From positions 1 through 63,549 of the IMG/VR virus record IMGVR_UViG_3300036861_000361: 63,549 bases of DNA; one strand, written 5' to 3'. Positions 1 to 63,549 of this stretch are shown here, one piece after another; position 1 is the first letter of the stretch; each line of letters begins with the position of its first letter. The stretch comes from a virus (lineage: Duplodnaviria > Caudoviricetes). Below the pieces are notes generated by a model. That model made no database searches, was not told the origin of the DNA, and was given only the letters and a program-made list of their open reading frames with translations. The position numbers were made by a program, and so were the translations under genes.

Positions 1-121
1 TATCAAACGCAGAAGTCCATTCCCAGCATTGAGTCAAGGGATTAACAACAACTTTAGAAAAAATTCTAGTCAGTTCTTCTGTAGAAAGATGATCGACTAT
101 CAGGTATTCTGTGTTTGGCAT
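1..121 (-). CDS. HNH-family endonuclease, N-terminal part (runs off window start)
   Basis: Manual translation MPNTEYLIVDHLSTEELTRIFSKVVVNPLTQCWEWTSAFD aligns with the N-terminus of HNH 1878..2390 (EYLTVPHL...RIFSKI...CWE). Confidence 0.8.
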   Translation of the reverse strand, partial: MPNTEYLIVDHLSTEELTRIFSKVVVNPLTQCWEWTSAFD

Positions 122-123
122 GG

Positions 124-196
124 TCTGAAACTTAGCCTTTCAGATTGTGTTTGAGCCGTTGAGACGCTATCACGTTTTGGCGGCTCGTTTATTATA
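124..196 (-). promoter_or_regulatory. HNH leader: -10 box, conserved hairpin and RBS-covering hairpin
   Basis: TATAAT at 196-191 on minus; stem GAGCCGTT(153-160)/GGCGGCTC(179-186); stem TCTGAAA(124-130)/TTTCAGA(138-144) just before ATG. Confidence 0.55.
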
Positions 197-200
197 ACCT

Positions 201-1895
201 ATGACTTACGACTTGAGTATCATAATTCCCGCGAGAAACGAGGTCTACTATGAGATAGACCTATTGGCAAACACTGTCGCAAATGTTCTTGAAAATACGA
301 GTGACAGAACTGAAGTAATTTGTATTTTAGACGGATACCATCCCCCACAGCCTTTACCTGTCAGTCCTCGCGTTACCGTTATTCACCACAGCAAAAGTAT
401 TGGTCAAAGGGCCGCAACCAACGAAGGGGCGCGAATCTCCAGAGCCAAGTATGTTTGCAAGTTAGATGCCCATAGCGCGATTGGGAAAGGCTTTGATGAG
501 ATAATGATGGCGGATATGCAGCATCATTGGACGATGGTTCCATTGCAATATAACCTACTTTGTTATGAGTGGAAGTGCAAGAAGTGCGGCTGGATCAAAG
601 ACCAGTCACCGAAGCCCCAGAAGTGTGCCAAGTGCGACTCACAATTTCTGAAGCAAGTCACCATCTGGAAACCCCGCGACGGCAAGGAAGGCCGACGCAA
701 CACACCTACTCACTCATGGCGTTTCGACAGCAACCTTGAGTTTCAATACTGGGGTCAATTTGCCTCGGATAAGAATTATTGTGACAAGCATAAGATTCTT
801 TATCGTCCCGAGCAGCAGGGTGACATACACGACACCATGAGTCTCCTTGGTGCATGTTGGATGATGGAGCGGGAGCGGTATTGGGAATTGGATGGGTTAG
901 ATGAGCGTATGGGATCATGGGGTCAGATGGGGACGGAGTTGGCGCTAAAAACGTGGCTCTCAGGTGGCGAGTTGAAAGTGAATAAGAAGACGTGGTTTGC
1001 TCACTTCTTCCGCGTCGGTGGTATTGGCTTCCCCTATGAGGGTGGTGGTCACAAGGAACGTGCGATGGCGAGGTGCAGAGAAATCTGGTTGAAAGACCAA
1101 TGGCCCAAGGCTGTTCATCCGCTGTCATGGCTCATCAAGAAGTTTGCGCCGGTGCCGGATTGGCCTGACGTGAAACCAACCAAGACAGCGTTGTACTATA
1201 CCTGCAACTCCCACGATGAGACTCTGGAATTGGCTGCCCGCAACAACTTGAAAGCTGCAACTAATGGTCACGAACTTGGTTGTGTCGCTCGTCAGCGTAC
1301 TGAGTTCGGTGATTGGAGCATTATAGTTGATCGTGAGAAGTCCGGCACTACGATGCACTATCAGATACTGGAGGGATTGCGCCGGTCAACAGCCAAGTAC
1401 GTGTTCCTGTGCGAGAGTGATGTGTTTTATCACCCATCCCATTTCGACTTCACGCCCCCCGACGATTCAGTGATCTACTACAATACCAACGTATGGCGCA
1501 TCCGCTATAGCGACGGCCACGCAGTCCGCACTGACGACTTGCAACAAGTAAGTGGCATCTGTGCCAATCGTGAGTTGCTGCTCGACCACTACCGTCGCCG
1601 CATCGAAATGATCCAGGCCAATGGTGACGTGTTCGACGTGAAGTGCATGGCCTATGAACCTGGCACGCGGGGCAAGTTTGGTGACGAAAAGATAGCCAAC
1701 TGGCAGTCACCATATCCCAACATTGATGTCACCGGACATGGGCAGACGTTGACCAAGCCGAAATTCTCTGTAGACGAATTCCGCAACAAGAAATTTGCGC
1801 AGGGTTGGCAGGAGACGGACGAGGAAATTCCGGGTTGGGGCAAACTTAGCGGTCGGATTCAGGAGTTTCTTATTGGCCTAGCTGGCGAGTCTTAG
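201..1895 (+). CDS. Two-domain glycosyltransferase: GT-A/ppGalNAc-T-like domain with CxxC..CxxC insert, plus second GT-A-like domain
   Basis: SIIIPARNE, KLDAH (DxH), WGQMGTELALKTWLSGG..FAHFFR; second domain YVFLCESDVFYHP. Confidence 0.85.
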   Translation: MTYDLSIIIPARNEVYYEIDLLANTVANVLENTSDRTEVICILDGYHPPQPLPVSPRVTVIHHSKSIGQRAATNEGARISRAKYVCKLDAHSAIGKGFDEIMMADMQHHWTMVPLQYNLLCYEWKCKKCGWIKDQSPKPQKCAKCDSQFLKQVTIWKPRDGKEGRRNTPTHSWRFDSNLEFQYWGQFASDKNYCDKHKILYRPEQQGDIHDTMSLLGACWMMERERYWELDGLDERMGSWGQMGTELALKTWLSGGELKVNKKTWFAHFFRVGGIGFPYEGGGHKERAMARCREIWLKDQWPKAVHPLSWLIKKFAPVPDWPDVKPTKTALYYTCNSHDETLELAARNNLKAATNGHELGCVARQRTEFGDWSIIVDREKSGTTMHYQILEGLRRSTAKYVFLCESDVFYHPSHFDFTPPDDSVIYYNTNVWRIRYSDGHAVRTDDLQQVSGICANRELLLDHYRRRIEMIQANGDVFDVKCMAYEPGTRGKFGDEKIANWQSPYPNIDVTGHGQTLTKPKFSVDEFRNKKFAQGWQETDEEIPGWGKLSGRIQEFLIGLAGES

Positions 1896-2390
1896 GCTCT
1901 CTCGACAGGGTCGAGGCGGTCTACGCGACTCAATTTCTAGCTGGCATGGGATGCAACGCCGCCGCGAGCGACCCTTTGAATGCCTGTTAGGTTCCGCGGG
2001 TAATGGGTGTCCGTTCACGCAATGAGTCTTCTTTGCGTTAATAGCTATTGGGCTATTTCCTCGAAGGCAATTTTCTTTTGTTGTCACTAAGTTTAAGTGC
2101 GCAGGGTTACAACATCGGGGGTTGCTGCATACAACGTGGTCTAATTCTAGCCAGTTATCTTTAATCTCTCCACGTTTTCTGCGTTGGAGTGGTTGTACTG
2201 CCCAAGCGTAAAGCAGTCGATGTAGTAGTTCTGTCCGGCCCTTATGGCCCACCTTGCCGTAACCTTGGCGATTTAGATTGGTAAACCGCTCCCAACACCC
2301 AGTCTTCCTATTGATATGGATTTTAGAAAAGATTCTTTTTATTTGTTTTGTGTTAAGATGCGGAACGGTGAGATACTCTTTGTCAGTCAA
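1878..2390 (-). CDS. Free-standing HNH homing endonuclease
   Basis: GYG..HR..ELDH..C.N..CCNPAHL..EN and KTHCVNGH tail; probable TTG start at 2390 after GGAGG. Confidence 0.88.
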   Translation of the reverse strand: MTDKEYLTVPHLNTKQIKRIFSKIHINRKTGCWERFTNLNRQGYGKVGHKGRTELLHRLLYAWAVQPLQRRKRGEIKDNWLELDHVVCSNPRCCNPAHLNLVTTKENCLRGNSPIAINAKKTHCVNGHPLPAEPNRHSKGRSRRRCIPCQLEIESRRPPRPCRESLRLAS

Positions 2391-2396
2391 TGGCGT

Positions 2397-2475
2397 AACC
2401 TCCTGCAAGGTTTCGGTGTTGATGAGAGCCGTTTGGGAACTATTTTCTTGGGCGGCTCGTCAAACTATTGTAGCA
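2397..2475 (-). promoter_or_regulatory. HNH leader: extended -10, conserved hairpin and RBS-covering hairpin
   Basis: TGCTACAAT (2475-2467); stem GAGCCGTT(2426-2433)/GGCGGCTC(2451-2458); AACCT/AGGTT stem over GGAGG. Confidence 0.55.
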
Positions 2476-2640
2476 TAAAGAGTGGTTGGGAGAACTAGTC
2501 AATGGAACAGCAGAAATCAAGTGACCCAACTCCTAGCACGGTGCGCCGCTCCACTGATGAGCCTGACGCGCTGGATACCACTCCGACCAGTGAGCCGATG
2601 GTAGACCAACCGCCACCGGCAGACGACAACGAGGACACGG

Positions 2641-3033
2641 ATGAGTGAAGAATGCTTGGATGAAATTACGGAGCGGTCGTCAAGCACTGTGACGGTCAGC
2701 TTCTTTGACGAGGATGGCAATGCTGTCACTCCCGATGCTGCCACCTATCGCATTGATGTCCCCGTATCTCGCACCAGCATTCTCCCGGCCACAACGTTTC
2801 CATCACTTAGTACAGCGGTTGACTTGGAAATCACTTCTGACCAGAATCGTGTTGTTAAGGAACGCCAGCCCTCCGAGGTGCATGAAGTGACGATTGAATT
2901 CGATTACACTGCTATCAGTGGCCCAAAGCACGGCACTGCTCGTTACCGTTATCGCATCATCAACCTTTACGGCGTGACCACTGTGCCGAGCGCATCAGTG
3001 AGTCCGTCCAGTTCAACCAGTCCGTCAGTGTGA
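2641..3033 (+). CDS. Probable virion protein with C-terminal Ser/Pro tag
   Basis: Beta-rich 130 aa ending [16 protein letters not shown]; upstream of portal. Confidence 0.6.
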   Translation: MSEECLDEITERSSSTVTVSFFDEDGNAVTPDAATYRIDVPVSRTSILPATTFPSLSTAVDLEITSDQNRVVKERQPSEVHEVTIEFDYTAISGPKHGTARYRYRIINLYGVTTVPSASVSPSSSTSPSV

Positions 3034-3042
3034 GGTGCAAAT

Positions 3043-3207
3043 ATGGTTTCATTATCGTTAATCGTTTGCCTTGTTGGCCTGTTACTCTATATTGTTAGCA
3101 GCGAGAAGACGCGGCGACAGTTGTGCGAGGATGTAGGCCGCATCCTGTTTGCCGCTGCTGCGCTCGCAGTGTTAATCGTGTGGGCCACTAAAGTTATCTA
3201 TCCATGA
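3043..3207 (+). CDS. Small two-TM membrane protein (not in ORF track)
   Basis: GAGGT RBS; MVSLSLIVCLVGLLLYIV...ILFAAAALAVLIVW. Confidence 0.6.
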   Translation: MVSLSLIVCLVGLLLYIVSSEKTRRQLCEDVGRILFAAAALAVLIVWATKVIYP

Positions 3208-3216
3208 GGAGGATAT

Positions 3217-3360
3217 ATGGCTGAACCTGAGAAACCCGTACTCCCTGACGATCTCAACTACGGCGACATTTCTGGCCCGCATGACTGCGCCGTATTGGCA
3301 CGAGCCAGCAAGGAACAATGTGAGGCTCGCATAAAAGAAATTGATGAGGGTACTGAGTGA
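3217..3360 (+). CDS. Small hypothetical protein
   Basis: GAGGAGG RBS; stop overlaps portal start (GTGA). Confidence 0.55.
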   Translation: MAEPEKPVLPDDLNYGDISGPHDCAVLARASKEQCEARIKEIDEGTE

Positions 3361-4967
3361 AGCCTTTCGACAAGTTCACCTACGATGACGCCGCCCAGTT
3401 GCTCGGCCCCCATGTGCCGCAGGATGGTACACGGGATTTCCCATCTACCAATAAGAGACGCCCATCCACCGCGATAGCCGCTACTCAGTTCTACAGTGGA
3501 GACCACTGGCAAAACTCCCGTGGTTTCATCGGTCAACTTCCCCCCGCATCTCTGCCGGGGGCGTCTCAGATTTTAGCTGACATCGAGGCGGGGTTTGTCT
3601 CGGAGAACGTTATCCAAGAGATTGTCGAGACACACAAGGGAGGCATACTCGGGCGTGAACCTGCGTGGTCGTTTTTGAAAGCGGGTGTGAAGTTGGGTTC
3701 TAAGCCCACTGACACCGACCGTGACCAGGAGACAGGTGATACGCTGACTCCCTGGTGGAATGAGCGGCAGGCACTGAGAGACTTTCAGAAGGCTTTGACC
3801 ACGCTGCTGTGCGAGGGGCTGGTTGTCCGTCGTCTCTTCTTCCCTCGGGGACTACTGAAGCAAGGCAATCGCATCAGCGCCACCGATATTGCGAAGGCGC
3901 TCGACTTCATCTACTTCCAGACCATCACTGCCGACAAAGCCGGAGTATTCATCAATCCTGAGACGCAGAAGCAAATCGGCATCTTCCTGTTCGAGCAAAA
4001 AGCTGCGGACGATACTGTTATTGCTAATTGTGCTGAGTTGTCTTTCCTGAACGACAACGGCACCACCGCCTGCAAGGTCGTGAAGGACGAAGGCGCACCT
4101 GAAGAATTTGGCCCATACGAACTTGGGGGCCGCTTACTCATCTACGAACTCGACCGCCGCGCCATTATCACTGAGCAGGTACAATCCAGCCAACGCTGTC
4201 TCAACCTGGCCCACACCATGATGATGCGCAACGTGAACATGGCAGGGTCGCGGGAGCGCATGGTCTTCAACGCCAAGCCACCGGAGAACGTCCCCGGCCT
4301 TGATATTCCGCTGGGCAGCAAGAAGCGCACCCCCGGCACGCACAAGACCGGCCCCGGTGCCAATATGTATATCCAGGGTTGGCCCATATACAACGACGAT
4401 GGGACGAAGATAGTTGGCTACACCAATCCGAATGTCACTGTTACCGATCCTGTTCCTGTAGTTACTTTCAAGGAAACTATCGACACTGAGAAGCAGTCGA
4501 TTTACTCGCAGTGTCACCAGCGTCATGTACTGATTGTTGACAAGGCGGATACCAGTGGTCGGGCACGGGAGGTGGCACGCAGAGAATTTGAGCGTTCACT
4601 GAAAAAGACGAAGACCGTCATTGATGCCTGTGGACGTTGGCAATTGGAGACAGCATTGCGTCTTGCTGCTCAGGTTGCTGGTCAGGTCAGCAAATACGCC
4701 AAACTCCGCGCCGACTTCAACTGCATTGTTGATGCTGGCGAGGTTGATACTGAGAAGCAGAAGACTGTGATTGAAATGCGCAAACCCGGTGGGCCGGGAG
4801 CCAAGCCGCTTATCAGTGACGAGACAGCACGGGGCATGATCGGACTTGAAGATCCGGCAGCAGAGTTGGTGAAGATTGATCAGGAAGCAGCACTGCCTCC
4901 CGGTAAACCTGCACCATTGCAGCCTGACAAACCTGCTCAGCCCGATCAGCCGGAGATGGTGCAATAA
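3357..4967 (+). CDS. Portal protein
   Basis: 536 aa, FYSGDHWQ N-terminal motif, SGRARE motif, first large gene of head module. Confidence 0.75.
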   Translation: MKPFDKFTYDDAAQLLGPHVPQDGTRDFPSTNKRRPSTAIAATQFYSGDHWQNSRGFIGQLPPASLPGASQILADIEAGFVSENVIQEIVETHKGGILGREPAWSFLKAGVKLGSKPTDTDRDQETGDTLTPWWNERQALRDFQKALTTLLCEGLVVRRLFFPRGLLKQGNRISATDIAKALDFIYFQTITADKAGVFINPETQKQIGIFLFEQKAADDTVIANCAELSFLNDNGTTACKVVKDEGAPEEFGPYELGGRLLIYELDRRAIITEQVQSSQRCLNLAHTMMMRNVNMAGSRERMVFNAKPPENVPGLDIPLGSKKRTPGTHKTGPGANMYIQGWPIYNDDGTKIVGYTNPNVTVTDPVPVVTFKETIDTEKQSIYSQCHQRHVLIVDKADTSGRAREVARREFERSLKKTKTVIDACGRWQLETALRLAAQVAGQVSKYAKLRADFNCIVDAGEVDTEKQKTVIEMRKPGGPGAKPLISDETARGMIGLEDPAAELVKIDQEAALPPGKPAPLQPDKPAQPDQPEMVQ

Positions 4968-5134
4968 TGCCACTACCAAAAGCACGCAAAGGGAGTGGAA
5001 AGAAGGCACGCCAGCGGGTTGTGGGTAAAGTCATGCACGAGCTGAAGCACAGTGGCAAAAAGCGACCACGTAAGCAACGAATAGCTATTGCTCTCAAACA
5101 AGCTGGTCTTTCACGCAGGAGTCGCAGGAAATGA
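4967..5134 (+). CDS. Small highly basic protein, DUF6496-like (not in ORF track)
   Basis: MPLPKARKGSGKKARQRVVGKVMHELKHSGKKRPRKQRIAIALKQAGLSRRSRRK; coupled to portal stop. Confidence 0.65.
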   Translation: MPLPKARKGSGKKARQRVVGKVMHELKHSGKKRPRKQRIAIALKQAGLSRRSRRK

Positions 5135-5331
5135 GTGCTGTTGTCCCGATTCTTGATGTAAAACCCAGGCGTTATATCCGCTCTCCGCGAGTCGTAAATG
5201 TCCGTGAACTTAGCGAAGACAACTACCTTGTGACCGATCTCAATGACCAGAAAGACTACGAGTATGTCATCAGCAAAAAGGTGCTGGACAGGGAATTCAA
5301 GGAGATAGAACCGAGTGTCAGCCCAGGTTAA
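5131..5331 (+). CDS. Hypothetical protein
   Basis: ATGA coupling, AGGAG upstream. Confidence 0.55.
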   Translation: MSAVVPILDVKPRRYIRSPRVVNVRELSEDNYLVTDLNDQKDYEYVISKKVLDREFKEIEPSVSPG

Positions 5332-5512
5332 AGTGATTAAATCAGTTGACGTGCAACCAAACTGTGATACCATCGCCCCGGTTGACAGGGATTTTTGGAT
5401 GTCCATTCGGCATGCGCTCCTGATGCAACTGGCAACTATTGAGAAGAAATTAGGCATCAGTCGCCGCTGTCCACATTGTGGAAATGACGTGCGGCAGCAG
5501 CGTTTGACTTGA
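5315..5512 (+). CDS. Hypothetical protein with CPHC
   Basis: Overlapping run of + ORFs. Confidence 0.5.
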   Translation: MSAQVKVIKSVDVQPNCDTIAPVDRDFWMSIRHALLMQLATIEKKLGISRRCPHCGNDVRQQRLT

Positions 5513-5534
5513 GATGTACGGGTAGTAGAAACAG

Positions 5535-5582
5535 CCCGCTGTTGGAATTGATTCGTCAGTTCCAGTGGCGGGTTTTTCTTTT
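5535..5582 (+). terminator. Rho-independent terminator-like hairpin
   Basis: CCCGCTGTTGGAATTGA-TTCG-TCAGTTCCAGTGGCGGG followed by TTTTTCTTTT. Confidence 0.7.
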
Positions 5583-5602
5583 GTATACACATCGGAGAAA
5601 CG

Positions 5603-5914
5603 ATGCAGCCTGTTAGTCCAGTGATTCCCGGCGTTGACGCTACCGAAGTTATTTACGCCGCCGATCAGCCACAGTATCGACCGCTCCCAGCTCTACGCTG
5701 TCTCGACGGAACGATACTGACGCGATGGGAATTCACCGAAGAGGAAAAGCAACAAGTGCTTGAGCAGGGCTACATCTACCTCGCGGTAAATACTTTTAAC
5801 ATGCCCCTTCAGCCAGTGATTATCATGGTAACAGCACCTGATATATCAAAAGCTGAGTACGTGGAAATGCCAGAAGGCACTGAAGGCTTTAGCGAGTTCC
5901 GAAACATAAACTAA
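5603..5914 (+). CDS. Hypothetical protein
   Basis: GGAG RBS; DQPQYRPLP motif seen in phage hypotheticals. Confidence 0.65.
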   Translation: MQPVSPVIPGVDATEVIYAADQPQYRPLPALRCLDGTILTRWEFTEEEKQQVLEQGYIYLAVNTFNMPLQPVIIMVTAPDISKAEYVEMPEGTEGFSEFRNIN

Positions 5915-5954
5915 CCAACCCGCGAGACAGCGGAACAGAGAGGCCAGACAGCCA

Positions 5955-6683
5955 ATGCTGAAAATTTACGACAAGCTCGAAGATGTGCCGGAAGCACTGC
6001 GCGAGCATTACAAGCTGATCGAGGGGAAGTATGTTGCTGAGGTAACAGATGACCATCCGATTAAACTCAACAACGTCAAGTTGCTCAATGAAAAGACCAC
6101 TGCTGAGACAAAGGCCAGTGGTCTTGAAACTGCCAACGCGGGACTGAAAGCCGACCTTGAAAGTGCCAAGTCTCACAGCCTGCCGCGTGGACACCGGGCA
6201 GTTCCGGTAGCTGAGGTTGAAGCTGCGGAGAAGCTCAAAGAACATGGCACAGCAGCGGAGATCGTCACCAAGCTCACCGAGCACAAGACCCTGAGCGAAA
6301 AGGTCGCGGCCCAGGAGCGTGAGACCAACCTGCGCCTGGTCGCCAAGGAACTCGGCTACAACGCTGATGCCTTCGTGCTGCTTCCCAATCTACCGGACAT
6401 GGAGATTCGAGAGAAGGATGGCAAGAAGACGGTGGTAGCCAAGGTCAAGGAAGGTGAGACAGTCACGGAGAAACCTGCGGCTGAGTTTGTCGAGGCATCC
6501 TATAGTGTCTTCCTGCCTTCGTTGAAAGCGGAGCAAGGTGTCAAAGTCCTCGGCTCGGCCAGTGATGAGGGAACTACCGCTGACCCATTCAAGTGGGCCA
6601 AGGACTTCAGCAAAGATTACGTCGAGCAATCCAAGCCTGTTGCCGATCCGTTTGCGGCATTTAATCAAAGACAGTCAGCCTGA
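5955..6683 (+). CDS. Capsid scaffolding protein
   Basis: LEDVPEALREHY..GKY N-terminus, coiled-coil, position before capsid genes. Confidence 0.75.
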   Translation: MLKIYDKLEDVPEALREHYKLIEGKYVAEVTDDHPIKLNNVKLLNEKTTAETKASGLETANAGLKADLESAKSHSLPRGHRAVPVAEVEAAEKLKEHGTAAEIVTKLTEHKTLSEKVAAQERETNLRLVAKELGYNADAFVLLPNLPDMEIREKDGKKTVVAKVKEGETVTEKPAAEFVEASYSVFLPSLKAEQGVKVLGSASDEGTTADPFKWAKDFSKDYVEQSKPVADPFAAFNQRQSA

Positions 6684-6695
6684 GGAGATTAACCC

Positions 6696-7109
6696 ATGCC
6701 AATGAGAGTTCAGAAAACAGCCGGGGACACCACTTATGGCCCGGTATTTCTCGGTGAGATTCTTGCGATGGAGCAAGTCCTCATTGATGTCAGCGAGTTG
6801 ACAACCGACGAGGTGGACGCAGACGGCTGGCTAAAACCCGGTGTCCCATTCAAGCAGGACGGCACGCTGGCTGACGGCAGTGGTTGCATCTACGCTGTCA
6901 ATCCTGAGCCACAGGACTTGATGCTCGCAACCGTGCCACCGACCAATGGTAGCTTGGCTGCGGATACCAAGACGTTCCCGCTGGGCATGGGCACTATGGG
7001 CACTGTCAACCGCGACATCATCGAGGACAACCTTGGCCGTGCTCTAACTGGCAACGAGATAACCGCGTTTGCCGCTGCGCCCTGCAAAATCAACTTGACA
7101 CTAACCTAA
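6696..7109 (+). CDS. Head decoration / capsid cement protein
   Basis: 137 aa between scaffold and major capsid; LKPGVP motif. Confidence 0.6.
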   Translation: MPMRVQKTAGDTTYGPVFLGEILAMEQVLIDVSELTTDEVDADGWLKPGVPFKQDGTLADGSGCIYAVNPEPQDLMLATVPPTNGSLAADTKTFPLGMGTMGTVNRDIIEDNLGRALTGNEITAFAAAPCKINLTLT

Positions 7110-7119
7110 AGGAGACGCG

Positions 7120-8169
7120 ATGAGATCACTTATTCCATTAGTTCAGGAGTTGTCGCCCGCGTCTCTGACTGTAGTGGCGCAAACAATATCCCAAGGCAAC
7201 ACCGGCAGGCTGCGGTGGCCCATATTCTTTCCACGACAGAATGTGGATTCCATCGACCTGCGGGAAGTCACCACTATCGACTTTCGCCCGGTGTCGGACA
7301 GACGCGAGTGGAACTCCCGAGGCCGGTTGATTCCCGATATCACCCCGCCAATCCGCGAGCTGAGCATGATCCCGGTTGAGGGTTACTACAAGTGGGATGA
7401 ATACGAGATTCAGAAACTCAGCGAGCGGGCACTGGCGAATTCGGAGATCATCAACCAGATTCTCGGTCGCTCCATTCCTGGCAAGGTGGCCCAGATTGTT
7501 GAAGCCAACGACCGCCGTATCGAGGTGGATGCGTTCACCGCTTGGGCAACCGGCACCAACGTTGCCAAGAACCCGCAGACAGGTCAGACCCACACGGTCA
7601 GCTACGGCTTCCCGAGTGATCGTCTTACTACAGCGGGCACCGCGTGGGACGATCCCGGTGAGAACGCCTATGACCTACTTATCAGCTTCCTTGAAGACGC
7701 CGCTGACAAGATTGGCCCAGTGACAGGCGTGGTGCTCAGAACCGCGCTGCATCGCGCTATCCATGCCGACGCGCCCAATGGCCCACTTGGCACAATCATC
7801 CCGCGTGGACGGTTGGCTGAAGCAGTCAGCGACACCCTCGGCATCCCGTTCAACTTCTTCCTGTTCGATGACACGCTCGACGTGTTCAACGACGGCGGCA
7901 CCGCAACCACATCGACCAACGTGTGGCCTGCTGGCTACATTGCGGCAGTCCCATCCGGTGGCGTGGTTGGACGCACGGTGTTTGCTCCCGTGGTACGCGC
8001 AATGGAAATTGCTCGTGCCTCAGGCAGCCCCGGCATCGATCAGCGTGGGCAGACTGTCTACTACCAGGAATCGGTGATGGGCCGCGACTTGACTGTAGAA
8101 GTGCAGGTCAACCCGTTCACCATTCCCAATGAGCAAAAATTGAGAGTGGAAAACACACTCGTCACCTAA
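7120..8169 (+). CDS. Major capsid protein (lambda gpE-like layout)
   Basis: 349 aa, AAGGAG RBS, IFFP..RRIE..W motifs, follows decoration gene. Confidence 0.8.
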   Translation: MRSLIPLVQELSPASLTVVAQTISQGNTGRLRWPIFFPRQNVDSIDLREVTTIDFRPVSDRREWNSRGRLIPDITPPIRELSMIPVEGYYKWDEYEIQKLSERALANSEIINQILGRSIPGKVAQIVEANDRRIEVDAFTAWATGTNVAKNPQTGQTHTVSYGFPSDRLTTAGTAWDDPGENAYDLLISFLEDAADKIGPVTGVVLRTALHRAIHADAPNGPLGTIIPRGRLAEAVSDTLGIPFNFFLFDDTLDVFNDGGTATTSTNVWPAGYIAAVPSGGVVGRTVFAPVVRAMEIARASGSPGIDQRGQTVYYQESVMGRDLTVEVQVNPFTIPNEQKLRVENTLVT

Positions 8170-8180
8170 AGGAGCAACGC

Positions 8181-8384
8181 ATGAAGGACAATCGTGAGAT
8201 CGTACATGGTATCAGGGTAATGGTTGCCGCTCCCGAGGGACGGAAAACGCCACAGTCCAAGACGTTCTCCTCTGGCATGGAGGATGAACTGGCGGCTGAG
8301 TTCACTGATGCACAGTTGAAGGCAATGATGCAGCGCGGTGACATCACCGGCAACTGGAAATCGACCAAGGGCAAAGCCAAATAA
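8181..8384 (+). CDS. Hypothetical head-region protein
   Basis: AAGGAG RBS after capsid gene. Confidence 0.65.
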   Translation: MKDNREIVHGIRVMVAAPEGRKTPQSKTFSSGMEDELAAEFTDAQLKAMMQRGDITGNWKSTKGKAK

Positions 8385-8423
8385 CTTGCAGGGAAACCTG
8401 TCCCGGAAGCGGAGGTAGAGTTA

Positions 8424-8855
8424 ATGTGGTTTAGAAAAGAAAACAACCTGTTGATGCGGACGTATTCCAACAGTGGACGGACGTATGGTGCACTGCAACT
8501 GGGGATTGATGCAACAGGCAAGCGCATTGTCATTGGTACTACCACCGACTTGGTGCTGGATGGCAACTTTGCCAATGGCTCTGTATCGGCTTACGGCAAA
8601 GGATCGATAGCACTTGACCCCGCAGGCAGCATGCACGTTGTTGATGCCGATGGTTACTGGCAGACTCCGACGATCACGGCAGCCAGTCCAAGTGTGTCAC
8701 CGTCACATTCGGCATCCCCAAGTCACAGCACCAGCCCGAGTGTTTCACCGTCAACCAGTCCATCGAGAAGCCCGAGTGCGTCGGCAAGTCCGTCTGGGTC
8801 AGCCAGTCCATCCGGATCGGCATCACCCAGTCACTCTGCGAGTCCGAGTGCGTAA
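8424..8855 (+). CDS. Probable virion protein with ~56-aa C-terminal Ser/Pro tract
   Basis: GGAGG RBS; ends [19 protein letters not shown]...SPSHSASPSA. Confidence 0.7.
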   Translation: MWFRKENNLLMRTYSNSGRTYGALQLGIDATGKRIVIGTTTDLVLDGNFANGSVSAYGKGSIALDPAGSMHVVDADGYWQTPTITAASPSVSPSHSASPSHSTSPSVSPSTSPSRSPSASASPSGSASPSGSASPSHSASPSA

Positions 8856-8861
8856 TGAACC

Positions 8862-9194
8862 ATGCCTGAGCCGACACCGACAGATGAGGACATTGACTGG
8901 GTACGCGAGGTCACTGGGGAGAATGATGACAGCTTTATCAGTGGCCTGATTGACTCGCTCAACGATGCCCAGTGGGGCCGGGCACTGGATTTGACAACCG
9001 AATGGCAGAAGGTCACGGCAGGCGACCTGGTTGGTCTCAAGGGTGGTCGTGATGGCGTGGTACTCAGTGACCAGGAAGGTCTCAACGACATACGCGCTCG
9101 CATGCGGCTGCTATTGGGACTGCCGGAGTTCAGGAGCTTTGACATAACTGGTGGCCCAGCAACGATAGGAGTGAGAACGGAGTTTAGATGGTAG
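8862..9194 (+). CDS. Putative head-tail adaptor
   Basis: Size and synteny. Confidence 0.5.
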   Translation: MPEPTPTDEDIDWVREVTGENDDSFISGLIDSLNDAQWGRALDLTTEWQKVTAGDLVGLKGGRDGVVLSDQEGLNDIRARMRLLLGLPEFRSFDITGGPATIGVRTEFRW

Positions 9195-9554
9195 ATGAGT
9201 CGAGGAACCAAAATAGCCCGAGCACTCAGTCGCAGTCACGACAAGCTCCGCTCGATTTATCTCGAAGGGGTATGCTTGAAAACTCTGACGGGAGACCAGA
9301 ACAACCGCTCAGTTTCGGCTATCTACAGCACTCATTGGTATCTCGACAAGCGCGAGTATTCAGACGTTATAGCCGGGAAGAAGTTCAAGCGCCTCGTCAT
9401 TGATGACCTTGACGGGTGCCGGTTGCCAAAACTCAGGGAGATGACAGCAGTGCAGGTAGGAGACACGGTGTTCAAGTTTCACGCGAAGGACAGCTTCATT
9501 GGCTCAGTGCCAAGTTACGAGTTCAAGGTCTATCCTACTGGTGAGCGAATATGA
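9195..9554 (+). CDS. Putative head closure protein
   Basis: Size and synteny. Confidence 0.45.
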   Translation: MSRGTKIARALSRSHDKLRSIYLEGVCLKTLTGDQNNRSVSAIYSTHWYLDKREYSDVIAGKKFKRLVIDDLDGCRLPKLREMTAVQVGDTVFKFHAKDSFIGSVPSYEFKVYPTGERI

Positions 9555-9988
9555 ATCTGGTTGAGTTACAGTTGGGCCGCGTGTTTAGTACCTTCCGTAA
9601 GAGCGTGGAAGCCTTGCAGGACGACATCTTGCTGGATGCTGCCCAGATCATGCGCCGTGAGGAAGAGACCAGTATACGTGAGCGTTGGTATCGCAGCGGC
9701 GCAACACTCGGCTCACTGCAAGAGGAACTCGTTATTGATGGCCCACGCAAAACTTTTCGCCTGTTCCCGACCGCCACCAACAAGGGTGCGCCCTACCCAC
9801 TATTTGGTGAATATGGCACTGGCCGTCTGGGGGCAGCGACCGGGAGACCGGCACCCCGTGGTTACAAGTATGGTCAGCAGGCAGGCATGGCAGCGCGGCG
9901 GTTCTCGCGCATCGCAGTGAGCCTTGCCCGGCCACAAATCGAACGCATGGCAATTAAACGAGCACGACAGTTTGTGACAGTGAACTAA
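9551..9988 (+). CDS. Neck/tail-completion protein (HK97 gp10-like)
   Basis: RSGATLGS, YPLFGEYGTG, GMAARRF motifs. Confidence 0.7.
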   Translation: MNLVELQLGRVFSTFRKSVEALQDDILLDAAQIMRREEETSIRERWYRSGATLGSLQEELVIDGPRKTFRLFPTATNKGAPYPLFGEYGTGRLGAATGRPAPRGYKYGQQAGMAARRFSRIAVSLARPQIERMAIKRARQFVTVN

Positions 9989-10109
9989 TGTGGCAACACC
10001 GGACAACTGATGCGTGTGGCTGTGTCAAACGGTACGAAGTACGAGATGAACAGGTTGGGCCGTTACTTATAGAACGATTTTGGTGCATGGGGCATAAAAG
10101 AGAACTTGA

Positions 10110-10694
10110 ATGGCGTCTCCGCCAACAGCGAATGATATTAAGACGCAGCTTATCGCGTTATTGACACCTGTAATCGGCACTTCGGGGACGAAGAAGGTCA
10201 AGCTCCTTGACTCTTTACCGCTGGCATATCTGGTAGCAGAAGGGGAAGACCCAACTGTACTGAAGTCGCCGTTAGACATTGCCACGCTGGAAAGTGGTAA
10301 GACTGATACGCGGGTCAACTGCCTGATGATTACCGAACTGGGATTCGCCCAGGGGCCAGCGCAGTCGGACAGTACCAGGCGCACTATTCAGCCGCAGGGG
10401 CAGAACATCATTACGCGGCGATTTGGACTGGCTTATGTTTATCAATTTGGCACAGGCAGCGAGGCGATATTCTCGACAAACGTAGAGTTGATAAGGACAA
10501 CCTTGAACAGTAATCCCAAACTTGGATTTGCAACAGTAACAGCAGGGCTGGCTGGTCAGGGGTCGTACATCAAAGACCACGGCGGCCTGCAGATGCCATT
10601 GATGCTGCCAGCACCATTTAGTGGAATCATTTGTCATTCGGCTGAAGGAATCTTAACCGTAAGAGTGATTGAGCCACTGGGGAGTCCAAGCTAA
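10110..10694 (+). CDS. Putative tail terminator
   Basis: Synteny before tail tube; ends GSPS. Confidence 0.45.
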   Translation: MASPPTANDIKTQLIALLTPVIGTSGTKKVKLLDSLPLAYLVAEGEDPTVLKSPLDIATLESGKTDTRVNCLMITELGFAQGPAQSDSTRRTIQPQGQNIITRRFGLAYVYQFGTGSEAIFSTNVELIRTTLNSNPKLGFATVTAGLAGQGSYIKDHGGLQMPLMLPAPFSGIICHSAEGILTVRVIEPLGSPS

Positions 10695-11221
10695 TGCAAC
10701 TTTCGGAAGCTCTACGCCACGGAATCACCCTGCGTCCTGAGTCACACCAAGAGCGGTTCTGCAACGTCGAAAATCGCGGACTGTGCAGCGATGCATGGGG
10801 TGCAGCGATTGAAGCAGTGTACTCAATGGTGTCTCTCTGGAACTGGAACCCGAAGAACAGGTACGATTTTGAAGGTTGCATGGAGCAGTTTCGGTTGCTG
10901 CAGCATCACTACTTTGGACAATACTTCAAGATGCCTGCGCGTTGCCCACTGGCACAGCAACGATTCATCGAAGCCGGTGGCCGCATCATCAATCGCAAGG
11001 GCGAGGTCAAAATCGAGGGTGAGAAGATACACGACATCGGTGGCACAACCAGCGAGTGCAACAAGGTTGACCATCTCGCCGGATTCATCGACCACGCCTT
11101 CTACGCCCACGGCTGGTCACGAGAACAGGTTCTGGAAGCAGTCGAGTGGTACGAACAAACACGGGAGCAGGCAGCAGCCAATGTTCTCGTTGGTGAATTT
11201 CAACATTATCAGGTGAACTAG
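10694..11221 (+). CDS. Hypothetical protein
   Basis: Coupled ORF; MQLSEALRHG...DHAFYAHGWSREQV. Confidence 0.6.
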   Translation: MQLSEALRHGITLRPESHQERFCNVENRGLCSDAWGAAIEAVYSMVSLWNWNPKNRYDFEGCMEQFRLLQHHYFGQYFKMPARCPLAQQRFIEAGGRIINRKGEVKIEGEKIHDIGGTTSECNKVDHLAGFIDHAFYAHGWSREQVLEAVEWYEQTREQAAANVLVGEFQHYQVN

Positions 11222-11232
11222 GAGGCTACGCA

Positions 11233-12078
11233 ATGAGTCTATTTTCAGGTCAAGGCCCGGTCTTTTACAGTAACCGGAACCCAACAACTGGCCTCCCAAT
11301 CGAGTTTCACTGGTTCGGTAATGCACCGGCGTTCACGCTGGGCCTAGCCACCAACACACTGACTCACAAGGAGTCGTACACCGGCAACCGCACCACGGAC
11401 GCCCGCATCATCACCGAGTTGACTGCCACGGTCGCCATCACAGTCGATGACTTCAAGGAGTCCAACCTGTCGCTTGCAACCTACGGCTCCGGTTCACAAG
11501 TGGCTGCTGGCTCTGTGAGTGGTGAAGTGGTCTCGACGGTTGTACCGACCATTGGTGAGCGGTATGCATTGAAGTCCACTGGCCGCGTGTCCAATGTGGT
11601 GCTCAGTGGTGGCGGCGTAATTTCCGCAACCAAGTATACGGTAGACGCATCCGGTGTCATCGTATTCACCGACATCAGTGGCATCTCCGCCCCAGTCACT
11701 GCAGCCTATGACGAAGCAGCATCTCGCCAGGTCGGTATCTTCAAGACCGCTGCCCCGGAAGTCACCGTGCGGCTGGATGGTCTCAACACCGCCACCACAG
11801 TCAGTGGCGACTTCGAGCGCACTATTGTTGAGGTATTCAAGACCCGCCTCGACCCGGCTGAGAACTTTGGCTTGATCAACGATGAGTTTGGGCAGTTGGT
11901 CATCAACGGGTCGGCCCTAGTGGACACACTCAAGGCAGCCAGTTCACCCACGGGCCAGTTTGCGCGGTTCATCTACCTTGATCCACCGTCACAGACTGTG
12001 CCAAGTGCAAGCGTGAGTCCTTCCGTGAGTCCGAGCGGATCGGTTTCACCGTCACACTCCGCGTCTCCTTCAGTGTAG
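11233..12078 (+). CDS. Major tail (tube) protein with C-terminal Ser/Pro tag
   Basis: FSGQGPV..FGNAP..HKES tail-tube motifs; ends [26 protein letters not shown]. Confidence 0.85.
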   Translation: MSLFSGQGPVFYSNRNPTTGLPIEFHWFGNAPAFTLGLATNTLTHKESYTGNRTTDARIITELTATVAITVDDFKESNLSLATYGSGSQVAAGSVSGEVVSTVVPTIGERYALKSTGRVSNVVLSGGGVISATKYTVDASGVIVFTDISGISAPVTAAYDEAASRQVGIFKTAAPEVTVRLDGLNTATTVSGDFERTIVEVFKTRLDPAENFGLINDEFGQLVINGSALVDTLKAASSPTGQFARFIYLDPPSQTVPSASVSPSVSPSGSVSPSHSASPSV

Positions 12079-12146
12079 AGAGGCACTGTTGGGAACGTCC
12101 GCAAATGGGGCTGGCAAGTGTCAGCCTCTTTTGCTATTATTAGCCC

Positions 12147-12614
12147 ATGCCAAAACCAGCCAAGGACACCAGCACCCTACGAGAGATAGTCAACACCCCC
12201 GAGGAAGTGAAAGCCTTTGGGCGCACCTACTCCATCGGCAAGTTGACCTTCGGCCCCATGACGCAGGCTCTGGAGTACATCGGCCCAATGGGCTATCTGC
12301 TCCGCAAGCTGGCTGAGTTTCCCAAGGACAAGAAGGGCAACATGCAGGCGACTCCTGAGCAACTGATGGAGTTTGCGGTGACTGCCGTGAGCATCAGTGG
12401 GCCATCGGTCTTTGGGTTGGTCTCCGTCGCTACCAAAGAACCCATCGAGTGGCTGGAAGCACAGGATGCAATGGACGGCATGCGAATCTTCGCAAAGGTG
12501 GTTGAAAAGAATCTCGATTTTTTCTCCCGCGAGAACATCGAGCAGGTGACGGGAATGCTCGGCGGGCTACAGCAGCAAATCCCGAAGCTTGGTGGGGATA
12601 CGTCACTGAGCTAA
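12147..12614 (+). CDS. Tail assembly chaperone (gpG-like)
   Basis: Between tube and tape measure; NLDFF motif. Confidence 0.75.
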   Translation: MPKPAKDTSTLREIVNTPEEVKAFGRTYSIGKLTFGPMTQALEYIGPMGYLLRKLAEFPKDKKGNMQATPEQLMEFAVTAVSISGPSVFGLVSVATKEPIEWLEAQDAMDGMRIFAKVVEKNLDFFSRENIEQVTGMLGGLQQQIPKLGGDTSLS

Positions 12615-13027
12615 TCAAACATGGACATGGGCCACTGCAGAATATCATTGACAATTACACGATGGCCCACATCAATCACTTTCTCAGGGAAGTTGACAAG
12701 GCCGAGAGGCGAAGCAAAATAGGACGCATCTACGAATATCGCATCGCTCAGGCTGAGTCCAAGGGGTTCAAGGAAGCTATGGCCCGCCTGCATCGAGCTG
12801 AGCGCATTGCCGAGGCTAAGGAACAACAGGAAACCGGGTATCAACCCCCACAAGGAGCACCACCAATGACTGAGAAAGAAATCGAGGCCCTGCAAGGTCA
12901 GCAGCACATGAAATTTGCCAACCTACCTGCCGATGAGCAGGAGCAGTTCACAGCCCAGCGAGACGCAATGTGGTCACAAATCCCCGAGCATCTCAGGGAC
13001 AAGGCACGCAAGATGGCAGGGCACTGA
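12518..13027 (+). CDS. Tail assembly chaperone extension (gpGT-like) via -1 frameshift
   Basis: T TTT TTC heptamer at 12518-12524; -1 frame opens after TGA 12503-12505 and runs to 13027. Confidence 0.7.
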   Translation, partial: FFLPREHRAGDGNARRATAANPEAWWGYVTELIKHGHGPLQNIIDNYTMAHINHFLREVDKAERRSKIGRIYEYRIAQAESKGFKEAMARLHRAERIAEAKEQQETGYQPPQGAPPMTEKEIEALQGQQHMKFANLPADEQEQFTAQRDAMWSQIPEHLRDKARKMAGH

Positions 13028-13199
13028 TGCGGTATATGACAACTTACCCGATGTGGCTGCGTTCACTCCGTAGCAACCCCTTTCACCCTAAGTCGAGTAA
13101 GGTTATGCGGCGTCGTGTTGGTCGTTGGATTAGAAGATTTGAACGGCGGCATGGGGTTCGCTCTCGTTTCCGTGACCCTGAAGTGGTAAAGCAGTTTTA

Positions 13200-13394
13200 A
13201 TGTCTCCAGCCTTCATTGACGTGCGCTGTGAGCACTGCCAGAAACTGTTGTGCCGTGTCTCCCGTGACTTCTATGGACTGGTGGGCCTGAAGTGCCGCCA
13301 CTGCAAGAAGGATCAAGTTATCAGTCTCGCCACAATTCTCAAGCAGATGCCTGAAGATTCTGCTACAATCCCGCTAAGAGCACCCGCGCAATAA
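13200..13394 (+). CDS. Mu Com-like zinc-ribbon protein
   Basis: DVRCEHCQKLL...LKCRHCK. Confidence 0.65.
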   Translation: MSPAFIDVRCEHCQKLLCRVSRDFYGLVGLKCRHCKKDQVISLATILKQMPEDSATIPLRAPAQ

Positions 13395-13418
13395 GCCAGA
13401 GTGCCGGATACAACCGGC

Positions 13419-16400
13419 ATGGCTGACGATACCACACGTTTAATCATTTCCATAGAGACCCTGCTAAAAGGGGTCGATAAAACTCTCGCTGGCTTGTCGC
13501 AAGTCGAGAAGCGTCTGAAGTCTGTCGGCACTGCTATCTCCACTGGCGCAACTGACAAGAGCATTGCGCGAAACCTAGCGGCCCAACAGCGGACAGTGGA
13601 GGCTTTGCAACGGCAACGCAGTGCGGCTCTCATTGCTGAGGAACGCAAACGAATAGCAGCGGTCGAATCTCTCCAAGCGAAACGTAGTGCTGCACTAATT
13701 GCGCAAGAGAAAAAGCAGCAGGCGGATATTCAAACCGTGCAAAGGCGGGCTGCTGCTCAGCAACTCATTGAGAGTCAACGACAGCAGGCTGCTGTTAATT
13801 CGCTTCAGAGACAACGGAGTGCCGCCCTTATTGCTCAGGCGCGACAAGCAGAACAACTTGCAGCAAGACAAGCCAAAGCATCTTTCGCTGCGCTCCCCCA
13901 AGCAGATGCCCACGTACAGGCATTTCGCAAAATAGAAGCGGCTAACACAGCGGCGGCGGCATCTGCTAATGCACTCAATGCTCGCCTGCAATCCCTCGGT
14001 AACGGGCTGCGCTCACTGGGTCAAGGTGCGGCATCAATCGGCATTGGCCTGACCGTTGCGTTGACCGTGCCACTGGTGGCGTTTGGCAAGGCAGGACTGG
14101 ATGCGGCTGTCACCATTGACTCGCTGAGACGCGGACTCATTGCCATCGTCGGCTCATCCGCCGAGGCCGAAGTCCAACTAAAGCGGCTCACGGAAATCGC
14201 CAAACTTCCTGGTATCGGTTTCGAGGAAGCAATACAGGGGTCGATTCGATTACAAGCGGTTGGTTTCAGTGCCAAGGATGCCGAGAAGGCACTGATTGAG
14301 TTCAGCAATGCCATCGCGCTGACAGGTGGTGGCCGTGAGGAACTCAGCCGAGTCACGGTGCAGTTGGGCCAGTTGGCGGCCAAGGGCAAAGTGCTGAGTC
14401 AGGACTTGCGACCCATCATCGAGGCTGCTCCGGCTGTGGGTCGCGCTCTCAAGGCAGCGTTCGGTACAGTCAATGCCGATGACATCGCCAACCTCACTAC
14501 CAACTCCCGCGAATTCCTCGACGTGCTCACCAAGGAACTGGAGAAGTTGCCTCGCGTTGCTGGTGGTGCTAAGAATGCTTTTGAGAACTTCCGTGACACA
14601 ATATTTCGAGCCAGTGCGGCAATCGGTGATGCGCTCATTCCAGTACTGAGTAACCTCATTGATGTAATCGGCCCTGCAGTCACGCAGTTGGCCCAGTCGT
14701 TCCGTGAACTGCCAACACCAATACAGACGACTCTTGTGGCTATCGGTGCATTCGCAGCCGTACTTGGCCCAACCCTGTTTATATTTGGTCAGTTCACTAC
14801 TGGCATAGGCCGCACCATAGTTTCCCTTGCACAACTCAATGCTCTCGGACTGCTGCCTACCATTGCCAACTTCCGTCTGCTTGGTCAGGTGATGGCGGGA
14901 ACAGCATCCATTGCAGGGTCAGCCGGGCTATCGACGCTCATTGCTGCTGCGCCGTGGCTGGCCTTGGCTGTGGGTGTGGTTGCTGCGACAGTCGCTTTTG
15001 ATGCATGGCTGCACAAGAAACGGGAAATAATTAAGGTTGATGTCGAGGCTGCAAAGGCTCGCAATGCCCGGCTTGCCAGCGTTGATACCGAAGTCAAGTT
15101 CCTTCAGGATTTGCAGTCAAAGGTATCCCTCACTGCTGACCAGCAGAAGCGGCTGGAGCAGGCTTATGGCAGTCTCACCGGAGCAGCGAAAGTGCGTGTC
15201 AACGGCATTGAAGATGAAACTGAGAAGTTGAACGCTCTCATTGCCGCCAAGAAGGAGCAAGCCAAGATTGACGCCTTTGCCGCACGAGCCACGCAGGCCG
15301 CACTGGTTGAGAATGTTGTTACTGCACTTGAGAAGCAGACCAAGGCACAAAATGATCTCAACGGCGCAAAGGAACGCACTCTCACCTCGGCAGCCTTCCG
15401 CCGCTCCATTGAAAGTCTGGACATCACTGAGCAACAGACACGTCTGACTGAATTCCAGAACAAGGCTGCTATACAAGCCGAGGCCGCACAAGGAGATTTG
15501 AGCAGGGCGGAATTGGAGACTGGCAAGGCCATCAAGGTTCTCTCCGAGGTCACTGGGGTAAGCGTCAAGTCCCTGTTTGAGCAACTCAAAGCAGCGGGCA
15601 AGACTGAAGCGGAAATTACCCAGCTCCAGAAGGCTATAGATGCGCTGGCTAAGAGTGAGCAGGACGGGCTGGGCGCGGTTGACGATTTTACTAAGGCTCT
15701 CAATGACCAACTCAATGAACTGCTGAAGTTGGGCAAAGCGGCTCAGGACGCTGAAACCAGACGCAAAACAATCATCAGTGGTGCCGCTGCTGAAGCCCGC
15801 GAAGTCTCCGATTCATTTGAAGGCGCAACCAAGTGGATGAAAGCGTTCATTGCCGCCAACCCTGAAATCGGTGAGGCAGTGAAAAAGGAGTTGCAGCTTC
15901 AGGGCAAGTCGCTGGACGAGTTTCTGGAGGACACACTTGGCAAGCGAGACAAACGCGGTGGGGCACTGCGCAATGCTCAGGAACAACTGGCAAAGGCGAT
16001 TGCAGCTGCGGCTCTCTCATCTGCCGAGCAGGAGAACCAGATTGAGCACACCAAGAATGAGCGGCTGTTGCAGGAGAATGAGCATGCGTTCAAGCTGCAG
16101 CTCATCTCCTATCGCCAGTACCTGAACCAGCGTGCCTTTCTCACCAGCAGCAACATCGAATTGGAAATCAGAGAACAGGAGCGAATTGCCACCAATGCGC
16201 TCGCCCAACAGCAGCGGTTTGCAGATAGAGCAGCACGGGCTGGCATACCTGCACCTGAGCGTGTGAAGGCGAAAGCTGGAGCAGTCGAAGCAGAGAAGAT
16301 TGTCATCGAAGCCAACACCAAGATTCTCGCTCTCAGGGCCAAGCAGAAAGCTGACATAACTGAGATTGATCAACTGTTGGCTGAGTCGCAGCGGCAGCAG

Positions 16401-18344
16401 ATTAAGGACATCCGTCAACTGGAAATCGAGTACGCCACGTTGCGCGGTCGCATTGAGGACGCGCTGAACGCAGCCACCGATGAGAAGTTTCGTGAGAGCC
16501 TGTTGCAACTGGGACTGGCCCAAGACGATCTCAACAAACGATTTCAACTGGCAAAGGAAGCTAAGGACGCCGATAAGCAAGCAGAAATTAGTTTGGCCCA
16601 GGCAATTAACCAGCGACACATAGATGCCATCAACGGTATTGTTGATGAAGAGCGAGCCACTAATAAGCTGACTGTGGCACAGGAGTTCATCTCACAGGCC
16701 AAGCAGCGACAAGCCGATTTGGAGAAGCAGATAGCATTCGATGTTGACTTCCGTGGTCTCAAGGAAGAGGAAGCCATTCGGCGTCGGCTGGAAGGCGAGG
16801 AGAAGGTCAGGAACTCGCTGAAGATTGCCAAGGACATCATTCAGGAGACCATTGCGCGTCTTGAGCAACTCGGTCTCACTCCACCAAAGGGGTTGATAGA
16901 TTTTGTCAACGACGTGACGCTCGCCATGAAAGGGTTGGGTGAGTTGTCCTTCGCTGAGCAGTTCCGCTTGGCCCAGCAGGAATTCGACCGGCTCAACGAT
17001 GAGCGCATCGTGAAGATTCAGGACGTTGAGCGGGCAGTGCGCCACCGTGACCTGGCTGAGATTGAAGGGCGCATCCTTATCAAGAAACTCAATGGTGAGT
17101 ATGTGGCTGACCTTGAACGGCAGGCTGAGGTACTCAGGCAGATTGCTGAGAAGTCTGGTCAGCAAGGATTGCTCAAACAGGCTACCGATGCCCAGCAAGC
17201 TGCCAAGGACATTAGAGCAGCTACAGATGAGGTGGCGGATTTCAACATCGCTCTCCGTTCTACTACCATCGACGCTCTCCGTGAAGGCTTCTCACAGTTC
17301 TTCAAAGACCTCACCGACAACACCAAGTCAGCCAAGGAGAAACTGCTCAGCCTGCTTGACAGTGTGCGCAACCGTATCAACGATTTCATTGCCGAGCGGC
17401 TGGCGGACAAATTGATTGAGAGTCTGTTTGGCACTGGCAAAAAGGGCGAAGAGGGTCTGCTGGGTGGTATATTCAACAAGGTGCTGGGAATCGAGCCGGG
17501 GGCGGATACTGCTACGGCAGCGAACACAACGGCCACGGATGCCAACACCGAGGCCATCAATGGATTGACCACTGCATTTGGCGGGCAGGTTGCAGGTGGG
17601 ATAGGAGGGCTGTTTGGTGGTGGCGGTGGGGCAGGCGGCACGGTGGGCCAGGTTGCAGGAATTGCTGATAGCATACTCGGTAGTCTCGGCATCAGTGTTC
17701 CAGGTCTTGGAGAGACAGCACAAAAAGGTTCGACTGTAATCGAGGCACTGAACATCGTCTCTGACTGGCTGTCGAAGTTGTCAACTGCGGTGAAGGACTT
17801 GACCGATGCAGTCAACCAGAACACACAGGCGCAGGGTGGCAGTAGTTTACAACAAGGGATTACCGCGTTATTCGGTGGTGGAGGTGGTGAGGCAACTGGA
17901 GATATCATACCCGCTGCTCCCAAGGGCAGAATCATCCGTGTAGCCGAAGCTGGCTTTGATGAGGCCGTGCTCACCACCGACCCGAAGCATGCGCTCAGAC
18001 AAGCACGGATACTGCACGAGTTTCTCAGCCGCACCCATGGGCTGATGGGACGGTTTCGAGCAGTGCCTGAATTCGCTGAAGGTGGACTGCTCAGTGCGCG
18101 AGATGCCGAGGCCAACATGCTGCACTCGATTGCTGCCGGTCGCGTTGGCTCACCCAGCTTGCCTGACAGCGTAGTAGCTGGTGGTGGCAACCAAGTAACA
18201 CCTATCAACTTCCGCAACATCAACTTGTTCGACCGCAGGCGGCTGGTTGGCGATCACATCCGCTCAGCCGAGGGTGCAAGAGACATTATGAATATCATCT
18301 CCGAGAATTCGGACGAGATTGGCAGACGTATAGGAGTCAAATAG
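13419..18344 (+). CDS. Tape measure protein
   Basis: ~1640 aa Ala/Gln-rich helical, tape-measure domain QLGQLAAKGKVLSQDL; ATG 13419 or GTG 13401. Confidence 0.92.
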   Translation: MADDTTRLIISIETLLKGVDKTLAGLSQVEKRLKSVGTAISTGATDKSIARNLAAQQRTVEALQRQRSAALIAEERKRIAAVESLQAKRSAALIAQEKKQQADIQTVQRRAAAQQLIESQRQQAAVNSLQRQRSAALIAQARQAEQLAARQAKASFAALPQADAHVQAFRKIEAANTAAAASANALNARLQSLGNGLRSLGQGAASIGIGLTVALTVPLVAFGKAGLDAAVTIDSLRRGLIAIVGSSAEAEVQLKRLTEIAKLPGIGFEEAIQGSIRLQAVGFSAKDAEKALIEFSNAIALTGGGREELSRVTVQLGQLAAKGKVLSQDLRPIIEAAPAVGRALKAAFGTVNADDIANLTTNSREFLDVLTKELEKLPRVAGGAKNAFENFRDTIFRASAAIGDALIPVLSNLIDVIGPAVTQLAQSFRELPTPIQTTLVAIGAFAAVLGPTLFIFGQFTTGIGRTIVSLAQLNALGLLPTIANFRLLGQVMAGTASIAGSAGLSTLIAAAPWLALAVGVVAATVAFDAWLHKKREIIKVDVEAAKARNARLASVDTEVKFLQDLQSKVSLTADQQKRLEQAYGSLTGAAKVRVNGIEDETEKLNALIAAKKEQAKIDAFAARATQAALVENVVTALEKQTKAQNDLNGAKERTLTSAAFRRSIESLDITEQQTRLTEFQNKAAIQAEAAQGDLSRAELETGKAIKVLSEVTGVSVKSLFEQLKAAGKTEAEITQLQKAIDALAKSEQDGLGAVDDFTKALNDQLNELLKLGKAAQDAETRRKTIISGAAAEAREVSDSFEGATKWMKAFIAANPEIGEAVKKELQLQGKSLDEFLEDTLGKRDKRGGALRNAQEQLAKAIAAAALSSAEQENQIEHTKNERLLQENEHAFKLQLISYRQYLNQRAFLTSSNIELEIREQERIATNALAQQQRFADRAARAGIPAPERVKAKAGAVEAEKIVIEANTKILALRAKQKADITEIDQLLAESQRQQIKDIRQLEIEYATLRGRIEDALNAATDEKFRESLLQLGLAQDDLNKRFQLAKEAKDADKQAEISLAQAINQRHIDAINGIVDEERATNKLTVAQEFISQAKQRQADLEKQIAFDVDFRGLKEEEAIRRRLEGEEKVRNSLKIAKDIIQETIARLEQLGLTPPKGLIDFVNDVTLAMKGLGELSFAEQFRLAQQEFDRLNDERIVKIQDVERAVRHRDLAEIEGRILIKKLNGEYVADLERQAEVLRQIAEKSGQQGLLKQATDAQQAAKDIRAATDEVADFNIALRSTTIDALREGFSQFFKDLTDNTKSAKEKLLSLLDSVRNRINDFIAERLADKLIESLFGTGKKGEEGLLGGIFNKVLGIEPGADTATAANTTATDANTEAINGLTTAFGGQVAGGIGGLFGGGGGAGGTVGQVAGIADSILGSLGISVPGLGETAQKGSTVIEALNIVSDWLSKLSTAVKDLTDAVNQNTQAQGGSSLQQGITALFGGGGGEATGDIIPAAPKGRIIRVAEAGFDEAVLTTDPKHALRQARILHEFLSRTHGLMGRFRAVPEFAEGGLLSARDAEANMLHSIAAGRVGSPSLPDSVVAGGGNQVTPINFRNINLFDRRRLVGDHIRSAEGARDIMNIISENSDEIGRRIGVK

Positions 18345-18345
18345 C

Positions 18346-18756
18346 ATGGCCGGTGGCGCAACATTCTATACAGCAGGCGAGATACTGGACTTCATACTGC
18401 GGGCAGTGGCACCAAGCATTCCCGCGACTGTGTACCTGCGACTGCTGACTACACCTTCGACTAGGGGCACGAGCGGTACTGAGTCAACTTATGGAGCTTA
18501 TGCGCGACTCCCATTGGTGCGGGGGACAGCACTGTTTACCGATCCGGTACTGACTGGCCGAAGTGCCAATGTTGATCCGTTCGTGTTCCCAAGTCCCAGC
18601 AGTCCCGGTGATCCTATCGTCGCATTTGACATCGTAGACACCCCCAGTGGCGCAGTGGGCACTACATATCTATTCGGCGCTGTGTCACCGGCGCGGTCAA
18701 TCACTGTCGGCAAGGCAATTCGCTTTCCTGCTGGAGCACTGGAGGTCACGGCGTAG
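18346..18756 (+). CDS. Minor tail protein
   Basis: YARLP..FP..FPAGALEV pattern; follows tape measure. Confidence 0.6.
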   Translation: MAGGATFYTAGEILDFILRAVAPSIPATVYLRLLTTPSTRGTSGTESTYGAYARLPLVRGTALFTDPVLTGRSANVDPFVFPSPSSPGDPIVAFDIVDTPSGAVGTTYLFGAVSPARSITVGKAIRFPAGALEVTA

Positions 18757-19577
18757 TGGATCAATTTTACCTCTATGCTTTCCGAGACAGAGACCGTGAC
18801 TACCTATTCACTGGTGTGGGCCATGCGATCATCTTCGATGGTGCCGTGTATGCTCCAGTTAGCATCTCGCACTCCCCGCCCACATTCTCCTCCGACCCAT
18901 CGCAGGCCCGCGTCACCGTGCATCTGCGCGACAACCTGCTGGTAGCAATGAACTACATTTCACACCCGCCACCAAGCAAGACTGAGTTGGTAATCTACGA
19001 GGTATTGGAAACATCCGTGGTTGGCAACCAGCTTCAAGTGGAGCAGTTTGAACCGCACTGGTCAGGACAAGTCGTGCGGATAGCATGGCGGGATGGATTC
19101 AGGTCAGTGGATATGTCCTGTCGCACGGCCCACGAGATTCACTTCAGCCGGGAGACACTCACAGAGTCACTGAATCCACTATGCCGCTTCCACATTGGCG
19201 ATGGTCGCTGCCCGGTCAACATCGAGGACTTCAAAGAGACTGTGCAAGTGACAGGTATATCGGATGACATTTCTGAGCCAACTGTGACAGTGACAGGTTT
19301 AGCCCAACTCGACACCTACTACGCAGCAGGCATGATACGCACTGCCGATGACGATTGGCGCACAGTGGATAGGTGCGTGGCCGGTGTGTTGACACTATCA
19401 CGGGCATTTCCATCCACTGCGCTGCAAATCGGTGATGACGTAGATGTATTCGCCGGTGATGACCTCACGCTGGAGACTTGTGCAGTGAAGTTTGGCACAC
19501 CAACGAACTCAGGTGAAGCATGGGGCGGCTGGAAGCTGACACCTAATCGAGACTTTCAGAGGTTTGGGATTAAATGA
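18756..19577 (+). CDS. Tail tip/hub protein (DUF2163/BR0599-like)
   Basis: CRFHIGDGRCPV and GDDLTLETCAVKF..N..WGG motifs. Confidence 0.75.
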   Translation: MDQFYLYAFRDRDRDYLFTGVGHAIIFDGAVYAPVSISHSPPTFSSDPSQARVTVHLRDNLLVAMNYISHPPPSKTELVIYEVLETSVVGNQLQVEQFEPHWSGQVVRIAWRDGFRSVDMSCRTAHEIHFSRETLTESLNPLCRFHIGDGRCPVNIEDFKETVQVTGISDDISEPTVTVTGLAQLDTYYAAGMIRTADDDWRTVDRCVAGVLTLSRAFPSTALQIGDDVDVFAGDDLTLETCAVKFGTPTNSGEAWGGWKLTPNRDFQRFGIK

Positions 19578-22414
19578 GCGCGCAATTAGCTCTCCTTGCA
19601 CTTCAGGCATACCTGGGGATTGTCTTTCAAAAACGGCCCCATAAATTTACGTTTCAGGAGTTGCTCGATTCCAACAAAGGTGATGAGACTCGACCTATCT
19701 CATATATTCGAGGTCGCTGGAAGACTACACCGCAACGCATCTGGCTGGGAGACTTCACCGCCCATGCTGTTGAGCGAGATTCCGAGTGGACGGATTTCGT
19801 AATCGGAGGGCTGATTGGTGGAGTCGTTGGCGGGCTGGCTCTAGCTGCACTGCTTGATACTATAACTGTCGGCTATCGTTATAACGTCGGTCAGGGATTT
19901 GCACTGACCTGGGGGCCAATCAATCGGGTGCATCAGGTGTATGTGCAAGACTTAGCCTGTGCAGTCGCTCCAACGGTAGACAATGCTGGTGGCTCTCTCC
20001 TGCTCGACTTCCCCACGGCCTTCGGTGGCGACCAGCCTCCCGGTGGCGGTGGCATTTACGGCGTGTGCGATGTGATACCGGGGACGTACACGCAGGCACG
20101 CAACCCATACCTGCAAAGTGTCGAAGGCAACATCCCTGCGTTGCATGGAGTTGCTGCACTCATCATCCGTGGTGAGTCTGGTGCCCCATCATCAGGCTAC
20201 TTCTCAGCGAACGTCTTGGAACTCCGCGAGTGGCAGGTGGAGCTGATGGCATGGCCGGACGTACTGGGCACAGGTGATGCCGAACTTCCCGATCAATCAT
20301 TCAACCGCATCCACGCCATGTACGAGTGGGCCACGGCAGCAGATTATGGCGCACAGTATCCACTGGAGAAGATTCACCTGCCATCGTGGCGAGCAGCAGC
20401 AGCCCAGTGCTTTACTGATGGGCTGGGCTTCAGTGGGGAAATCAATACTGGCGGCAACGTAGGTGAAGTGTTTGACCAGTTGCGAGCGTCAGTGGATGCC
20501 GAGGTCTATGAGCACCCACGCGATGGCCTCAAGATCAAGCTCATTCGCAAAGACTACTCAATTCCATCGCTGCAGGTGCTGAGTCAGGCCAACTGCAACT
20601 CGGTCGAAGAGTACACACCCGGTGACTATGCGGACACTTTCAATCGTGTGACGTTGCCGTATATCAATGCAGAGAACAACTACCAGCCACGACCGGCAGT
20701 CTACGAAGACCCGGCGAACTTTCAAATACAGCGGCGGGTTGCCAGCAAGGAAATCAACTACCCCGGTGTGGCGTCCGCTGAGCTGGCCCAGAAACTGGTG
20801 ACACGCGATGGGCGGGTGTTGGCCCAACCGTTTCCCCCACTGGTACTGAATTCAGGAGAAGTTGGCCGCAATCTCTACCCCGGTGAAGTTTACAAGTTCC
20901 AATGGTCAGACCCGCTCATTGAGAAGATATTCAGGGTGCATGCGCGGACACCATCGGTCAGTTACGAAGGGGAGAAGAATTTCCGGCTGACTGCTACTGA
21001 GGATCAATACTCGATTGGCATGAGCGTGTTTGGTGCGCCGGAAGAGTCCGATGCAACCAATCCCGGCACCATCTGGGCCACTGCGCCACCGTCAGCGGCA
21101 TGGGATGATGCTCGGATTCCACCGGCTGGGCTGGAGATGTTCATCACGACCGGGCTGGCTGGGACTCTGGACACTTTCATTCGTGGGGCAGTGCTGTTCG
21201 ATGCTTACGCTGGAGGCCAGTACGCTCGCATCTATGTGACACCACCGGGCGGGTCGCAAACACTAACGCCGATTCATTTGTCGCCCGATGCCAATGACCA
21301 GGCGACCTTCATCTGGCCTGCACTGATTGCTGGCACATATCAGTTCTGTGTGCAGACCTTTGCTGCTGGCCCACCATTTGCTACCAATGGAGTCAAGGTG
21401 TGCGAGACGATTGCTGCCTCGTCATTCTCGGTCAGTCCGAGTCACAGCGTTAGTCCAAGCGTATCACCATCTATCAGTCCCAGCTCGTCTGTAAGTCCTA
21501 GTGAAAGCCCTTCGGTTAGTCCCAGTATGAGTATGAGTCCAAGTGGCAGCCAGAGTCCGTCTGCATCCCAAAGTCCATCATCTTCACAATCCTTGTCTGT
21601 GTCGCCTTCTGGTTCTATCAGCGCCTCAATATCACCGTCTGCTTCACAGTCTCCGTCAAGTTCAGCCTCTAGTTCAGTGTCACCTTCGGCTAGTATGAGT
21701 CCATCTTCATCAGTATCGCCTTCCGTGCCCACAGGAATTACATTTGTAGCGGCAGGCGCTTTAGGCACATCTACATCAGGAACAAGTCTGTCTGTTGTAG
21801 CCCCAACGCTGGCTGCTGACGACATAATGGTTTGCTGCATTATAAATAAATCGGTCACTGCCAATGTAATCAGTCCGCCGGATGGCACTTGGACAGCAGT
21901 TATCGCTCAGGAGGTCAATAACTGTACCTTGGCAGCAGACGATTTTGAGTATGCGGTATTTTGGAAACGGGCAGGAGTTGGAGATTCAGGCGCGACGTTT
22001 AACTTCACTAAAGCATCGCAAGATTTTGTGTTGTTCGCCGGAGTGATTGGAGCATGGCGAGGAGCAGTTGCAAGTGGTAGCCCCTTGGACGCAACTGCGG
22101 CAGTGAGAACAAATACTGCTGCCCAGACTGACAATGTCAGTTTCCCGGCATACGATCCTACATCAACCGACGTACACGTGATCTACATAGCTTTCTACGG
22201 AAATGATTTGGTAGCGTTCTCAGCGGCAATGTCAAATGACACCAACCCTGATTGTACTACACGGTGGAGCGTGGAATCTTCAATTGGCAATGATTGCGCG
22301 ATTGCCTGCACTTCAGGTGATAACGATGGTTCCAGTATTGCGTCAAGAACATGGGCCAGTAATGCTACCACTGATGCCGGTAATACAGGCATTGTATTCG
22401 CACTGATACCATAA
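19574..22414 (+). CDS. Central tail tip/host-specificity protein with internal ~100-aa Ser/Pro linker and C-terminal beta domain
   Basis: 946 aa, KLIRKDY, FNRVTLPY; SPS tract ~21417-21729. Confidence 0.75.
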   Translation: MSAQLALLALQAYLGIVFQKRPHKFTFQELLDSNKGDETRPISYIRGRWKTTPQRIWLGDFTAHAVERDSEWTDFVIGGLIGGVVGGLALAALLDTITVGYRYNVGQGFALTWGPINRVHQVYVQDLACAVAPTVDNAGGSLLLDFPTAFGGDQPPGGGGIYGVCDVIPGTYTQARNPYLQSVEGNIPALHGVAALIIRGESGAPSSGYFSANVLELREWQVELMAWPDVLGTGDAELPDQSFNRIHAMYEWATAADYGAQYPLEKIHLPSWRAAAAQCFTDGLGFSGEINTGGNVGEVFDQLRASVDAEVYEHPRDGLKIKLIRKDYSIPSLQVLSQANCNSVEEYTPGDYADTFNRVTLPYINAENNYQPRPAVYEDPANFQIQRRVASKEINYPGVASAELAQKLVTRDGRVLAQPFPPLVLNSGEVGRNLYPGEVYKFQWSDPLIEKIFRVHARTPSVSYEGEKNFRLTATEDQYSIGMSVFGAPEESDATNPGTIWATAPPSAAWDDARIPPAGLEMFITTGLAGTLDTFIRGAVLFDAYAGGQYARIYVTPPGGSQTLTPIHLSPDANDQATFIWPALIAGTYQFCVQTFAAGPPFATNGVKVCETIAASSFSVSPSHSVSPSVSPSISPSSSVSPSESPSVSPSMSMSPSGSQSPSASQSPSSSQSLSVSPSGSISASISPSASQSPSSSASSSVSPSASMSPSSSVSPSVPTGITFVAAGALGTSTSGTSLSVVAPTLAADDIMVCCIINKSVTANVISPPDGTWTAVIAQEVNNCTLAADDFEYAVFWKRAGVGDSGATFNFTKASQDFVLFAGVIGAWRGAVASGSPLDATAAVRTNTAAQTDNVSFPAYDPTSTDVHVIYIAFYGNDLVAFSAAMSNDTNPDCTTRWSVESSIGNDCAIACTSGDNDGSSIASRTWASNATTDAGNTGIVFALIP

Positions 22415-24562
22415 ATGGCAACTTACGAAGAAACTGTTTTAGCTGACACTCCAGCGTTGTATTACCGCCTTGACATGGTGGGCGCGGCGGTAAATGGTGA
22501 CACAATTCCTGACCTATCCGGCAACAACCTGCACGGCACTTTGGAGTTTATACAACCCGGTACTACTCCCGAACCTTACGGCTATCCTTCGCCGATAGAG
22601 ACGGACGAAGGCAGCCGGGAATTCAGAGGATTCAACCAAGGCACTTTTTCCAGCACCAGAGTTGCACGAATTGGACGGGCATCTGATTCCCAGATAGAAC
22701 CCGATGGGGACTTCGCTCTTGAGGGATGGCTACGACTACCAAATGCTACAGGCGGATCAGCGGCCTTCGGAACCATTATGCAGGTAATGTTTGGGCGAAC
22801 AGGTTCAATATTCGCTTACATAGACCACTTCAATTTCATAGCAGGTTGCGTTATAGACACGGCTGGAACTGGCTGGCTGATTGTATCGCCTACCCCGGTA
22901 GAATATGGAGTTTCCTACCATACGGTAATTGAACGACTCGGTAATGCTTTGATTCTCAAGATAAACGGAGTTTTGCAAAACTTCACCACTATTACGAGCG
23001 GTCTGCCGAATCGCATGGACGCGCCTGGCACGTTTCTAAATGCGTCAGGGGGAATTCAACAGCTTCCGGCATTCTTTGTACATCCTTACCAGATTGCCCA
23101 GATGGATGCTCGCTATGATGAGATAGCATTTTACAACGCGGCGCTTGGCTCAAGAGCAGCAGCGCACTATGAAGCAGCGTTGAATACGCTGGAACTACGT
23201 GGAACGTGTAACATCCGCACGTCTGTGCAGCTTGATGGCAGTGATGACCCAGACCCGGTTGCTTATCCGTTTCGTCACAATTGGAGTGAGCCGGTAATCG
23301 AGCGTCTGCGGTGGCGCACCTCGCTGTTCAAGCCGGAGAACGGTTCGACTGAGTTTGCACGGCAACGGTCAGCACTGCGCCGGTCGGTCGAATATCAACA
23401 CCTGCTCTACAACGAGAACTTGCGGCGGCAATTCGAGGCCCGGTCGTTTGGTGGGCGCAAGTCGCTAGTGCAGTTTGAGCCGGACAAGGTGCAGGTGGCA
23501 TCGCTACCCGCCGCTACTACAGCCGTCACCTTCGACACCGTTCATATGGACTTCGAAGTGGGCCATTATGCACTCATCTGGCAGGATGATGACACCTATG
23601 AGTACAAGCTACTGACAGCAGTGGATGACAGTGGAGTACAGTGGGATGGCAACCTGACTCGTGACTATGTGAACCCGTGGTTGAAACCGGCGCGCATTGC
23701 TCGCCTACCCGCATCACAGGACATGGACGCAGAGACCGACACCATTGGTAATGCCTCGACTATCTATGAGTACCAGCTGGAAGATGAACCACTCAACTCG
23801 AGACGCATCACGCCATTTGTGGAGACACTAACCTACCGTGACCGAGAAGTATTCGACCTGCGCGAATGGCAGGGACATGATTACAGTGAGATTCCAAAGA
23901 TTGAGTTTGCAGCCGACCGGGCCGAGCTTGACTTTGGCACTGGGGTGGTCTCCCAGAAGCAGTATCGCTGGGGTGCTGAGCAAATCACGCCATACAACAT
24001 GAACCTGCAGGGGAGGCCACTGATAGCCAAGTATCTCGGTTGGTTGTACCGGAGAGCAGGCATGAACACGCCGTTCTGGATGCCCACATTCAGGCAGGAC
24101 TTGGAACCACTGTTGGGCGACACGCTTGACCTGACTGTGCGCGGCCACGAGTACACGCAACTTTATGCGCCTGCTGATAATCGTATCGACCTGGCATTTG
24201 TGTACTTTGACAGCACGGTGATTATGCGACGGATTGAAGCGGCAGTGGCGGATGGCATGAATGACTTGTTGACACTCGACGCAGCGGTGCCTACGTTCAC
24301 CAACCTGCGCTGGCTGTGCTTCCTGCGCCGGGTGATTCTCAGCAGTGATGACCTGGAGATTGCGTGGGAGACAGACAACGTGGTGCAAGTGGCTTTCGCA
24401 GTCAGGGACGCACCACTGGACTGGGCACTGGGGAGTCCTTCAGTAAGTCCTTCACCATCACCGTCGCTGTCACTTTCACCATCGCCCAGCCACTCAGCAT
24501 CTGGATCGGTGTCGCCAAGCGGTAGCGCAAGTCCTAGTCACAGCGCAAGTCCCTCGGTATAA
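22415..24562 (+). CDS. Tail structural protein with N-terminal LamG/ConA-like domain and C-terminal Ser/Pro tag
   Basis: YYRLD..DLSGNNLHG..DEIAFYNAAL; NWSEPVIERLRW; PFWMP; terminal SPS tract. Confidence 0.75.
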   Translation: MATYEETVLADTPALYYRLDMVGAAVNGDTIPDLSGNNLHGTLEFIQPGTTPEPYGYPSPIETDEGSREFRGFNQGTFSSTRVARIGRASDSQIEPDGDFALEGWLRLPNATGGSAAFGTIMQVMFGRTGSIFAYIDHFNFIAGCVIDTAGTGWLIVSPTPVEYGVSYHTVIERLGNALILKINGVLQNFTTITSGLPNRMDAPGTFLNASGGIQQLPAFFVHPYQIAQMDARYDEIAFYNAALGSRAAAHYEAALNTLELRGTCNIRTSVQLDGSDDPDPVAYPFRHNWSEPVIERLRWRTSLFKPENGSTEFARQRSALRRSVEYQHLLYNENLRRQFEARSFGGRKSLVQFEPDKVQVASLPAATTAVTFDTVHMDFEVGHYALIWQDDDTYEYKLLTAVDDSGVQWDGNLTRDYVNPWLKPARIARLPASQDMDAETDTIGNASTIYEYQLEDEPLNSRRITPFVETLTYRDREVFDLREWQGHDYSEIPKIEFAADRAELDFGTGVVSQKQYRWGAEQITPYNMNLQGRPLIAKYLGWLYRRAGMNTPFWMPTFRQDLEPLLGDTLDLTVRGHEYTQLYAPADNRIDLAFVYFDSTVIMRRIEAAVADGMNDLLTLDAAVPTFTNLRWLCFLRRVILSSDDLEIAWETDNVVQVAFAVRDAPLDWALGSPSVSPSPSPSLSLSPSPSHSASGSVSPSGSASPSHSASPSV

Positions 24563-24614
24563 TGGGCCAGTGGAGTCTCTCCCGACCGACTCTAGAAGAA
24601 GGTGGACAAATTGA

Positions 24615-25010
24615 TTGAGCGGAGAAACAGAAAAAGAAGTCAGTGGTTGGACAATAGACACACTCAAGATACTTTTGGAAGTGCGCATGAGCGCGCACGA
24701 AAAAGCACTGAGCCTAGCCCGAGAGGAGTTAGAGCGGCGTTTAGATGGATTGAATCAGCTACGGCAGGAGGTCACGCAGGATAGATCGCAGTTTGTAAAG
24801 ACCGATGTTTATTATCCAGCCCATGAGGAATTGCGAAGACAGCGCATTTCTGACAATGAGAAGATAACAGTGCTTCAGGGTGACGTGAAGAATAATGCAA
24901 CCGACATCGCACAAATGAAGAGTTCGCTGATGTGGCTGACTCGTTTGATTGCAGGCGCACTGGTTCTCGGCATCATAGCCTATGTATTTCAAAGGTTGAC
25001 GGGGAGATAA
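24615..25010 (+). CDS. Coiled-coil protein with C-terminal TM (holin-like)
   Basis: C-terminal WLTRLIAGALVLGIIAYVF. Confidence 0.5.
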   Translation: MSGETEKEVSGWTIDTLKILLEVRMSAHEKALSLAREELERRLDGLNQLRQEVTQDRSQFVKTDVYYPAHEELRRQRISDNEKITVLQGDVKNNATDIAQMKSSLMWLTRLIAGALVLGIIAYVFQRLTGR

Positions 25011-25069
25011 TTAGCTATGCGCATTGGCCCAAGTGGTGTAAGATACGGCCCAGAATGGAGATAAACTAA

Positions 25070-25417
25070 ATGGAAGTAATAATCGGAATAAGTGGTGCAA
25101 CTACAGCAGCATCGTTGCTGGTTGCTTTATTCAAGCTGGGAGTCCCGAGCGCGTCATCAGCGTTAATTGCGTTGGTGGCGTTTTTAGCAGGGCAAGCCTC
25201 GGCAGTCCTGGTAACAGCGGCCCAGGGTGGACTAGCTACTGAGCAGAAGGTTATTGCTTCAATCCTGCTTACTGGGATCATGGCAGCAGCGGCAGCAGCG
25301 GGAATCAGCCGCACCGACAATGCCGCAGAAGCCAAACGAATCGGAGCAGATGTTCAAGCCAACCGTGAAGTTATTGCCAATCTGGGAGCGAAGGCAGAAA
25401 AGGAAGCTAACAAATGA
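25070..25417 (+). CDS. Multi-TM membrane protein (holin candidate)
   Basis: Three hydrophobic segments, charged C-terminus, GGAG RBS. Confidence 0.55.
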   Translation: MEVIIGISGATTAASLLVALFKLGVPSASSALIALVAFLAGQASAVLVTAAQGGLATEQKVIASILLTGIMAAAAAAGISRTDNAAEAKRIGADVQANREVIANLGAKAEKEANK

Positions 25418-25914
25418 AACTAATGACTCGTTCCTTAATGGCATTCATTCTCACTGTCTGCATGTTGTCCCAAGCGGCGTGCGGTGGTGGTCTAATCGAC
25501 TCATTCAAAGCAGGCTTCGGAGCAACTAAGCCGTTCATCCAAACGCTCGTCTCGCAAGGGGTAATTGACCAAGCGAAGGCAGACGCGGCCATTGCAGATA
25601 TAGATGACAGTCTCAACTTTGCGTCGGTGGCCCAGGCGTGCGTCGAAGCAGCAGGCTCAAGCAAACCAGTCAAAGCACAGTGCTACCTGACCCTTGCTAA
25701 TAATCTGAGGACGGTACTGCAAAGACACAACATCGGCGGCAGCCCACAGTTGGATCGCATTGCGGTAATTGCCGCGGCGGCCATTGTGGCATTTGAAGCC
25801 TACAACAGTAGAGTGACCTCGACAGCCAAGGGGATGAGAGCCGACCCAGATAAGCAACTTGAGGCCGACATGAAGGCTGTTAAGCGAGACTTGGACGCAC
25901 TCACTGGAAAATGA
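25414..25914 (+). CDS. Putative lipoprotein
   Basis: Signal peptide ending QAA-C lipobox-like. Confidence 0.6.
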   Translation: MKLMTRSLMAFILTVCMLSQAACGGGLIDSFKAGFGATKPFIQTLVSQGVIDQAKADAAIADIDDSLNFASVAQACVEAAGSSKPVKAQCYLTLANNLRTVLQRHNIGGSPQLDRIAVIAAAAIVAFEAYNSRVTSTAKGMRADPDKQLEADMKAVKRDLDALTGK

Positions 25915-26111
25915 GAATCTTCCACGACATAGAAGGCAGGAGCAATCTTTACTTCCTGCTCAATGCTTTCATCGGCGCGTACAATCGGCGCACTGATGTA
26001 ATGCATGCGCAAGTCGATCCTGAAGCCTTGAAACTGCTGACCGCCAAGCTCAAGGCATCATCTGACAACTTGGCGGCGGCAGTAAAATCTCAAACACCGA
26101 AGGAGAAATAA
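25911..26111 (+). CDS. Hypothetical protein
   Basis: Coupled ORF; C-terminus LKASSDNLAAAV resembles next gene. Confidence 0.5.
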   Translation: MRIFHDIEGRSNLYFLLNAFIGAYNRRTDVMHAQVDPEALKLLTAKLKASSDNLAAAVKSQTPKEK

Positions 26112-26113
26112 TC

Positions 26114-26335
26114 ATGGCAGATACAACGGGCATCGCAGCCCAGGTAGAAACAACAGTAGGAGTTGAGGCTTCAGCAGCAGCACTTATCAGCGGCTTTCAA
26201 GCAAGATTGGACGCAGCCATTGCGGAGGCAGTTGCAGCGAACGACAATGCTGATTTGACCGCGCTTACAGCGTTGTCAGACGAACTAAAGGCATCATCGG
26301 ATGCTCTTGCGGCGGCTGTAGCAGCTAACCCATAA
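26114..26335 (+). CDS. Ala-rich helical hypothetical protein
   Basis: AAGGAG RBS; LKASSDALAAAVAANP. Confidence 0.7.
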   Translation: MADTTGIAAQVETTVGVEASAAALISGFQARLDAAIAEAVAANDNADLTALTALSDELKASSDALAAAVAANP

Positions 26336-26704
26336 CCACTTTGGCGACAGCTTCTCTCTGGTCTGCTGCGTTGCGGGGGCGATAGTGGTGGGCCTGATTG
26401 GTGAGCAGAGGGGCTGTCGCCATTTCTAAGCTAATGAACAGTAACTACCCGGAACCAACCTCAGAACAGCGGTATCGCTTCGGGCTGGAGTTTGAGGAGT
26501 TCCAGCGAGAGCATATTGGGATGCTTATGCTTGACAAAGACATTTGGTATCACGCACGGGCGTATGGTGAGGAGAAGCAGGGGTTGACTCCAATGGAGTT
26601 GCCCGAGTGAGAGTTCTATTCAACCTGCTACTTGCGCTGCTTCGCTACCGCTGCATCTTTTGCAATGGACTATGAAGGAGAAATTTAAATGACCGACTCA
26701 CGCA

Positions 26705-27292
26705 TTGACGTTGACGACGAGAAAGAAGGCGACGATGAGCCAAGCAAGACTCCGCCTAGTGACCCTGGAAGACTTGGAGACCCAGCACCAGCCGATGACC
26801 CGGTGCCCGTCCCCCCAACTGAACCAGGGGAGATCCCAGGATCAGGCAAACCAAAGCCTGCCTAGAATGCATTGCCACGTTGGGCAGGTGCTCTATGCCA
26901 AGGATGTCTACAAGGACTATCCGGCATGGAAGCGGTGGGCGGCAGAGCACATTCACATTCCGCTGTTTCGGTTCCTGCAAAAGTGGCTGAATCTGTTCCC
27001 GCCTGGACGCCTTGAGCCGGACGGCACATATTCGTGGGTGATGCACCAAGGCTGTTTCTTCACTCAAGAGGATGCGGACAGGGACGCGGCTCGCTACCCG
27101 CATGGCTATGTGGTGCCCAATGTGCCACTGGGGCAGTCGCTGACAGACAAGGTTACTGAAAAGTCCTCCATCTACTTTCCAAGGCAAGAAGAAGCCTTTG
27201 ATGTTGATCTCGCTCCAATTAGGCAAGGTCTTGAGAATGAGGTCAGAGAACTAAAAGATTTAGGACGCGCCGCCGCATGGATCAATACCTAA
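26705..27292 (+). CDS. Hypothetical protein (start uncertain)
   Basis: ORF in + run. Confidence 0.45.
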   Translation: MTLTTRKKATMSQARLRLVTLEDLETQHQPMTRCPSPQLNQGRSQDQANQSLPRMHCHVGQVLYAKDVYKDYPAWKRWAAEHIHIPLFRFLQKWLNLFPPGRLEPDGTYSWVMHQGCFFTQEDADRDAARYPHGYVVPNVPLGQSLTDKVTEKSSIYFPRQEEAFDVDLAPIRQGLENEVRELKDLGRAAAWINT

Positions 27293-27296
27293 TGAG

Positions 27297-27818
27297 ATGC
27301 ACTACCTTTTCCAGCAGTCCTCACCATCGCTCGCAGTGTGGTTTGGCATTGCGGGTACGCTTCTTGGTGTAAGCGCAACACTCCTCGGAACTTGGCTCAA
27401 TAGAAAGAGACGTAGCAGTGTCCGGGCGGAAGATCGCAAGACGCATGCTGAAGCCACCAAACTGGAGATTGAGAGCATTGCTGACCTCTACGAGCAGCTT
27501 CGGGCAACACGGGCAGAGCTGACAGCGATTATTCACGAAGGTGCAGAAAAGTCTCGGGAGTTGAGGGAACTGCACGCCAAGCAAATCGAGTTTCTCCAGA
27601 GCCAGGTTGAGATAAAGACCGAGGCTGAATTCGACGCGCGCCAGAATGAGCAGAAGGTGCGGACTCGGTTTCATGCGTCACAGAATGAAATCCAGCGGTG
27701 TATTTTCAGGATGCGTGACTACGAGGAGTTAATCAGGAAGTGTGAGCCGAAGGTGGAATTTGTTCCATTTGACTTCACACCTTACAAGGACATCATGGAG
27801 GGGCGTGGTGAGCATTGA
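27297..27818 (+). CDS. N-terminal TM plus coiled-coil protein
   Basis: LAVWFGIAGTLLGVSATLLGTWL then coiled coil. Confidence 0.6.
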   Translation: MHYLFQQSSPSLAVWFGIAGTLLGVSATLLGTWLNRKRRSSVRAEDRKTHAEATKLEIESIADLYEQLRATRAELTAIIHEGAEKSRELRELHAKQIEFLQSQVEIKTEAEFDARQNEQKVRTRFHASQNEIQRCIFRMRDYEELIRKCEPKVEFVPFDFTPYKDIMEGRGEH

Positions 27819-28192
27819 AGATTCTTGACCCATCACCGGCTCGCGCAGCAGCTTACGTTGCCCTGTATCCGATACTGGTACAGATTGCACGGCGTCACGG
27901 TTACGCACTCGCAGTTCACGGCTCGCTTCATCGTGATATGGACTTGATTGCTGTGCCGTGGGTTGATGAAGCCAACGATCCACTAACGCTGATCAAGGCA
28001 TTCAAGAAAGCGACGCGGGCAGTTACGAGTCATGAGAAGACAGATAAGCAGATTAAAGACTGCCGCCCGACACCAAAGCCGCATGGCCGAGTCGCTTACT
28101 CTCTACATGTTACGAATCATGGAATGTACGGCGGCTACTTTGACATCTCGGTCATGCCCAAACAGAAAAAGGCCAAGAGACGTAGACCCTGA
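27815..28192 (+). CDS. Minimal nucleotidyltransferase-like protein
   Basis: VHGS..RDMDLI..D motif. Confidence 0.5.
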   Translation: MKILDPSPARAAAYVALYPILVQIARRHGYALAVHGSLHRDMDLIAVPWVDEANDPLTLIKAFKKATRAVTSHEKTDKQIKDCRPTPKPHGRVAYSLHVTNHGMYGGYFDISVMPKQKKAKRRRP

Positions 28193-28434
28193 TGTCCAAG
28201 CTGTTTGAAGTACCCAGTGGTACGCGAGTGCGGATGACATCCAAGCTCATTCGCTGGCGTGAGCAGGGAGCTGACTTAAAAGTTGGAGAAGGTGTTACAT
28301 GGGAAGGCACTACGACCGGCTGCTACGAAGAGTTCCAAGGGGAGAGACGCAGGCTGGTAATTGCGCACACTATTCCACTATGGCGCGGCACGGGGATTTG
28401 GCAGACCGATTGCGAGTGCGAGGTGGTTGACTAG
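28192..28434 (+). CDS. Hypothetical protein (last + gene before strand convergence)
   Basis: Coupled ORF. Confidence 0.5.
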   Translation: MSKLFEVPSGTRVRMTSKLIRWREQGADLKVGEGVTWEGTTTGCYEEFQGERRRLVIAHTIPLWRGTGIWQTDCECEVVD

Positions 28435-29202
28435 CAAGCACACGACCGCACGCACTTACGGCAGAGCAGTTTCTGATTCTTAGTGCGCCAGCCCTTTTCA
28501 TAGAAGCCACATGCAGCCTCATTAGCGTCCTCAGCCATTAGTTTGGTGTGGGTGTAACACTTGGAACATGTAATATAGAAAACCCCACTTAATTGCTGGC
28601 TGATTTCAAACTCTTGTTGATTGCGTTTGGCTGACATTCAAATAGTTCTCAACGTTGTAAAGCTGTTCTCGGTACTGCAACTTGCCACACTTCTCACACG
28701 ACCAAATCGAACGAGCGAACTTGCGCCATGTGCTGTAGTAATGAATCGGATCACCATGAAGGTTTACTAACCAACGGTAATCATGCTTACAAAACAGACG
28801 TTTAATTAAGAGACTGAGTACGGTCATCAAACGTTCCTTCTGGAATGGTGTCGCCGCTCTTCCTACAGATGATGTCCTCCAACTTTTCCTGCTCTTCCTT
28901 CGCATGTATGTAGAGCCAGCCAAAGTCGTTGAGGTCATCTTTGGTCGCGGCGTCCATGTGCTGAGCAAACCAAAACTTCTCATCAGCCGCTGCTTTATCT
29001 TTCCACATTTGAAGTATTGACAGATTCATTTCTGCTCCTTTATCAGTTCTGGGTTCTCGTAGATGTTGCCGACCACCTCAATCCAACAGTCCTTATCTTG
29101 GCGCGAGAACTCAGAAAGGTGCTGGTCTTCACCAGCCCACCACCCAAACTCTTGCATTGCCACCACAGACCCTTCTCGCTCGGTTCGGTCTCTTTCTCTG
29201 CC

Positions 29203-29469
29203 CTAGCAATCTTCAGGCATGTTATCTGAGCACTCAACACGATCAACGATGCATGTGTTCACAATATCCGCCTCGTAAATCTCTTGTCCGTTCTTGTCTA
29301 AGAGTCCAGTAAATTGTAGGCGCACTAACAAAGGATCAAAAAATTGATAGCAAAGAACCCCAAAGGGAACTCGACCTGTAAAAACAGGTTCGTGATTAGC
29401 TTTCACCCCCATTTCAAGCATAACCTTATGCTTTGCATCCCACGCTCTGAATTTAATCGGTTTGCTCAT
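29203..29469 (-). CDS. YopX-family protein (short)
   Basis: IKFRAWD...QFTGLLDKNGQEIYEADIV. Confidence 0.8.
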   Translation of the reverse strand: MSKPIKFRAWDAKHKVMLEMGVKANHEPVFTGRVPFGVLCYQFFDPLLVRLQFTGLLDKNGQEIYEADIVNTCIVDRVECSDNMPEDC

Positions 29470-29804
29470 TTCAAATTATCTCCCTTTGGCGCAAACAACT
29501 TGCGAAGCTGATAGTGATCCCAAACGGTCGCCTCTCTAATTTCATCCCCGTCTATCACTGTAAGACCATTTTTACTGATCGAGCACGACTTAAAACGATC
29601 CGTCTCTTCCAACACCTGCTTGACCATAATTCCCGGTCTCTGGGTTTCCTCGCTGGCAAGGTTCTCATAACTGAACGCTTCAAGGTTATTAATGAAACCG
29701 TACTTGCACGGCGTCTTATTCAACCATCGGCTGTTCAGTAACCATAGCAATGCTTTAATCAGAATCGCACTCATTTCACCCTCGCAAGGCTTCCCCACGA
29801 CCAC
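29466..29804 (-). CDS. Hypothetical protein
   Basis: In coupled minus-strand run. Confidence 0.45.
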   Translation of the reverse strand: MVVGKPCEGEMSAILIKALLWLLNSRWLNKTPCKYGFINNLEAFSYENLASEETQRPGIMVKQVLEETDRFKSCSISKNGLTVIDGDEIREATVWDHYQLRKLFAPKGDNLK

Positions 29805-29995
29805 GCAACGTCATAGCGTCCGCAAGTTTCACACTTGAGTACATGAACATTATCCGGCGTGTTTTCATCATCAGTTTTCCATCTACAACCGCTGATTAGG
29901 TCACCTGAGTAACCAACCGAATGCAAGACAAACGATTTATAAAGTGTGCGCCACCAGCAAATAGCTCTCTTAGCACTCATTCCACACTCCTTTCG

Positions 29996-30232
29996 TCAAT
30001 AGCCGTGCCGCTCGCCGTTGTGCCCAGTAGTTAAGATTGAGGGCGTTACGCTGATCGTCCCATCTTCGTGTTCCTCAACTTTATGATTCGCAAGTCCGCC
30101 AAGAAGGCCGTGACCGTCTGTTGTCGGGAAATGGATATACCACTCACCCGACTCTTCATCCTTCCAGTAGCAGATCATAGACTCATCTCTCTGACTGTAA
30201 TTCCTAACTCGCTTTGTTGGCTCAGGAGTCAT
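29996..30232 (-). CDS. Hypothetical protein (DGTISVTPSI motif)
   Basis: Coupled minus-strand ORF. Confidence 0.55.
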   Translation of the reverse strand: MTPEPTKRVRNYSQRDESMICYWKDEESGEWYIHFPTTDGHGLLGGLANHKVEEHEDGTISVTPSILTTGHNGERHGY

Positions 30233-30531
30233 ATTTTAGTAGCTGCTACCGTAATAAGTTTCCATTGCAGAATGTTCCAACATCGAGAATCAATGGATCG
30301 TATGACTTCAGCAATGTCCCTAACATTTGCCTCCGTGTGACCGCCTGCGACTATTACGCTTGGTGGTTCCTTATCATGCTCGCAACAACAGCCGAGCGTC
30401 TCAAAGCCAGCCGCCCATATCGCCTTAATTGCTGGCACCAGGCATCGGTCTAAGCTAACCCAACGGACTTTCTTCGACGTATCCACGTTCGGTGGCAAAG
30501 CTACTACTTCGCTTGTATTCCATTGGCACAT
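30229..30531 (-). CDS. Hypothetical protein
   Basis: LDRCL..W..G..T..CCCEH phage motif. Confidence 0.6.
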   Translation of the reverse strand: MCQWNTSEVVALPPNVDTSKKVRWVSLDRCLVPAIKAIWAAGFETLGCCCEHDKEPPSVIVAGGHTEANVRDIAEVIRSIDSRCWNILQWKLITVAATKI

Positions 30532-30671
30532 TTCTCAACAGCACCACCAAGCAGGCTTGAAGCGTCTGCATCGCTCGAAGGTGGGTGGCTTGTCGATGTA
30601 GAGGTCGATGTATGTGTAACACAGTACGCAGATGCGTCCGTCACGATAACGTATAGTTGTTGGGCGTTGCA

Positions 30672-33362
30672 TTAAAAGTCCTCCATTGAGTCCATGTCGT
30701 AACCTATTTGTGAATCGGCGTGGACAAAGAAGTTGCCTAAACTGTTGACCAATACCTCTGACGGTTTCTCGAACTCAGCCGTCACTACTTGCTTGCACTC
30801 ATCGGCGTCCTGCTCACGGGGCATCGACCACAGCGCGTCATGGGCAAAATTTACCGCGTTGAATTGTTTGAATACTCCGCCAGCGTGCAACCTGACCAGT
30901 GCTGCTTGCACAGTGCAGTGAGCGCAGTTACTGACTCTAAACGCAGTGCCCTGCTCAGCATCCTGATCCCAGAACCAGCGCATACAACCAAAGGGTGAGA
31001 TGAGTCGAGGTGACTTGGCGAGCAGCCGCTTTGTTTCAGCCGGGAACTCCTTGAACGTCTTGGGGAACAGGTTTTTAATCAGATAGATAAGTTCCTGCAC
31101 CTCACCCAACGACACAAAACCACCGTGGAGAATACGGAACATTTTCTCAGCACCCCCACCGAAGGCCATAAGGAAACTACACCTCTTCACCTTAGCGTTG
31201 CGAACATCGGTGTGCTTCTGCTTAATTTCTTTCAGGCGCTTACCCAAGTCAGAATCATTCATTGTCAGTAGACTGTCCGCATCAGGCTCCTCCATATAGT
31301 GCGCAGTGACGAAGCTGTGAACGTCGGAGTTGGCAAGGCGATAGTAGGCGGCGTCCTCGGCCAAAAATCCCTGCATTCGTGCATGGAAGCCGCGCAGGTC
31401 AGTCTTCACAAATACGTGGCCCTTCTCAGCGCGAATGGTGCCCTTGACCCGGTGCATGAGGTCGGTTATCCACGCATCGTTGGGGTCATAGTGCTCGGGG
31501 AACTGTTGGATGTTGGGCCGAGTACAGGATGTCTGCCCACTCGCTGTGCCAAAGCGGAATGTCCCATGCACACGACCATCACCGTTGGGCACCCAGTCAC
31601 CATTGGCATAGGTGCCACCGAGTTTGGTCAGCTTGCGTATCTTCTGCACCAGACGCAGCACATCGTCATCGGTCTCATCAATGAGAGCCTCGATTGCTTC
31701 TTTACCGGTAGTGTCACGGCCTGTGTCAATGTGGATGGGGACGCGGTAGCCCTGAAAGCGGATGTACTCCAAAAGTTGTTGTGACGAGTTGGAATTGAAC
31801 GGAAGCAGCTTGCACAGGCGATGCTCAACGTAGGATTCTCCTTCTGGTGTCACTAATTCGAATGGTTGACTCATGTAGCCCAACGCATTGTACTGCTCGT
31901 AGAATTGTGTCGGCTGGCATTTCTTGACCCAGAGCCCAGCGGCTTTGACCGCCTCACGTAAGTCTTTAGGGAAGCCCTTGTAGCCCTCCTTGGGAGTGAT
32001 GGGACGCAACTCCAGTGGCACTAACTCTTGCAACTCAGCCGACAGTGCCACTTCCTGCTCCGCAATGAACTCACGCAACTGAGCCTGCCGATCCTTGTCC
32101 ACGGGCAGGCCACGCTCACTAAGGTCGTCAAGCACAAAGCTTAGACGGTACTTGGTCTGATAATAGCCATCATAGAGATTAGACTTGTGCAGCGCAGCAA
32201 ACAGTTTGACGCCAACGCGGTAAGTCAGGTCAGCATCTCGTGCTCCGTACCATCGAAGTGTGGGCCACACGCGAGTCTCTAACCACTCGTCGCGCTCAGG
32301 GCCGTTTTCGTAGGGGCAGGAGGGGTCTACCATACCTTTCCAGACGCCCTCTTGTGGATAATAGAAGCTGACACAGGATTGCAGGGACATCAGCTTGGAT
32401 GGCACGCCCTTGTCACCGTGGGTGTCGTCCTTGTTCGACATGAAGTTTGGTTGCAGGTGGCCCCATGCATCCATCAGGTCATGGGTCTCACCATTGATGG
32501 TCACTCCATGAGCCCGCAGCACCTTACGGTCGAACAGGCGGTCAAACCAACCCCACTTGGGATTGGGTAGCGCGAGGATGGTCTCTATTGCCTCTCTCCG
32601 CTCGGGCCACGGCAGTACAAGGGCTTCTCCTGCATTGGATGAGAACTGCACTTGCAAGATGCGCTTGTCAGCCCACGTGCTCGGTTCGTCCTCGCCAAGT
32701 ATGTCCCCGGTTTCGATGTCATAAGCGCAGGGAAGTTCAGGGTCGTTACGCAGCTGCTGGATATATGCATCCACGTCAAGAGATGTTGGTGAGGTAACAT
32801 AGTTGGTGGGCAGTCGAGCAGGGATTCCCTTGGTAGCAAATTGGTGGACGCGCCTTATGTCGTGCATGAATGCCCCGAACAGATGCATCGCACCTCGGGC
32901 CAGAAATGACGGATGGTAGGTGGCAATCATCGGAATGCCATAGCGTGATTCAAGTAGAAAGCCACGCAGTTCGCTAATGTTGCCTTTGGTGAGGCTCAGT
33001 TCTTTGAGGGGAACGTCTCCGAGCGTCAGGATTAGCTTTGGCTTGCGCTCTTCGACAGCGGCGTCGAGGTACTGCCTGCACTGCGCGACAGCCTCTGGTG
33101 GATAGGGGGCTTCACTTTTGCACCTGATGGTATTTGTGATCGTTAATAATTTGCGGTTAATGCCACCGCCGTTTACTGCCTTTTGGAATACACCCCCACT
33201 GGGTGCACGTGGTCGCAAAGGAAGCCCATCAATTTCTTCCGCACGTCCAAGTGATTCAGCTATTACCATCAGCCCGCTGCTACCATCCCCTTCCAGCAGG
33301 GAGAAGCCCTTACGGTTGGAGTGCAAGGAGCAGCCGAGGCAGGTTTTGGGCAGGGGAATCAT
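30672..33362 (-). CDS. Family A DNA polymerase with N-terminal family-4 uracil-DNA-glycosylase-like domain and 3'-5' exonuclease
   Basis: CLGC..ESLG..TYHPSFL (UDG); YDIET and Y..RDAD (exo); PNIQQFP, AHDAL (pol). Confidence 0.9.
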   Translation of the reverse strand: MIPLPKTCLGCSLHSNRKGFSLLEGDGSSGLMVIAESLGRAEEIDGLPLRPRAPSGGVFQKAVNGGGINRKLLTITNTIRCKSEAPYPPEAVAQCRQYLDAAVEERKPKLILTLGDVPLKELSLTKGNISELRGFLLESRYGIPMIATYHPSFLARGAMHLFGAFMHDIRRVHQFATKGIPARLPTNYVTSPTSLDVDAYIQQLRNDPELPCAYDIETGDILGEDEPSTWADKRILQVQFSSNAGEALVLPWPERREAIETILALPNPKWGWFDRLFDRKVLRAHGVTINGETHDLMDAWGHLQPNFMSNKDDTHGDKGVPSKLMSLQSCVSFYYPQEGVWKGMVDPSCPYENGPERDEWLETRVWPTLRWYGARDADLTYRVGVKLFAALHKSNLYDGYYQTKYRLSFVLDDLSERGLPVDKDRQAQLREFIAEQEVALSAELQELVPLELRPITPKEGYKGFPKDLREAVKAAGLWVKKCQPTQFYEQYNALGYMSQPFELVTPEGESYVEHRLCKLLPFNSNSSQQLLEYIRFQGYRVPIHIDTGRDTTGKEAIEALIDETDDDVLRLVQKIRKLTKLGGTYANGDWVPNGDGRVHGTFRFGTASGQTSCTRPNIQQFPEHYDPNDAWITDLMHRVKGTIRAEKGHVFVKTDLRGFHARMQGFLAEDAAYYRLANSDVHSFVTAHYMEEPDADSLLTMNDSDLGKRLKEIKQKHTDVRNAKVKRCSFLMAFGGGAEKMFRILHGGFVSLGEVQELIYLIKNLFPKTFKEFPAETKRLLAKSPRLISPFGCMRWFWDQDAEQGTAFRVSNCAHCTVQAALVRLHAGGVFKQFNAVNFAHDALWSMPREQDADECKQVVTAEFEKPSEVLVNSLGNFFVHADSQIGYDMDSMEDF

Positions 33363-33592
33363 GCGGCGTACTTACTCACAAGATCACGCGACCAAGCGAG
33401 TTGTCGCTCACTAACACCGAAGCGATCAATCTTCTCTTCCATGTCGCTGACAAACTGTGCTTCTCGGTCGCCCATGCCGTCTGTCTCGGATGCAAGCAGC
33501 GCAAGACACTTCCGCGCTGACTTCAGGCGGTCGTCGTCACTAAGAACATTGTCACGATTGAATGCTGTTTGGGTCATGTACCATTTCTCCAC
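33359..33592 (-). CDS. Hypothetical protein
   Basis: Coupled to polymerase; EAQFV..SERQLAW. Confidence 0.6.
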   Translation of the reverse strand: MEKWYMTQTAFNRDNVLSDDDRLKSARKCLALLASETDGMGDREAQFVSDMEEKIDRFGVSERQLAWSRDLVSKYAA

Positions 33593-34092
33593 CGAACACT
33601 GTTTTCATCAACTTTCTCCAGCAACGTCCAGGCACGAATCGCCGTGCCATTGCCTGTAGTAATGCCATAGACCTTGCGAATCTTTAGCGGCTTGCGTGTG
33701 ACGGGAACAATGAAGTGTAGCAACCCAATGAAGCCACCAACCTTGCACAGCCTCGCTGCTTCTTTCAATAATTCTCCCGGCTTAGGATAGTGCTTACCGA
33801 CGCCGTAGAGATTCTCTGCATAAGTTTCTGAGTATGGTGGGTCAATCATTATGAAACTAAAAGATTCATCAGCGAGTGGGACGGCTCGCGCATCTGCAAG
33901 GATGCTTGGATTCATCTCAGCTCGTATGTCTACTGTGACACCTGAACGCATTGAGCCAGAGCAGAGGTGTAATACAGACTCAGGGTCGTCACAGCCCATC
34001 TCAGCAAGCGCCCACTCCATAAACCGCTTTGGGTATCCACCACCGTCAGGAAAGGCATCGAACCAGACGACAGGTTGCGGTTTTCCATACAT
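33574..34092 (-). CDS. DNA amino-methyltransferase
   Basis: LHLCSG SAM motif and IDPPY. Confidence 0.75.
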   Translation of the reverse strand: MYGKPQPVVWFDAFPDGGGYPKRFMEWALAEMGCDDPESVLHLCSGSMRSGVTVDIRAEMNPSILADARAVPLADESFSFIMIDPPYSETYAENLYGVGKHYPKPGELLKEAARLCKVGGFIGLLHFIVPVTRKPLKIRKVYGITTGNGTAIRAWTLLEKVDENSVRWRNGT

Positions 34093-34288
34093 GATCGGAT
34101 GACCTTCACCTTTGCTGGATGTTGATGTAGTGCCAAAGTTGTGTTTTATGCTACAGCCTCATTCACCACCGCATCATCCATCGCTACCCACTCGTAATAG
34201 TCATCGTACTCGGTGCCGTTGCGGGGATAGGTGTCACCACTGAGTTGAGCATTATCGCTACAGCAGTTGTCGGCGTCTCTCTCGTCGC

Positions 34289-34642
34289 TCACGACTCACC
34301 TCCAGCCTCTGCGCCCCCATTGACCGCCAGTGGCATGCGTCCGGCCTTGGCCCGCTCCAGTTCCAGTCCCAGGCGAGCAATCTCTTTGCCGTCGCCCATC
34401 GCAACTGCCTTGGTGAGATGGGCGTTGAGGTTGGCAAGGCGTTTGGGTATACCCTCCAGTTGTTCGTAGCCGAGGTCAATTAATGTCGTTGTAGCAACGC
34501 CACATTCATTTGCAATGGCGGCTTCACTGGTGCCTTGGACAGCATCCAACACCGCTCGCAGTGCCAACGCCAGCCGCCGCTCCCGGCTCACTAATGCGCG
34601 TTCCTTTGTTGTTGTCTCTGTTGTCGTTTTCTTTTTACCCAT
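34289..34642 (-). CDS. Hypothetical protein
   Basis: Strong GGAGAAGGAG RBS. Confidence 0.7.
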   Translation of the reverse strand: MGKKKTTTETTTKERALVSRERRLALALRAVLDAVQGTSEAAIANECGVATTTLIDLGYEQLEGIPKRLANLNAHLTKAVAMGDGKEIARLGLELERAKAGRMPLAVNGGAEAGGES

Positions 34643-35049
34643 ATCAATCTCCTTCTCCTTTAGTGTTGATTACTTTCCTACATTGAAGCGGGAGTCTCCC
34701 CCAGGTAATTAGGAAACCTGCTGACCGTGGTTAGGTCAGAACTCCCGCATAAACTTGAACTGTGGTTGGGCGATGCGATGCCCCTTATGTTTAGTGTCGT
34801 AAGCGACTGAGCTGATTACATCGCTACCCTTGTTTCGCGGGCGTCATCGGCTCGTTTTAGCCATCCGCTTAGCCCTTGAAAATCCCGACGATTGCCCAAC
34901 CACAAACTTGTCAAATATCTCGCCCCTGCCTAATCGTCCTCACCGTCTCACTTCCCAGCCAGCACACTGCCAGCACGAACCAGCCGATGGCGGCGACAAC
35001 GCCAGCAATCAGCAGCACGGCCAAGGCGATGAAGGATGTAGCTATGAGT

Positions 35050-35493
35050 TCAGCCATTTCTCCACTCACTTTCTGTTATTTCGGTCAAGACCACTTCCAC
35101 CTTGTTCTCATTGCTGTTGCGACTGTCCATATAACCCCGCTTCACATACAAGTCGTCGATGCCAATCTTGCGCGTCACCAGATTGAATAACAGCGCATCC
35201 ATGTTCACTACATCCACTCTGCGCCATGTTCCCTTGGCCGTGAACCAGGGCAGGTAGTAGCAACGGTCAACACGCAGTATCGAATTGGTTGCTACCGTGA
35301 ACCGAGGGATGAACGGCATCATGCGTGTTATCCATAGGCTCCACTCGGCCTTGAGCCGCTTCCGTGGCAACCCACTGTCGGGCCGATTCAACTCGTAAAG
35401 ATCGTTCAAAGAACCCGGAAGCGAAGGTAATGTGAAACTCACTGTGTTGGCAGACACACCAGTTATTGCCCCATCTGATATGTCTGCCAACAC
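35050..35493 (-). CDS. RusA-like Holliday junction resolvase
   Basis: PGSLN..RRVDVVN..GIDD..V..KVEV. Confidence 0.65.
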   Translation of the reverse strand: MLADISDGAITGVSANTVSFTLPSLPGSLNDLYELNRPDSGLPRKRLKAEWSLWITRMMPFIPRFTVATNSILRVDRCYYLPWFTAKGTWRRVDVVNMDALLFNLVTRKIGIDDLYVKRGYMDSRNSNENKVEVVLTEITESEWRNG

Positions 35494-35497
35494 AGTG
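35440..35497. repeat. Perfect 17-bp inverted repeat
   Basis: CACTGTGTTGGCAGACA (35440-35456) / TGTCTGCCAACACAGTG (35481-35497). Confidence 0.9.
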
Positions 35498-35732
35498 CCC
35501 CCTTTGCCTAATAGATTAAGTGAGCGTGATTTTGCTTTTGGCCCACGCCCGTGCCTCAGAAGGTTTCGACTTTGTGCCGAGTTCAGAATTACTGTAGCGA
35601 ACGACGACGGTTCTTTCCCCGATATTCTGTTCGCGTCTTTGGCCTCGGGGTCAGCGGGCCAGCTACTCTGTCTCGGTCATACGGGTTTGCCACCTACAAA
35701 TATCAGACTTCCCGCTTGGTTTGCTGCCAAGA

Positions 35733-36371
35733 TTATGCTACTGCGGTCTCGGAAGCCTGAGCCGTTGCCCGCTTCACAGGCTTCAGGTTGCGCAGATGGT
35801 TCTCGAACTCGCCGTCGATTTTGACGTACTTCTTGGCGGCTTGATCGTAGGTCTCCCGCTTGTCCTTGCTGATGTCGGCCACGAACTTGCGACCGATAAG
35901 CCCCTCACGAAAGGCTTTGTCGTTCTTGGGAGATGGGTTGTTGGGAAAGCCGAGGGCCGTCAGCAACTCGTTATACTCACCCCACGCACCACCGGACTTC
36001 GGCGTGTACCAGTCCTTCTTGAAGTCATAGCCTTCGCGGTTCACCTGGATCAATATGCGCGGGAAAAACATCTTCTTGGCGTATCGGCCCTTGCCATCCA
36101 CGCCGTGCTTGTCCACGGCCACGTAGAGTTTCAGCGATCGCTTCATCCAGTCAGTCTTGTCCTTAGGCGTGTAGGTGTCGATCATGGCCCTGACAATCTC
36201 AAACGTGACCCCCTTGGCCGGTTCGATGTAATCCTCGTTGGACATGGGCGTGGCTTGCGACACGTCCTCACCTGGTATTTCCACCTCATCGGATTCAGTC
36301 TCGGCTGAGCCTGTTGGTGGATCGTTAATATCAACTTCCTGTGCTACATCATCGTCTACTTCGGTACTCAT
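35733..36371 (-). CDS. Putative single-stranded DNA-binding protein
   Basis: Acidic N-terminus, follows Sak4-like ATPase. Confidence 0.5.
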   Translation of the reverse strand: MSTEVDDDVAQEVDINDPPTGSAETESDEVEIPGEDVSQATPMSNEDYIEPAKGVTFEIVRAMIDTYTPKDKTDWMKRSLKLYVAVDKHGVDGKGRYAKKMFFPRILIQVNREGYDFKKDWYTPKSGGAWGEYNELLTALGFPNNPSPKNDKAFREGLIGRKFVADISKDKRETYDQAAKKYVKIDGEFENHLRNLKPVKRATAQASETAVA

Positions 36372-37363
36372 TTAGTTGCTCCTTTAGCAGTTGGTTGGGC
36401 TTCAGCCCCTTTGGTTGTTGATGATTTGCTGTCGGTACTACCCGAAGCAGCGTTAGTAGAACTGTTGGCGATTTTGGCTAAGATTGTTTTGTAAAGGTTT
36501 CCATTAGTTAAGCGTAAAGTGCCCAAACCAAAACGATTCTTTGCGAGAATCACAGTATCGAGTGATTCAGAGCGAGTGCGCCGACAATAAGCGTAGTATT
36601 GAATTATCTCCTTGCCTTCTTCGCTGCGCTCAAGTCGATCTTCAAGGTAGATCATGGCCGAAGGCAGCCCGGCGATACGCTGACGAAATGAACCGAGCAC
36701 TTGAGGTGAAAGGTCTGAGTCAAGATTTACTTGGCGTTTGGATTGTGCTTGTTGCTCTATCGCAGTTGGTGTTCGTGCAAATTGCATCCCTTTTATCGTA
36801 TTGTCCGACTCCCGTTGTAGATGGCAAGAAACAACGACGTTCAGGCGGTCACGAGTCGCAAGCGGTAATAGATTTTGCAGTACAAGATGATCTAGGTAAG
36901 AACCCAATGCATCATACCAGCTACGTTGGTCAGCGTCCTTACGATCCATCCCCTGCTTCTCAGTCCAAACAACGCCCTTGGACTCACAAATCTGTGTCCA
37001 TTTAAGTGTCGCTAAATAATTGAAGCCATCCAGAAATACGGTTTCAATTTTCTTTTCACCCTTTGGGCCAAGTTGTTGAGCCAAGGCAAGTGCTCCGTAG
37101 ATGCTCCTCTCGCTTGGTGTCTCGGTGAATTGAAAGACTTCGTTAAGCGGGATACCATTTAACGGCACGTGCATCACCAAGTTGTCAATATGTTTTTGGT
37201 TCTCAGGCTGACGGAGCACGTCTGTTCCAGTTGGATCGAAACTGATTATCAGAACCTTGGGAAATGTCATCCCTTGTAAGGTCTTGCCGCTGCCAGCCCC
37301 ACCGTTCAGCCAAATTGTCAGACCGTTCGGCTTTAGAAACTCCTCTTTATTTACGAATGGCAT
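36368..37363 (-). CDS. Sak4-like / AAA_24 ATPase
   Basis: GGAGSGKT, FLDG, CH, AKNR. Confidence 0.75.
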   Translation of the reverse strand: MPFVNKEEFLKPNGLTIWLNGGAGSGKTLQGMTFPKVLIISFDPTGTDVLRQPENQKHIDNLVMHVPLNGIPLNEVFQFTETPSERSIYGALALAQQLGPKGEKKIETVFLDGFNYLATLKWTQICESKGVVWTEKQGMDRKDADQRSWYDALGSYLDHLVLQNLLPLATRDRLNVVVSCHLQRESDNTIKGMQFARTPTAIEQQAQSKRQVNLDSDLSPQVLGSFRQRIAGLPSAMIYLEDRLERSEEGKEIIQYYAYCRRTRSESLDTVILAKNRFGLGTLRLTNGNLYKTILAKIANSSTNAASGSTDSKSSTTKGAEAQPTAKGATK

Positions 37364-37545
37364 TTATTTTTCCTTCCATCAACAATGGTCAGTGCGTCTT
37401 CTACAGACCAACCACTGCGAAGACGTGCGTAAATTGCCTGATAAGGTGGGGTAACGAAACGCTCTACAATCTCAGCGAGCGTGGCGGTTACTCCTTGGAT
37501 TTTATAGGTTGGGGTTTTGTGCATCCCGTGCTTAGCTGATGGCAT
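37351..37545 (-). pseudogene. Internally deleted HNH-type homing endonuclease remnant
   Basis: KHGMHKTPTY N-terminus joined directly to TLAE..RLRSGWSVEDAL C-terminus. Confidence 0.5.
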
Positions 37546-38536
37546 CTTCTGTGACCTCTTCCTCGACTTCGTGATCGGCCTGCACTGCAACGGTCGCATC
37601 ATGCTCACCCTCATGGCCCAGAGCCAACTGACACTTGCCTTCGGGTAATACCCTTGGACACGCCTGCTTGTAATAGTTGAGTATCAACTCCTCGTCACGG
37701 GGCCATGTGTAACCGGCACGGCACAACTGCAGATAGACACACTCGACGCCGTACTGGTGGCAGGACTGGTCATTGTAGCCCCACAGGCCGGATGCCTTGT
37801 CCTGCTCGATGCGCTGCGTCCAGTAGGTGAAATTGTCACGCTCAAGCTGTAGGCAGTCCTCGTTCGGGTTGAAGCACATGCGAGCGAAGGAGAACCAGTC
37901 ACCGGCTGGCTGCTGCACACCTTTATCGGGGCCTTGGCGGGGTGTGTAGGCTTTGCTGCGGTGCTTGAACGACGCAGCATTGATGTAGAAGCCGCCGCAG
38001 TGACCGAACTTGGTCTTGATGTAGTCAGTGTAGAAGCGAATCTGGCTGTCAGGCTCGAAGCGAGTCCAATAGTTGTTGTCCAGGTAACTGCTGGTTGTCT
38101 TGTGATCCCAACCGTAGATTTGTCCGTCACGCTGGTCTTCGGTAATCAAATCCAGCTTGAGAATCTTGTCCCCTTCGTCGGTGTTGCGCTCCTCGACGTG
38201 CAGGACTTTGTGGTAACTGTCGTCTTCCTGCCAGCGATTGATATACTTGCCCAGTCCGGCAATGCCGTTCAGGAAAGACTTACCCTGGGAGCGAACAGGC
38301 AATGGGTTGGGGTAATTCTCAGCAGGATAGGCGGTAGCAAAGGCGTCGGCCATATTCTTGAGAGTACCACCTTGATAGCGAGCAGCCAGTCCTGCGTGCC
38401 ACGCATTGCCAAAGTCAGCATCGTGGCGACTCTCGGCCTGCAAAGGCACCAGCTTGTCAATGTAACGCATCTTGAATTTCAAGGCGCAGGCACGGTAGGT
38501 GCTCAGCATGGAATGGCTGTACTTAGGGTTGCTCAT
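37532..38536 (-). CDS. PD-(D/E)xK exonuclease (Cas4/RecB-like)
   Basis: SHSMLSTY..C, FGNAWH, LDLI..DHKT, QIRFY, C-terminal Cys cluster. Confidence 0.8.
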   Translation of the reverse strand: MSNPKYSHSMLSTYRACALKFKMRYIDKLVPLQAESRHDADFGNAWHAGLAARYQGGTLKNMADAFATAYPAENYPNPLPVRSQGKSFLNGIAGLGKYINRWQEDDSYHKVLHVEERNTDEGDKILKLDLITEDQRDGQIYGWDHKTTSSYLDNNYWTRFEPDSQIRFYTDYIKTKFGHCGGFYINAASFKHRSKAYTPRQGPDKGVQQPAGDWFSFARMCFNPNEDCLQLERDNFTYWTQRIEQDKASGLWGYNDQSCHQYGVECVYLQLCRAGYTWPRDEELILNYYKQACPRVLPEGKCQLALGHEGEHDATVAVQADHEVEEEVTEDAIS

Positions 38537-38643
38537 TTTGGTTTATTCCAACTATAACTCTTGCACTTCGGACACACTTTCGGCTTCTCAGGCCGTTGTG
38601 GATACCATGAATGCTGACAGCGTTTGCATGTTAGTTTCTTCAT
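38533..38643 (-). CDS. 36-aa zinc-ribbon microprotein (not in ORF track)
   Basis: MKKLTCKRCQHSWYPQRPEKPKVCPKCKSYSWNKPK; stop overlaps exonuclease ATG. Confidence 0.75.
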   Translation of the reverse strand: MKKLTCKRCQHSWYPQRPEKPKVCPKCKSYSWNKPK

Positions 38644-38651
38644 GGGCGGAC

Positions 38652-38680
38652 AGCTTACTACGTAGTGGTCAGATTGTCAA
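38652..38680 (-). promoter_or_regulatory. Sigma70-type promoter
   Basis: TTGACA-17 nt-TAAGCT, 8 nt before ATG 38643. Confidence 0.65.
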
Positions 38681-39344
38681 GTTTTATTTCTTTGAATCCT
38701 CTTTGGTAGCCAGTAGGAAGGAGAGCACGGATTGCTGTGGCAAGATTATCGGCGGCGACTCTTTGCCCTTCCCAGTATTTGACCTGCGGAAGCAAACAGG
38801 ACTCTCCGATTGAATCAAATTCTGTTTCATTGATGGACGCTTGCTGTTCCGGGTGCGGAGAGCAATGTGATCACGTCGTTGTAGATCGCTTCCCACTTCC
38901 GATGAGTCTCAGCAGAATCCCATTCACCACTTGCCACGTATTCCATTTCGAGTTCAGGATGTGCTTCAAAGTGCTCCGCCCAGTGAAGGTGTGTATCTCT
39001 GGCTTCCTTCATAAAGTCAACTAGGGCTTCGTGTGAACTTTGTGCGGGTTGGTTGGGTTGAGAGCGGATGTCAGCCTCGGCGCTGGATAACAACCTCTCC
39101 GCTCTAATTCGCTGTGGACACGATATGCCTCCATAAGCGCAACCCAAATCGCTGCCGTGGAACAAGGCGTGGATGCCCCCTAATAAACCTCCGGGCAATA
39201 GTTCCTGCTCTCCACCACCCTGAGAGGAATCAACGGGAAACTCACAGTAGCAGTGGCATCTTGGCGACTTACACATTCCAGATGGATATGTGCCCTCACT
39301 ATCACCGCACTTTATACATTTGTCCTGAGAGGAATTGATTTCGT

Positions 39345-39773
39345 TCATTTGGTTTGCTCCAACGGGATCGGCTGAATATGCCGGATAGCCCATGCTCTAA
39401 CTCTTTTCCACCGTGCTTGCGGGGTTTCATCGCCGCGCCAAGCGTTCCCACCTTCATCGTTGACGTAGACGATCTCACGGGCGAGTTGTTCGGCTATGTC
39501 GAAGGCATCAGCGATGGATTCCGACTCTTCGGGGTCAAGGTGTTCCATTGAAATACCGCGTCGCAGCCCGACTGCTCCAAGCGCACAGACATCACCGGCA
39601 CCGTCGATAAGTTCTCTTGCTATCAACACCTTCTCGGGCATTGCGTCCAAAGCGTTGACTAAATCAACTAGCAAAGCTTGCCCACGCTTTCCGCGCATTG
39701 CGGACGCTACCTGACCGCGCCATTTGATTAAGTCCCACTGATCTAGGTCGTCGCTGTAACCATGTCTGCTCAT
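39345..39773 (-). CDS. Conserved phage hypothetical protein
   Basis: MSRHGYSDD..WRGQVASA..GKRGQA..CALG..NDE. Confidence 0.7.
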   Translation of the reverse strand: MSRHGYSDDLDQWDLIKWRGQVASAMRGKRGQALLVDLVNALDAMPEKVLIARELIDGAGDVCALGAVGLRRGISMEHLDPEESESIADAFDIAEQLAREIVYVNDEGGNAWRGDETPQARWKRVRAWAIRHIQPIPLEQTK

Positions 39774-39777
39774 CTAC

Positions 39778-40197
39778 CTACCCTCTTGTGGGTTGATGGG
39801 AATTAACCGCCTTCGTGATTGCTGCTTCAAGCCGAGCCACTTCTGAATAAAATGTGTCGTCATCAGAGCAGTAGCAGTTAGCGATCAGTTCAGCCGCATC
39901 GTGAATGGCTGCGCTTGCTTTATTAGACCGCCAGTTGCGCTCGGGTGCGGCAGACTCAACACTTTGAGAGATGGTCATTTCGATTGCTCCTTCGGGTAAG
40001 CTAATCAATCTAAATCGCTTTAGCGTTTCATCGAGAGAGTGCCGCGCTGCGTCATGGTTCCTTACAAGCTCACCATAATTCGATACATCTTTATCTGTTC
40101 GCTGTGACAGGTTGTAGAGAACATTCGAGCACTGCGCTGCCGCACTCTTGTACGATTGCCATGCCGCCGCGAGCTTTGCTTTATCGTCCTTGGTCAT
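39778..40197 (-). CDS. Hypothetical protein
   Basis: Coupled minus-strand run. Confidence 0.55.
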   Translation of the reverse strand: MTKDDKAKLAAAWQSYKSAAAQCSNVLYNLSQRTDKDVSNYGELVRNHDAARHSLDETLKRFRLISLPEGAIEMTISQSVESAAPERNWRSNKASAAIHDAAELIANCYCSDDDTFYSEVARLEAAITKAVNSHQPTRG

Positions 40198-40544
40198 TTT
40201 CGTTCCTTTCCTTCCAGCGCATTGAGAGCCAGCAGTGCATTGGTGACACTGATAACCGCCTCGCCATAAGCATCTGGATACACCACCAAGACCACCGCTG
40301 CGCTGTCCATTTGCTTCTTACATTCCCGCGCTGCGTCCACCACTGCCTGGTACGCTCGTTCCCGCTCTGGGGAGGCTTGTCGCATTACAAACAAGTCGTT
40401 TATTCTTTGACGCAACGGTGTCTGAAGCGCGCCGGGGACATGCGCCCGAATGAAGTCGTCAAGGCGCACAACGGCAGTTAACCCATCATCTTCTTCATCC
40501 CGTGGAGACTGGCGCGGATGCTCATCAATATTAGTTTGGCTCAT
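40194..40544 (-). CDS. Hypothetical protein
   Basis: Coupled minus-strand run. Confidence 0.55.
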   Translation of the reverse strand: MSQTNIDEHPRQSPRDEEDDGLTAVVRLDDFIRAHVPGALQTPLRQRINDLFVMRQASPERERAYQAVVDAARECKKQMDSAAVVLVVYPDAYGEAVISVTNALLALNALEGKERK

Positions 40545-41068
40545 TTGGTTTCTCCAGTTATAAGTGAAGCTACATTGCCCATGATTCCCGTACCGGGATA
40601 AAGATCAACAACATCATCGCCCTCTTGCACATTCAACAGTTCTAAAATCCAGCGACATACTTTCTCAGGTTTCGCGCCGACTAAACCTTTCTTCAGTGTG
40701 ATCGGTTCAACAATGAAATCTTTCGGCGTGTTTTGCTTACCGTTGCGCTCTGGCGGTGCATGTTTAAATCCATTGCTGGGATTACGGCCACCGCGAAAGA
40801 TAATCGGCTCCCAAGCGTAAGCAGGCCGCACTCCTTTCTTGAATGCGCAGAATGACTTCACCCATGCGGCGATGCGAACATCAGGAGGACAGAGTGGCAA
40901 AATAACTTTCAAACTAGGCGAGCTGGCAGACAATGCCCAACCATCGGGAAACTCAGATTGCAATCGTGCAATCAATTCCACGTGGTCTACCTCGGCGCAG
41001 AGCGGATCGTGGCTGTAATGCCGCTTAGCTTGGCCGATATACGGCGGGTCTGCGTAGGCAAATCTCAT
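40541..41068 (-). CDS. DNA amino-methyltransferase
   Basis: YADPPY, AKP, DLYPGTG. Confidence 0.8.
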   Translation of the reverse strand: MRFAYADPPYIGQAKRHYSHDPLCAEVDHVELIARLQSEFPDGWALSASSPSLKVILPLCPPDVRIAAWVKSFCAFKKGVRPAYAWEPIIFRGGRNPSNGFKHAPPERNGKQNTPKDFIVEPITLKKGLVGAKPEKVCRWILELLNVQEGDDVVDLYPGTGIMGNVASLITGETK

Positions 41069-42643
41069 TTCACTTCTCTCGCACCCTGTTCGTAGGCTTC
41101 GTCATCACTTGAATCCAGAGTGGAAGTAGTTGGCTTCATTTCAATATCTCAGCCATTAAAACCATGATGTGCGCACAAGCCTTTGCACGAATTGCCAGCG
41201 GCCAATCTTTAGCGGCCCAAATATGATCATGGGCATGTAGTAAGGTAGTAAACGCTGATTGATCAACTTTCACGACTTCCCTTCTTTCAACATCCATTCG
41301 AGCATTTCGATCTCGGTTGTTGCCGAAAGCATTTGCTCTAAGACAACTTTCCGAAACCCTGCATCGCCAGTTGCCTTGCCATCAGGAATCAGCAACATGT
41401 CGCGGCGGCCTTCGTAGAAATCCCTCGATTCTTCCAACCGCTTTTTGATTTCATCTTGAGTTTTCATAGTTGCCCCCCGTAGGCTTCGTCATAGTTGGGA
41501 TCAGGTTTAGTCATACTCCTCCGCTCAGCACCGATTTGTCTCTGGTAATGCCTCCCACTCAGCTTTTGAAATTGTTTCATAGCGAATCTCAATTTCTTCT
41601 CGTTCGGCAATGGGCTTGTGTGCCTGATTACGGAGACATCGATCAGTGTTGTCAATAGCATCCTCGCGATCACGACAGAACAACTCATTACCACTTTTGC
41701 TATGTTTTAGAACTACAGCTCTCATTCCCCCTCCTCGGTTTTATCTGGTGAATCAGTTTTCATGGTTGCTCCTTGACACGCTTGTGTACCTTCCGGCCCA
41801 ATATCCTCGTTTCCATGTTATGAACGAGTCATTAGTGATTACTGGTTGTCCGCGCCGATCCCATTCTTCGGCAATTCCTGCACAAGAAACACCATCGCCT
41901 TGCAAACCACGTTCATAGCCAGACTGAAAGTCCGTATTAGTCTGATTCTCTGGAGCATCAGGAAAATATGACTTGCCGTCCATCTTTGACATCGCAGCCA
42001 ATATTGAATACTCCGGTGAATCAGTTTCAGTTGACATGGCTAACCTCTACACTTTCAAGTATCCACTTACCCATTTCCCCTGTTAGCATATTTAGCCGTT
42101 CGAAGTCCGCGAATTCATCGGCAAGCACTTGCCAGTAACGATAACGTGGGCCAAATGGTCGCCCTTCGCGCATAGTGGTTGACGTGTTACCACAATGTTC
42201 ACATTGCCAGCCGTGACCAAGCTCCCCGTTGTCCCACTGAGGCATCCGGCCTACCCACCGCTTGCAGGCATAGCAATGAAGTGTGTAGGACTTGACGAGC
42301 AGTAATTTGAGCGGTTTAGTTGGCATGATTAAAGTCTCCCCTCACTACTTATCCGCTTTCGCCGCTGCCGCTTGACTGAGCACGATCAGTGCATCCTTTA
42401 AGCCTCGTGCGTATTCTGCGAGAGCAAGCTTCTCTGCCGTTTCCCTCACGTTTTCTGGGGTGGAACTGGGTTGGGCGGCCAAGGCGCGAATCGCAGCGAA
42501 TTGTTCCGGGGAAAGTCCGCTGGATCGGTAGCCGCCAGTCGGGGTAAACATTGCCATCCAGCCCTTCGCGGGACGCGGGGATTCAGTCGCTATCCCCGCG
42601 AGGTCTTTGCCTACATTCACAGAATCGTTTTCTGAATCAGTAT

Positions 42644-43015
42644 TCATGGTTTCTCCGAAGTCACTACTTCATCAAACTCGATTTCATTCGGCCATTCGCG
42701 GTCGTCGTAGCCAGTCTCCTTTTCCAGCCATGCATCCCACAACTCTACGATTTCCTCATGCGTTCGCTGCATGATATACATATGCCAACTGTGCCAGCAC
42801 CTTTCTTTTGCTCGCTCCCAATCGTGCTGAAGGCGATCTGCAAGCAACAACCAGATGACGCGCCACGGGCCTCCGTAAATGCGAACTAGAACAGATTGAC
42901 AATATGAAGCAATCAGGAACGGCGGAAATATCTCGGGTTTATTCACTGTCCGTGCCAACGCTTTACAGCGATCTAGATACCAGTCTTTATTTGGCGGCGT
43001 TGCGTTCGGTAACAT
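42644..43015 (-). CDS. Hypothetical protein
   Basis: GAGGAG RBS. Confidence 0.55.
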   Translation of the reverse strand: MLPNATPPNKDWYLDRCKALARTVNKPEIFPPFLIASYCQSVLVRIYGGPWRVIWLLLADRLQHDWERAKERCWHSWHMYIMQRTHEEIVELWDAWLEKETGYDDREWPNEIEFDEVVTSEKP

Positions 43016-43092
43016 TTATTTCTCCTCTGGTGAATCATCCATTACAAATCCTGCGGATTATTTAAGTTAAGGCTGCAAAAACCTCTCGGTGC

Positions 43093-43788
43093 TTACGTTG
43101 CTAATGCCTTTTGTTCGCTGGTATCTTGACCGTGGGCCAGCGCAAGCCCGGTATGCGCGTCACACTTGGGACATGGCGCACCAGCAACGGTGCAACACAG
43201 TTCCGTGTCACAATCACAACCGCAAGTCTCCTCGTTATCGCGGTAAATCTTCTCAAGTTGCTTATAGAGTGACGGCGCAGCCGCAATTAGTCGGGCATTG
43301 GCTTGCCCTTCAATGCCATCTTGGTCTAACGGATAAACCTCAGCTACGGCGTACTTGCCTCTCCGCCGCCCGACTTGCTGCACACAAAAACCTTTGTGGT
43401 TCTCCGATCCAGACAAGAACGGCACGTATCGCCACGGCCCCGGTGTAAACGGAAAGGTTGTTATCCTCGTGTCTCGCGCTGTAGTGCTCTCTATTCTTGC
43501 AGCCTGGGCAAGTGCAGCCGCCTCCGCAAGTGCATTGTGTGATCGTTCAGCGGGAGAATCACCATCCCTGAAATGCGCGGAAAATACCTTCTTCCCGTAA
43601 TCGCTCCAGTGTGCGTTAGTATCGGTAACAATTTGTTTACCTTCAGCGTTCACTCGATATACTGCCCAGCCGTGAAAATGTTGAGTGCGTATCCCGTTGT
43701 AACTCGGCGTTATTGCCACGCCACCACCAGCGGCTCTTAATTGTTGGTAGGTATTTATGATTTCCACTTTGTCCTCAGTTGAATCCAT
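43093..43788 (-). CDS. Hypothetical protein with TPGPW...ANARLIAAAP domain
   Basis: Common phage early-gene motif. Confidence 0.65.
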   Translation of the reverse strand: MDSTEDKVEIINTYQQLRAAGGGVAITPSYNGIRTQHFHGWAVYRVNAEGKQIVTDTNAHWSDYGKKVFSAHFRDGDSPAERSHNALAEAAALAQAARIESTTARDTRITTFPFTPGPWRYVPFLSGSENHKGFCVQQVGRRRGKYAVAEVYPLDQDGIEGQANARLIAAAPSLYKQLEKIYRDNEETCGCDCDTELCCTVAGAPCPKCDAHTGLALAHGQDTSEQKALAT

Positions 43789-44687
43789 TGCTACTCGTTA
43801 TCCGCACGGATGCAGCGGTAGCATAAATCCTGATAGGTCGCATCCCAGTTTGTGGGCTGACCACACTTGGAACAGGAAATTGGAATCCGTTCGTCGTCTT
43901 CATTCTCATCATCAGGGCGATTGTAGCCGTCCCTTACCGCGTCAGCATCAAAGCGCATTGATGGTCTCCTTGGCTGTATTAATTTCAGCCGTAATTCTTG
44001 TCTCAGACATCAAACTCTGGCCCAGGAAGATCAAACTCATCAACTCCTGTTGAAATTGCAGTGGGCACTTCGCGGCTGCTGCTTCACATGCCTCGACCCA
44101 GCGTTGGTTGATGAGTTGGAATTCGGTCGGCGGAGGCGTCGGTGTCTGCTGGCGCTGCTCGTAGTCGTCGGCCCAGCGGCACATTGAGCACCGGCAGGAG
44201 TTGCTGTCGTGGATCACTCGATTCGCAGGTTGGTCAATCTCTTGTATGTATCCCATTGTTACTCCTCTAATAGTGATGGGCATCGCCATTCGACAATCTC
44301 TTTGACGTGCGCCGGGATTACCTTCTCAGGCTGAACATACTCAGGAATCTCTTCGGTTCCGAGCACGATGCGCTCGCAGACCTCGGTGCGACTGAATACA
44401 GCCCGTAATTTGACTGTCCCAAATCGCTTGGTCAGTCGCAGGAATTGTTCATCACCATTTTTTTTCAAAGTTTCCCATCGCACGGGCCATCGCACGAGCA
44501 TGTTCCATGGTATCCCAAGCATAGATGTTGATCTCGCTCTCAAATTCAGACGGCAAGGGAATTTCAGGATGCGCGTCAAGCCACGATAAAAGACTGCGTA
44601 CATCATTGAGAACCTGGGTACGCTGCTCTTGTTTAGTTTGTTCAACTACTGTTTCCATTGTTTGTAACTCCTTTCAAGGTAAATTGG

Positions 44688-44716
44688 ATTATACGCCCTC
44701 TTTACACGGCTGTCAA
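44688..44716 (-). promoter_or_regulatory. Consensus sigma70 promoter (leftward early)
   Basis: TTGACA-17 nt-TATAAT. Confidence 0.85.
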
Positions 44717-44750
44717 CAAATATTTTTGCTACAGTGCGTTTATTTAGTAA

Positions 44751-44781
44751 TTGACAACAGAAATAATTGCGTCTATATTCT
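44751..44781 (+). promoter_or_regulatory. Sigma70-type promoter (rightward, divergent)
   Basis: TTGACA-17 nt-TATATT(CT) just before ATG 44787. Confidence 0.7.
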
Positions 44782-44786
44782 AGCGT

Positions 44787-44978
44787 ATGAAAACCAACGG
44801 TAAACCAATAAACCGCAAAAAGCCTAAAGTCATTGGTGTCTCTCTCTACCCTGGCGACCTAACTGGGTTGAAGAAAATCAAAGACGAACACGGACTGCTC
44901 CATGATACTGAAGCAATCCGGCTGGCTATTCGTGAGACTGTAAGAAGCATCACGATCAAAGAATCACAAGCAGCCTAA
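44787..44978 (+). CDS. Ribbon-helix-helix regulator
   Basis: VIGVSL..L..I......TEAIRLAIRE. Confidence 0.65.
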   Translation: MKTNGKPINRKKPKVIGVSLYPGDLTGLKKIKDEHGLLHDTEAIRLAIRETVRSITIKESQAA

Positions 44979-44998
44979 GCGCGGAGGCTCACCTCTAA

Positions 44999-46057
44999 AT
45001 GTCGTCACTGTTCGATGTGGATGTGCCACACCGGCCAGAGATTGTGCAAGGTGTGTTCCGCGAGGGGCAGATCGTCACGATAGCTGGCGCGTACAACGTT
45101 GGCAAGACTCCCCTGCTGGCCCACATCGCCGTGTGCATCGCTAAAGGGATTCCATGGTGTGGGCGGGCAGTACATAAGCGTCCGGTCATACACATTGATT
45201 ATGAGTCGTCGCTGCCAAACTTCATTCAGACCTATCGTAATATCTCCACCGCCAACTCATTGAAACTGCCGCGCACTCCGCAGGAGATTGATCCTTACTT
45301 GTTGAATGCGGACTTGGTTGACCCAAATACCAAAGCTCTGTTTGAAGTCAAATCCCTTGCCGCAGCCAACACATTTCTGAGGGAGCGGCTAAGTAAGCGA
45401 CCTGATTCCTTAGTGGTCATTGATCCGGTTGAAATGTTTTTCCCTGTGCTCAATCTGGTTAAGCCTGACCACGCACTCGCAATGGTAAAATTCTGGCGGT
45501 CATTGTTCTCAACATTTCCAAAAGCTGCTGTCATGTCATCACACAATCTTCGCAAGCTGGACGTGCGAGCAGCACAAGCACCAGATTTAATTGAAAACGT
45601 CCACGGCTGGCTACGGGAAATCTGTGGCTCCAATAATCTGCTCAATCGCAGCGATGTTCGCATCGGCATGGATCGTAATGGCGAAGATGACGTGCGCTCC
45701 ATAAATGGTATCCGGCGTGGCGAGGACATGCACCCCATGTTGCTACTCCCGATTGAAGTCGATGATGACCCAGAGCGGCTTGGTGGATTCAAGGCAATCA
45801 TCGGTAGCGCAACTGACCTCCGCAAAGTCTTAGGAAGCAAGATGCTGACCTACTATACCAAGCTCCCGGACAGCTTCAGATTTGTCGAAGTAGCTAACAA
45901 CGGCGTACCAAAAACAACGCTATACAGGATTCTGAAAAAGGCAGAAAGTATGGGTTATGTTGTTAATAACAATGGACTTTGGACGAAAACTGCCGATCCT
46001 CATACGCTCCCCTTGGAACCTGCCACAGATTTTGACGATAACTTAGTGATACAGTGA
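44999..46057 (+). CDS. RecA-fold helicase (AAA_25/RepA-like) with C-terminal HTH
   Basis: GAYNVGKT, IDYE, VVIDP, HNLRK, GS. Confidence 0.8.
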   Translation: MSSLFDVDVPHRPEIVQGVFREGQIVTIAGAYNVGKTPLLAHIAVCIAKGIPWCGRAVHKRPVIHIDYESSLPNFIQTYRNISTANSLKLPRTPQEIDPYLLNADLVDPNTKALFEVKSLAAANTFLRERLSKRPDSLVVIDPVEMFFPVLNLVKPDHALAMVKFWRSLFSTFPKAAVMSSHNLRKLDVRAAQAPDLIENVHGWLREICGSNNLLNRSDVRIGMDRNGEDDVRSINGIRRGEDMHPMLLLPIEVDDDPERLGGFKAIIGSATDLRKVLGSKMLTYYTKLPDSFRFVEVANNGVPKTTLYRILKKAESMGYVVNNNGLWTKTADPHTLPLEPATDFDDNLVIQ

Positions 46058-46195
46058 GAGTTAAGTCGGTTCCAAGATGTTTGGAACCTGCTTGGAACCT
46101 TGGCACTGATTCGGTTCCAAGGTTCCAACTCGGTTCCACCCCATTTGGAACCACTTAAACTCTTTATTTATATATATATAGATAGTAGGTTCCAA
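46013..46195. repeat. TTGGAACC iteron cluster with AT-rich tract (candidate origin)
   Basis: 8 perfect copies in both orientations plus one variant; TTTATTTATATATATATAGATA tract. Confidence 0.75.
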
Positions 46196-46347
46196 AATAC
46201 GCACAGTGAGACCCCCTTACTTACTCATCACACACGCCAGGAGCAGAAACAGGAAGCCGCAGATGATCACCAGCGCACAGCCAATGGATGATGCAGCCCC
46301 ACCGGCGTTTCCTATTGCCATGCCAAGCTGCTCTAGCTCTTTGTTTG

Positions 46348-46653
46348 TCATTCGGGAACCTCCAATTCAAACACCAGCGGCTGCACTGCACGACCGGCAT
46401 CGAAGTCGCGGATGAAGGTGCGGGCAGTGGCTGGCAGAGGCGTAGGCATCTGCGCAGAGTGGTAGTAGACACTATAACCATAGTCTGAATAACCAGTCCC
46501 ACGAACATCAGCGACAACCGCCTGTACTGCCCGCGTCACTGGACAGTCACAGAAAGCATGGTAGATGTGACCATGATGAGGGCGGCGGCGTTGCCTTGCT
46601 GACTGTGCAGCTTCAATATCCTCAGCGGTGATGGAGACCTGGATGGTGGTCAT
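46348..46653 (-). CDS. Hypothetical protein
   Basis: GGAGG RBS; ITAEDI..CPV..FIRDFD. Confidence 0.6.
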   Translation of the reverse strand: MTTIQVSITAEDIEAAQSARQRRRPHHGHIYHAFCDCPVTRAVQAVVADVRGTGYSDYGYSVYYHSAQMPTPLPATARTFIRDFDAGRAVQPLVFELEVPE

Positions 46654-47135
46654 TGCTCATCACCTCCCCATTCGGCCTCTGTTGTACACTCAGTATCGTC
46701 GCTGTGCGTCACGCGGCCATCGTCCTCGATCATGTGGAATGGTTCATCGCAGTTGTTGGTGTCGATCCATACTTTCATTTCCGTTCCTTTCTGATGGGCT
46801 GCTGACACTGGGTGCAGCGGTTAGCTTCGTGGTCTGTAGCGGTCAACTCTGCACCGCACTTCTGACAATACTGCGATGGTAGTTCCTCCCAACGTTTCTT
46901 GCTCATTATTTTTGCTTGGGCCATCTGAGTAACCTCCTGGTTCCCGGTTCGATGCGTCTAACACCCGGCTCCCTGGTTTCGTAGTGGGCCATCTGATGCA
47001 GTTCGCCAGGTGCAATCTGATACTGGGTAAACTGGAATTGTTGCCCGCATTCAGCACAGCTCCGATGTCCACTGATGGGGAGTGACAGGTACGGGTGCTT
47101 GCAGGACAGGCCGAGCCACTGCTTGAGACGTTTAC

Positions 47136-47480
47136 TCATGCTGCTGCTTTCCTGTCTCGCCTGACGTTCACGATGCACAGATCACATAATCGCTCCGGTT
47201 CATAGCCGCGCATCTTCAGTGTGCGGTCATAAGGTGATTCGCAATGCTCGCATCTGAGCAAGACTTCTAATGCTTTGTTGTTGTCGCGCAAGAGACTGCG
47301 AGCTTCCTCTACAATCTGAGCATCAGTTCTGAACGTCCTCAGATGCAGGTAAAACCGTTGCGGCACGATGAAACCATTGCGCTCGTTGATCATCTCCGCG
47401 TACATAGCCCTGAGCGCGTCGCCCTGAGCGTGAGACGTGCCAACCTTGTGACACGCTTTCTTAGCTTCTCGGAAGTTCAT
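47136..47480 (-). CDS. Hypothetical protein with CxxC pairs
   Basis: AAGGAG RBS. Confidence 0.6.
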   Translation of the reverse strand: MNFREAKKACHKVGTSHAQGDALRAMYAEMINERNGFIVPQRFYLHLRTFRTDAQIVEEARSLLRDNNKALEVLLRCEHCESPYDRTLKMRGYEPERLCDLCIVNVRRDRKAAA

Positions 47481-47782
47481 TGAGTCTCCTTATTGTTTAA
47501 CATCGTTAGCTTTGCACAGAATTGACGCTGCAGCCTTTGGGCATGGTAACAGCCGCACCCGTTGTCAATCGCCACAGCTAGCCATAATTACGTCGCAGAC
47601 AGCCTATAGTGGCTCGCTACCCTCACCATCTACCAGTCTGAGCGCGGCGCATGCCTCGTTTGCCGGTCGGCTATGGCGACGACCTCCCGGTTACTTGAAA
47701 CTGTTGGAGACCCGCCCCGGCTTAACACCTTGCGGCATCAAATCTGTTTCCAGACGCGGAGACCGGAGCAGGTCATAAACTG

Positions 47783-48235
47783 TTAGTTGACGCGATAGAT
47801 GAAGTATTCGCCCTCTTCATTCTCTTCGCCATCATAGCTGGACATAAAGTGACCACGACCATCTGCGCTGATTGCTGACTCAACAAACGAGTCAATGTCA
47901 TCAATGCAGGAAGCTATCGCGTCGTTATTGCTTTCACACTTGCCGTTGTTTTGTATAGCCTCGAATACAGATTCATCAATGCCGGTCTCGCCGCTCAGGA
48001 ACGACGCATTGAACGCCCAAAGGGAATCTTTGATGTAGTCTGCCGCTCGCTGGTCTGCCTCATCGTCAGTGAGTACCATGTATTCGCCGCCTTCGGCATC
48101 AAAGGTATTCTCGCCGTAGGACGCTTCGCTTATGTCGTCAACGTCGCACTCAAGATGCACAGCAAGAGCGGCAATGCGAGCTTCAGTGTCAGTCAGATCA
48201 GTCTCTTCAATTTTGTTTTCCATGATTGTCTCCAT
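47783..48235 (-). CDS. Highly acidic hypothetical protein
   Basis: D/E-rich; DGRGHF..YDG.E motif. Confidence 0.7.
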   Translation of the reverse strand: METIMENKIEETDLTDTEARIAALAVHLECDVDDISEASYGENTFDAEGGEYMVLTDDEADQRAADYIKDSLWAFNASFLSGETGIDESVFEAIQNNGKCESNNDAIASCIDDIDSFVESAISADGRGHFMSSYDGEENEEGEYFIYRVN

Positions 48236-48288
48236 TTGGGTGTCCCTGACAGAAGGTGCTATCAGTCACTTTGCCGTGCACTTTGTAT

Positions 48289-48513
48289 TCATTCTCCATC
48301 GTTGAATCCTCCAAACTGGGCTGGGATACTTGCGGCTGCTTGCTTGCCCTTCTCAAATGCATCAGCATCGTTTGTCGCATAGAATTCTCGTGCTCTGACC
48401 ATTGAAGGACTGAAATTATCACGATTGGCATCGAACGTTCCGCGATGTACAACGACATGATCGCCTGTCTGTGGATACGCTGGCCGATAATGTTCAAAGG
48501 TATAGATTTGCAT
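48289..48513 (-). CDS. Hypothetical protein
   Basis: GAGGAG RBS. Confidence 0.55.
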   Translation of the reverse strand: MQIYTFEHYRPAYPQTGDHVVVHRGTFDANRDNFSPSMVRAREFYATNDADAFEKGKQAAASIPAQFGGFNDGE

Positions 48514-48766
48514 GGTAGTCTCCTCTCAATTTTGAAATGCAGGATTCCGTCCCAGCTTGCGATACACTACGCACAGAAATATGGCGAGGTAGATTAGTTC
48601 CATGCTCAGCCTCGCAGTCTCTGTGATAACGGTATCCAGTTCGGATTAGCTTTCAGCATTGCTCTGACAATCGCTATCTCTTGTCGCTGTGCTCGATTGA
48701 AACCGCGTGAAGTCTTAGCGACCAAGTGCAAGATTGTCTTACCCTGCAGATCTTTAATTGTGATGC

Positions 48767-49042
48767 TCATAGTTGTGTCTCCGCATCAATGGCTAGCCAT
48801 AATGCTTTATCTGAGAAGTCAACGTCCGTGTGACGTTTGCGAAACCATTTGAATACGTAGGATAGGCGAGTATGCCGATTGTGGCTCTCAACTCTGCTAA
48901 GGTGCCAAAGAACGTTAATGTCGGCCTTCTCAGTATTGGTAAGATCGGCCTTCCGAAAACCTTTGACCTTAATTGGGCCTACGATGTAGTGTCCATCGGT
49001 CGCGTGGTTCAATGTGCAAATGTCACAGCATTCAGCTTCCAT
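48767..49042 (-). CDS. Hypothetical protein
   Basis: GAGGAG RBS. Confidence 0.55.
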   Translation of the reverse strand: MEAECCDICTLNHATDGHYIVGPIKVKGFRKADLTNTEKADINVLWHLSRVESHNRHTRLSYVFKWFRKRHTDVDFSDKALWLAIDAETQL

Positions 49043-49581
49043 TGCTATCTCCTCTTTTACTGTTTCGGTTTCAATTAGTCGCGGTCATCCCATGCGGCAG
49101 GACCACAATCGATATAGCGAGCATGTTGCTCTGCTCGTGATGCCTTGCATGGCTTTCGAGTATTACGCGAAAAGATTGCGTTATAGAGAGCCTGCTCACG
49201 CGGCTTGCCATGTAAATTGCTCTGAACAGTACGGCGAGTGCGCTCTTTTGCACAACGTTTACAATCGCAATCTATGATGTAGCTATGCTTTGACATAGGT
49301 GTCTCCTTCATCCTTTCGGTTTCAATTCTCGCCGTGGTGCTAGTAATTCCAGGGATGCTCAATGCGGTCAACGCACTTGTAGTGCTTACGCAAAGCGCGA
49401 ACGGTGATATCAACTGTGCTTTTCCACGAGACGCCATTAACGCGGGCTATATAGACAAACCCTAAGATTCGTCCTATTCGTGTGCGGGCATCATCGTATC
49501 GTTGCATTGAGCGGTATTTTTCAAGTGTCATAAACATGATAGGTTCTCCTTTGGAGTATGTTCCGCGCCATGCGGTAAGGG

Positions 49582-49701
49582 TTACTTATCTTTGTCCCAG
49601 TTCACAGAGTGACAGTGCTTGTTCGGGCAAACCTTTGGCCGCTCCTCAGTGCGCGGAATCCAGGTATGCCCGCATCGTTTACATGTTTGCTTCCGTATCA
49701 T
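49582..49701 (-). CDS. 39-aa zinc-ribbon microprotein, paralog of 38533..38643
   Basis: MIRKQTCKRCGHTWIPRTEERPKVCPNKHCHSVNWDKDK; TGTTATAGT 7 nt upstream. Confidence 0.7.
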   Translation of the reverse strand: MIRKQTCKRCGHTWIPRTEERPKVCPNKHCHSVNWDKDK

Positions 49702-49821
49702 GGGACGGACTATAACACGGACTATAATACGCTTGTCAAGAGGTAAATGTAAAATACTTGCAACCCATTTCGTGTAGCATAGTGACAACCCCTCCCCACT
49801 TGCGCTATACTGGCAACCACC

Positions 49822-50343
49822 ATGCGCGCCAAGCAACCACAAGTAGTTGAGCCACAAGAGTTTACCTATGTATGTGAGGACGAATTCAGTGGCGACGATG
49901 CGACGGTTTCAAGAAAGCGTGACTTTATTACCGCGTACCATGAGCACGGCACTGTCTATCATGCGGCCATAGTTGCTGGAATTCACCGCGCTACTGTTTG
50001 GAAGTGGATCGAGAAGGACCCACTATTCGCTCAGGCTTATAAGGACTCTCACGAGGACTGCGCCGATGACATAGAGACCAGCGTATTCAAGCGTGCCAAG
50101 ACCGATAGTCTCCTGGCGATGTTCTATCTCAAGGCCAAGCGGCCAGCATTCAGGGACAAGCTAGCTATCGATGTACCCACTATACAGAATCAGGTTAAGG
50201 AGTTTATGCAGCAACTACTCAGCAGTCATGCTACTAATGTTGACAACCATCACGATGCAATTCGCACCGACGCATCACAGAACAAAAGAGAGCAACTACT
50301 ACTGTCACCGGCCACCACCAATGGTGATGATAGTCCATCATAG
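49822..50343 (+). CDS. Terminase small subunit
   Basis: HTH (AGIHRATVWKW..DP.F), DSLLAMFYLKA.RP; upstream of TerL. Confidence 0.8.
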   Translation: MRAKQPQVVEPQEFTYVCEDEFSGDDATVSRKRDFITAYHEHGTVYHAAIVAGIHRATVWKWIEKDPLFAQAYKDSHEDCADDIETSVFKRAKTDSLLAMFYLKAKRPAFRDKLAIDVPTIQNQVKEFMQQLLSSHATNVDNHHDAIRTDASQNKREQLLLSPATTNGDDSPS

Positions 50344-50360
50344 CACAACAAGGCCCACTA

Positions 50361-50487
50361 CACATGGGCCACTTGGGCCTACTACATACAGTATAGACCA
50401 TAGTCAACCACTACAATATAGTGTGAGTCCGATAATGCCCATTGTGTTAAGGCTTGTGTCATGCGTTGCACATGGGCCACTTGGGCC
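50361..50487. repeat. 19-bp direct repeat
   Basis: CACATGGGCCACTTGGGCC at 50361-50379 and 50469-50487. Confidence 0.85.
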
Positions 50488-50865
50488 AATGAATCATTAC
50501 GATCACGGCGACGACCCCCGGTAGCCGGGAGTTGGGCCTTCGAGTCCTGGAAGTCGGGTTGCCTCACAGTCTACAATTTGCCAATTTTTGAAAATTTTAA
50601 CTTTTGGTGAAAACAAAAAGGACTACTGCGAGTGACCCCAGTTAGAGTAGACTGTGGCTCGCATGATTGAAGTCTACTCACTCGACACTGAAGTTTTAGT
50701 TGATGGTGAAATTCCTGCTGTAATTAGAGCCGTCACAATTTACTCCACAGACTGGGTGAAGTATCTCTGCGTCTGGTGGGACGAGCGCAATCGCAAGGAA
50801 TAATGGTTGGCACCAAACGAATTCACTGTTAAGGAACCACATAAATCGCAGGTCAAGTTTATCTA

Positions 50866-53265
50866 ATGTCAATCGAAATACAGGAACTGCTCCGGAGTGG
50901 AAAATTCGACGGTTGGGAGAAGTGGGCACCCGAGGCTCAGTTGCTGCTGCGTGATGAACTCAAGCGGGCAGTCGAGACACTGAATCTCAAGGTGCCGCAG
51001 ACCGATGACGAATTGAAACTGCTGGTGCGCGATACCTGCGGCGTGATACTGCCCGATACCCAAGTCTGCACCAACCACACCACACCCTTCCGCGCTTTCA
51101 GTGATGCATTCTTTGCCCGCAGCCCGGTAACAGTGTGGAAAGCTAGTCGCGGATTTGGCGGCAAGTCATTTCTACTCGCACTCCTGGGCCACGTCGAAGC
51201 CTTTACGCTGGGAGCAGAGGTAGCCATACTCGGTGGCAGTGGTGAGCAGTCGCTCGGTGTCATGCGCTACCTGCAGAAGTTCACTGGCGGCGAGCAGACC
51301 ATGACCCAGCGCCAATCACTGTACGGAAGCGGTGGCAAGATACGAGCGCAGATGGCCTCATCCACCTCAGTGCGTGGCCCACACCCACAGCGACTGCGCC
51401 TTGACGAAGTTGATGAGATGGAATTGGAGATACTCGACGCCGCGATGGGCCAACCAATCAGCACCGCGAAGATTGCCAAGCAGACTGTGATGAGTTCAAC
51501 CCACCACTACCCGGACGCCACCTTCAGCGAGATACTCAAGCGTGCCGATGATAACCAGTGGCCGGTGATGGAGTGGTGTGTGGACGGAGACTCTGATATA
51601 CTGACTCCTAATGGACAAGTAAAAATGAAAGACCTGTCCATAGGAGACTCAATTTATGCGTTCAGAGACGGACAGCTTATCAGAACTCAAATCATCAACG
51701 CTTGGCAGTCAGGACTCAGACCCACACTCAGAATTGAAACTGATGCGGGCGTCCTTAGATGCACCGCCGAACATCGCGTTCTTACGGTCACGGGCTGGAA
51801 AGAAGCAGGCTCACTCACAGAAGGTGAAATTGTGCGTGCTGTGTGGCAAACGAAAAGCCCGTCGCTACAAAGACAAAACTTGCAGGAAGTGTCACTGCGC
51901 CAACAAGTGTTTGGATTGCGGAACCGTCATTACGGAAGAAGCGAAGCGGTGCTGTGCTTGTCAAGGCAAGATTCACGCGGAGCTGGTGAGGGCGCGGGCC
52001 GTGAAGTCAATATGTCCGTCCTGCAAAGGCCGGAAGCGAACCGCATCGCGGGTTTGTCTCATTTGCTTTCGCAAAGAACTTACCAAGCGGAACATTCGAG
52101 AAGCGGGAACAATGGTACTAGCACGGCAGCGGATTTCACACTCAGGAACAAGCCGCAAGCGCCGCAGTTCAGGCGAGATGGCAGTAAAGGAATTGTTCTC
52201 GCGTTTATCCGTTCGCTATTTGGAGGAACAGCTTTTCGACCGTTACGTGGTAGATTTTGTTTTCCCCGAATTCAATTTGGCCGTGGAGGTCAGTGGCAGA
52301 TATTGGCACACGAAGCCAGAACAGGTGAAGCGAGACCGCTTGAAGAAGAAAGCGGTGGAAGCGATGGGTTTAACACTTCTAGTGCTGTGGACAGATCAAC
52401 CCCATCTGTGGACTTTGCAGTTGTTCGACGCATTGAGCGTAACGCTACCATCCCTGTCTATGACATAACAGTTGCAGAAGGCTCATCCTTCATTGCCAAC
52501 GGTATAGTCGTTCACAACTGCTATCAGGAATCCTCGGCCCATCCCGACGGCTGGCTGGACGTGAACGAAATTCTCTCGAAGCAGAAGGAAGTTACCGCTG
52601 CCATGTGGGCCGCTGAGTACGACCTGCAGGAACCATCGCCCGAAGACCGCGCCATACTCACTGAGAAAGTAGATGCCTGCTTCCGCAAGAACTTAATCGA
52701 ATGGGGTCGGGATGAAGAACACGAGTGGAAGGGCCAACTCGGTGAGCGCATCGAAATAGAACCTCCCACACCTGAAGCCAAGTATGCCACCGGCTGCGAC
52801 TGGGCCAAGAAGAAAGACTTCACCATCATCGACACATTGCGCATCGACTGCCAGCCATTTCGTCGCGTTGCCTGGCAGCGCACCGGGCGACTGCCGTGGC
52901 CCATGATGATTGCACGGTTCGAGCAGCAGGTGAAACGCTATCCCGGTCGCTCCTGCCATGATGCTACTGGTCTTGGCGACGTAGTTGAAGATTACCAGGG
53001 AGCCAACGCCGAACCCGTGGTGCTGGTAGGGCAAACTCGCAGCGACGTTTTCACTAAATATATTGCGGCCATCGAAAACGGTGCTATCATCAGCCCGAAG
53101 ATTCGTCACTGCGAGAACGAACACCGCTACTGCACCAATGACGACCTTCGCGGCACCGGCCACCCGCCGGATTCGTTCATCGCTGGCGCAATGGCTTACC
53201 GCGCCGCCATGAAACGAGAGCCAGTCGAAGACGAGACCTACAGCTTCGGTTTTGTAGACTACTGA
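50866..53265 (+). CDS. Terminase large subunit containing an intein
   Basis: SRGFGGKS Walker A, LDEVDE Walker B, GCDWA/DATGLG/D nuclease motifs. Confidence 0.9.
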   Translation: MSIEIQELLRSGKFDGWEKWAPEAQLLLRDELKRAVETLNLKVPQTDDELKLLVRDTCGVILPDTQVCTNHTTPFRAFSDAFFARSPVTVWKASRGFGGKSFLLALLGHVEAFTLGAEVAILGGSGEQSLGVMRYLQKFTGGEQTMTQRQSLYGSGGKIRAQMASSTSVRGPHPQRLRLDEVDEMELEILDAAMGQPISTAKIAKQTVMSSTHHYPDATFSEILKRADDNQWPVMEWCVDGDSDILTPNGQVKMKDLSIGDSIYAFRDGQLIRTQIINAWQSGLRPTLRIETDAGVLRCTAEHRVLTVTGWKEAGSLTEGEIVRAVWQTKSPSLQRQNLQEVSLRQQVFGLRNRHYGRSEAVLCLSRQDSRGAGEGAGREVNMSVLQRPEANRIAGLSHLLSQRTYQAEHSRSGNNGTSTAADFTLRNKPQAPQFRRDGSKGIVLAFIRSLFGGTAFRPLRGRFCFPRIQFGRGGQWQILAHEARTGEARPLEEESGGSDGFNTSSAVDRSTPSVDFAVVRRIERNATIPVYDITVAEGSSFIANGIVVHNCYQESSAHPDGWLDVNEILSKQKEVTAAMWAAEYDLQEPSPEDRAILTEKVDACFRKNLIEWGRDEEHEWKGQLGERIEIEPPTPEAKYATGCDWAKKKDFTIIDTLRIDCQPFRRVAWQRTGRLPWPMMIARFEQQVKRYPGRSCHDATGLGDVVEDYQGANAEPVVLVGQTRSDVFTKYIAAIENGAIISPKIRHCENEHRYCTNDDLRGTGHPPDSFIAGAMAYRAAMKREPVEDETYSFGFVDY
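51577..52518 (+). mobile_element. Intein (314 aa, residues 238-551 of TerL)
   Basis: CVDGD block A, CTAEHRVL block B, VYDITV block F, VVHN|C block G. Confidence 0.92.
51824..52468 (+). CDS. Zn-finger plus DUF559/Vsr-like endonuclease nested out-of-frame in the intein
   Basis: Repeated CxxC pairs, then YVVDF..LAVEVSGRYWH..DRLK....G..LLVLW; start uncertain. Confidence 0.8.
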   Translation: MKLCVLCGKRKARRYKDKTCRKCHCANKCLDCGTVITEEAKRCCACQGKIHAELVRARAVKSICPSCKGRKRTASRVCLICFRKELTKRNIREAGTMVLARQRISHSGTSRKRRSSGEMAVKELFSRLSVRYLEEQLFDRYVVDFVFPEFNLAVEVSGRYWHTKPEQVKRDRLKKKAVEAMGLTLLVLWTDQPHLWTLQLFDALSVTLPSLSMT

Positions 53266-53275
53266 GGAGTGAGCC

Positions 53276-53638
53276 ATGAGTGATTACGATGTCACGACGG
53301 CGGATGGTACACGCATCAACGCGAAGGTGACGATTCCCAGTGGCCCCGGTGCAAGCTACTTGGTCTATACTGCATTGCTTACTCAAATAGGAACAGGCGC
53401 ACCAGTAGCTACGGTCATTGAGAACACAATAGGTGTGATAACGTTTTCTTACGATGACGTAGGTCAATACCACGCGCTTTCAGCGGGATTGTTCACAGAA
53501 GGAAAGACCGTTGTATTTTTAACTGACGTGCAAAGTTACGGAGCAAGACCTGTGAGCGCGAGTAGTATTTTACTTTTGGCAGGAACGGGTGATGATCAGT
53601 TTCTTAATGCATCCATTGAAATCCGCGTCTATCCATAG
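53276..53638 (+). CDS. Hypothetical (probable virion) protein, paralog A
   Basis: VYTALLTQ..AP..ENT.G..IEIRVYP. Confidence 0.7.
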   Translation: MSDYDVTTADGTRINAKVTIPSGPGASYLVYTALLTQIGTGAPVATVIENTIGVITFSYDDVGQYHALSAGLFTEGKTVVFLTDVQSYGARPVSASSILLLAGTGDDQFLNASIEIRVYP

Positions 53639-53648
53639 TGAGGCATAA

Positions 53649-54080
53649 ATGAATATAATCAACGGGCGCTTCTTGTCCATCGCGTTTTTGCTAGCTATCA
53701 GCTTTAATGCTATCGCGTTTACCAGATTTACACCACCTGCTAGACCATACAAAGTCTACACCGCAACCCTCACCCAGCAAGGAGAGGACGCTCCAACAGT
53801 CGTAGTGATGGAGAACACGCTGGGAGTTGAAATCACATGGTCACGGATGACTCAGGGCATGTATGCTGGCAGGACATCCATTCCAGTCTTCCCTTCAGAC
53901 AAAACCTTCATCCCGCCGATGCGCAGCGTGCAGGAACTTGAACCAACGCTCAACTTCAAGACATTCGCCTTCTACGGCAACACCAACACGGTCAACGTCC
54001 AAACCCTCATAAACAATTTGCAGTATGAGGACGGATTGTTGCGAGAGAACCCAATCGAGATTCGTGTCTACCCCGAATAG
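53649..54080 (+). CDS. Hypothetical protein, paralog B with signal-peptide-like N-terminus
   Basis: VYTATLTQ..AP..ENT.G..IEIRVYP. Confidence 0.7.
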   Translation: MNIINGRFLSIAFLLAISFNAIAFTRFTPPARPYKVYTATLTQQGEDAPTVVVMENTLGVEITWSRMTQGMYAGRTSIPVFPSDKTFIPPMRSVQELEPTLNFKTFAFYGNTNTVNVQTLINNLQYEDGLLRENPIEIRVYPE

Positions 54081-54083
54081 TCA

Positions 54084-56333
54084 ATGGCAACAGTAGTCAC
54101 ACTCCTTGCGTCCGTTGCCAACAAGACTGCCGAGGCGGCAACGACAAAGGTCATCAACCTGGCAGGGGCCGCTATTGGCGACTTGGTGCTGGTTGAGATT
54201 GCTGCCGACAACGCTGGCGCTAGCGGCGTGAGTTCCATCTCCAGTGTCACCGACTCCAAAGGTAATAGCTACTCTCAGGTTTTCCTCAAAAACCAGACAC
54301 CAGGAAGTGCTGCCGTTGACGGTTGCACGGTCGCGTTGTATCAGTCAGTACTTACCGCTGCGTTGGTCCAGAACGTAGATTCCATTACCGTCAACTTTTC
54401 GCCTAACACGACCGCAAAATGTCTTGGATTCCTTAAGGTAACCGGGGCAAACCCCACAAATTTCGGCACTGGCACCAATAGCGGTTCAGGCTCAGCCTAC
54501 TCAGTTGCCGCATCGTCGTCACTGGCAACTGGCGAACTGATCGTGGCCGTGGTTGCTAACGAGTCGGGCAGTTTTCCTGCCGCTGACACCGACACTTCCA
54601 ACGGATCGTGGACTGCTCATCTGCTCTCAGGTTCCGGTGGTTCTGGTGGCGACGCTACGAAAATGGGTATGTTGGTAATGTCCAAGATTGTCACTGGGGC
54701 AGGCACTCAAACAGTTGATGGCAGCAATGGTGCCAATACCGACTGGGCAGCAGGTTACGTGCTCTACCATGTCGCTACCGTGGGGTCGTCCTCGGTCTCG
54801 CCGTCACTCTCGCAATCACCGTCCTCGTCTCAGTCACCTTCAGTCTCACCTTCCGCATCCGTCAGTCCCAGTGCGAGTGTATCACCCAGTAGTTCAGCAT
54901 CACCTTCAGTCTCTCCGTCTGCAAGCCAATCACCCAGCATGAGTGTATCGCCCTCAGTCTCACCATCAGCAAGCACGTCGCCATCATCAAGTCAGTCTCC
55001 AAGTGTGAGCCCGAGTGAGTCGGTAAGCCCCTCGGCCAGCGTGAGCCCCAGTAGCAGTGAAAGTCCGTCAGTTTCACCAAGCGCAAGTGTCAGTCCGAGT
55101 GCAAGTGAAAGCCCCTCGATCTCCCCTTCGGCTTCAATATCTCCATCCAGTTCCGTGAGTCCGTCGTCCAGTGAGAGCCCGTCACTCAGTCCATCGGCAT
55201 CTGTGAGCCCTTCGTCCAGTGCATCACCAAGCGTCTCTCCAAGTACGTCTCAGTCACCAAGTTCGTCCGAGTCTCCATCCATGAGTCCATCAGCGAGTGT
55301 TTCACCGTCAGGCAGTGAGTCGCCCTCCGTGTCGCCGTCGTCCTCGGTGTCCCCCAGCGCAAGCGAATCACCTTCGGTTAGCCCATCCGAGTCCCCGTCA
55401 GTCTCACCTTCAAGTAGCGCGTCTCCCAGCCCCAGTGGCGGCTCCGAGAGTGTAAGTCCCAGTGGCAGCGAGTCCCCCAGCCTGAGTCCAAGCGCGTCAC
55501 AGTCTCCATCCGCATCAGCTTCACCAAGCCTGAGCCCGTCTGCGTCCCTGAGCCCAAGCACTAGCGCATCCCCATCAGTGTCACCGAGTGGTAGTGTTTC
55601 CCCGTCTGCCTCAGCTTCACCAAGCACCAGTCCCAGCGGCAGCCAGTCACCCTCTGCCTCAGTGTCACCATCTGTCTCCCCATCCAGCTCACGCTCACCA
55701 TCAGCGTCCGCAAGCCCGAGCGTCAGCCCCAGCCACTCCCTATCACCGAGCGCGTCTGCTAGCGCTTCAGTGAGCCCCAGTCACTCAGTGTCGCCATCGA
55801 TTTCAACGTCTCCAAGTGTTAGTCCATCAGCTAGTCGCAGCCCATCGGCATCCGTCTCCCCGAGCATCTCCCCATCAGGCAGCGTGAGTCCATCAGCATC
55901 GGAGTCTCCCAGCGCGTCCCCGAGTGCGAGCCTGTCGCCATCTGCCAGTGAGTCGCCGTCGCTTTCCCCCAGTGCATCTGCAAGTCCGAGTGTCAGCCCA
56001 TCTGGCTCAGAGTCCCCTTCGGTCTCCCCCAGCGCCAGCATCTCACCGTCCGCGAGCGTGTCTCCCTCCGTCAGCCCAAGCGCAAGTGAGTCCCCAAGCA
56101 TTTCCCCGAGCGCATCCATCTCCCCCTCATCATCGGCCTCCCCATCCCCGACCCCCTTCAACCACATGCAGGCACTGTTCACTGCCCGCCAACCAACTGC
56201 CACCTTCGACTCCACTCAGCCCACCATAACTTTCTCTGTCACTAGGCCGTCTGTGACCTTCACAGTGCGTGCCCCATCAGTCACTTTCGACGCCCGCCAG
56301 CCATCAGCGACGATTATTGAAACTTATCCTTGA
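54084..56333 (+). CDS. Mucin-like protein: beta domain, ~455-aa Ser/Pro stalk, short C-terminal repeat anchor
   Basis: SPSxSx repeats 54786-56150; C-terminal FTARQPTAT-type 9-mers. Confidence 0.85.
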
Positions 56334-56358
56334 CACACCTCCTACAGTAGGATATTCT
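56330..56358 (+). promoter_or_regulatory. Sigma70-type promoter
   Basis: TTGACA-17 nt-TATTCT, 7 nt before GTG 56366. Confidence 0.7.
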
Positions 56359-56365
56359 GCTCCCC

Positions 56366-56512
56366 GTGAAGGTAGTTGATACTCATATTTACTTCCCTGC
56401 CAAGGTTTGGGCAGCATTAAAGCGGCTGGCTAAGCGCAATAGGCGGTCATTGTCAGCACAGATTGTTATTGCCGTTGAACAGATGCTGGAGCGGGAGAAT
56501 TCAAAGCAATGA
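56366..56512 (+). CDS. Arc-like ribbon-helix-helix regulator (not in ORF track)
   Basis: MKVVDTHIYFPAKVWAALKRLAKRNRRSLSAQIVIAVEQML. Confidence 0.75.
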   Translation: MKVVDTHIYFPAKVWAALKRLAKRNRRSLSAQIVIAVEQMLERENSKQ

Positions 56513-56732
56513 TCAGACGACAGATTGACTATGGCTATAACGAGAAGGGTGAGTTTGTCATAGAACTCACTGAAGCAGCCTTGGAAGATGATGGCGAGAC
56601 TATAGATGAGGGGCCATTTGAGTCTTCCATTACTCTGACCCGCAAAGAGTGCCAACGGATTTCAAAGCACATGGAATTTGGTAAGAAGGGGGATATTCGC
56701 TCCCTTGAAACCTTGAACGGGGAACTAACTAA

Positions 56733-57020
56733 GTGAAGTTATACATTGCGGGCCGCATCGCCAACGAAAAGGGCTACCACGCCAAGTTTGCCCGAGCTTG
56801 CACTGAGGTTTTGCTGCTTGACCACGTTCCCGTGAGCCCGTGTGATATTCACGGTGGCTGCGATCATCGAGAGTGGGAACAGTGGATGGTCTGTGACCTG
56901 CACGCGATGCTCGACTGTGATGGTGTCTATGCGCTCAGAGATTGGCAGTCCTCCAAAGGCGCGACTATCGAAGTGCAGTTGGCAATGCGACTGGGGAAAG
57001 AGATTATTTACCAACAATGA
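56733..57020 (+). CDS. DUF4406 / nucleoside 2-deoxyribosyltransferase-like protein
   Basis: KLYIAG..F..P..LDCDGVY.L..WQSSKGA..E. Confidence 0.8.
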   Translation: MKLYIAGRIANEKGYHAKFARACTEVLLLDHVPVSPCDIHGGCDHREWEQWMVCDLHAMLDCDGVYALRDWQSSKGATIEVQLAMRLGKEIIYQQ

Positions 57021-57400
57021 CCACCGCCGAAGCACTCGAACTCAGCGTCATCTACACCCGACTCCTGCGCGACCTGGAGGAACTGGGCAAGTTCGAGTTC
57101 ACTCCTGATGAGCTACACCGGGCGGTGCAGTTGCTGGATGACATGGCTGAGCAGGCGTATCAGGTGAAGCTAAAGGAGCGGCGATGAGCGTAATAAAAGA
57201 GAAGTGTTTCGTTTGCGATACTGAAATTATCATCAGCGTGGACGTTTTAATGAATGGCCCAATAATGGGTGGGCCAGAACACGAAGCCTTGGTAGCTAGA
57301 TACCTGAGACGCTACAAGACTGCCTCCGCTGATGAGGTACGACGTGTGTTGGAACAGATTCTTTATGATATTGGTACGGCTCAGCTAAGAGAGGTAGTGG

Positions 57401-59359
57401 ATGGCAAAAGTTAGTGTAATCATCCCCGCTCGCAACGAACGCTTCCTCGTCCCAACCATCGAGGACGTGTTCAAGAATGCCCGTGGCGAAGTGGAAGTCA
57501 TCGCCGTGCTCGAAGGCTACACTCCTGACAACTGGAAAGAAACCGTTGCTAAGTATCCTGCCCTGCACACCATTCAGCACCATGAAGCTAAGGGCATGAG
57601 GGCCGCGATCAATGCTGGTGCTGCCTCAGCCATCAGTCGTGGTGCCAAGTATCTTGCCAAATTCGATGCCCACTGCTGCTTTGGTGAAGGCTTTGATGAG
57701 ATTATTAAAGCTGACATGGACAAGGATTGGATTGTCGTCCCGCGCCGCAAGCGTCTTGACCCCGATACCTTTGCTCCCCGCAACGATGGCCGTCTTGACA
57801 TCGACTACCACTACCTGACCTTCCCTGACAACGTGAAAGATTTTGGTGGGCCAGGTCTCAATGGTCGGGTGTGGGATGAGCGGGCGCGGGAGCGGCTTGA
57901 TATTTTGCTGGATGAGGAGATGTCATCGCAGGGTAGCGGTTGGGCAATGCATGCTGCGTATTTCACTGAGTTGGAACTCATGGACGCTGCCAACTACGGC
58001 CAATTCTGGAATGAGTTTCAGGAGCTGGGATTGAAGTGTTGGCTCAGTGGCGGGCAGGTGATGGTCAACAAGAAAACTTTCTATGCACACTGGCATAAAG
58101 GCTCTGCTGGTCGCGGCTACCACCTCCCCAAAGAATGGCTGGCCCAAGGCGCAACCTTTACCAAACGCTGGCTGTTCAATGAAGCATGGGCCAAGCAGAC
58201 GCTGCCCTTCAAAACACTCATCGAACGCTTCTGGCCGGTGCCGACTTGGCCTGAGAATTGGGAGGAGTTGGTGTATGGGGGCAGGAAGTCTGTGGTTGCA
58301 ATGAGCAGTGAGAGTGGTGTCCGAACTCAGGTTGCGGAAGTTGTAACCCATGAAGCACAGCTTGTTATCCACTCCGCCCACTACGGCATTGATAGCCCTG
58401 ACCGTACTTCGGACGTCATTGATGTAACTAATGTGCTGCAACAGTCGGTGGTGGGTGGTTCACTGGACATAGTAGTCACGAACGACTCACTGAAGGTGGG
58501 CAACCCGTTCCGTGGGCAGAAGAAGCAACTGACAGTGGTCTATAGTTACGATGATGGTGAGCCTGTGACGATTACACGCGATGAACGCGACTGGCTCATC
58601 ATTGGGCAGAGTGCGAGGTATGTGAAGCAGGCGCAATCCACTTCCGAACCGAGTATTATTGGAATTCTGGACGCTGATGGTAAGAATGTTGGCAAAGTGG
58701 TACACGGAACATTGATAATCTCAGAACCGCCTCGTACCGCTGCCGCCCTCAACGATGCTCTCATCCGCCGCTTCCGCATCCATGACCGCCGCTTGCGTGG
58801 GCCAATGCCGATTGAAGTTCCTAGCTTTCACAGAGATGACCTTGCCAAGCTGTTTGCCGAGTTAGGCTTCCTGCACGGTGCGGAGATTGGTGTGGCTGAA
58901 GGCAACTACAGTGAGGTGCTGCTCAAGGCGAATCCAGACTGCCACTTGCTCCTCGTTGACCCGTGGCACGCCTACTCGAACAATCCACAGAACAAGTCCA
59001 AGGAGAAGAATGAGTACGCTTACAATGAGACGGTGAGGAAGACTAAGGACTATCCCAACGTTACATTAGACATGCGCTACTCAATGGATGCAGTGCGTGA
59101 CGTACCGGACAACTCCCTTGACTTCGTCTACATCGACGCTCACCACTCCTACCCATTTGTCATGGAAGACATCATCGCATGGAGCCGCAAGGTTCGCTCC
59201 GGTGGCATCGTCAGTGGCGATGACGTGTACCAACTTAATGAAAAGTGGGGTGCTGGGCCAATGGAAGCGGTGTATCACTACACGGAAGCGATGAAGATCA
59301 ATCCGTGGTTTCTAATTGATGCTCACAAATCAGTGGACTTCTTTTGGGTGAAGCCATGA
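57401..59359 (+). CDS. Fusion: ppGalNAc-T-like glycosyltransferase, SUEL/Gal-lectin-like domain, class I SAM methyltransferase (Methyltransf_24-like)
   Basis: VSVIIPARNE, KFDAH, ELGLKCWLSGG; AHYG..DVT..NPFRGQKKQLTVVY; AEIGV..FVYIDAHHSY..GGIVSGDD. Confidence 0.85.
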   Translation: MAKVSVIIPARNERFLVPTIEDVFKNARGEVEVIAVLEGYTPDNWKETVAKYPALHTIQHHEAKGMRAAINAGAASAISRGAKYLAKFDAHCCFGEGFDEIIKADMDKDWIVVPRRKRLDPDTFAPRNDGRLDIDYHYLTFPDNVKDFGGPGLNGRVWDERARERLDILLDEEMSSQGSGWAMHAAYFTELELMDAANYGQFWNEFQELGLKCWLSGGQVMVNKKTFYAHWHKGSAGRGYHLPKEWLAQGATFTKRWLFNEAWAKQTLPFKTLIERFWPVPTWPENWEELVYGGRKSVVAMSSESGVRTQVAEVVTHEAQLVIHSAHYGIDSPDRTSDVIDVTNVLQQSVVGGSLDIVVTNDSLKVGNPFRGQKKQLTVVYSYDDGEPVTITRDERDWLIIGQSARYVKQAQSTSEPSIIGILDADGKNVGKVVHGTLIISEPPRTAAALNDALIRRFRIHDRRLRGPMPIEVPSFHRDDLAKLFAELGFLHGAEIGVAEGNYSEVLLKANPDCHLLLVDPWHAYSNNPQNKSKEKNEYAYNETVRKTKDYPNVTLDMRYSMDAVRDVPDNSLDFVYIDAHHSYPFVMEDIIAWSRKVRSGGIVSGDDVYQLNEKWGAGPMEAVYHYTEAMKINPWFLIDAHKSVDFFWVKP

Positions 59360-59552
59360 CATTAAAAGAATTAGTAGAAGCCGCAGATGGGAACCTTGAC
59401 ACCGAAGTGCGGATGTACGTGGTTATTAACACTCTCGGAGTTCGCACGACGAGACCTATACTGCGAGCCGACATTGTTAGTGACCATCATGGGCCGATTC
59501 TATACTTGGACAACTGGATCGAGTATCGCCGAAGTGATTGGGAGAACTTGCC

Positions 59553-59771
59553 ATGACCTTTACCGAAGCCCTCGACGCCGTATTCAAGGACAACGACTGC
59601 ATCACCCGCGCCACCTGGGCCAACCGCAACATCTTCTGTGCCCTTGAGGAAGGTCGTCTCTGCATCAAGGGTTTTGCCAGCGAGGGTCAGGATGATGGTC
59701 TCTATCACCCGTGGGTAGTCACCGAACAGGACTTCTTTGCGTATGATTGGGAGGTGCTGAGTGATGCCTAA
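59553..59771 (+). CDS. DUF2829-family (Tad2-like) protein
   Basis: MTFTEAL..ITRATW..W....QDFFAYDWEV. Confidence 0.7.
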   Translation: MTFTEALDAVFKDNDCITRATWANRNIFCALEEGRLCIKGFASEGQDDGLYHPWVVTEQDFFAYDWEVLSDA

Positions 59772-60813
59772 GCGAGTTTGCATTACCGGAATTGCAGGCT
59801 TCATTGGCAGCCATCTTGCTGATGAATTGGTAGCTCACGATTATGATGTTTGTGGCATTGACAACCTTGATCCGCAGGTGCATGGGCCGGGTGGTCATCT
59901 TCCTACATACTTAAATCCAGCAATTCAGTTTCTAAAGGGAGACATCTGCGAATCAGTTGTGGAGCGTTTGTTTCCCGTTGACGCCGTGATTCATCTGGCT
60001 GCGAAAGTCGGTGTGGCCCAGTCCATGTACCAGATGTCAGATTACACTTGGCATAATACTTACGGCACGTCAATGCTGCTCCAGTCATTGCAGAAGTACC
60101 CGCCCAAGAAACTCATCGTCGCCTCCAGCATGAGCGTGTATGGGGAAGGGGCGGGAGTTTGTCCTGATGATGGCAGTCCCTGCGGAATGGATCACCGAAT
60201 CCCTGTGCCTACCCCTGAAACTAAGCAGCCCGACCTGCAATCTATCTACGCCCTCACCAAGTACGACCAAGAGCGCATGTGCCTGCTGTTTGGTCGTGCT
60301 TATCACGTCCCCACCATCGCGCTCAGGTTCTTCAACGTCTATGGCCTACGTCAGTCACTAAACAACCCTTATACTGGGGCAATGGCAATCTTTGCCTCCC
60401 GCCTGCTCAACGGCAAGCCTCCAATCATCTATGAGGATGGATTGCAAAGCCGTGACTTTGTGCATGTGAGTGATGTGGTGCGCGGGATACGGCTGGCACT
60501 GGAATCGGATGTGAGTGATGAAGTTATCAACATTGGCAGTGGCACGCGGGCTTTGATTCTTACTCTAGCTGAAGATTTGGCTAAGGAGTTGGGAGTAGAT
60601 GTTAGACCCCAGATTACCAGACAGCACAGAGTCGGGGACATTCGCCATTGTTGGGCTGATGTTTCCAAGGCTAGACGGCTGTTGGGCTATGAGCCGCAGG
60701 TATCTATTTTCCAAGGCATTCGTGATTATGTTCAATGGCTCAAAACTCAACCCGCCGAGGACAACTTAGAGCAGCATCGAGCAGAGTTACGGGAGAAAGG
60801 ATTGCTGGTATGA
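59761..60813 (+). CDS. NAD-dependent NDP-sugar epimerase/dehydratase
   Basis: GIAGFIG, HLAA, SS, YALTK, RFFNVYG, RDFVHV. Confidence 0.92.
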   Translation: MMPKRVCITGIAGFIGSHLADELVAHDYDVCGIDNLDPQVHGPGGHLPTYLNPAIQFLKGDICESVVERLFPVDAVIHLAAKVGVAQSMYQMSDYTWHNTYGTSMLLQSLQKYPPKKLIVASSMSVYGEGAGVCPDDGSPCGMDHRIPVPTPETKQPDLQSIYALTKYDQERMCLLFGRAYHVPTIALRFFNVYGLRQSLNNPYTGAMAIFASRLLNGKPPIIYEDGLQSRDFVHVSDVVRGIRLALESDVSDEVINIGSGTRALILTLAEDLAKELGVDVRPQITRQHRVGDIRHCWADVSKARRLLGYEPQVSIFQGIRDYVQWLKTQPAEDNLEQHRAELREKGLLV

Positions 60814-61149
60814 GTGTAATGAGTTCACTCCGGCGCAAACTTAGCTATGAATATCAAAGTGTTCCACCTGAACTGCTGGTCCGTTATGTTGAAGCTCGAC
60901 GTGTCCGGCAGAACACCAGACGGCGGAAGCGAATCGCTCGCATGGCTAGGCCCAAGGGTTCTCTGCCGAAATGAAAGGGGTTGTTGATATGAGAACTTGG
61001 ATTCTTTTCAGCGCCAGTATCTTAGCGATAGCTATTAGACCTGAAATTAACTCGGTAGAGATAATGGGTCGTAATGTTGCTGTGGTGTGGATTGCTTTGC
61101 TTATTGCAGGTTTCTTTTTTGACGCCAGAGAGCATATTAAGAGGACAGA

Positions 61150-62055
61150 ATGAAGGTATACCTCACCCCACCCCAACCTTCCCGTGGCCTGCAACGCATT
61201 GCTGATGCGCTGGTGAAGTGGAAGCCAGACGGTGTAGAAGTTGTAAGCGATGAACGTGAGGCGGAGCTGGTGGTGCTCTACGCGATTGGGCGTAATGGCG
61301 CGTTGGTTCGCAAAGCAGTTGAATTACAGGGTAACAAGCAGAAGTACGCAGTTATTCAGGTCTGTCTCCGCTCGACAATGAAACCGCGTACTGATGCTTG
61401 GTTACACTTATGGTGGGCGGCTGAAGTTGTCTGGAGTTACTACGACTTGAATGCGGCGATAACTGTTGACGGCAGCGATGATCGACCTCTATTGAACTTC
61501 TACCACGCCCCTCTGGGAGCGGATGCGGAAGTGTTTCGTGACCCGTTCGTGAGTGAGCGATGGGAAAGTATTCCACGCAATGGCCGGAACTTTATTATAA
61601 CTACCAGTGGTCTAAGTCGTCTAAGTGAAAGTGTGCGAGAGTGCTGGTTGGCCGCAAAGGAAGTCGATGGCAAGGTATTCCATGTAGGGCCGTCGATACG
61701 CACAAATCAACTGATTCAATTTTCTCGTGACTGTACTGACATTGAGATGGCAATTCATTATGCCGCCTCACAATTCGTCTCCGCTCTCCGCCGCACCGAA
61801 GGCTTCGAGTTGCCAGCAGTGGAGGGACTACTCTGTGGTGCACGTCCCATCTGCTTTTCAACTAGAGACTACCGGACTTGGTACGAACCTTTTGCGGAGT
61901 TTATTGAGGAAGGTTCACGTGCTGACGTGGTGGAGAGCTTGGTGAAACTGTTTAAGCAGGGTGCTCGCCCTGTTACCGAAGATGAACTAGCGTTAGCGCG
62001 AGAACGGTTTAACTGGAAAACTATAATTGAAGGATTCTATAGTCGCGTACAATGA
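61150..62055 (+). CDS. GT-B (GT4-like) glycosyltransferase
   Basis: EGFELPAVEGLLCG (Ex7E) and C-terminal RFNW. Confidence 0.8.
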   Translation: MKVYLTPPQPSRGLQRIADALVKWKPDGVEVVSDEREAELVVLYAIGRNGALVRKAVELQGNKQKYAVIQVCLRSTMKPRTDAWLHLWWAAEVVWSYYDLNAAITVDGSDDRPLLNFYHAPLGADAEVFRDPFVSERWESIPRNGRNFIITTSGLSRLSESVRECWLAAKEVDGKVFHVGPSIRTNQLIQFSRDCTDIEMAIHYAASQFVSALRRTEGFELPAVEGLLCGARPICFSTRDYRTWYEPFAEFIEEGSRADVVESLVKLFKQGARPVTEDELALARERFNWKTIIEGFYSRVQ

Positions 62056-62615
62056 AGCCTGCTACATGCCATCCAGAAAAACCTGATCGCGGTCGCGGAC
62101 TATGCAACGTCTGTTATATGCGTGTATGGAGAACGGAGAATCCCGAGCACGTTAAAGATTACCAACGGCAATGGTCGGATAAAAACAGAGAAAGTGTTAA
62201 CCAGAAAGCAAGGGAGCGCTGGGCTGCTAATCCTGAGCTATATCGTGAAAGAAACCGTCGCAAGACAGCGCAGCGGAGACAGGAATTAAATCAGCAAGCC
62301 CGTGAATGGCGACAGAAAAATCCAGTCAAGATACTCATGCAGAGATATAGAGCGCCGGAGCACGAAGTTCTGCGTGTCTTGGCATCCGAGACGTGCGAGG
62401 CTTGTGGGTCTACGGAACAACTACACTTCGATCATGATCATAGCACGGGCGTGCTGCGTGGTCGGCTTTGTCGGGGATGCAACATCGCAGTTGGTGCCTT
62501 ACGTGACTCACCTGATATAGTGTTTAGTCTTGGACGTTACCTATTGAAGTATCAAGCAAAAACGGTAGATGCGTATCCCGACTGGAAAGACGGTAGAGAA
62601 CTTAAAGTGTCGTGA
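62052..62615 (+). CDS. Endonuclease VII-family homing endonuclease
   Basis: CEACG..DHDH..G.LRGRLC..CN..G. Confidence 0.85.
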   Translation: MKPATCHPEKPDRGRGLCNVCYMRVWRTENPEHVKDYQRQWSDKNRESVNQKARERWAANPELYRERNRRKTAQRRQELNQQAREWRQKNPVKILMQRYRAPEHEVLRVLASETCEACGSTEQLHFDHDHSTGVLRGRLCRGCNIAVGALRDSPDIVFSLGRYLLKYQAKTVDAYPDWKDGRELKVS

Positions 62616-62616
62616 T

Positions 62617-62712
62617 GCGGTGGAGCGATTTAACTGGGAGACAATCATCGGTGGCTTCTATGAACGGCTTGATGGGACTAAAGCTGCTGAAGCCTTCGCA
62701 GAGCGAGCATAG
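62617..62712 (+). pseudogene. Orphan duplicate of GT4 gene 3' end
   Basis: ERFNWETIIGGFYERL vs ERFNWKTIIEGFYSRV in 61150..62055. Confidence 0.75.
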
Positions 62713-62723
62713 AGCGGCAACGG

Positions 62724-63365
62724 ATGAACACCTTAGATAGAATCCGTGAATTGTGGCCGCAGTTGCCACTACGAGGCCGCCTGCTGCCGTGGGAAATCGC
62801 AGATGTCGGGAGGGACGACCTTGCTCAATTATTTAATCACCTCGATTTCAAAGTCGGTGTTGAGGTTGGCACTGAATATGGACTATATGCTGAGACGCTC
62901 TGCAAAGCTGCTCCTCGGCTGAAGCTGTACTCGGCTGACCCCTACAAGGCTTACAAGGGCTACCGTGAGCATCGCTCGCAACAGAAGCTCAATGGCATCT
63001 ATGAGCAGGCCCAGGAGCGAATGTACCCTTACAACCATGAGTTCATCTGCAAGCCCAGCATTGAAGCCGCTGCTGACTTCAAAGACGGCTCACTGGATTT
63101 CGTCTACATCGACGGCAACCACTCACTACTGCATGTAATTCAAGACCTGTGCTACTGGGTGCCCAAGGTGCGCAAGGATGGTATCGTCGCTGGACATGAC
63201 TTCATCCGTCGTGACCATACTGGTTACGCAATGCATGTTTGTCAGGCACTGCATGCCTACACGCAAAGTTATGGAATCAAGCCGTGGTACGTGTTAGGAT
63301 CGAAAGCAGTTCGAGATGGTGAAGTCAGAGATAAGCCGAGGAGCTGGATGTGGGTGAAGAGTTAA
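62724..63365 (+). CDS. Class I SAM methyltransferase (Methyltransf_24-like)
   Basis: VEVGT..DFVYIDGNHS..GIVAGHDF; paralog of 57401 C-terminal domain. Confidence 0.85.
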   Translation: MNTLDRIRELWPQLPLRGRLLPWEIADVGRDDLAQLFNHLDFKVGVEVGTEYGLYAETLCKAAPRLKLYSADPYKAYKGYREHRSQQKLNGIYEQAQERMYPYNHEFICKPSIEAAADFKDGSLDFVYIDGNHSLLHVIQDLCYWVPKVRKDGIVAGHDFIRRDHTGYAMHVCQALHAYTQSYGIKPWYVLGSKAVRDGEVRDKPRSWMWVKS

Positions 63366-63549
63366 GCTGCTTTCCTCTGCCAATAACGCTCTTTTGTTGT
63401 CAAGGCACGACAGGGATTACATATTCGCTGTTTTGCTTCAGGTGGTTTGGGCTGCAATAAGTGCCCGCGTTTGCAGTGAGTTTTTCTGGCATTTATCGCA
63501 GATGTTCCACAACCCCTTAGCACGTTCTCTCGGTTTGTTGCGAGTTTTA
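63362..63549 (-). CDS. HNH-family endonuclease, C-terminal part (runs off window end)
   Basis: KLATNRENVLRGCGTSAINARKTHCKRGH aligns with C-terminus of 1878..2390. Confidence 0.8.
   Translation of the reverse strand, partial: KLATNRENVLRGCGTSAINARKTHCKRGHLLQPKPPEAKQRICNPCRALTTKERYWQRKAA

Follow-up and report, generated by a model that had tools for sequence, protein, structure and literature searches.

The window analyzed here (the whole stretch of DNA, 63,549 nucleotides) holds a 63.5-kb phage record estimated to be 95% complete. The region from the terminase gene to the head genes encodes a pair of GT-A glycosyltransferases, a GT4-like GT-B enzyme, an SDR sugar epimerase, a pair of Methyltransf_24 domains and a 749-residue protein, and the enzyme genes are all located in the late structural operon. 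This inventory, including two GT-A enzymes and two paralogous methyltransferase domains, was put forward in the original prediction and was confirmed gene by gene. A DUF4406 protein (Pfam) is also encoded inside the cluster at 56733–57020. The TerL assignment is based on a match to phrog_9 (E 3.6e-5), plus an intein, and the putative portal gene (3357–4967), for which no Pfam or PHROG match was found, is named from its position only. A complete relative with terminal repeats, G003, supports contiguity across the ends of the window: in it the genes for the stalk, the GT-A2-methyltransferase fusion, GT-A1, the tagged small protein and the protein at the portal position adjoin. The phage is uncultured, and its tail module is similar to those of Pseudomonas, Stenotrophomonas, Ralstonia and Vibrio phages, not to those of actinobacteriophages.

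The 749-residue stalk protein (54084–56333, plus strand) comprises a globular N-terminal domain (aa 1–234), a strictly alternating (Ser-x)n tract (aa 235–689; window 54786–56150) and a short C-terminal piece of repeated R/Q-P-x-x-T-F strands. The predicted Ser/Pro stalk of about 455 residues proved to be 454 residues of alternating (S-x), in two unbroken runs of 218 and 236 residues (aa 235–452 and 454–689), where the x positions include 85 Pro, 40 Ala, 35 Val and 14 Glu; SPS occurs 84 times in the protein. No Pfam or PHROG family was found for the stalk protein, and a protein-atlas search returned unnamed viral clusters only. Tandem Repeats Finder detected just two short arrays in the gene (47 and 39 bp), the tract uses all six serine codons, and nine SPSASV units are encoded by nine different 18-mers. 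The tract is therefore neither a chance feature nor a DNA-level repeat, and is kept at the protein level.

Five further proteins were predicted to carry the same tract, and all five do, sharing the alternating S-x pattern and the x residues of the stalk; three are tail proteins by PHROG and two are unnamed ORFs of the head module. All are encoded on the plus strand. The first head-module ORF (2641–3033, 130 aa) ends in a 14-aa Ser tag (window 2989–3030), and the second (8424–8855, 143 aa), located just after the major capsid gene, in one of 56 aa (window 8685–8852); the G003 orthologue of the former has the same tag and that of the latter is likewise tagged. The major capsid protein itself is untagged. 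The major tail (tube) protein (11233–12078; phrog_807, E 7e-57) has a 24-aa C-terminal tag (window 12004–12075), and none of 25 alignments to cultured-phage homologues, among the matches listed, extends beyond aa 249. The 946-aa tail(-tip) protein (19574–22414; phrog_1101) contains an internal 102-aa tract (window 21422–21727) that joins on an extra C-terminal domain, and the 715-aa tail(-tip) protein that follows (22415–24562; phrog_1082) ends in a 42-aa tag (window 24434–24559).

GT-A1 (201–1895, plus strand) has two domains: a GT27-like catalytic one (aa 1 to ~325), which contains D89-x-H91, H268 and an inserted Cys4 zinc ribbon, and a second one with a nucleotide-sugar-transferase fold (aa ~325–560). 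GT-A2 (57401–59359, plus strand) is a single fused protein with a GT27-like GT-A domain (aa 1 to ~290), a DUF3395-like domain (aa ~320–395) and a Methyltransf_24 domain (aa ~465–640), as delineated by Pfam. The two paralogues are 33% identical across 331 columns (E 7e-32) and both match Pfam Glycos_transf_2; the G003 orthologue of GT-A2 is 54% identical. A profile of the GT-A family (24 members) matched 29 PDB sequences, and the top 16 were all GT27 polypeptide GalNAc-transferases, 15 of them named as such and the other being 8uhv, titled Toxoplasma GalNAc-T3. The best match, 1xhb (E 1.4e-23), covered profile positions 4–249 of 284; the remaining 13 matches were limited to the first ~100 positions. 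The full-length model of GT-A1 (pLDDT 90.1) pointed to the same family, with GalNAc-T2, T1 and T10 as the top Foldseek matches, and with GalNAc-T1 (8v9q_A; Z 26.3, rmsd 2.8, 269 aligned residues) and TgGalNAc-T3 (8uhv_A; Z 24.8) ahead of the next single-domain match (Z 18.2) by VIA-align. The C-terminal domain (aa 324–559) matched nucleotidyl- and glycosyltransferase folds (Z 11.6–12.2).

By profile and by predicted fold, the closest solved relatives of the GT-A family are thus the polypeptide GalNAc-transferases of GT27, the initiators of mucin-type O-glycosylation in animals, with identities to the GT27 structures of only about 16–20%. D89, H91, H268, E246 and W252 are invariant across the 24 family sequences, and the motifs LDAH and AHFFR align with LDAHC and GHVFR of GalNAc-T1. 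The region of the Gal/GalNAc-T motif (WGGEN-E type) aligns as SWGQMGTE, in which the glutamate E246 is invariant and the rest has diverged. Neither GT-A1 nor GT-A2 has a ricin-type lectin domain or, judged by hydropathy, a type II membrane anchor, and no TM-like segment was found in any of the enzymes using a 19-residue Kyte-Doolittle window (maximum mean 0.72 for GT-A1 and 1.13 for GT-A2). The label "mucin-type", which the original prediction gave to the system, is well founded as far as enzyme kinship goes.

The 301-aa GT-B enzyme (61150–62055, plus strand) had no match in Pfam, NCBIfam or PHROG and was assigned as GT4-like from its predicted fold: a Foldseek search with its AlphaFold model (pLDDT 91.4) retrieved GT-B enzymes of the GT4 type (top E 1.4e-11), with 7qsg, 3mbo, 4xso and PglA as the top matches. 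The product of 59761–60813 (plus strand) is an extended-SDR enzyme resembling NDP-sugar 4-epimerases (Pfam Epimerase, E 2.3e-48); its best NCBIfam match was GalE, under the cut-off of that model, and the nearest PDB entries were 4zrm (a UDP-glucose 4-epimerase), 6zl6, MoeE5 and WbpP/WbgU. A stand-alone methyltransferase (62724–63365, plus strand) is paralogous to the C-terminal part of GT-A2 (37% identity to aa 465–639, E 1e-32; Methyltransf_24 in both) and gave a single PDB profile match, 6g7d (E 9.6e-4). These genes differ in how widely they accompany GT-A. A methyltransferase was found in 62 of 80 viral GT-A loci, with fusion to a GT-A ORF in this phage and in 12 of the 80, while the GT-B gene was found in six (missing from 74) and the epimerase in seven, and both are missing from G003. 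GT-B can therefore not be the conserved initiator. The conserved core consists of the two GT-A genes and the methyltransferase, with GT-B and epimerase as accessory genes, and the self-contained pathway of initiation, extension and methyl capping in the original prediction gains no support in that form.

The suggestion that GT homologues and Ser tracts co-occur was followed up in the same 80 loci, 26 with full 10-kb flanks and 54 truncated, with a tract defined as at least 24 aa of (S/T-x) runs of at least eight units each and containing at least two Pro. A tract was present in 64 of the 80 loci (25/26 with full flanks, 39/54 truncated) as compared to one of 41 control loci encoding GT-B with no GT-A nearby, and this sole positive control, L034, comes from a complete genome that encodes two GT-A enzymes at another place. 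Loci with both GT-B and GT-A had a tract in 13 of 13 cases. The nearest tract ORF was always on the same strand as the GT-A gene, at a median distance of 318 bp and within 1 kb in 51 of the 64 positive loci. The 16 loci where no tract was seen comprise 15 truncated ones and a 20-kb contig; no tract was seen in 20 of 45 MAG loci, many of them short. In none of the 80 loci did the tract-bearing neighbours of GT-A show BLAST similarity to the N- or C-terminal parts of the stalk described here, and it is therefore the tract itself that recurs.

The comparison of close relatives gave a corresponding picture. G003 (100% complete) encodes both GT-A genes, the same five tagged proteins and a stalk, whereas G004 (100%) and G002 (91%) have no GT-A and no tract anywhere in their genomes. 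Nevertheless, the tail module is common to G002 and G004 at equal similarity, with tail tubes 63–64% identical to the one described here, versus 62% for G003. Their tail tube orthologues are 251 aa long and without a tag, the orthologues of the 19574–22414 protein (639 and 649 aa) stop ahead of the tract, and those of the 22415–24562 protein (651 aa in G004, 681 aa in G002) align within aa 1–665 only. When records of 70% completeness or more that encode the tail-tip orthologue were compared, GT-A was found in all seven with a tract and in neither of the two without. Relatives that have the tail module but not GT-A thus lack every tag, with orthologues ending where the tag starts.

As the presence of the enzymes and that of the serine-rich tails go hand in hand among related phages, the phage probably sugar-coats its own particle. 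The reading we favor, with a probability of roughly 0.7, is that phage-encoded enzymes O-glycosylate Ser tags of virion proteins in the cytoplasm; that the transferases act on such dedicated tags was part of the original prediction, which gains support from both the co-occurrence and the joint absence. The acceptors would be the alternating (Ser-x)n tags, with x mostly Pro, Ala or Val, on the tail tube, two tail-tip and two head-module proteins, and additionally the 454-residue stalk of what may be a dedicated fibre-like protein. One or both of the GT27-like enzymes would use a UDP-sugar and a metal bound at D-x-H...H to place the first sugar on tract Ser hydroxyls. Extension of the glycan may then fall to GT-A2, to the C-terminal transferase-fold domain of GT-A1 and, for this particular phage, to the GT4-like GT-B; the epimerase may supply a 4-epimer nucleotide sugar, and the methyltransferase domains, one of them fused to GT-A2, may methylate the sugars. 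If true, glycans would form a mucin-like brush on the fibre and along the tail of the virion, possibly used for shielding, hydration or adhesion. New in the present analysis are the GT27 kinship by profile and fold, the joint loss of GT-A and tags as judged from the genomes compared, and the division into core and accessory genes.

An alternative is that the Ser tracts are unmodified, flexible and protease-resistant spacers, such as the Ser/Pro linkers without glycosylation that exist elsewhere, and that the GT cassette has some other target (for instance a host protein, envelope glycans of the host or a small molecule), with only linkage and shared ancestry connecting the two. The phylogenies leave room for this, since each of the trees tested traces the association back to only one or two evolutionary events. 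Two changes suffice for the GT-A and tract labels on the GT-B tree (one to two independent pairs; sign test p = 1), and a single change on the tail-protein tree, where the tract-less rows form one clade. The perfect association counts thus rest on few independent events because they are phylogenetically clustered on both trees. Against this reading, the tags lie 10–25 kb from the GT genes, on five proteins, and are all gone in the GT-less relatives despite the equally similar tail genes, and the tract recurs without its flanks. The enzymes are moreover predicted to be soluble and are encoded among late structural genes, and GT27 enzymes, which among solved structures are the closest to the GT-A proteins, glycosylate Ser/Thr in unfolded peptides rich in Pro. 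We consider the spacer explanation unlikely.

Glycosylation could also be restricted to the long stalk or fibre protein, with another role for the short tags of the tail tube and tip, perhaps as docking sites or as spacers in assembly. The tract ORF does mostly adjoin the GT-A genes, and the other proteins have short tags (14–56 aa), but these have the same alternating pattern and x residues as the stalk and disappear along with the enzymes in G002 and G004, and the C-terminus of the mycobacteriophage tail tube is a reported glycan site (PMC12619734). This restricted version is accordingly rather improbable. Modification of phage DNA by base glycosylation and methylation is very improbable indeed: the methyltransferase family (phrog_2675) is labelled DNA methyltransferase by PHROGs and in some GenBank records, DUF4406 is related to nucleoside 2-deoxyribosyltransferases, and DNA-glycosylating phage GTs are cited in PMC12619734, but a Pfam scan of 50 ORFs or ORF parts of the window detected no hydroxymethylase or other base-hypermodification enzyme (many small ORFs being nameless), the link to the Ser tracts would be left unexplained, and the profile and fold kinship is to peptide-acting GT27 enzymes.

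Set against eukaryotic GT27 enzymes, the phage GT-A proteins share the GT-A catalytic domain, the D-x-H and the downstream His and, as presumed acceptors, Ser in extended, Pro-rich tracts, while the Gal/GalNAc-T region aligns but has diverged; they differ in having no lectin domain or membrane anchor, in their cytoplasmic setting, and in their extra domains (zinc ribbon, second transferase fold, DUF3395-like and methyltransferase). Long (Ser-x)n repeats are also known as dense O-glycan acceptors for dedicated cytoplasmic GTs, followed by extension enzymes, from the Ser-rich repeat glycoproteins of Gram-positive cocci (GspB and Fap1, modified by GtfA/GtfB) and the staphylococcal SD-repeat proteins (SdgA/SdgB). 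The initiators in those systems are GT-B enzymes and the products are exported adhesins. The stalk resembles the Ser-rich repeat glycoproteins in its long runs with Ser at every second position, whereas here GT-B is dispensable, the tract-linked enzyme is a GT27-like GT-A, x is mainly Pro and the tagged products are virion proteins.

Among phages, virion glycosylation of Che8, Corndog and others is credited to Freeman et al. 2023 (Cell Host Microbe) in PMC12619734, PMC11256854 and PMC13313380, and PMC12619734 describes mycobacteriophage glycans that sit on the C-terminal ends of capsid and tail tube subunits. As in the Corndog layout (PMC4351075), phage-encoded GT and O-methyltransferase genes are here found among virion structural genes; the tail tube C-terminus is likewise a proposed acceptor, and modification is similarly proposed to occur in the cytoplasm before or during assembly. 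Unlike the acceptors given in those texts, the strictly alternating (Ser-x)n tags proposed here reach 454 residues and also occur on tail-tip and stalk proteins but not on the major capsid protein. The enzymes also differ from those of Che8- and Corndog-type phages in having no detectable homology to them: in tblastn searches of 50,697 GenBank phage records, GT-A1 and GT-B gave zero matches at E ≤ 1e-3, and the GT-A2-methyltransferase fusion (E ≤ 1e-5) gave methyltransferase matches only, with no GT. Relatives of GT-A are encoded on at least 566 IMG/VR contigs.

At 63,549 bases, the window covers an entire IMG/VR virus record; the record is classed as 'linear' with 95% completeness, and no overlap was found between its two ends. 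Genes lie on the forward strand over approximately 1-28 kb (head, tail, lysis) and from 50 kb onwards, and on the reverse strand over 28-50 kb, a replication region that includes nucleases, AAA proteins and a family-A polymerase whose N-terminus is UDG-like. The polymerase is an 896-aa protein (30672-33362, minus strand) combining a UDG-superfamily domain (aa 25-159) and a family-A DNA polymerase domain. All genes that the original prediction had assembled into a virion O-glycosylation system were found, confirming the observation: two glycosyltransferases of the GT-A type (GT-A1, 201-1895; GT-A2, 57401-59359), a GT-B enzyme (61150-62055), an epimerase (59761-60813), a stand-alone methyltransferase (62724-63365) and a serine-rich stalk protein. 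The neighbouring large terminase gene (50866-53265) contains an intein (Pfam Intein_splicing, aa 252-551, E 5.9e-12), with exteins matching phrog_9 and the terminase of the related contig G004, and the 'portal' label was assigned by position only. A 131-aa protein encoded downstream of the tail genes (24615-25010), its C-terminus resembling XhlA at a score under the Pfam cut-off (E 1.1e-7), probably belongs to the lysis cassette.

The stalk protein (54084-56333, 749 aa) contains 84 'SPS' motifs, and its strictly alternating (Ser-x)n tract totals 454 residues, with a single break between the runs aa 235-452 and aa 454-689. The same tag is found on five other proteins: C-terminal copies of 14 aa (protein 2641-3033), 56 aa (8424-8855), 24 aa (major tail protein, the tail tube, 11233-12078) and 42 aa (tail protein 22415-24562), and an internal linker of 102 aa in the 946-aa tail protein at 19574-22414. 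The N-terminal domain of the stalk matched no Pfam, NCBIfam or PHROG family and did not resemble the domain at the C-terminus of the 946-aa tail protein; in the protein atlas it matched unnamed viral clusters only. Two paralogous small proteins encoded upstream of the stalk gene (53276-53638 and 53649-54080; 36% identity, E 8e-11) both terminate in IEIRVYP, and the stalk in the similar IIETYP (56300-56333), endings which may represent a shared attachment motif. Downstream of the stalk gene lie genes for a small ribbon-helix-helix protein (56366-56512) and, before GT-A2, a DUF4406 protein (56733-57020, E 1.7e-16), a member of the nucleoside 2-deoxyribosyltransferase-like superfamily.

A comparison of eight viral contigs with tail tubes 60-69% identical to that of this phage provided a natural experiment. 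The contig G003, which is complete with terminal repeats, has a gene for each GT-A enzyme (65% and 54% identity), carries the tags on the five corresponding proteins, encodes a 1,408-aa stalk with 146 SPS, and lacks GT-B, the epimerase and a separate methyltransferase. G004 (100% complete) and G002 (91%) have the entire tail module in common with this phage at the same identity as G003 (tail tube 63-64%, versus 62% for G003), and neither a GT-A gene nor a tract was found anywhere in them. Their tail tube is 251 aa long and stops at the tag start, and their tail-tip orthologues (649 and 639 aa, 651 and 681 aa) stop ahead of the tracts. None of the 25 matches listed for cultured-phage tail tubes passes residue 249 of 281. 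At 27-38% identity, the resemblance of the tail tube to those of Pseudomonas, Stenotrophomonas, Ralstonia and Vibrio phages is too weak for naming a host. Widening the comparison through the tail tube gave 9 loci, 8 of them already included, and through the tail-tip protein 24 loci. Among the records of the latter set at least 70% complete, GT-A was present in 7/7 with a tract and 0/2 without one, and two half-complete tract-less records also lacked GT-A; ten small fragments (7-35% complete) with a tract and no GT-A in the sequenced piece are uninformative.

Co-occurrence of glycosyltransferase homologs and tagged proteins, proposed as a check in the original prediction, was assessed with a fixed tract criterion (runs of (S/T-x) with no fewer than 8 units and two prolines, adding up to 24 residues or more). 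Of the 80 best GT-A loci in IMG/VR, 70 of which were distinct in a 2-kb fingerprint, 64 contained tracts: 25/26 loci with full 10-kb flanks and 39/54 truncated loci. When 54 viral loci were instead collected through GT-B, tracts were present in all 13 that also held GT-A and in only 1 of the 41 without GT-A nearby, the exception (L034) lying in a complete genome with two GT-A genes elsewhere. The predicted association of GT-A homologs with tracts was thus borne out. In the 64 positive loci the nearest tract ORF lay a median of 318 bp from a GT-A gene (below 1 kb in 51) and on the same strand in every case. As the tract-bearing neighbours had no BLAST similarity to the stalk ends of this phage in any of the 80 loci, the tract itself is the recurring element. 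In GTDB, 45 GT-A loci were found, all on MAG contigs labelled as many unrelated bacterial and archaeal phyla; 25 were tract-positive, many of the negatives being short. We take most of them to be binned viral contigs, pointing to no host.

Shared descent accounts for part of this association, as the perfect counts rest on few independent events. In the tail-protein tree, the six rows lacking a tract cluster as a single clade (98% SH-aLRT) within the tract-bearing ones, which takes only one change of the tract label, most simply a joint loss of tags and enzymes; the GT-B tree requires two changes of the GT-A and tract labels, giving only one or two independent pairs. With so few label changes on the tail-tip and GT-B trees, no statistical claim of repeated co-evolution could be made. 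Shared descent does not easily explain the joint gain or loss of tags on five separate genes together with the enzymes, nor does it easily account for tracts on unrelated proteins beside the GT-A family across many contigs.

A DNA-level origin of the stalk tract, by repeat expansion or recent slippage, was ruled out by its nucleotide sequence: Tandem Repeats Finder detected two arrays only (47 and 39 bp) in the stalk gene, the serines use all six Ser codons in proportions near the genome-wide ones, and a different 18-mer encodes each of nine SPSASV units. Selection acting on the protein therefore maintains the alternating pattern, with Ser at every second position and mostly P (85), A (40), V (35) and E (14) between.

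The two GT-A enzymes are paralogs (33% identity, E 7e-32). A single-sequence search of PDB sequences with GT-A1 gave 13 matches, 12 of them named polypeptide GalNAc-transferases, the starters of mucin-type O-glycosylation classified in GT27, and the thirteenth (8uhv) titled Toxoplasma GalNAc-T3. With a profile of 24 family members, the best PDB match reached E 1.4e-23 and spanned positions 4-249 of the 284; GT27 enzymes made up the first 16 matches, while ordinary GT2 enzymes aligned to the first ~100 positions only. D89, H91, H268, E246 and W252 are invariant in these 24 members, and D89, H91 and H268 of GT-A1 constitute the D-x-H plus His pattern that binds manganese in GT27 enzymes. The full-length GT-A1 model (pLDDT 90.1) was closest to GalNAc-T1 (Z 26.3) and TgGalNAc-T3 (Z 24.8), with the next single-domain match well behind at Z 18.2, and Foldseek agreed on GT27 as nearest. 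The family has neither the lectin domain nor the membrane anchor of GT27, and we place it beside GT27, not inside it. Because the C-terminal half of GT-A1 (aa 324-559) is modelled as a nucleotide-sugar-transferase-type fold (Z 11.6-12.2), and K4CP and similar two-domain polymerases align over both halves, GT-A1 is probably a two-headed enzyme. No PHROG covers the family, and a search of 50,697 GenBank phage records gave no match; in a library of 1.84 billion proteins it has 1,055 cluster representatives (E <= 0.001).

The Methyltransf_24 domains of GT-A2 (C-terminal) and of the stand-alone methyltransferase are also paralogs (37% identity, E 1e-32). In single-sequence searches of PDB sequences neither GT-A2 nor the stand-alone enzyme gave a match, and the methyltransferase profile produced a single weak one, 6g7d (E 9.6e-4). 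PHROGs labels the family as DNA methyltransferase; its fusion to a glycosyltransferase argues for a shared pathway. By its Pfam match (E 2.3e-48), the product of 59761-60813 is an epimerase or dehydratase of the extended-SDR type; its nearest relatives are 4-epimerases of UDP-hexose, hexuronate and HexNAc. The enzyme at 61150-62055 had no family match, and its model (pLDDT 91.4) is of the GT-B fold with GT4 enzymes as Foldseek neighbors and, as best fold match, 7qsg, a methylmannose polysaccharide mannosyltransferase from Mycobacterium hassiacum. We take 6g7d to be a mycobacterial sugar O-methyltransferase of the same pathway, and the two matches together are a weak hint of a methylated mannose-type glycan. 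No membrane-like segment was found in any of the enzymes, and GtrABC-type seroconversion was rejected, there being no membrane proteins and no bactoprenol-type glycosyltransferase.

Two mobile nuclease genes adjoin the glycosylation genes. An Endonuclease VII-type gene (62052-62660, Pfam E 1.1e-13) overlaps the GT-B gene at its final codons, and directly after it, in the frame at 62560, a second copy of the GT-B C-terminus is found that is nearer the family consensus; the gene looks like a homing-endonuclease insertion with its own replacement 3' end for GT-B. The second is an HNH endonuclease gene (1878-2408, minus strand; HNH_3, E 1.3e-4), antisense and directly after GT-A1.

Among the 80 GT-A loci, 62 contained at least two GT-A ORFs, 71 the second domain of GT-A1 and 62 a methyltransferase (fused to GT-A in 12); the epimerase and GT-B were found in only 7 and 6, respectively. 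Together with G003, these loci define GT-A1, GT-A2 and the methyltransferase as the core of the system. GT-B and the epimerase are lineage-specific additions that probably vary the glycan.

Homology, folds, gene order and co-occurrence are observed, and every chemical step in the following scheme is inferred. The soluble enzymes would be produced late in infection, at the same time as the virion proteins; a GT27-like enzyme would add the first sugar to serines of the extended tags, further transferase domains would lengthen the glycan, and the methyltransferases would cap it. Assembly of the tagged proteins would then give a glycan brush on the tail tube, the tail tip, some head-associated proteins and the long stalk. 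We assign a probability of roughly 0.7 to phage enzymes glycosylating the virion serine tags, the core of this reading being supported and its details unproven. It is rather doubtful that the tracts are true mucin-like domains, with dense O-glycans on every second serine of the (Ser-x)n runs, and that a viral enzyme family, closer to GT27 than any other outside the eukaryotes, starts these glycans in the cytoplasm of the bacterium.

The closest known phenomenon is virion glycosylation in mycobacteriophages, the only phages for which glycosylated particles have been reported so far (as cited in PMC12619734 and PMC11256854). Capsid and tail tube subunits are cited as bearing glycans at their C-termini (PMC12619734), and the capsids of Che8 and Rita as carrying a 'glycan shield' (PMC11256854). 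In Corndog, genes for an O-methyltransferase, two glycosyltransferases and a putative GlcNAc-transferase separate the portal gene from the protease gene (PMC4351075). The system proposed here has the idea and the tail tube C-terminus in common with the mycobacteriophage one, but differs in its unrelated enzymes, its much longer, stereotyped acceptors, its dedicated stalk and its occurrence in uncultured phages. No account of GT27-like phage enzymes paired with serine tracts was found in the part of the published literature covered.

The findings point to a second, unrelated route of virion glycosylation, apparently a widespread one, which would use a GT-A family akin to animal mucin initiators and modular serine tags that could be added to any virion protein, along with a dedicated mucin-like stalk. 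If the reading of the tracts as true mucin-like domains holds, glycan-brush virions would be common among uncultured phages, as at least 566 IMG/VR contigs encode a GT-A relative, and the family may also bear on the origin of eukaryotic mucin-initiating enzymes, for which it would, if confirmed, provide a non-eukaryotic outgroup to GT27. Confirmation would also give a new picture of environmental phage surfaces, regarding stability, adhesion to slime or biofilms and evasion of recognition, and a compact, soluble system of the bacterial cytoplasm for the dense O-glycosylation of peptides on a short genetic tag.

By analogy, the alternating Ser repeats of this phage recall the serine-rich repeat adhesins that Gram-positive cocci have. 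Some other phages with GT-A enzymes of this family (loci L108, L113, L127, L132, L139, L160, L161, L117, L138, L147 and L010) have the variants (S-S-T-P)n, (S-E-S-P)n and (T-P)n in place of SPSxSx, and the acceptor motif seems to drift between phage lineages.
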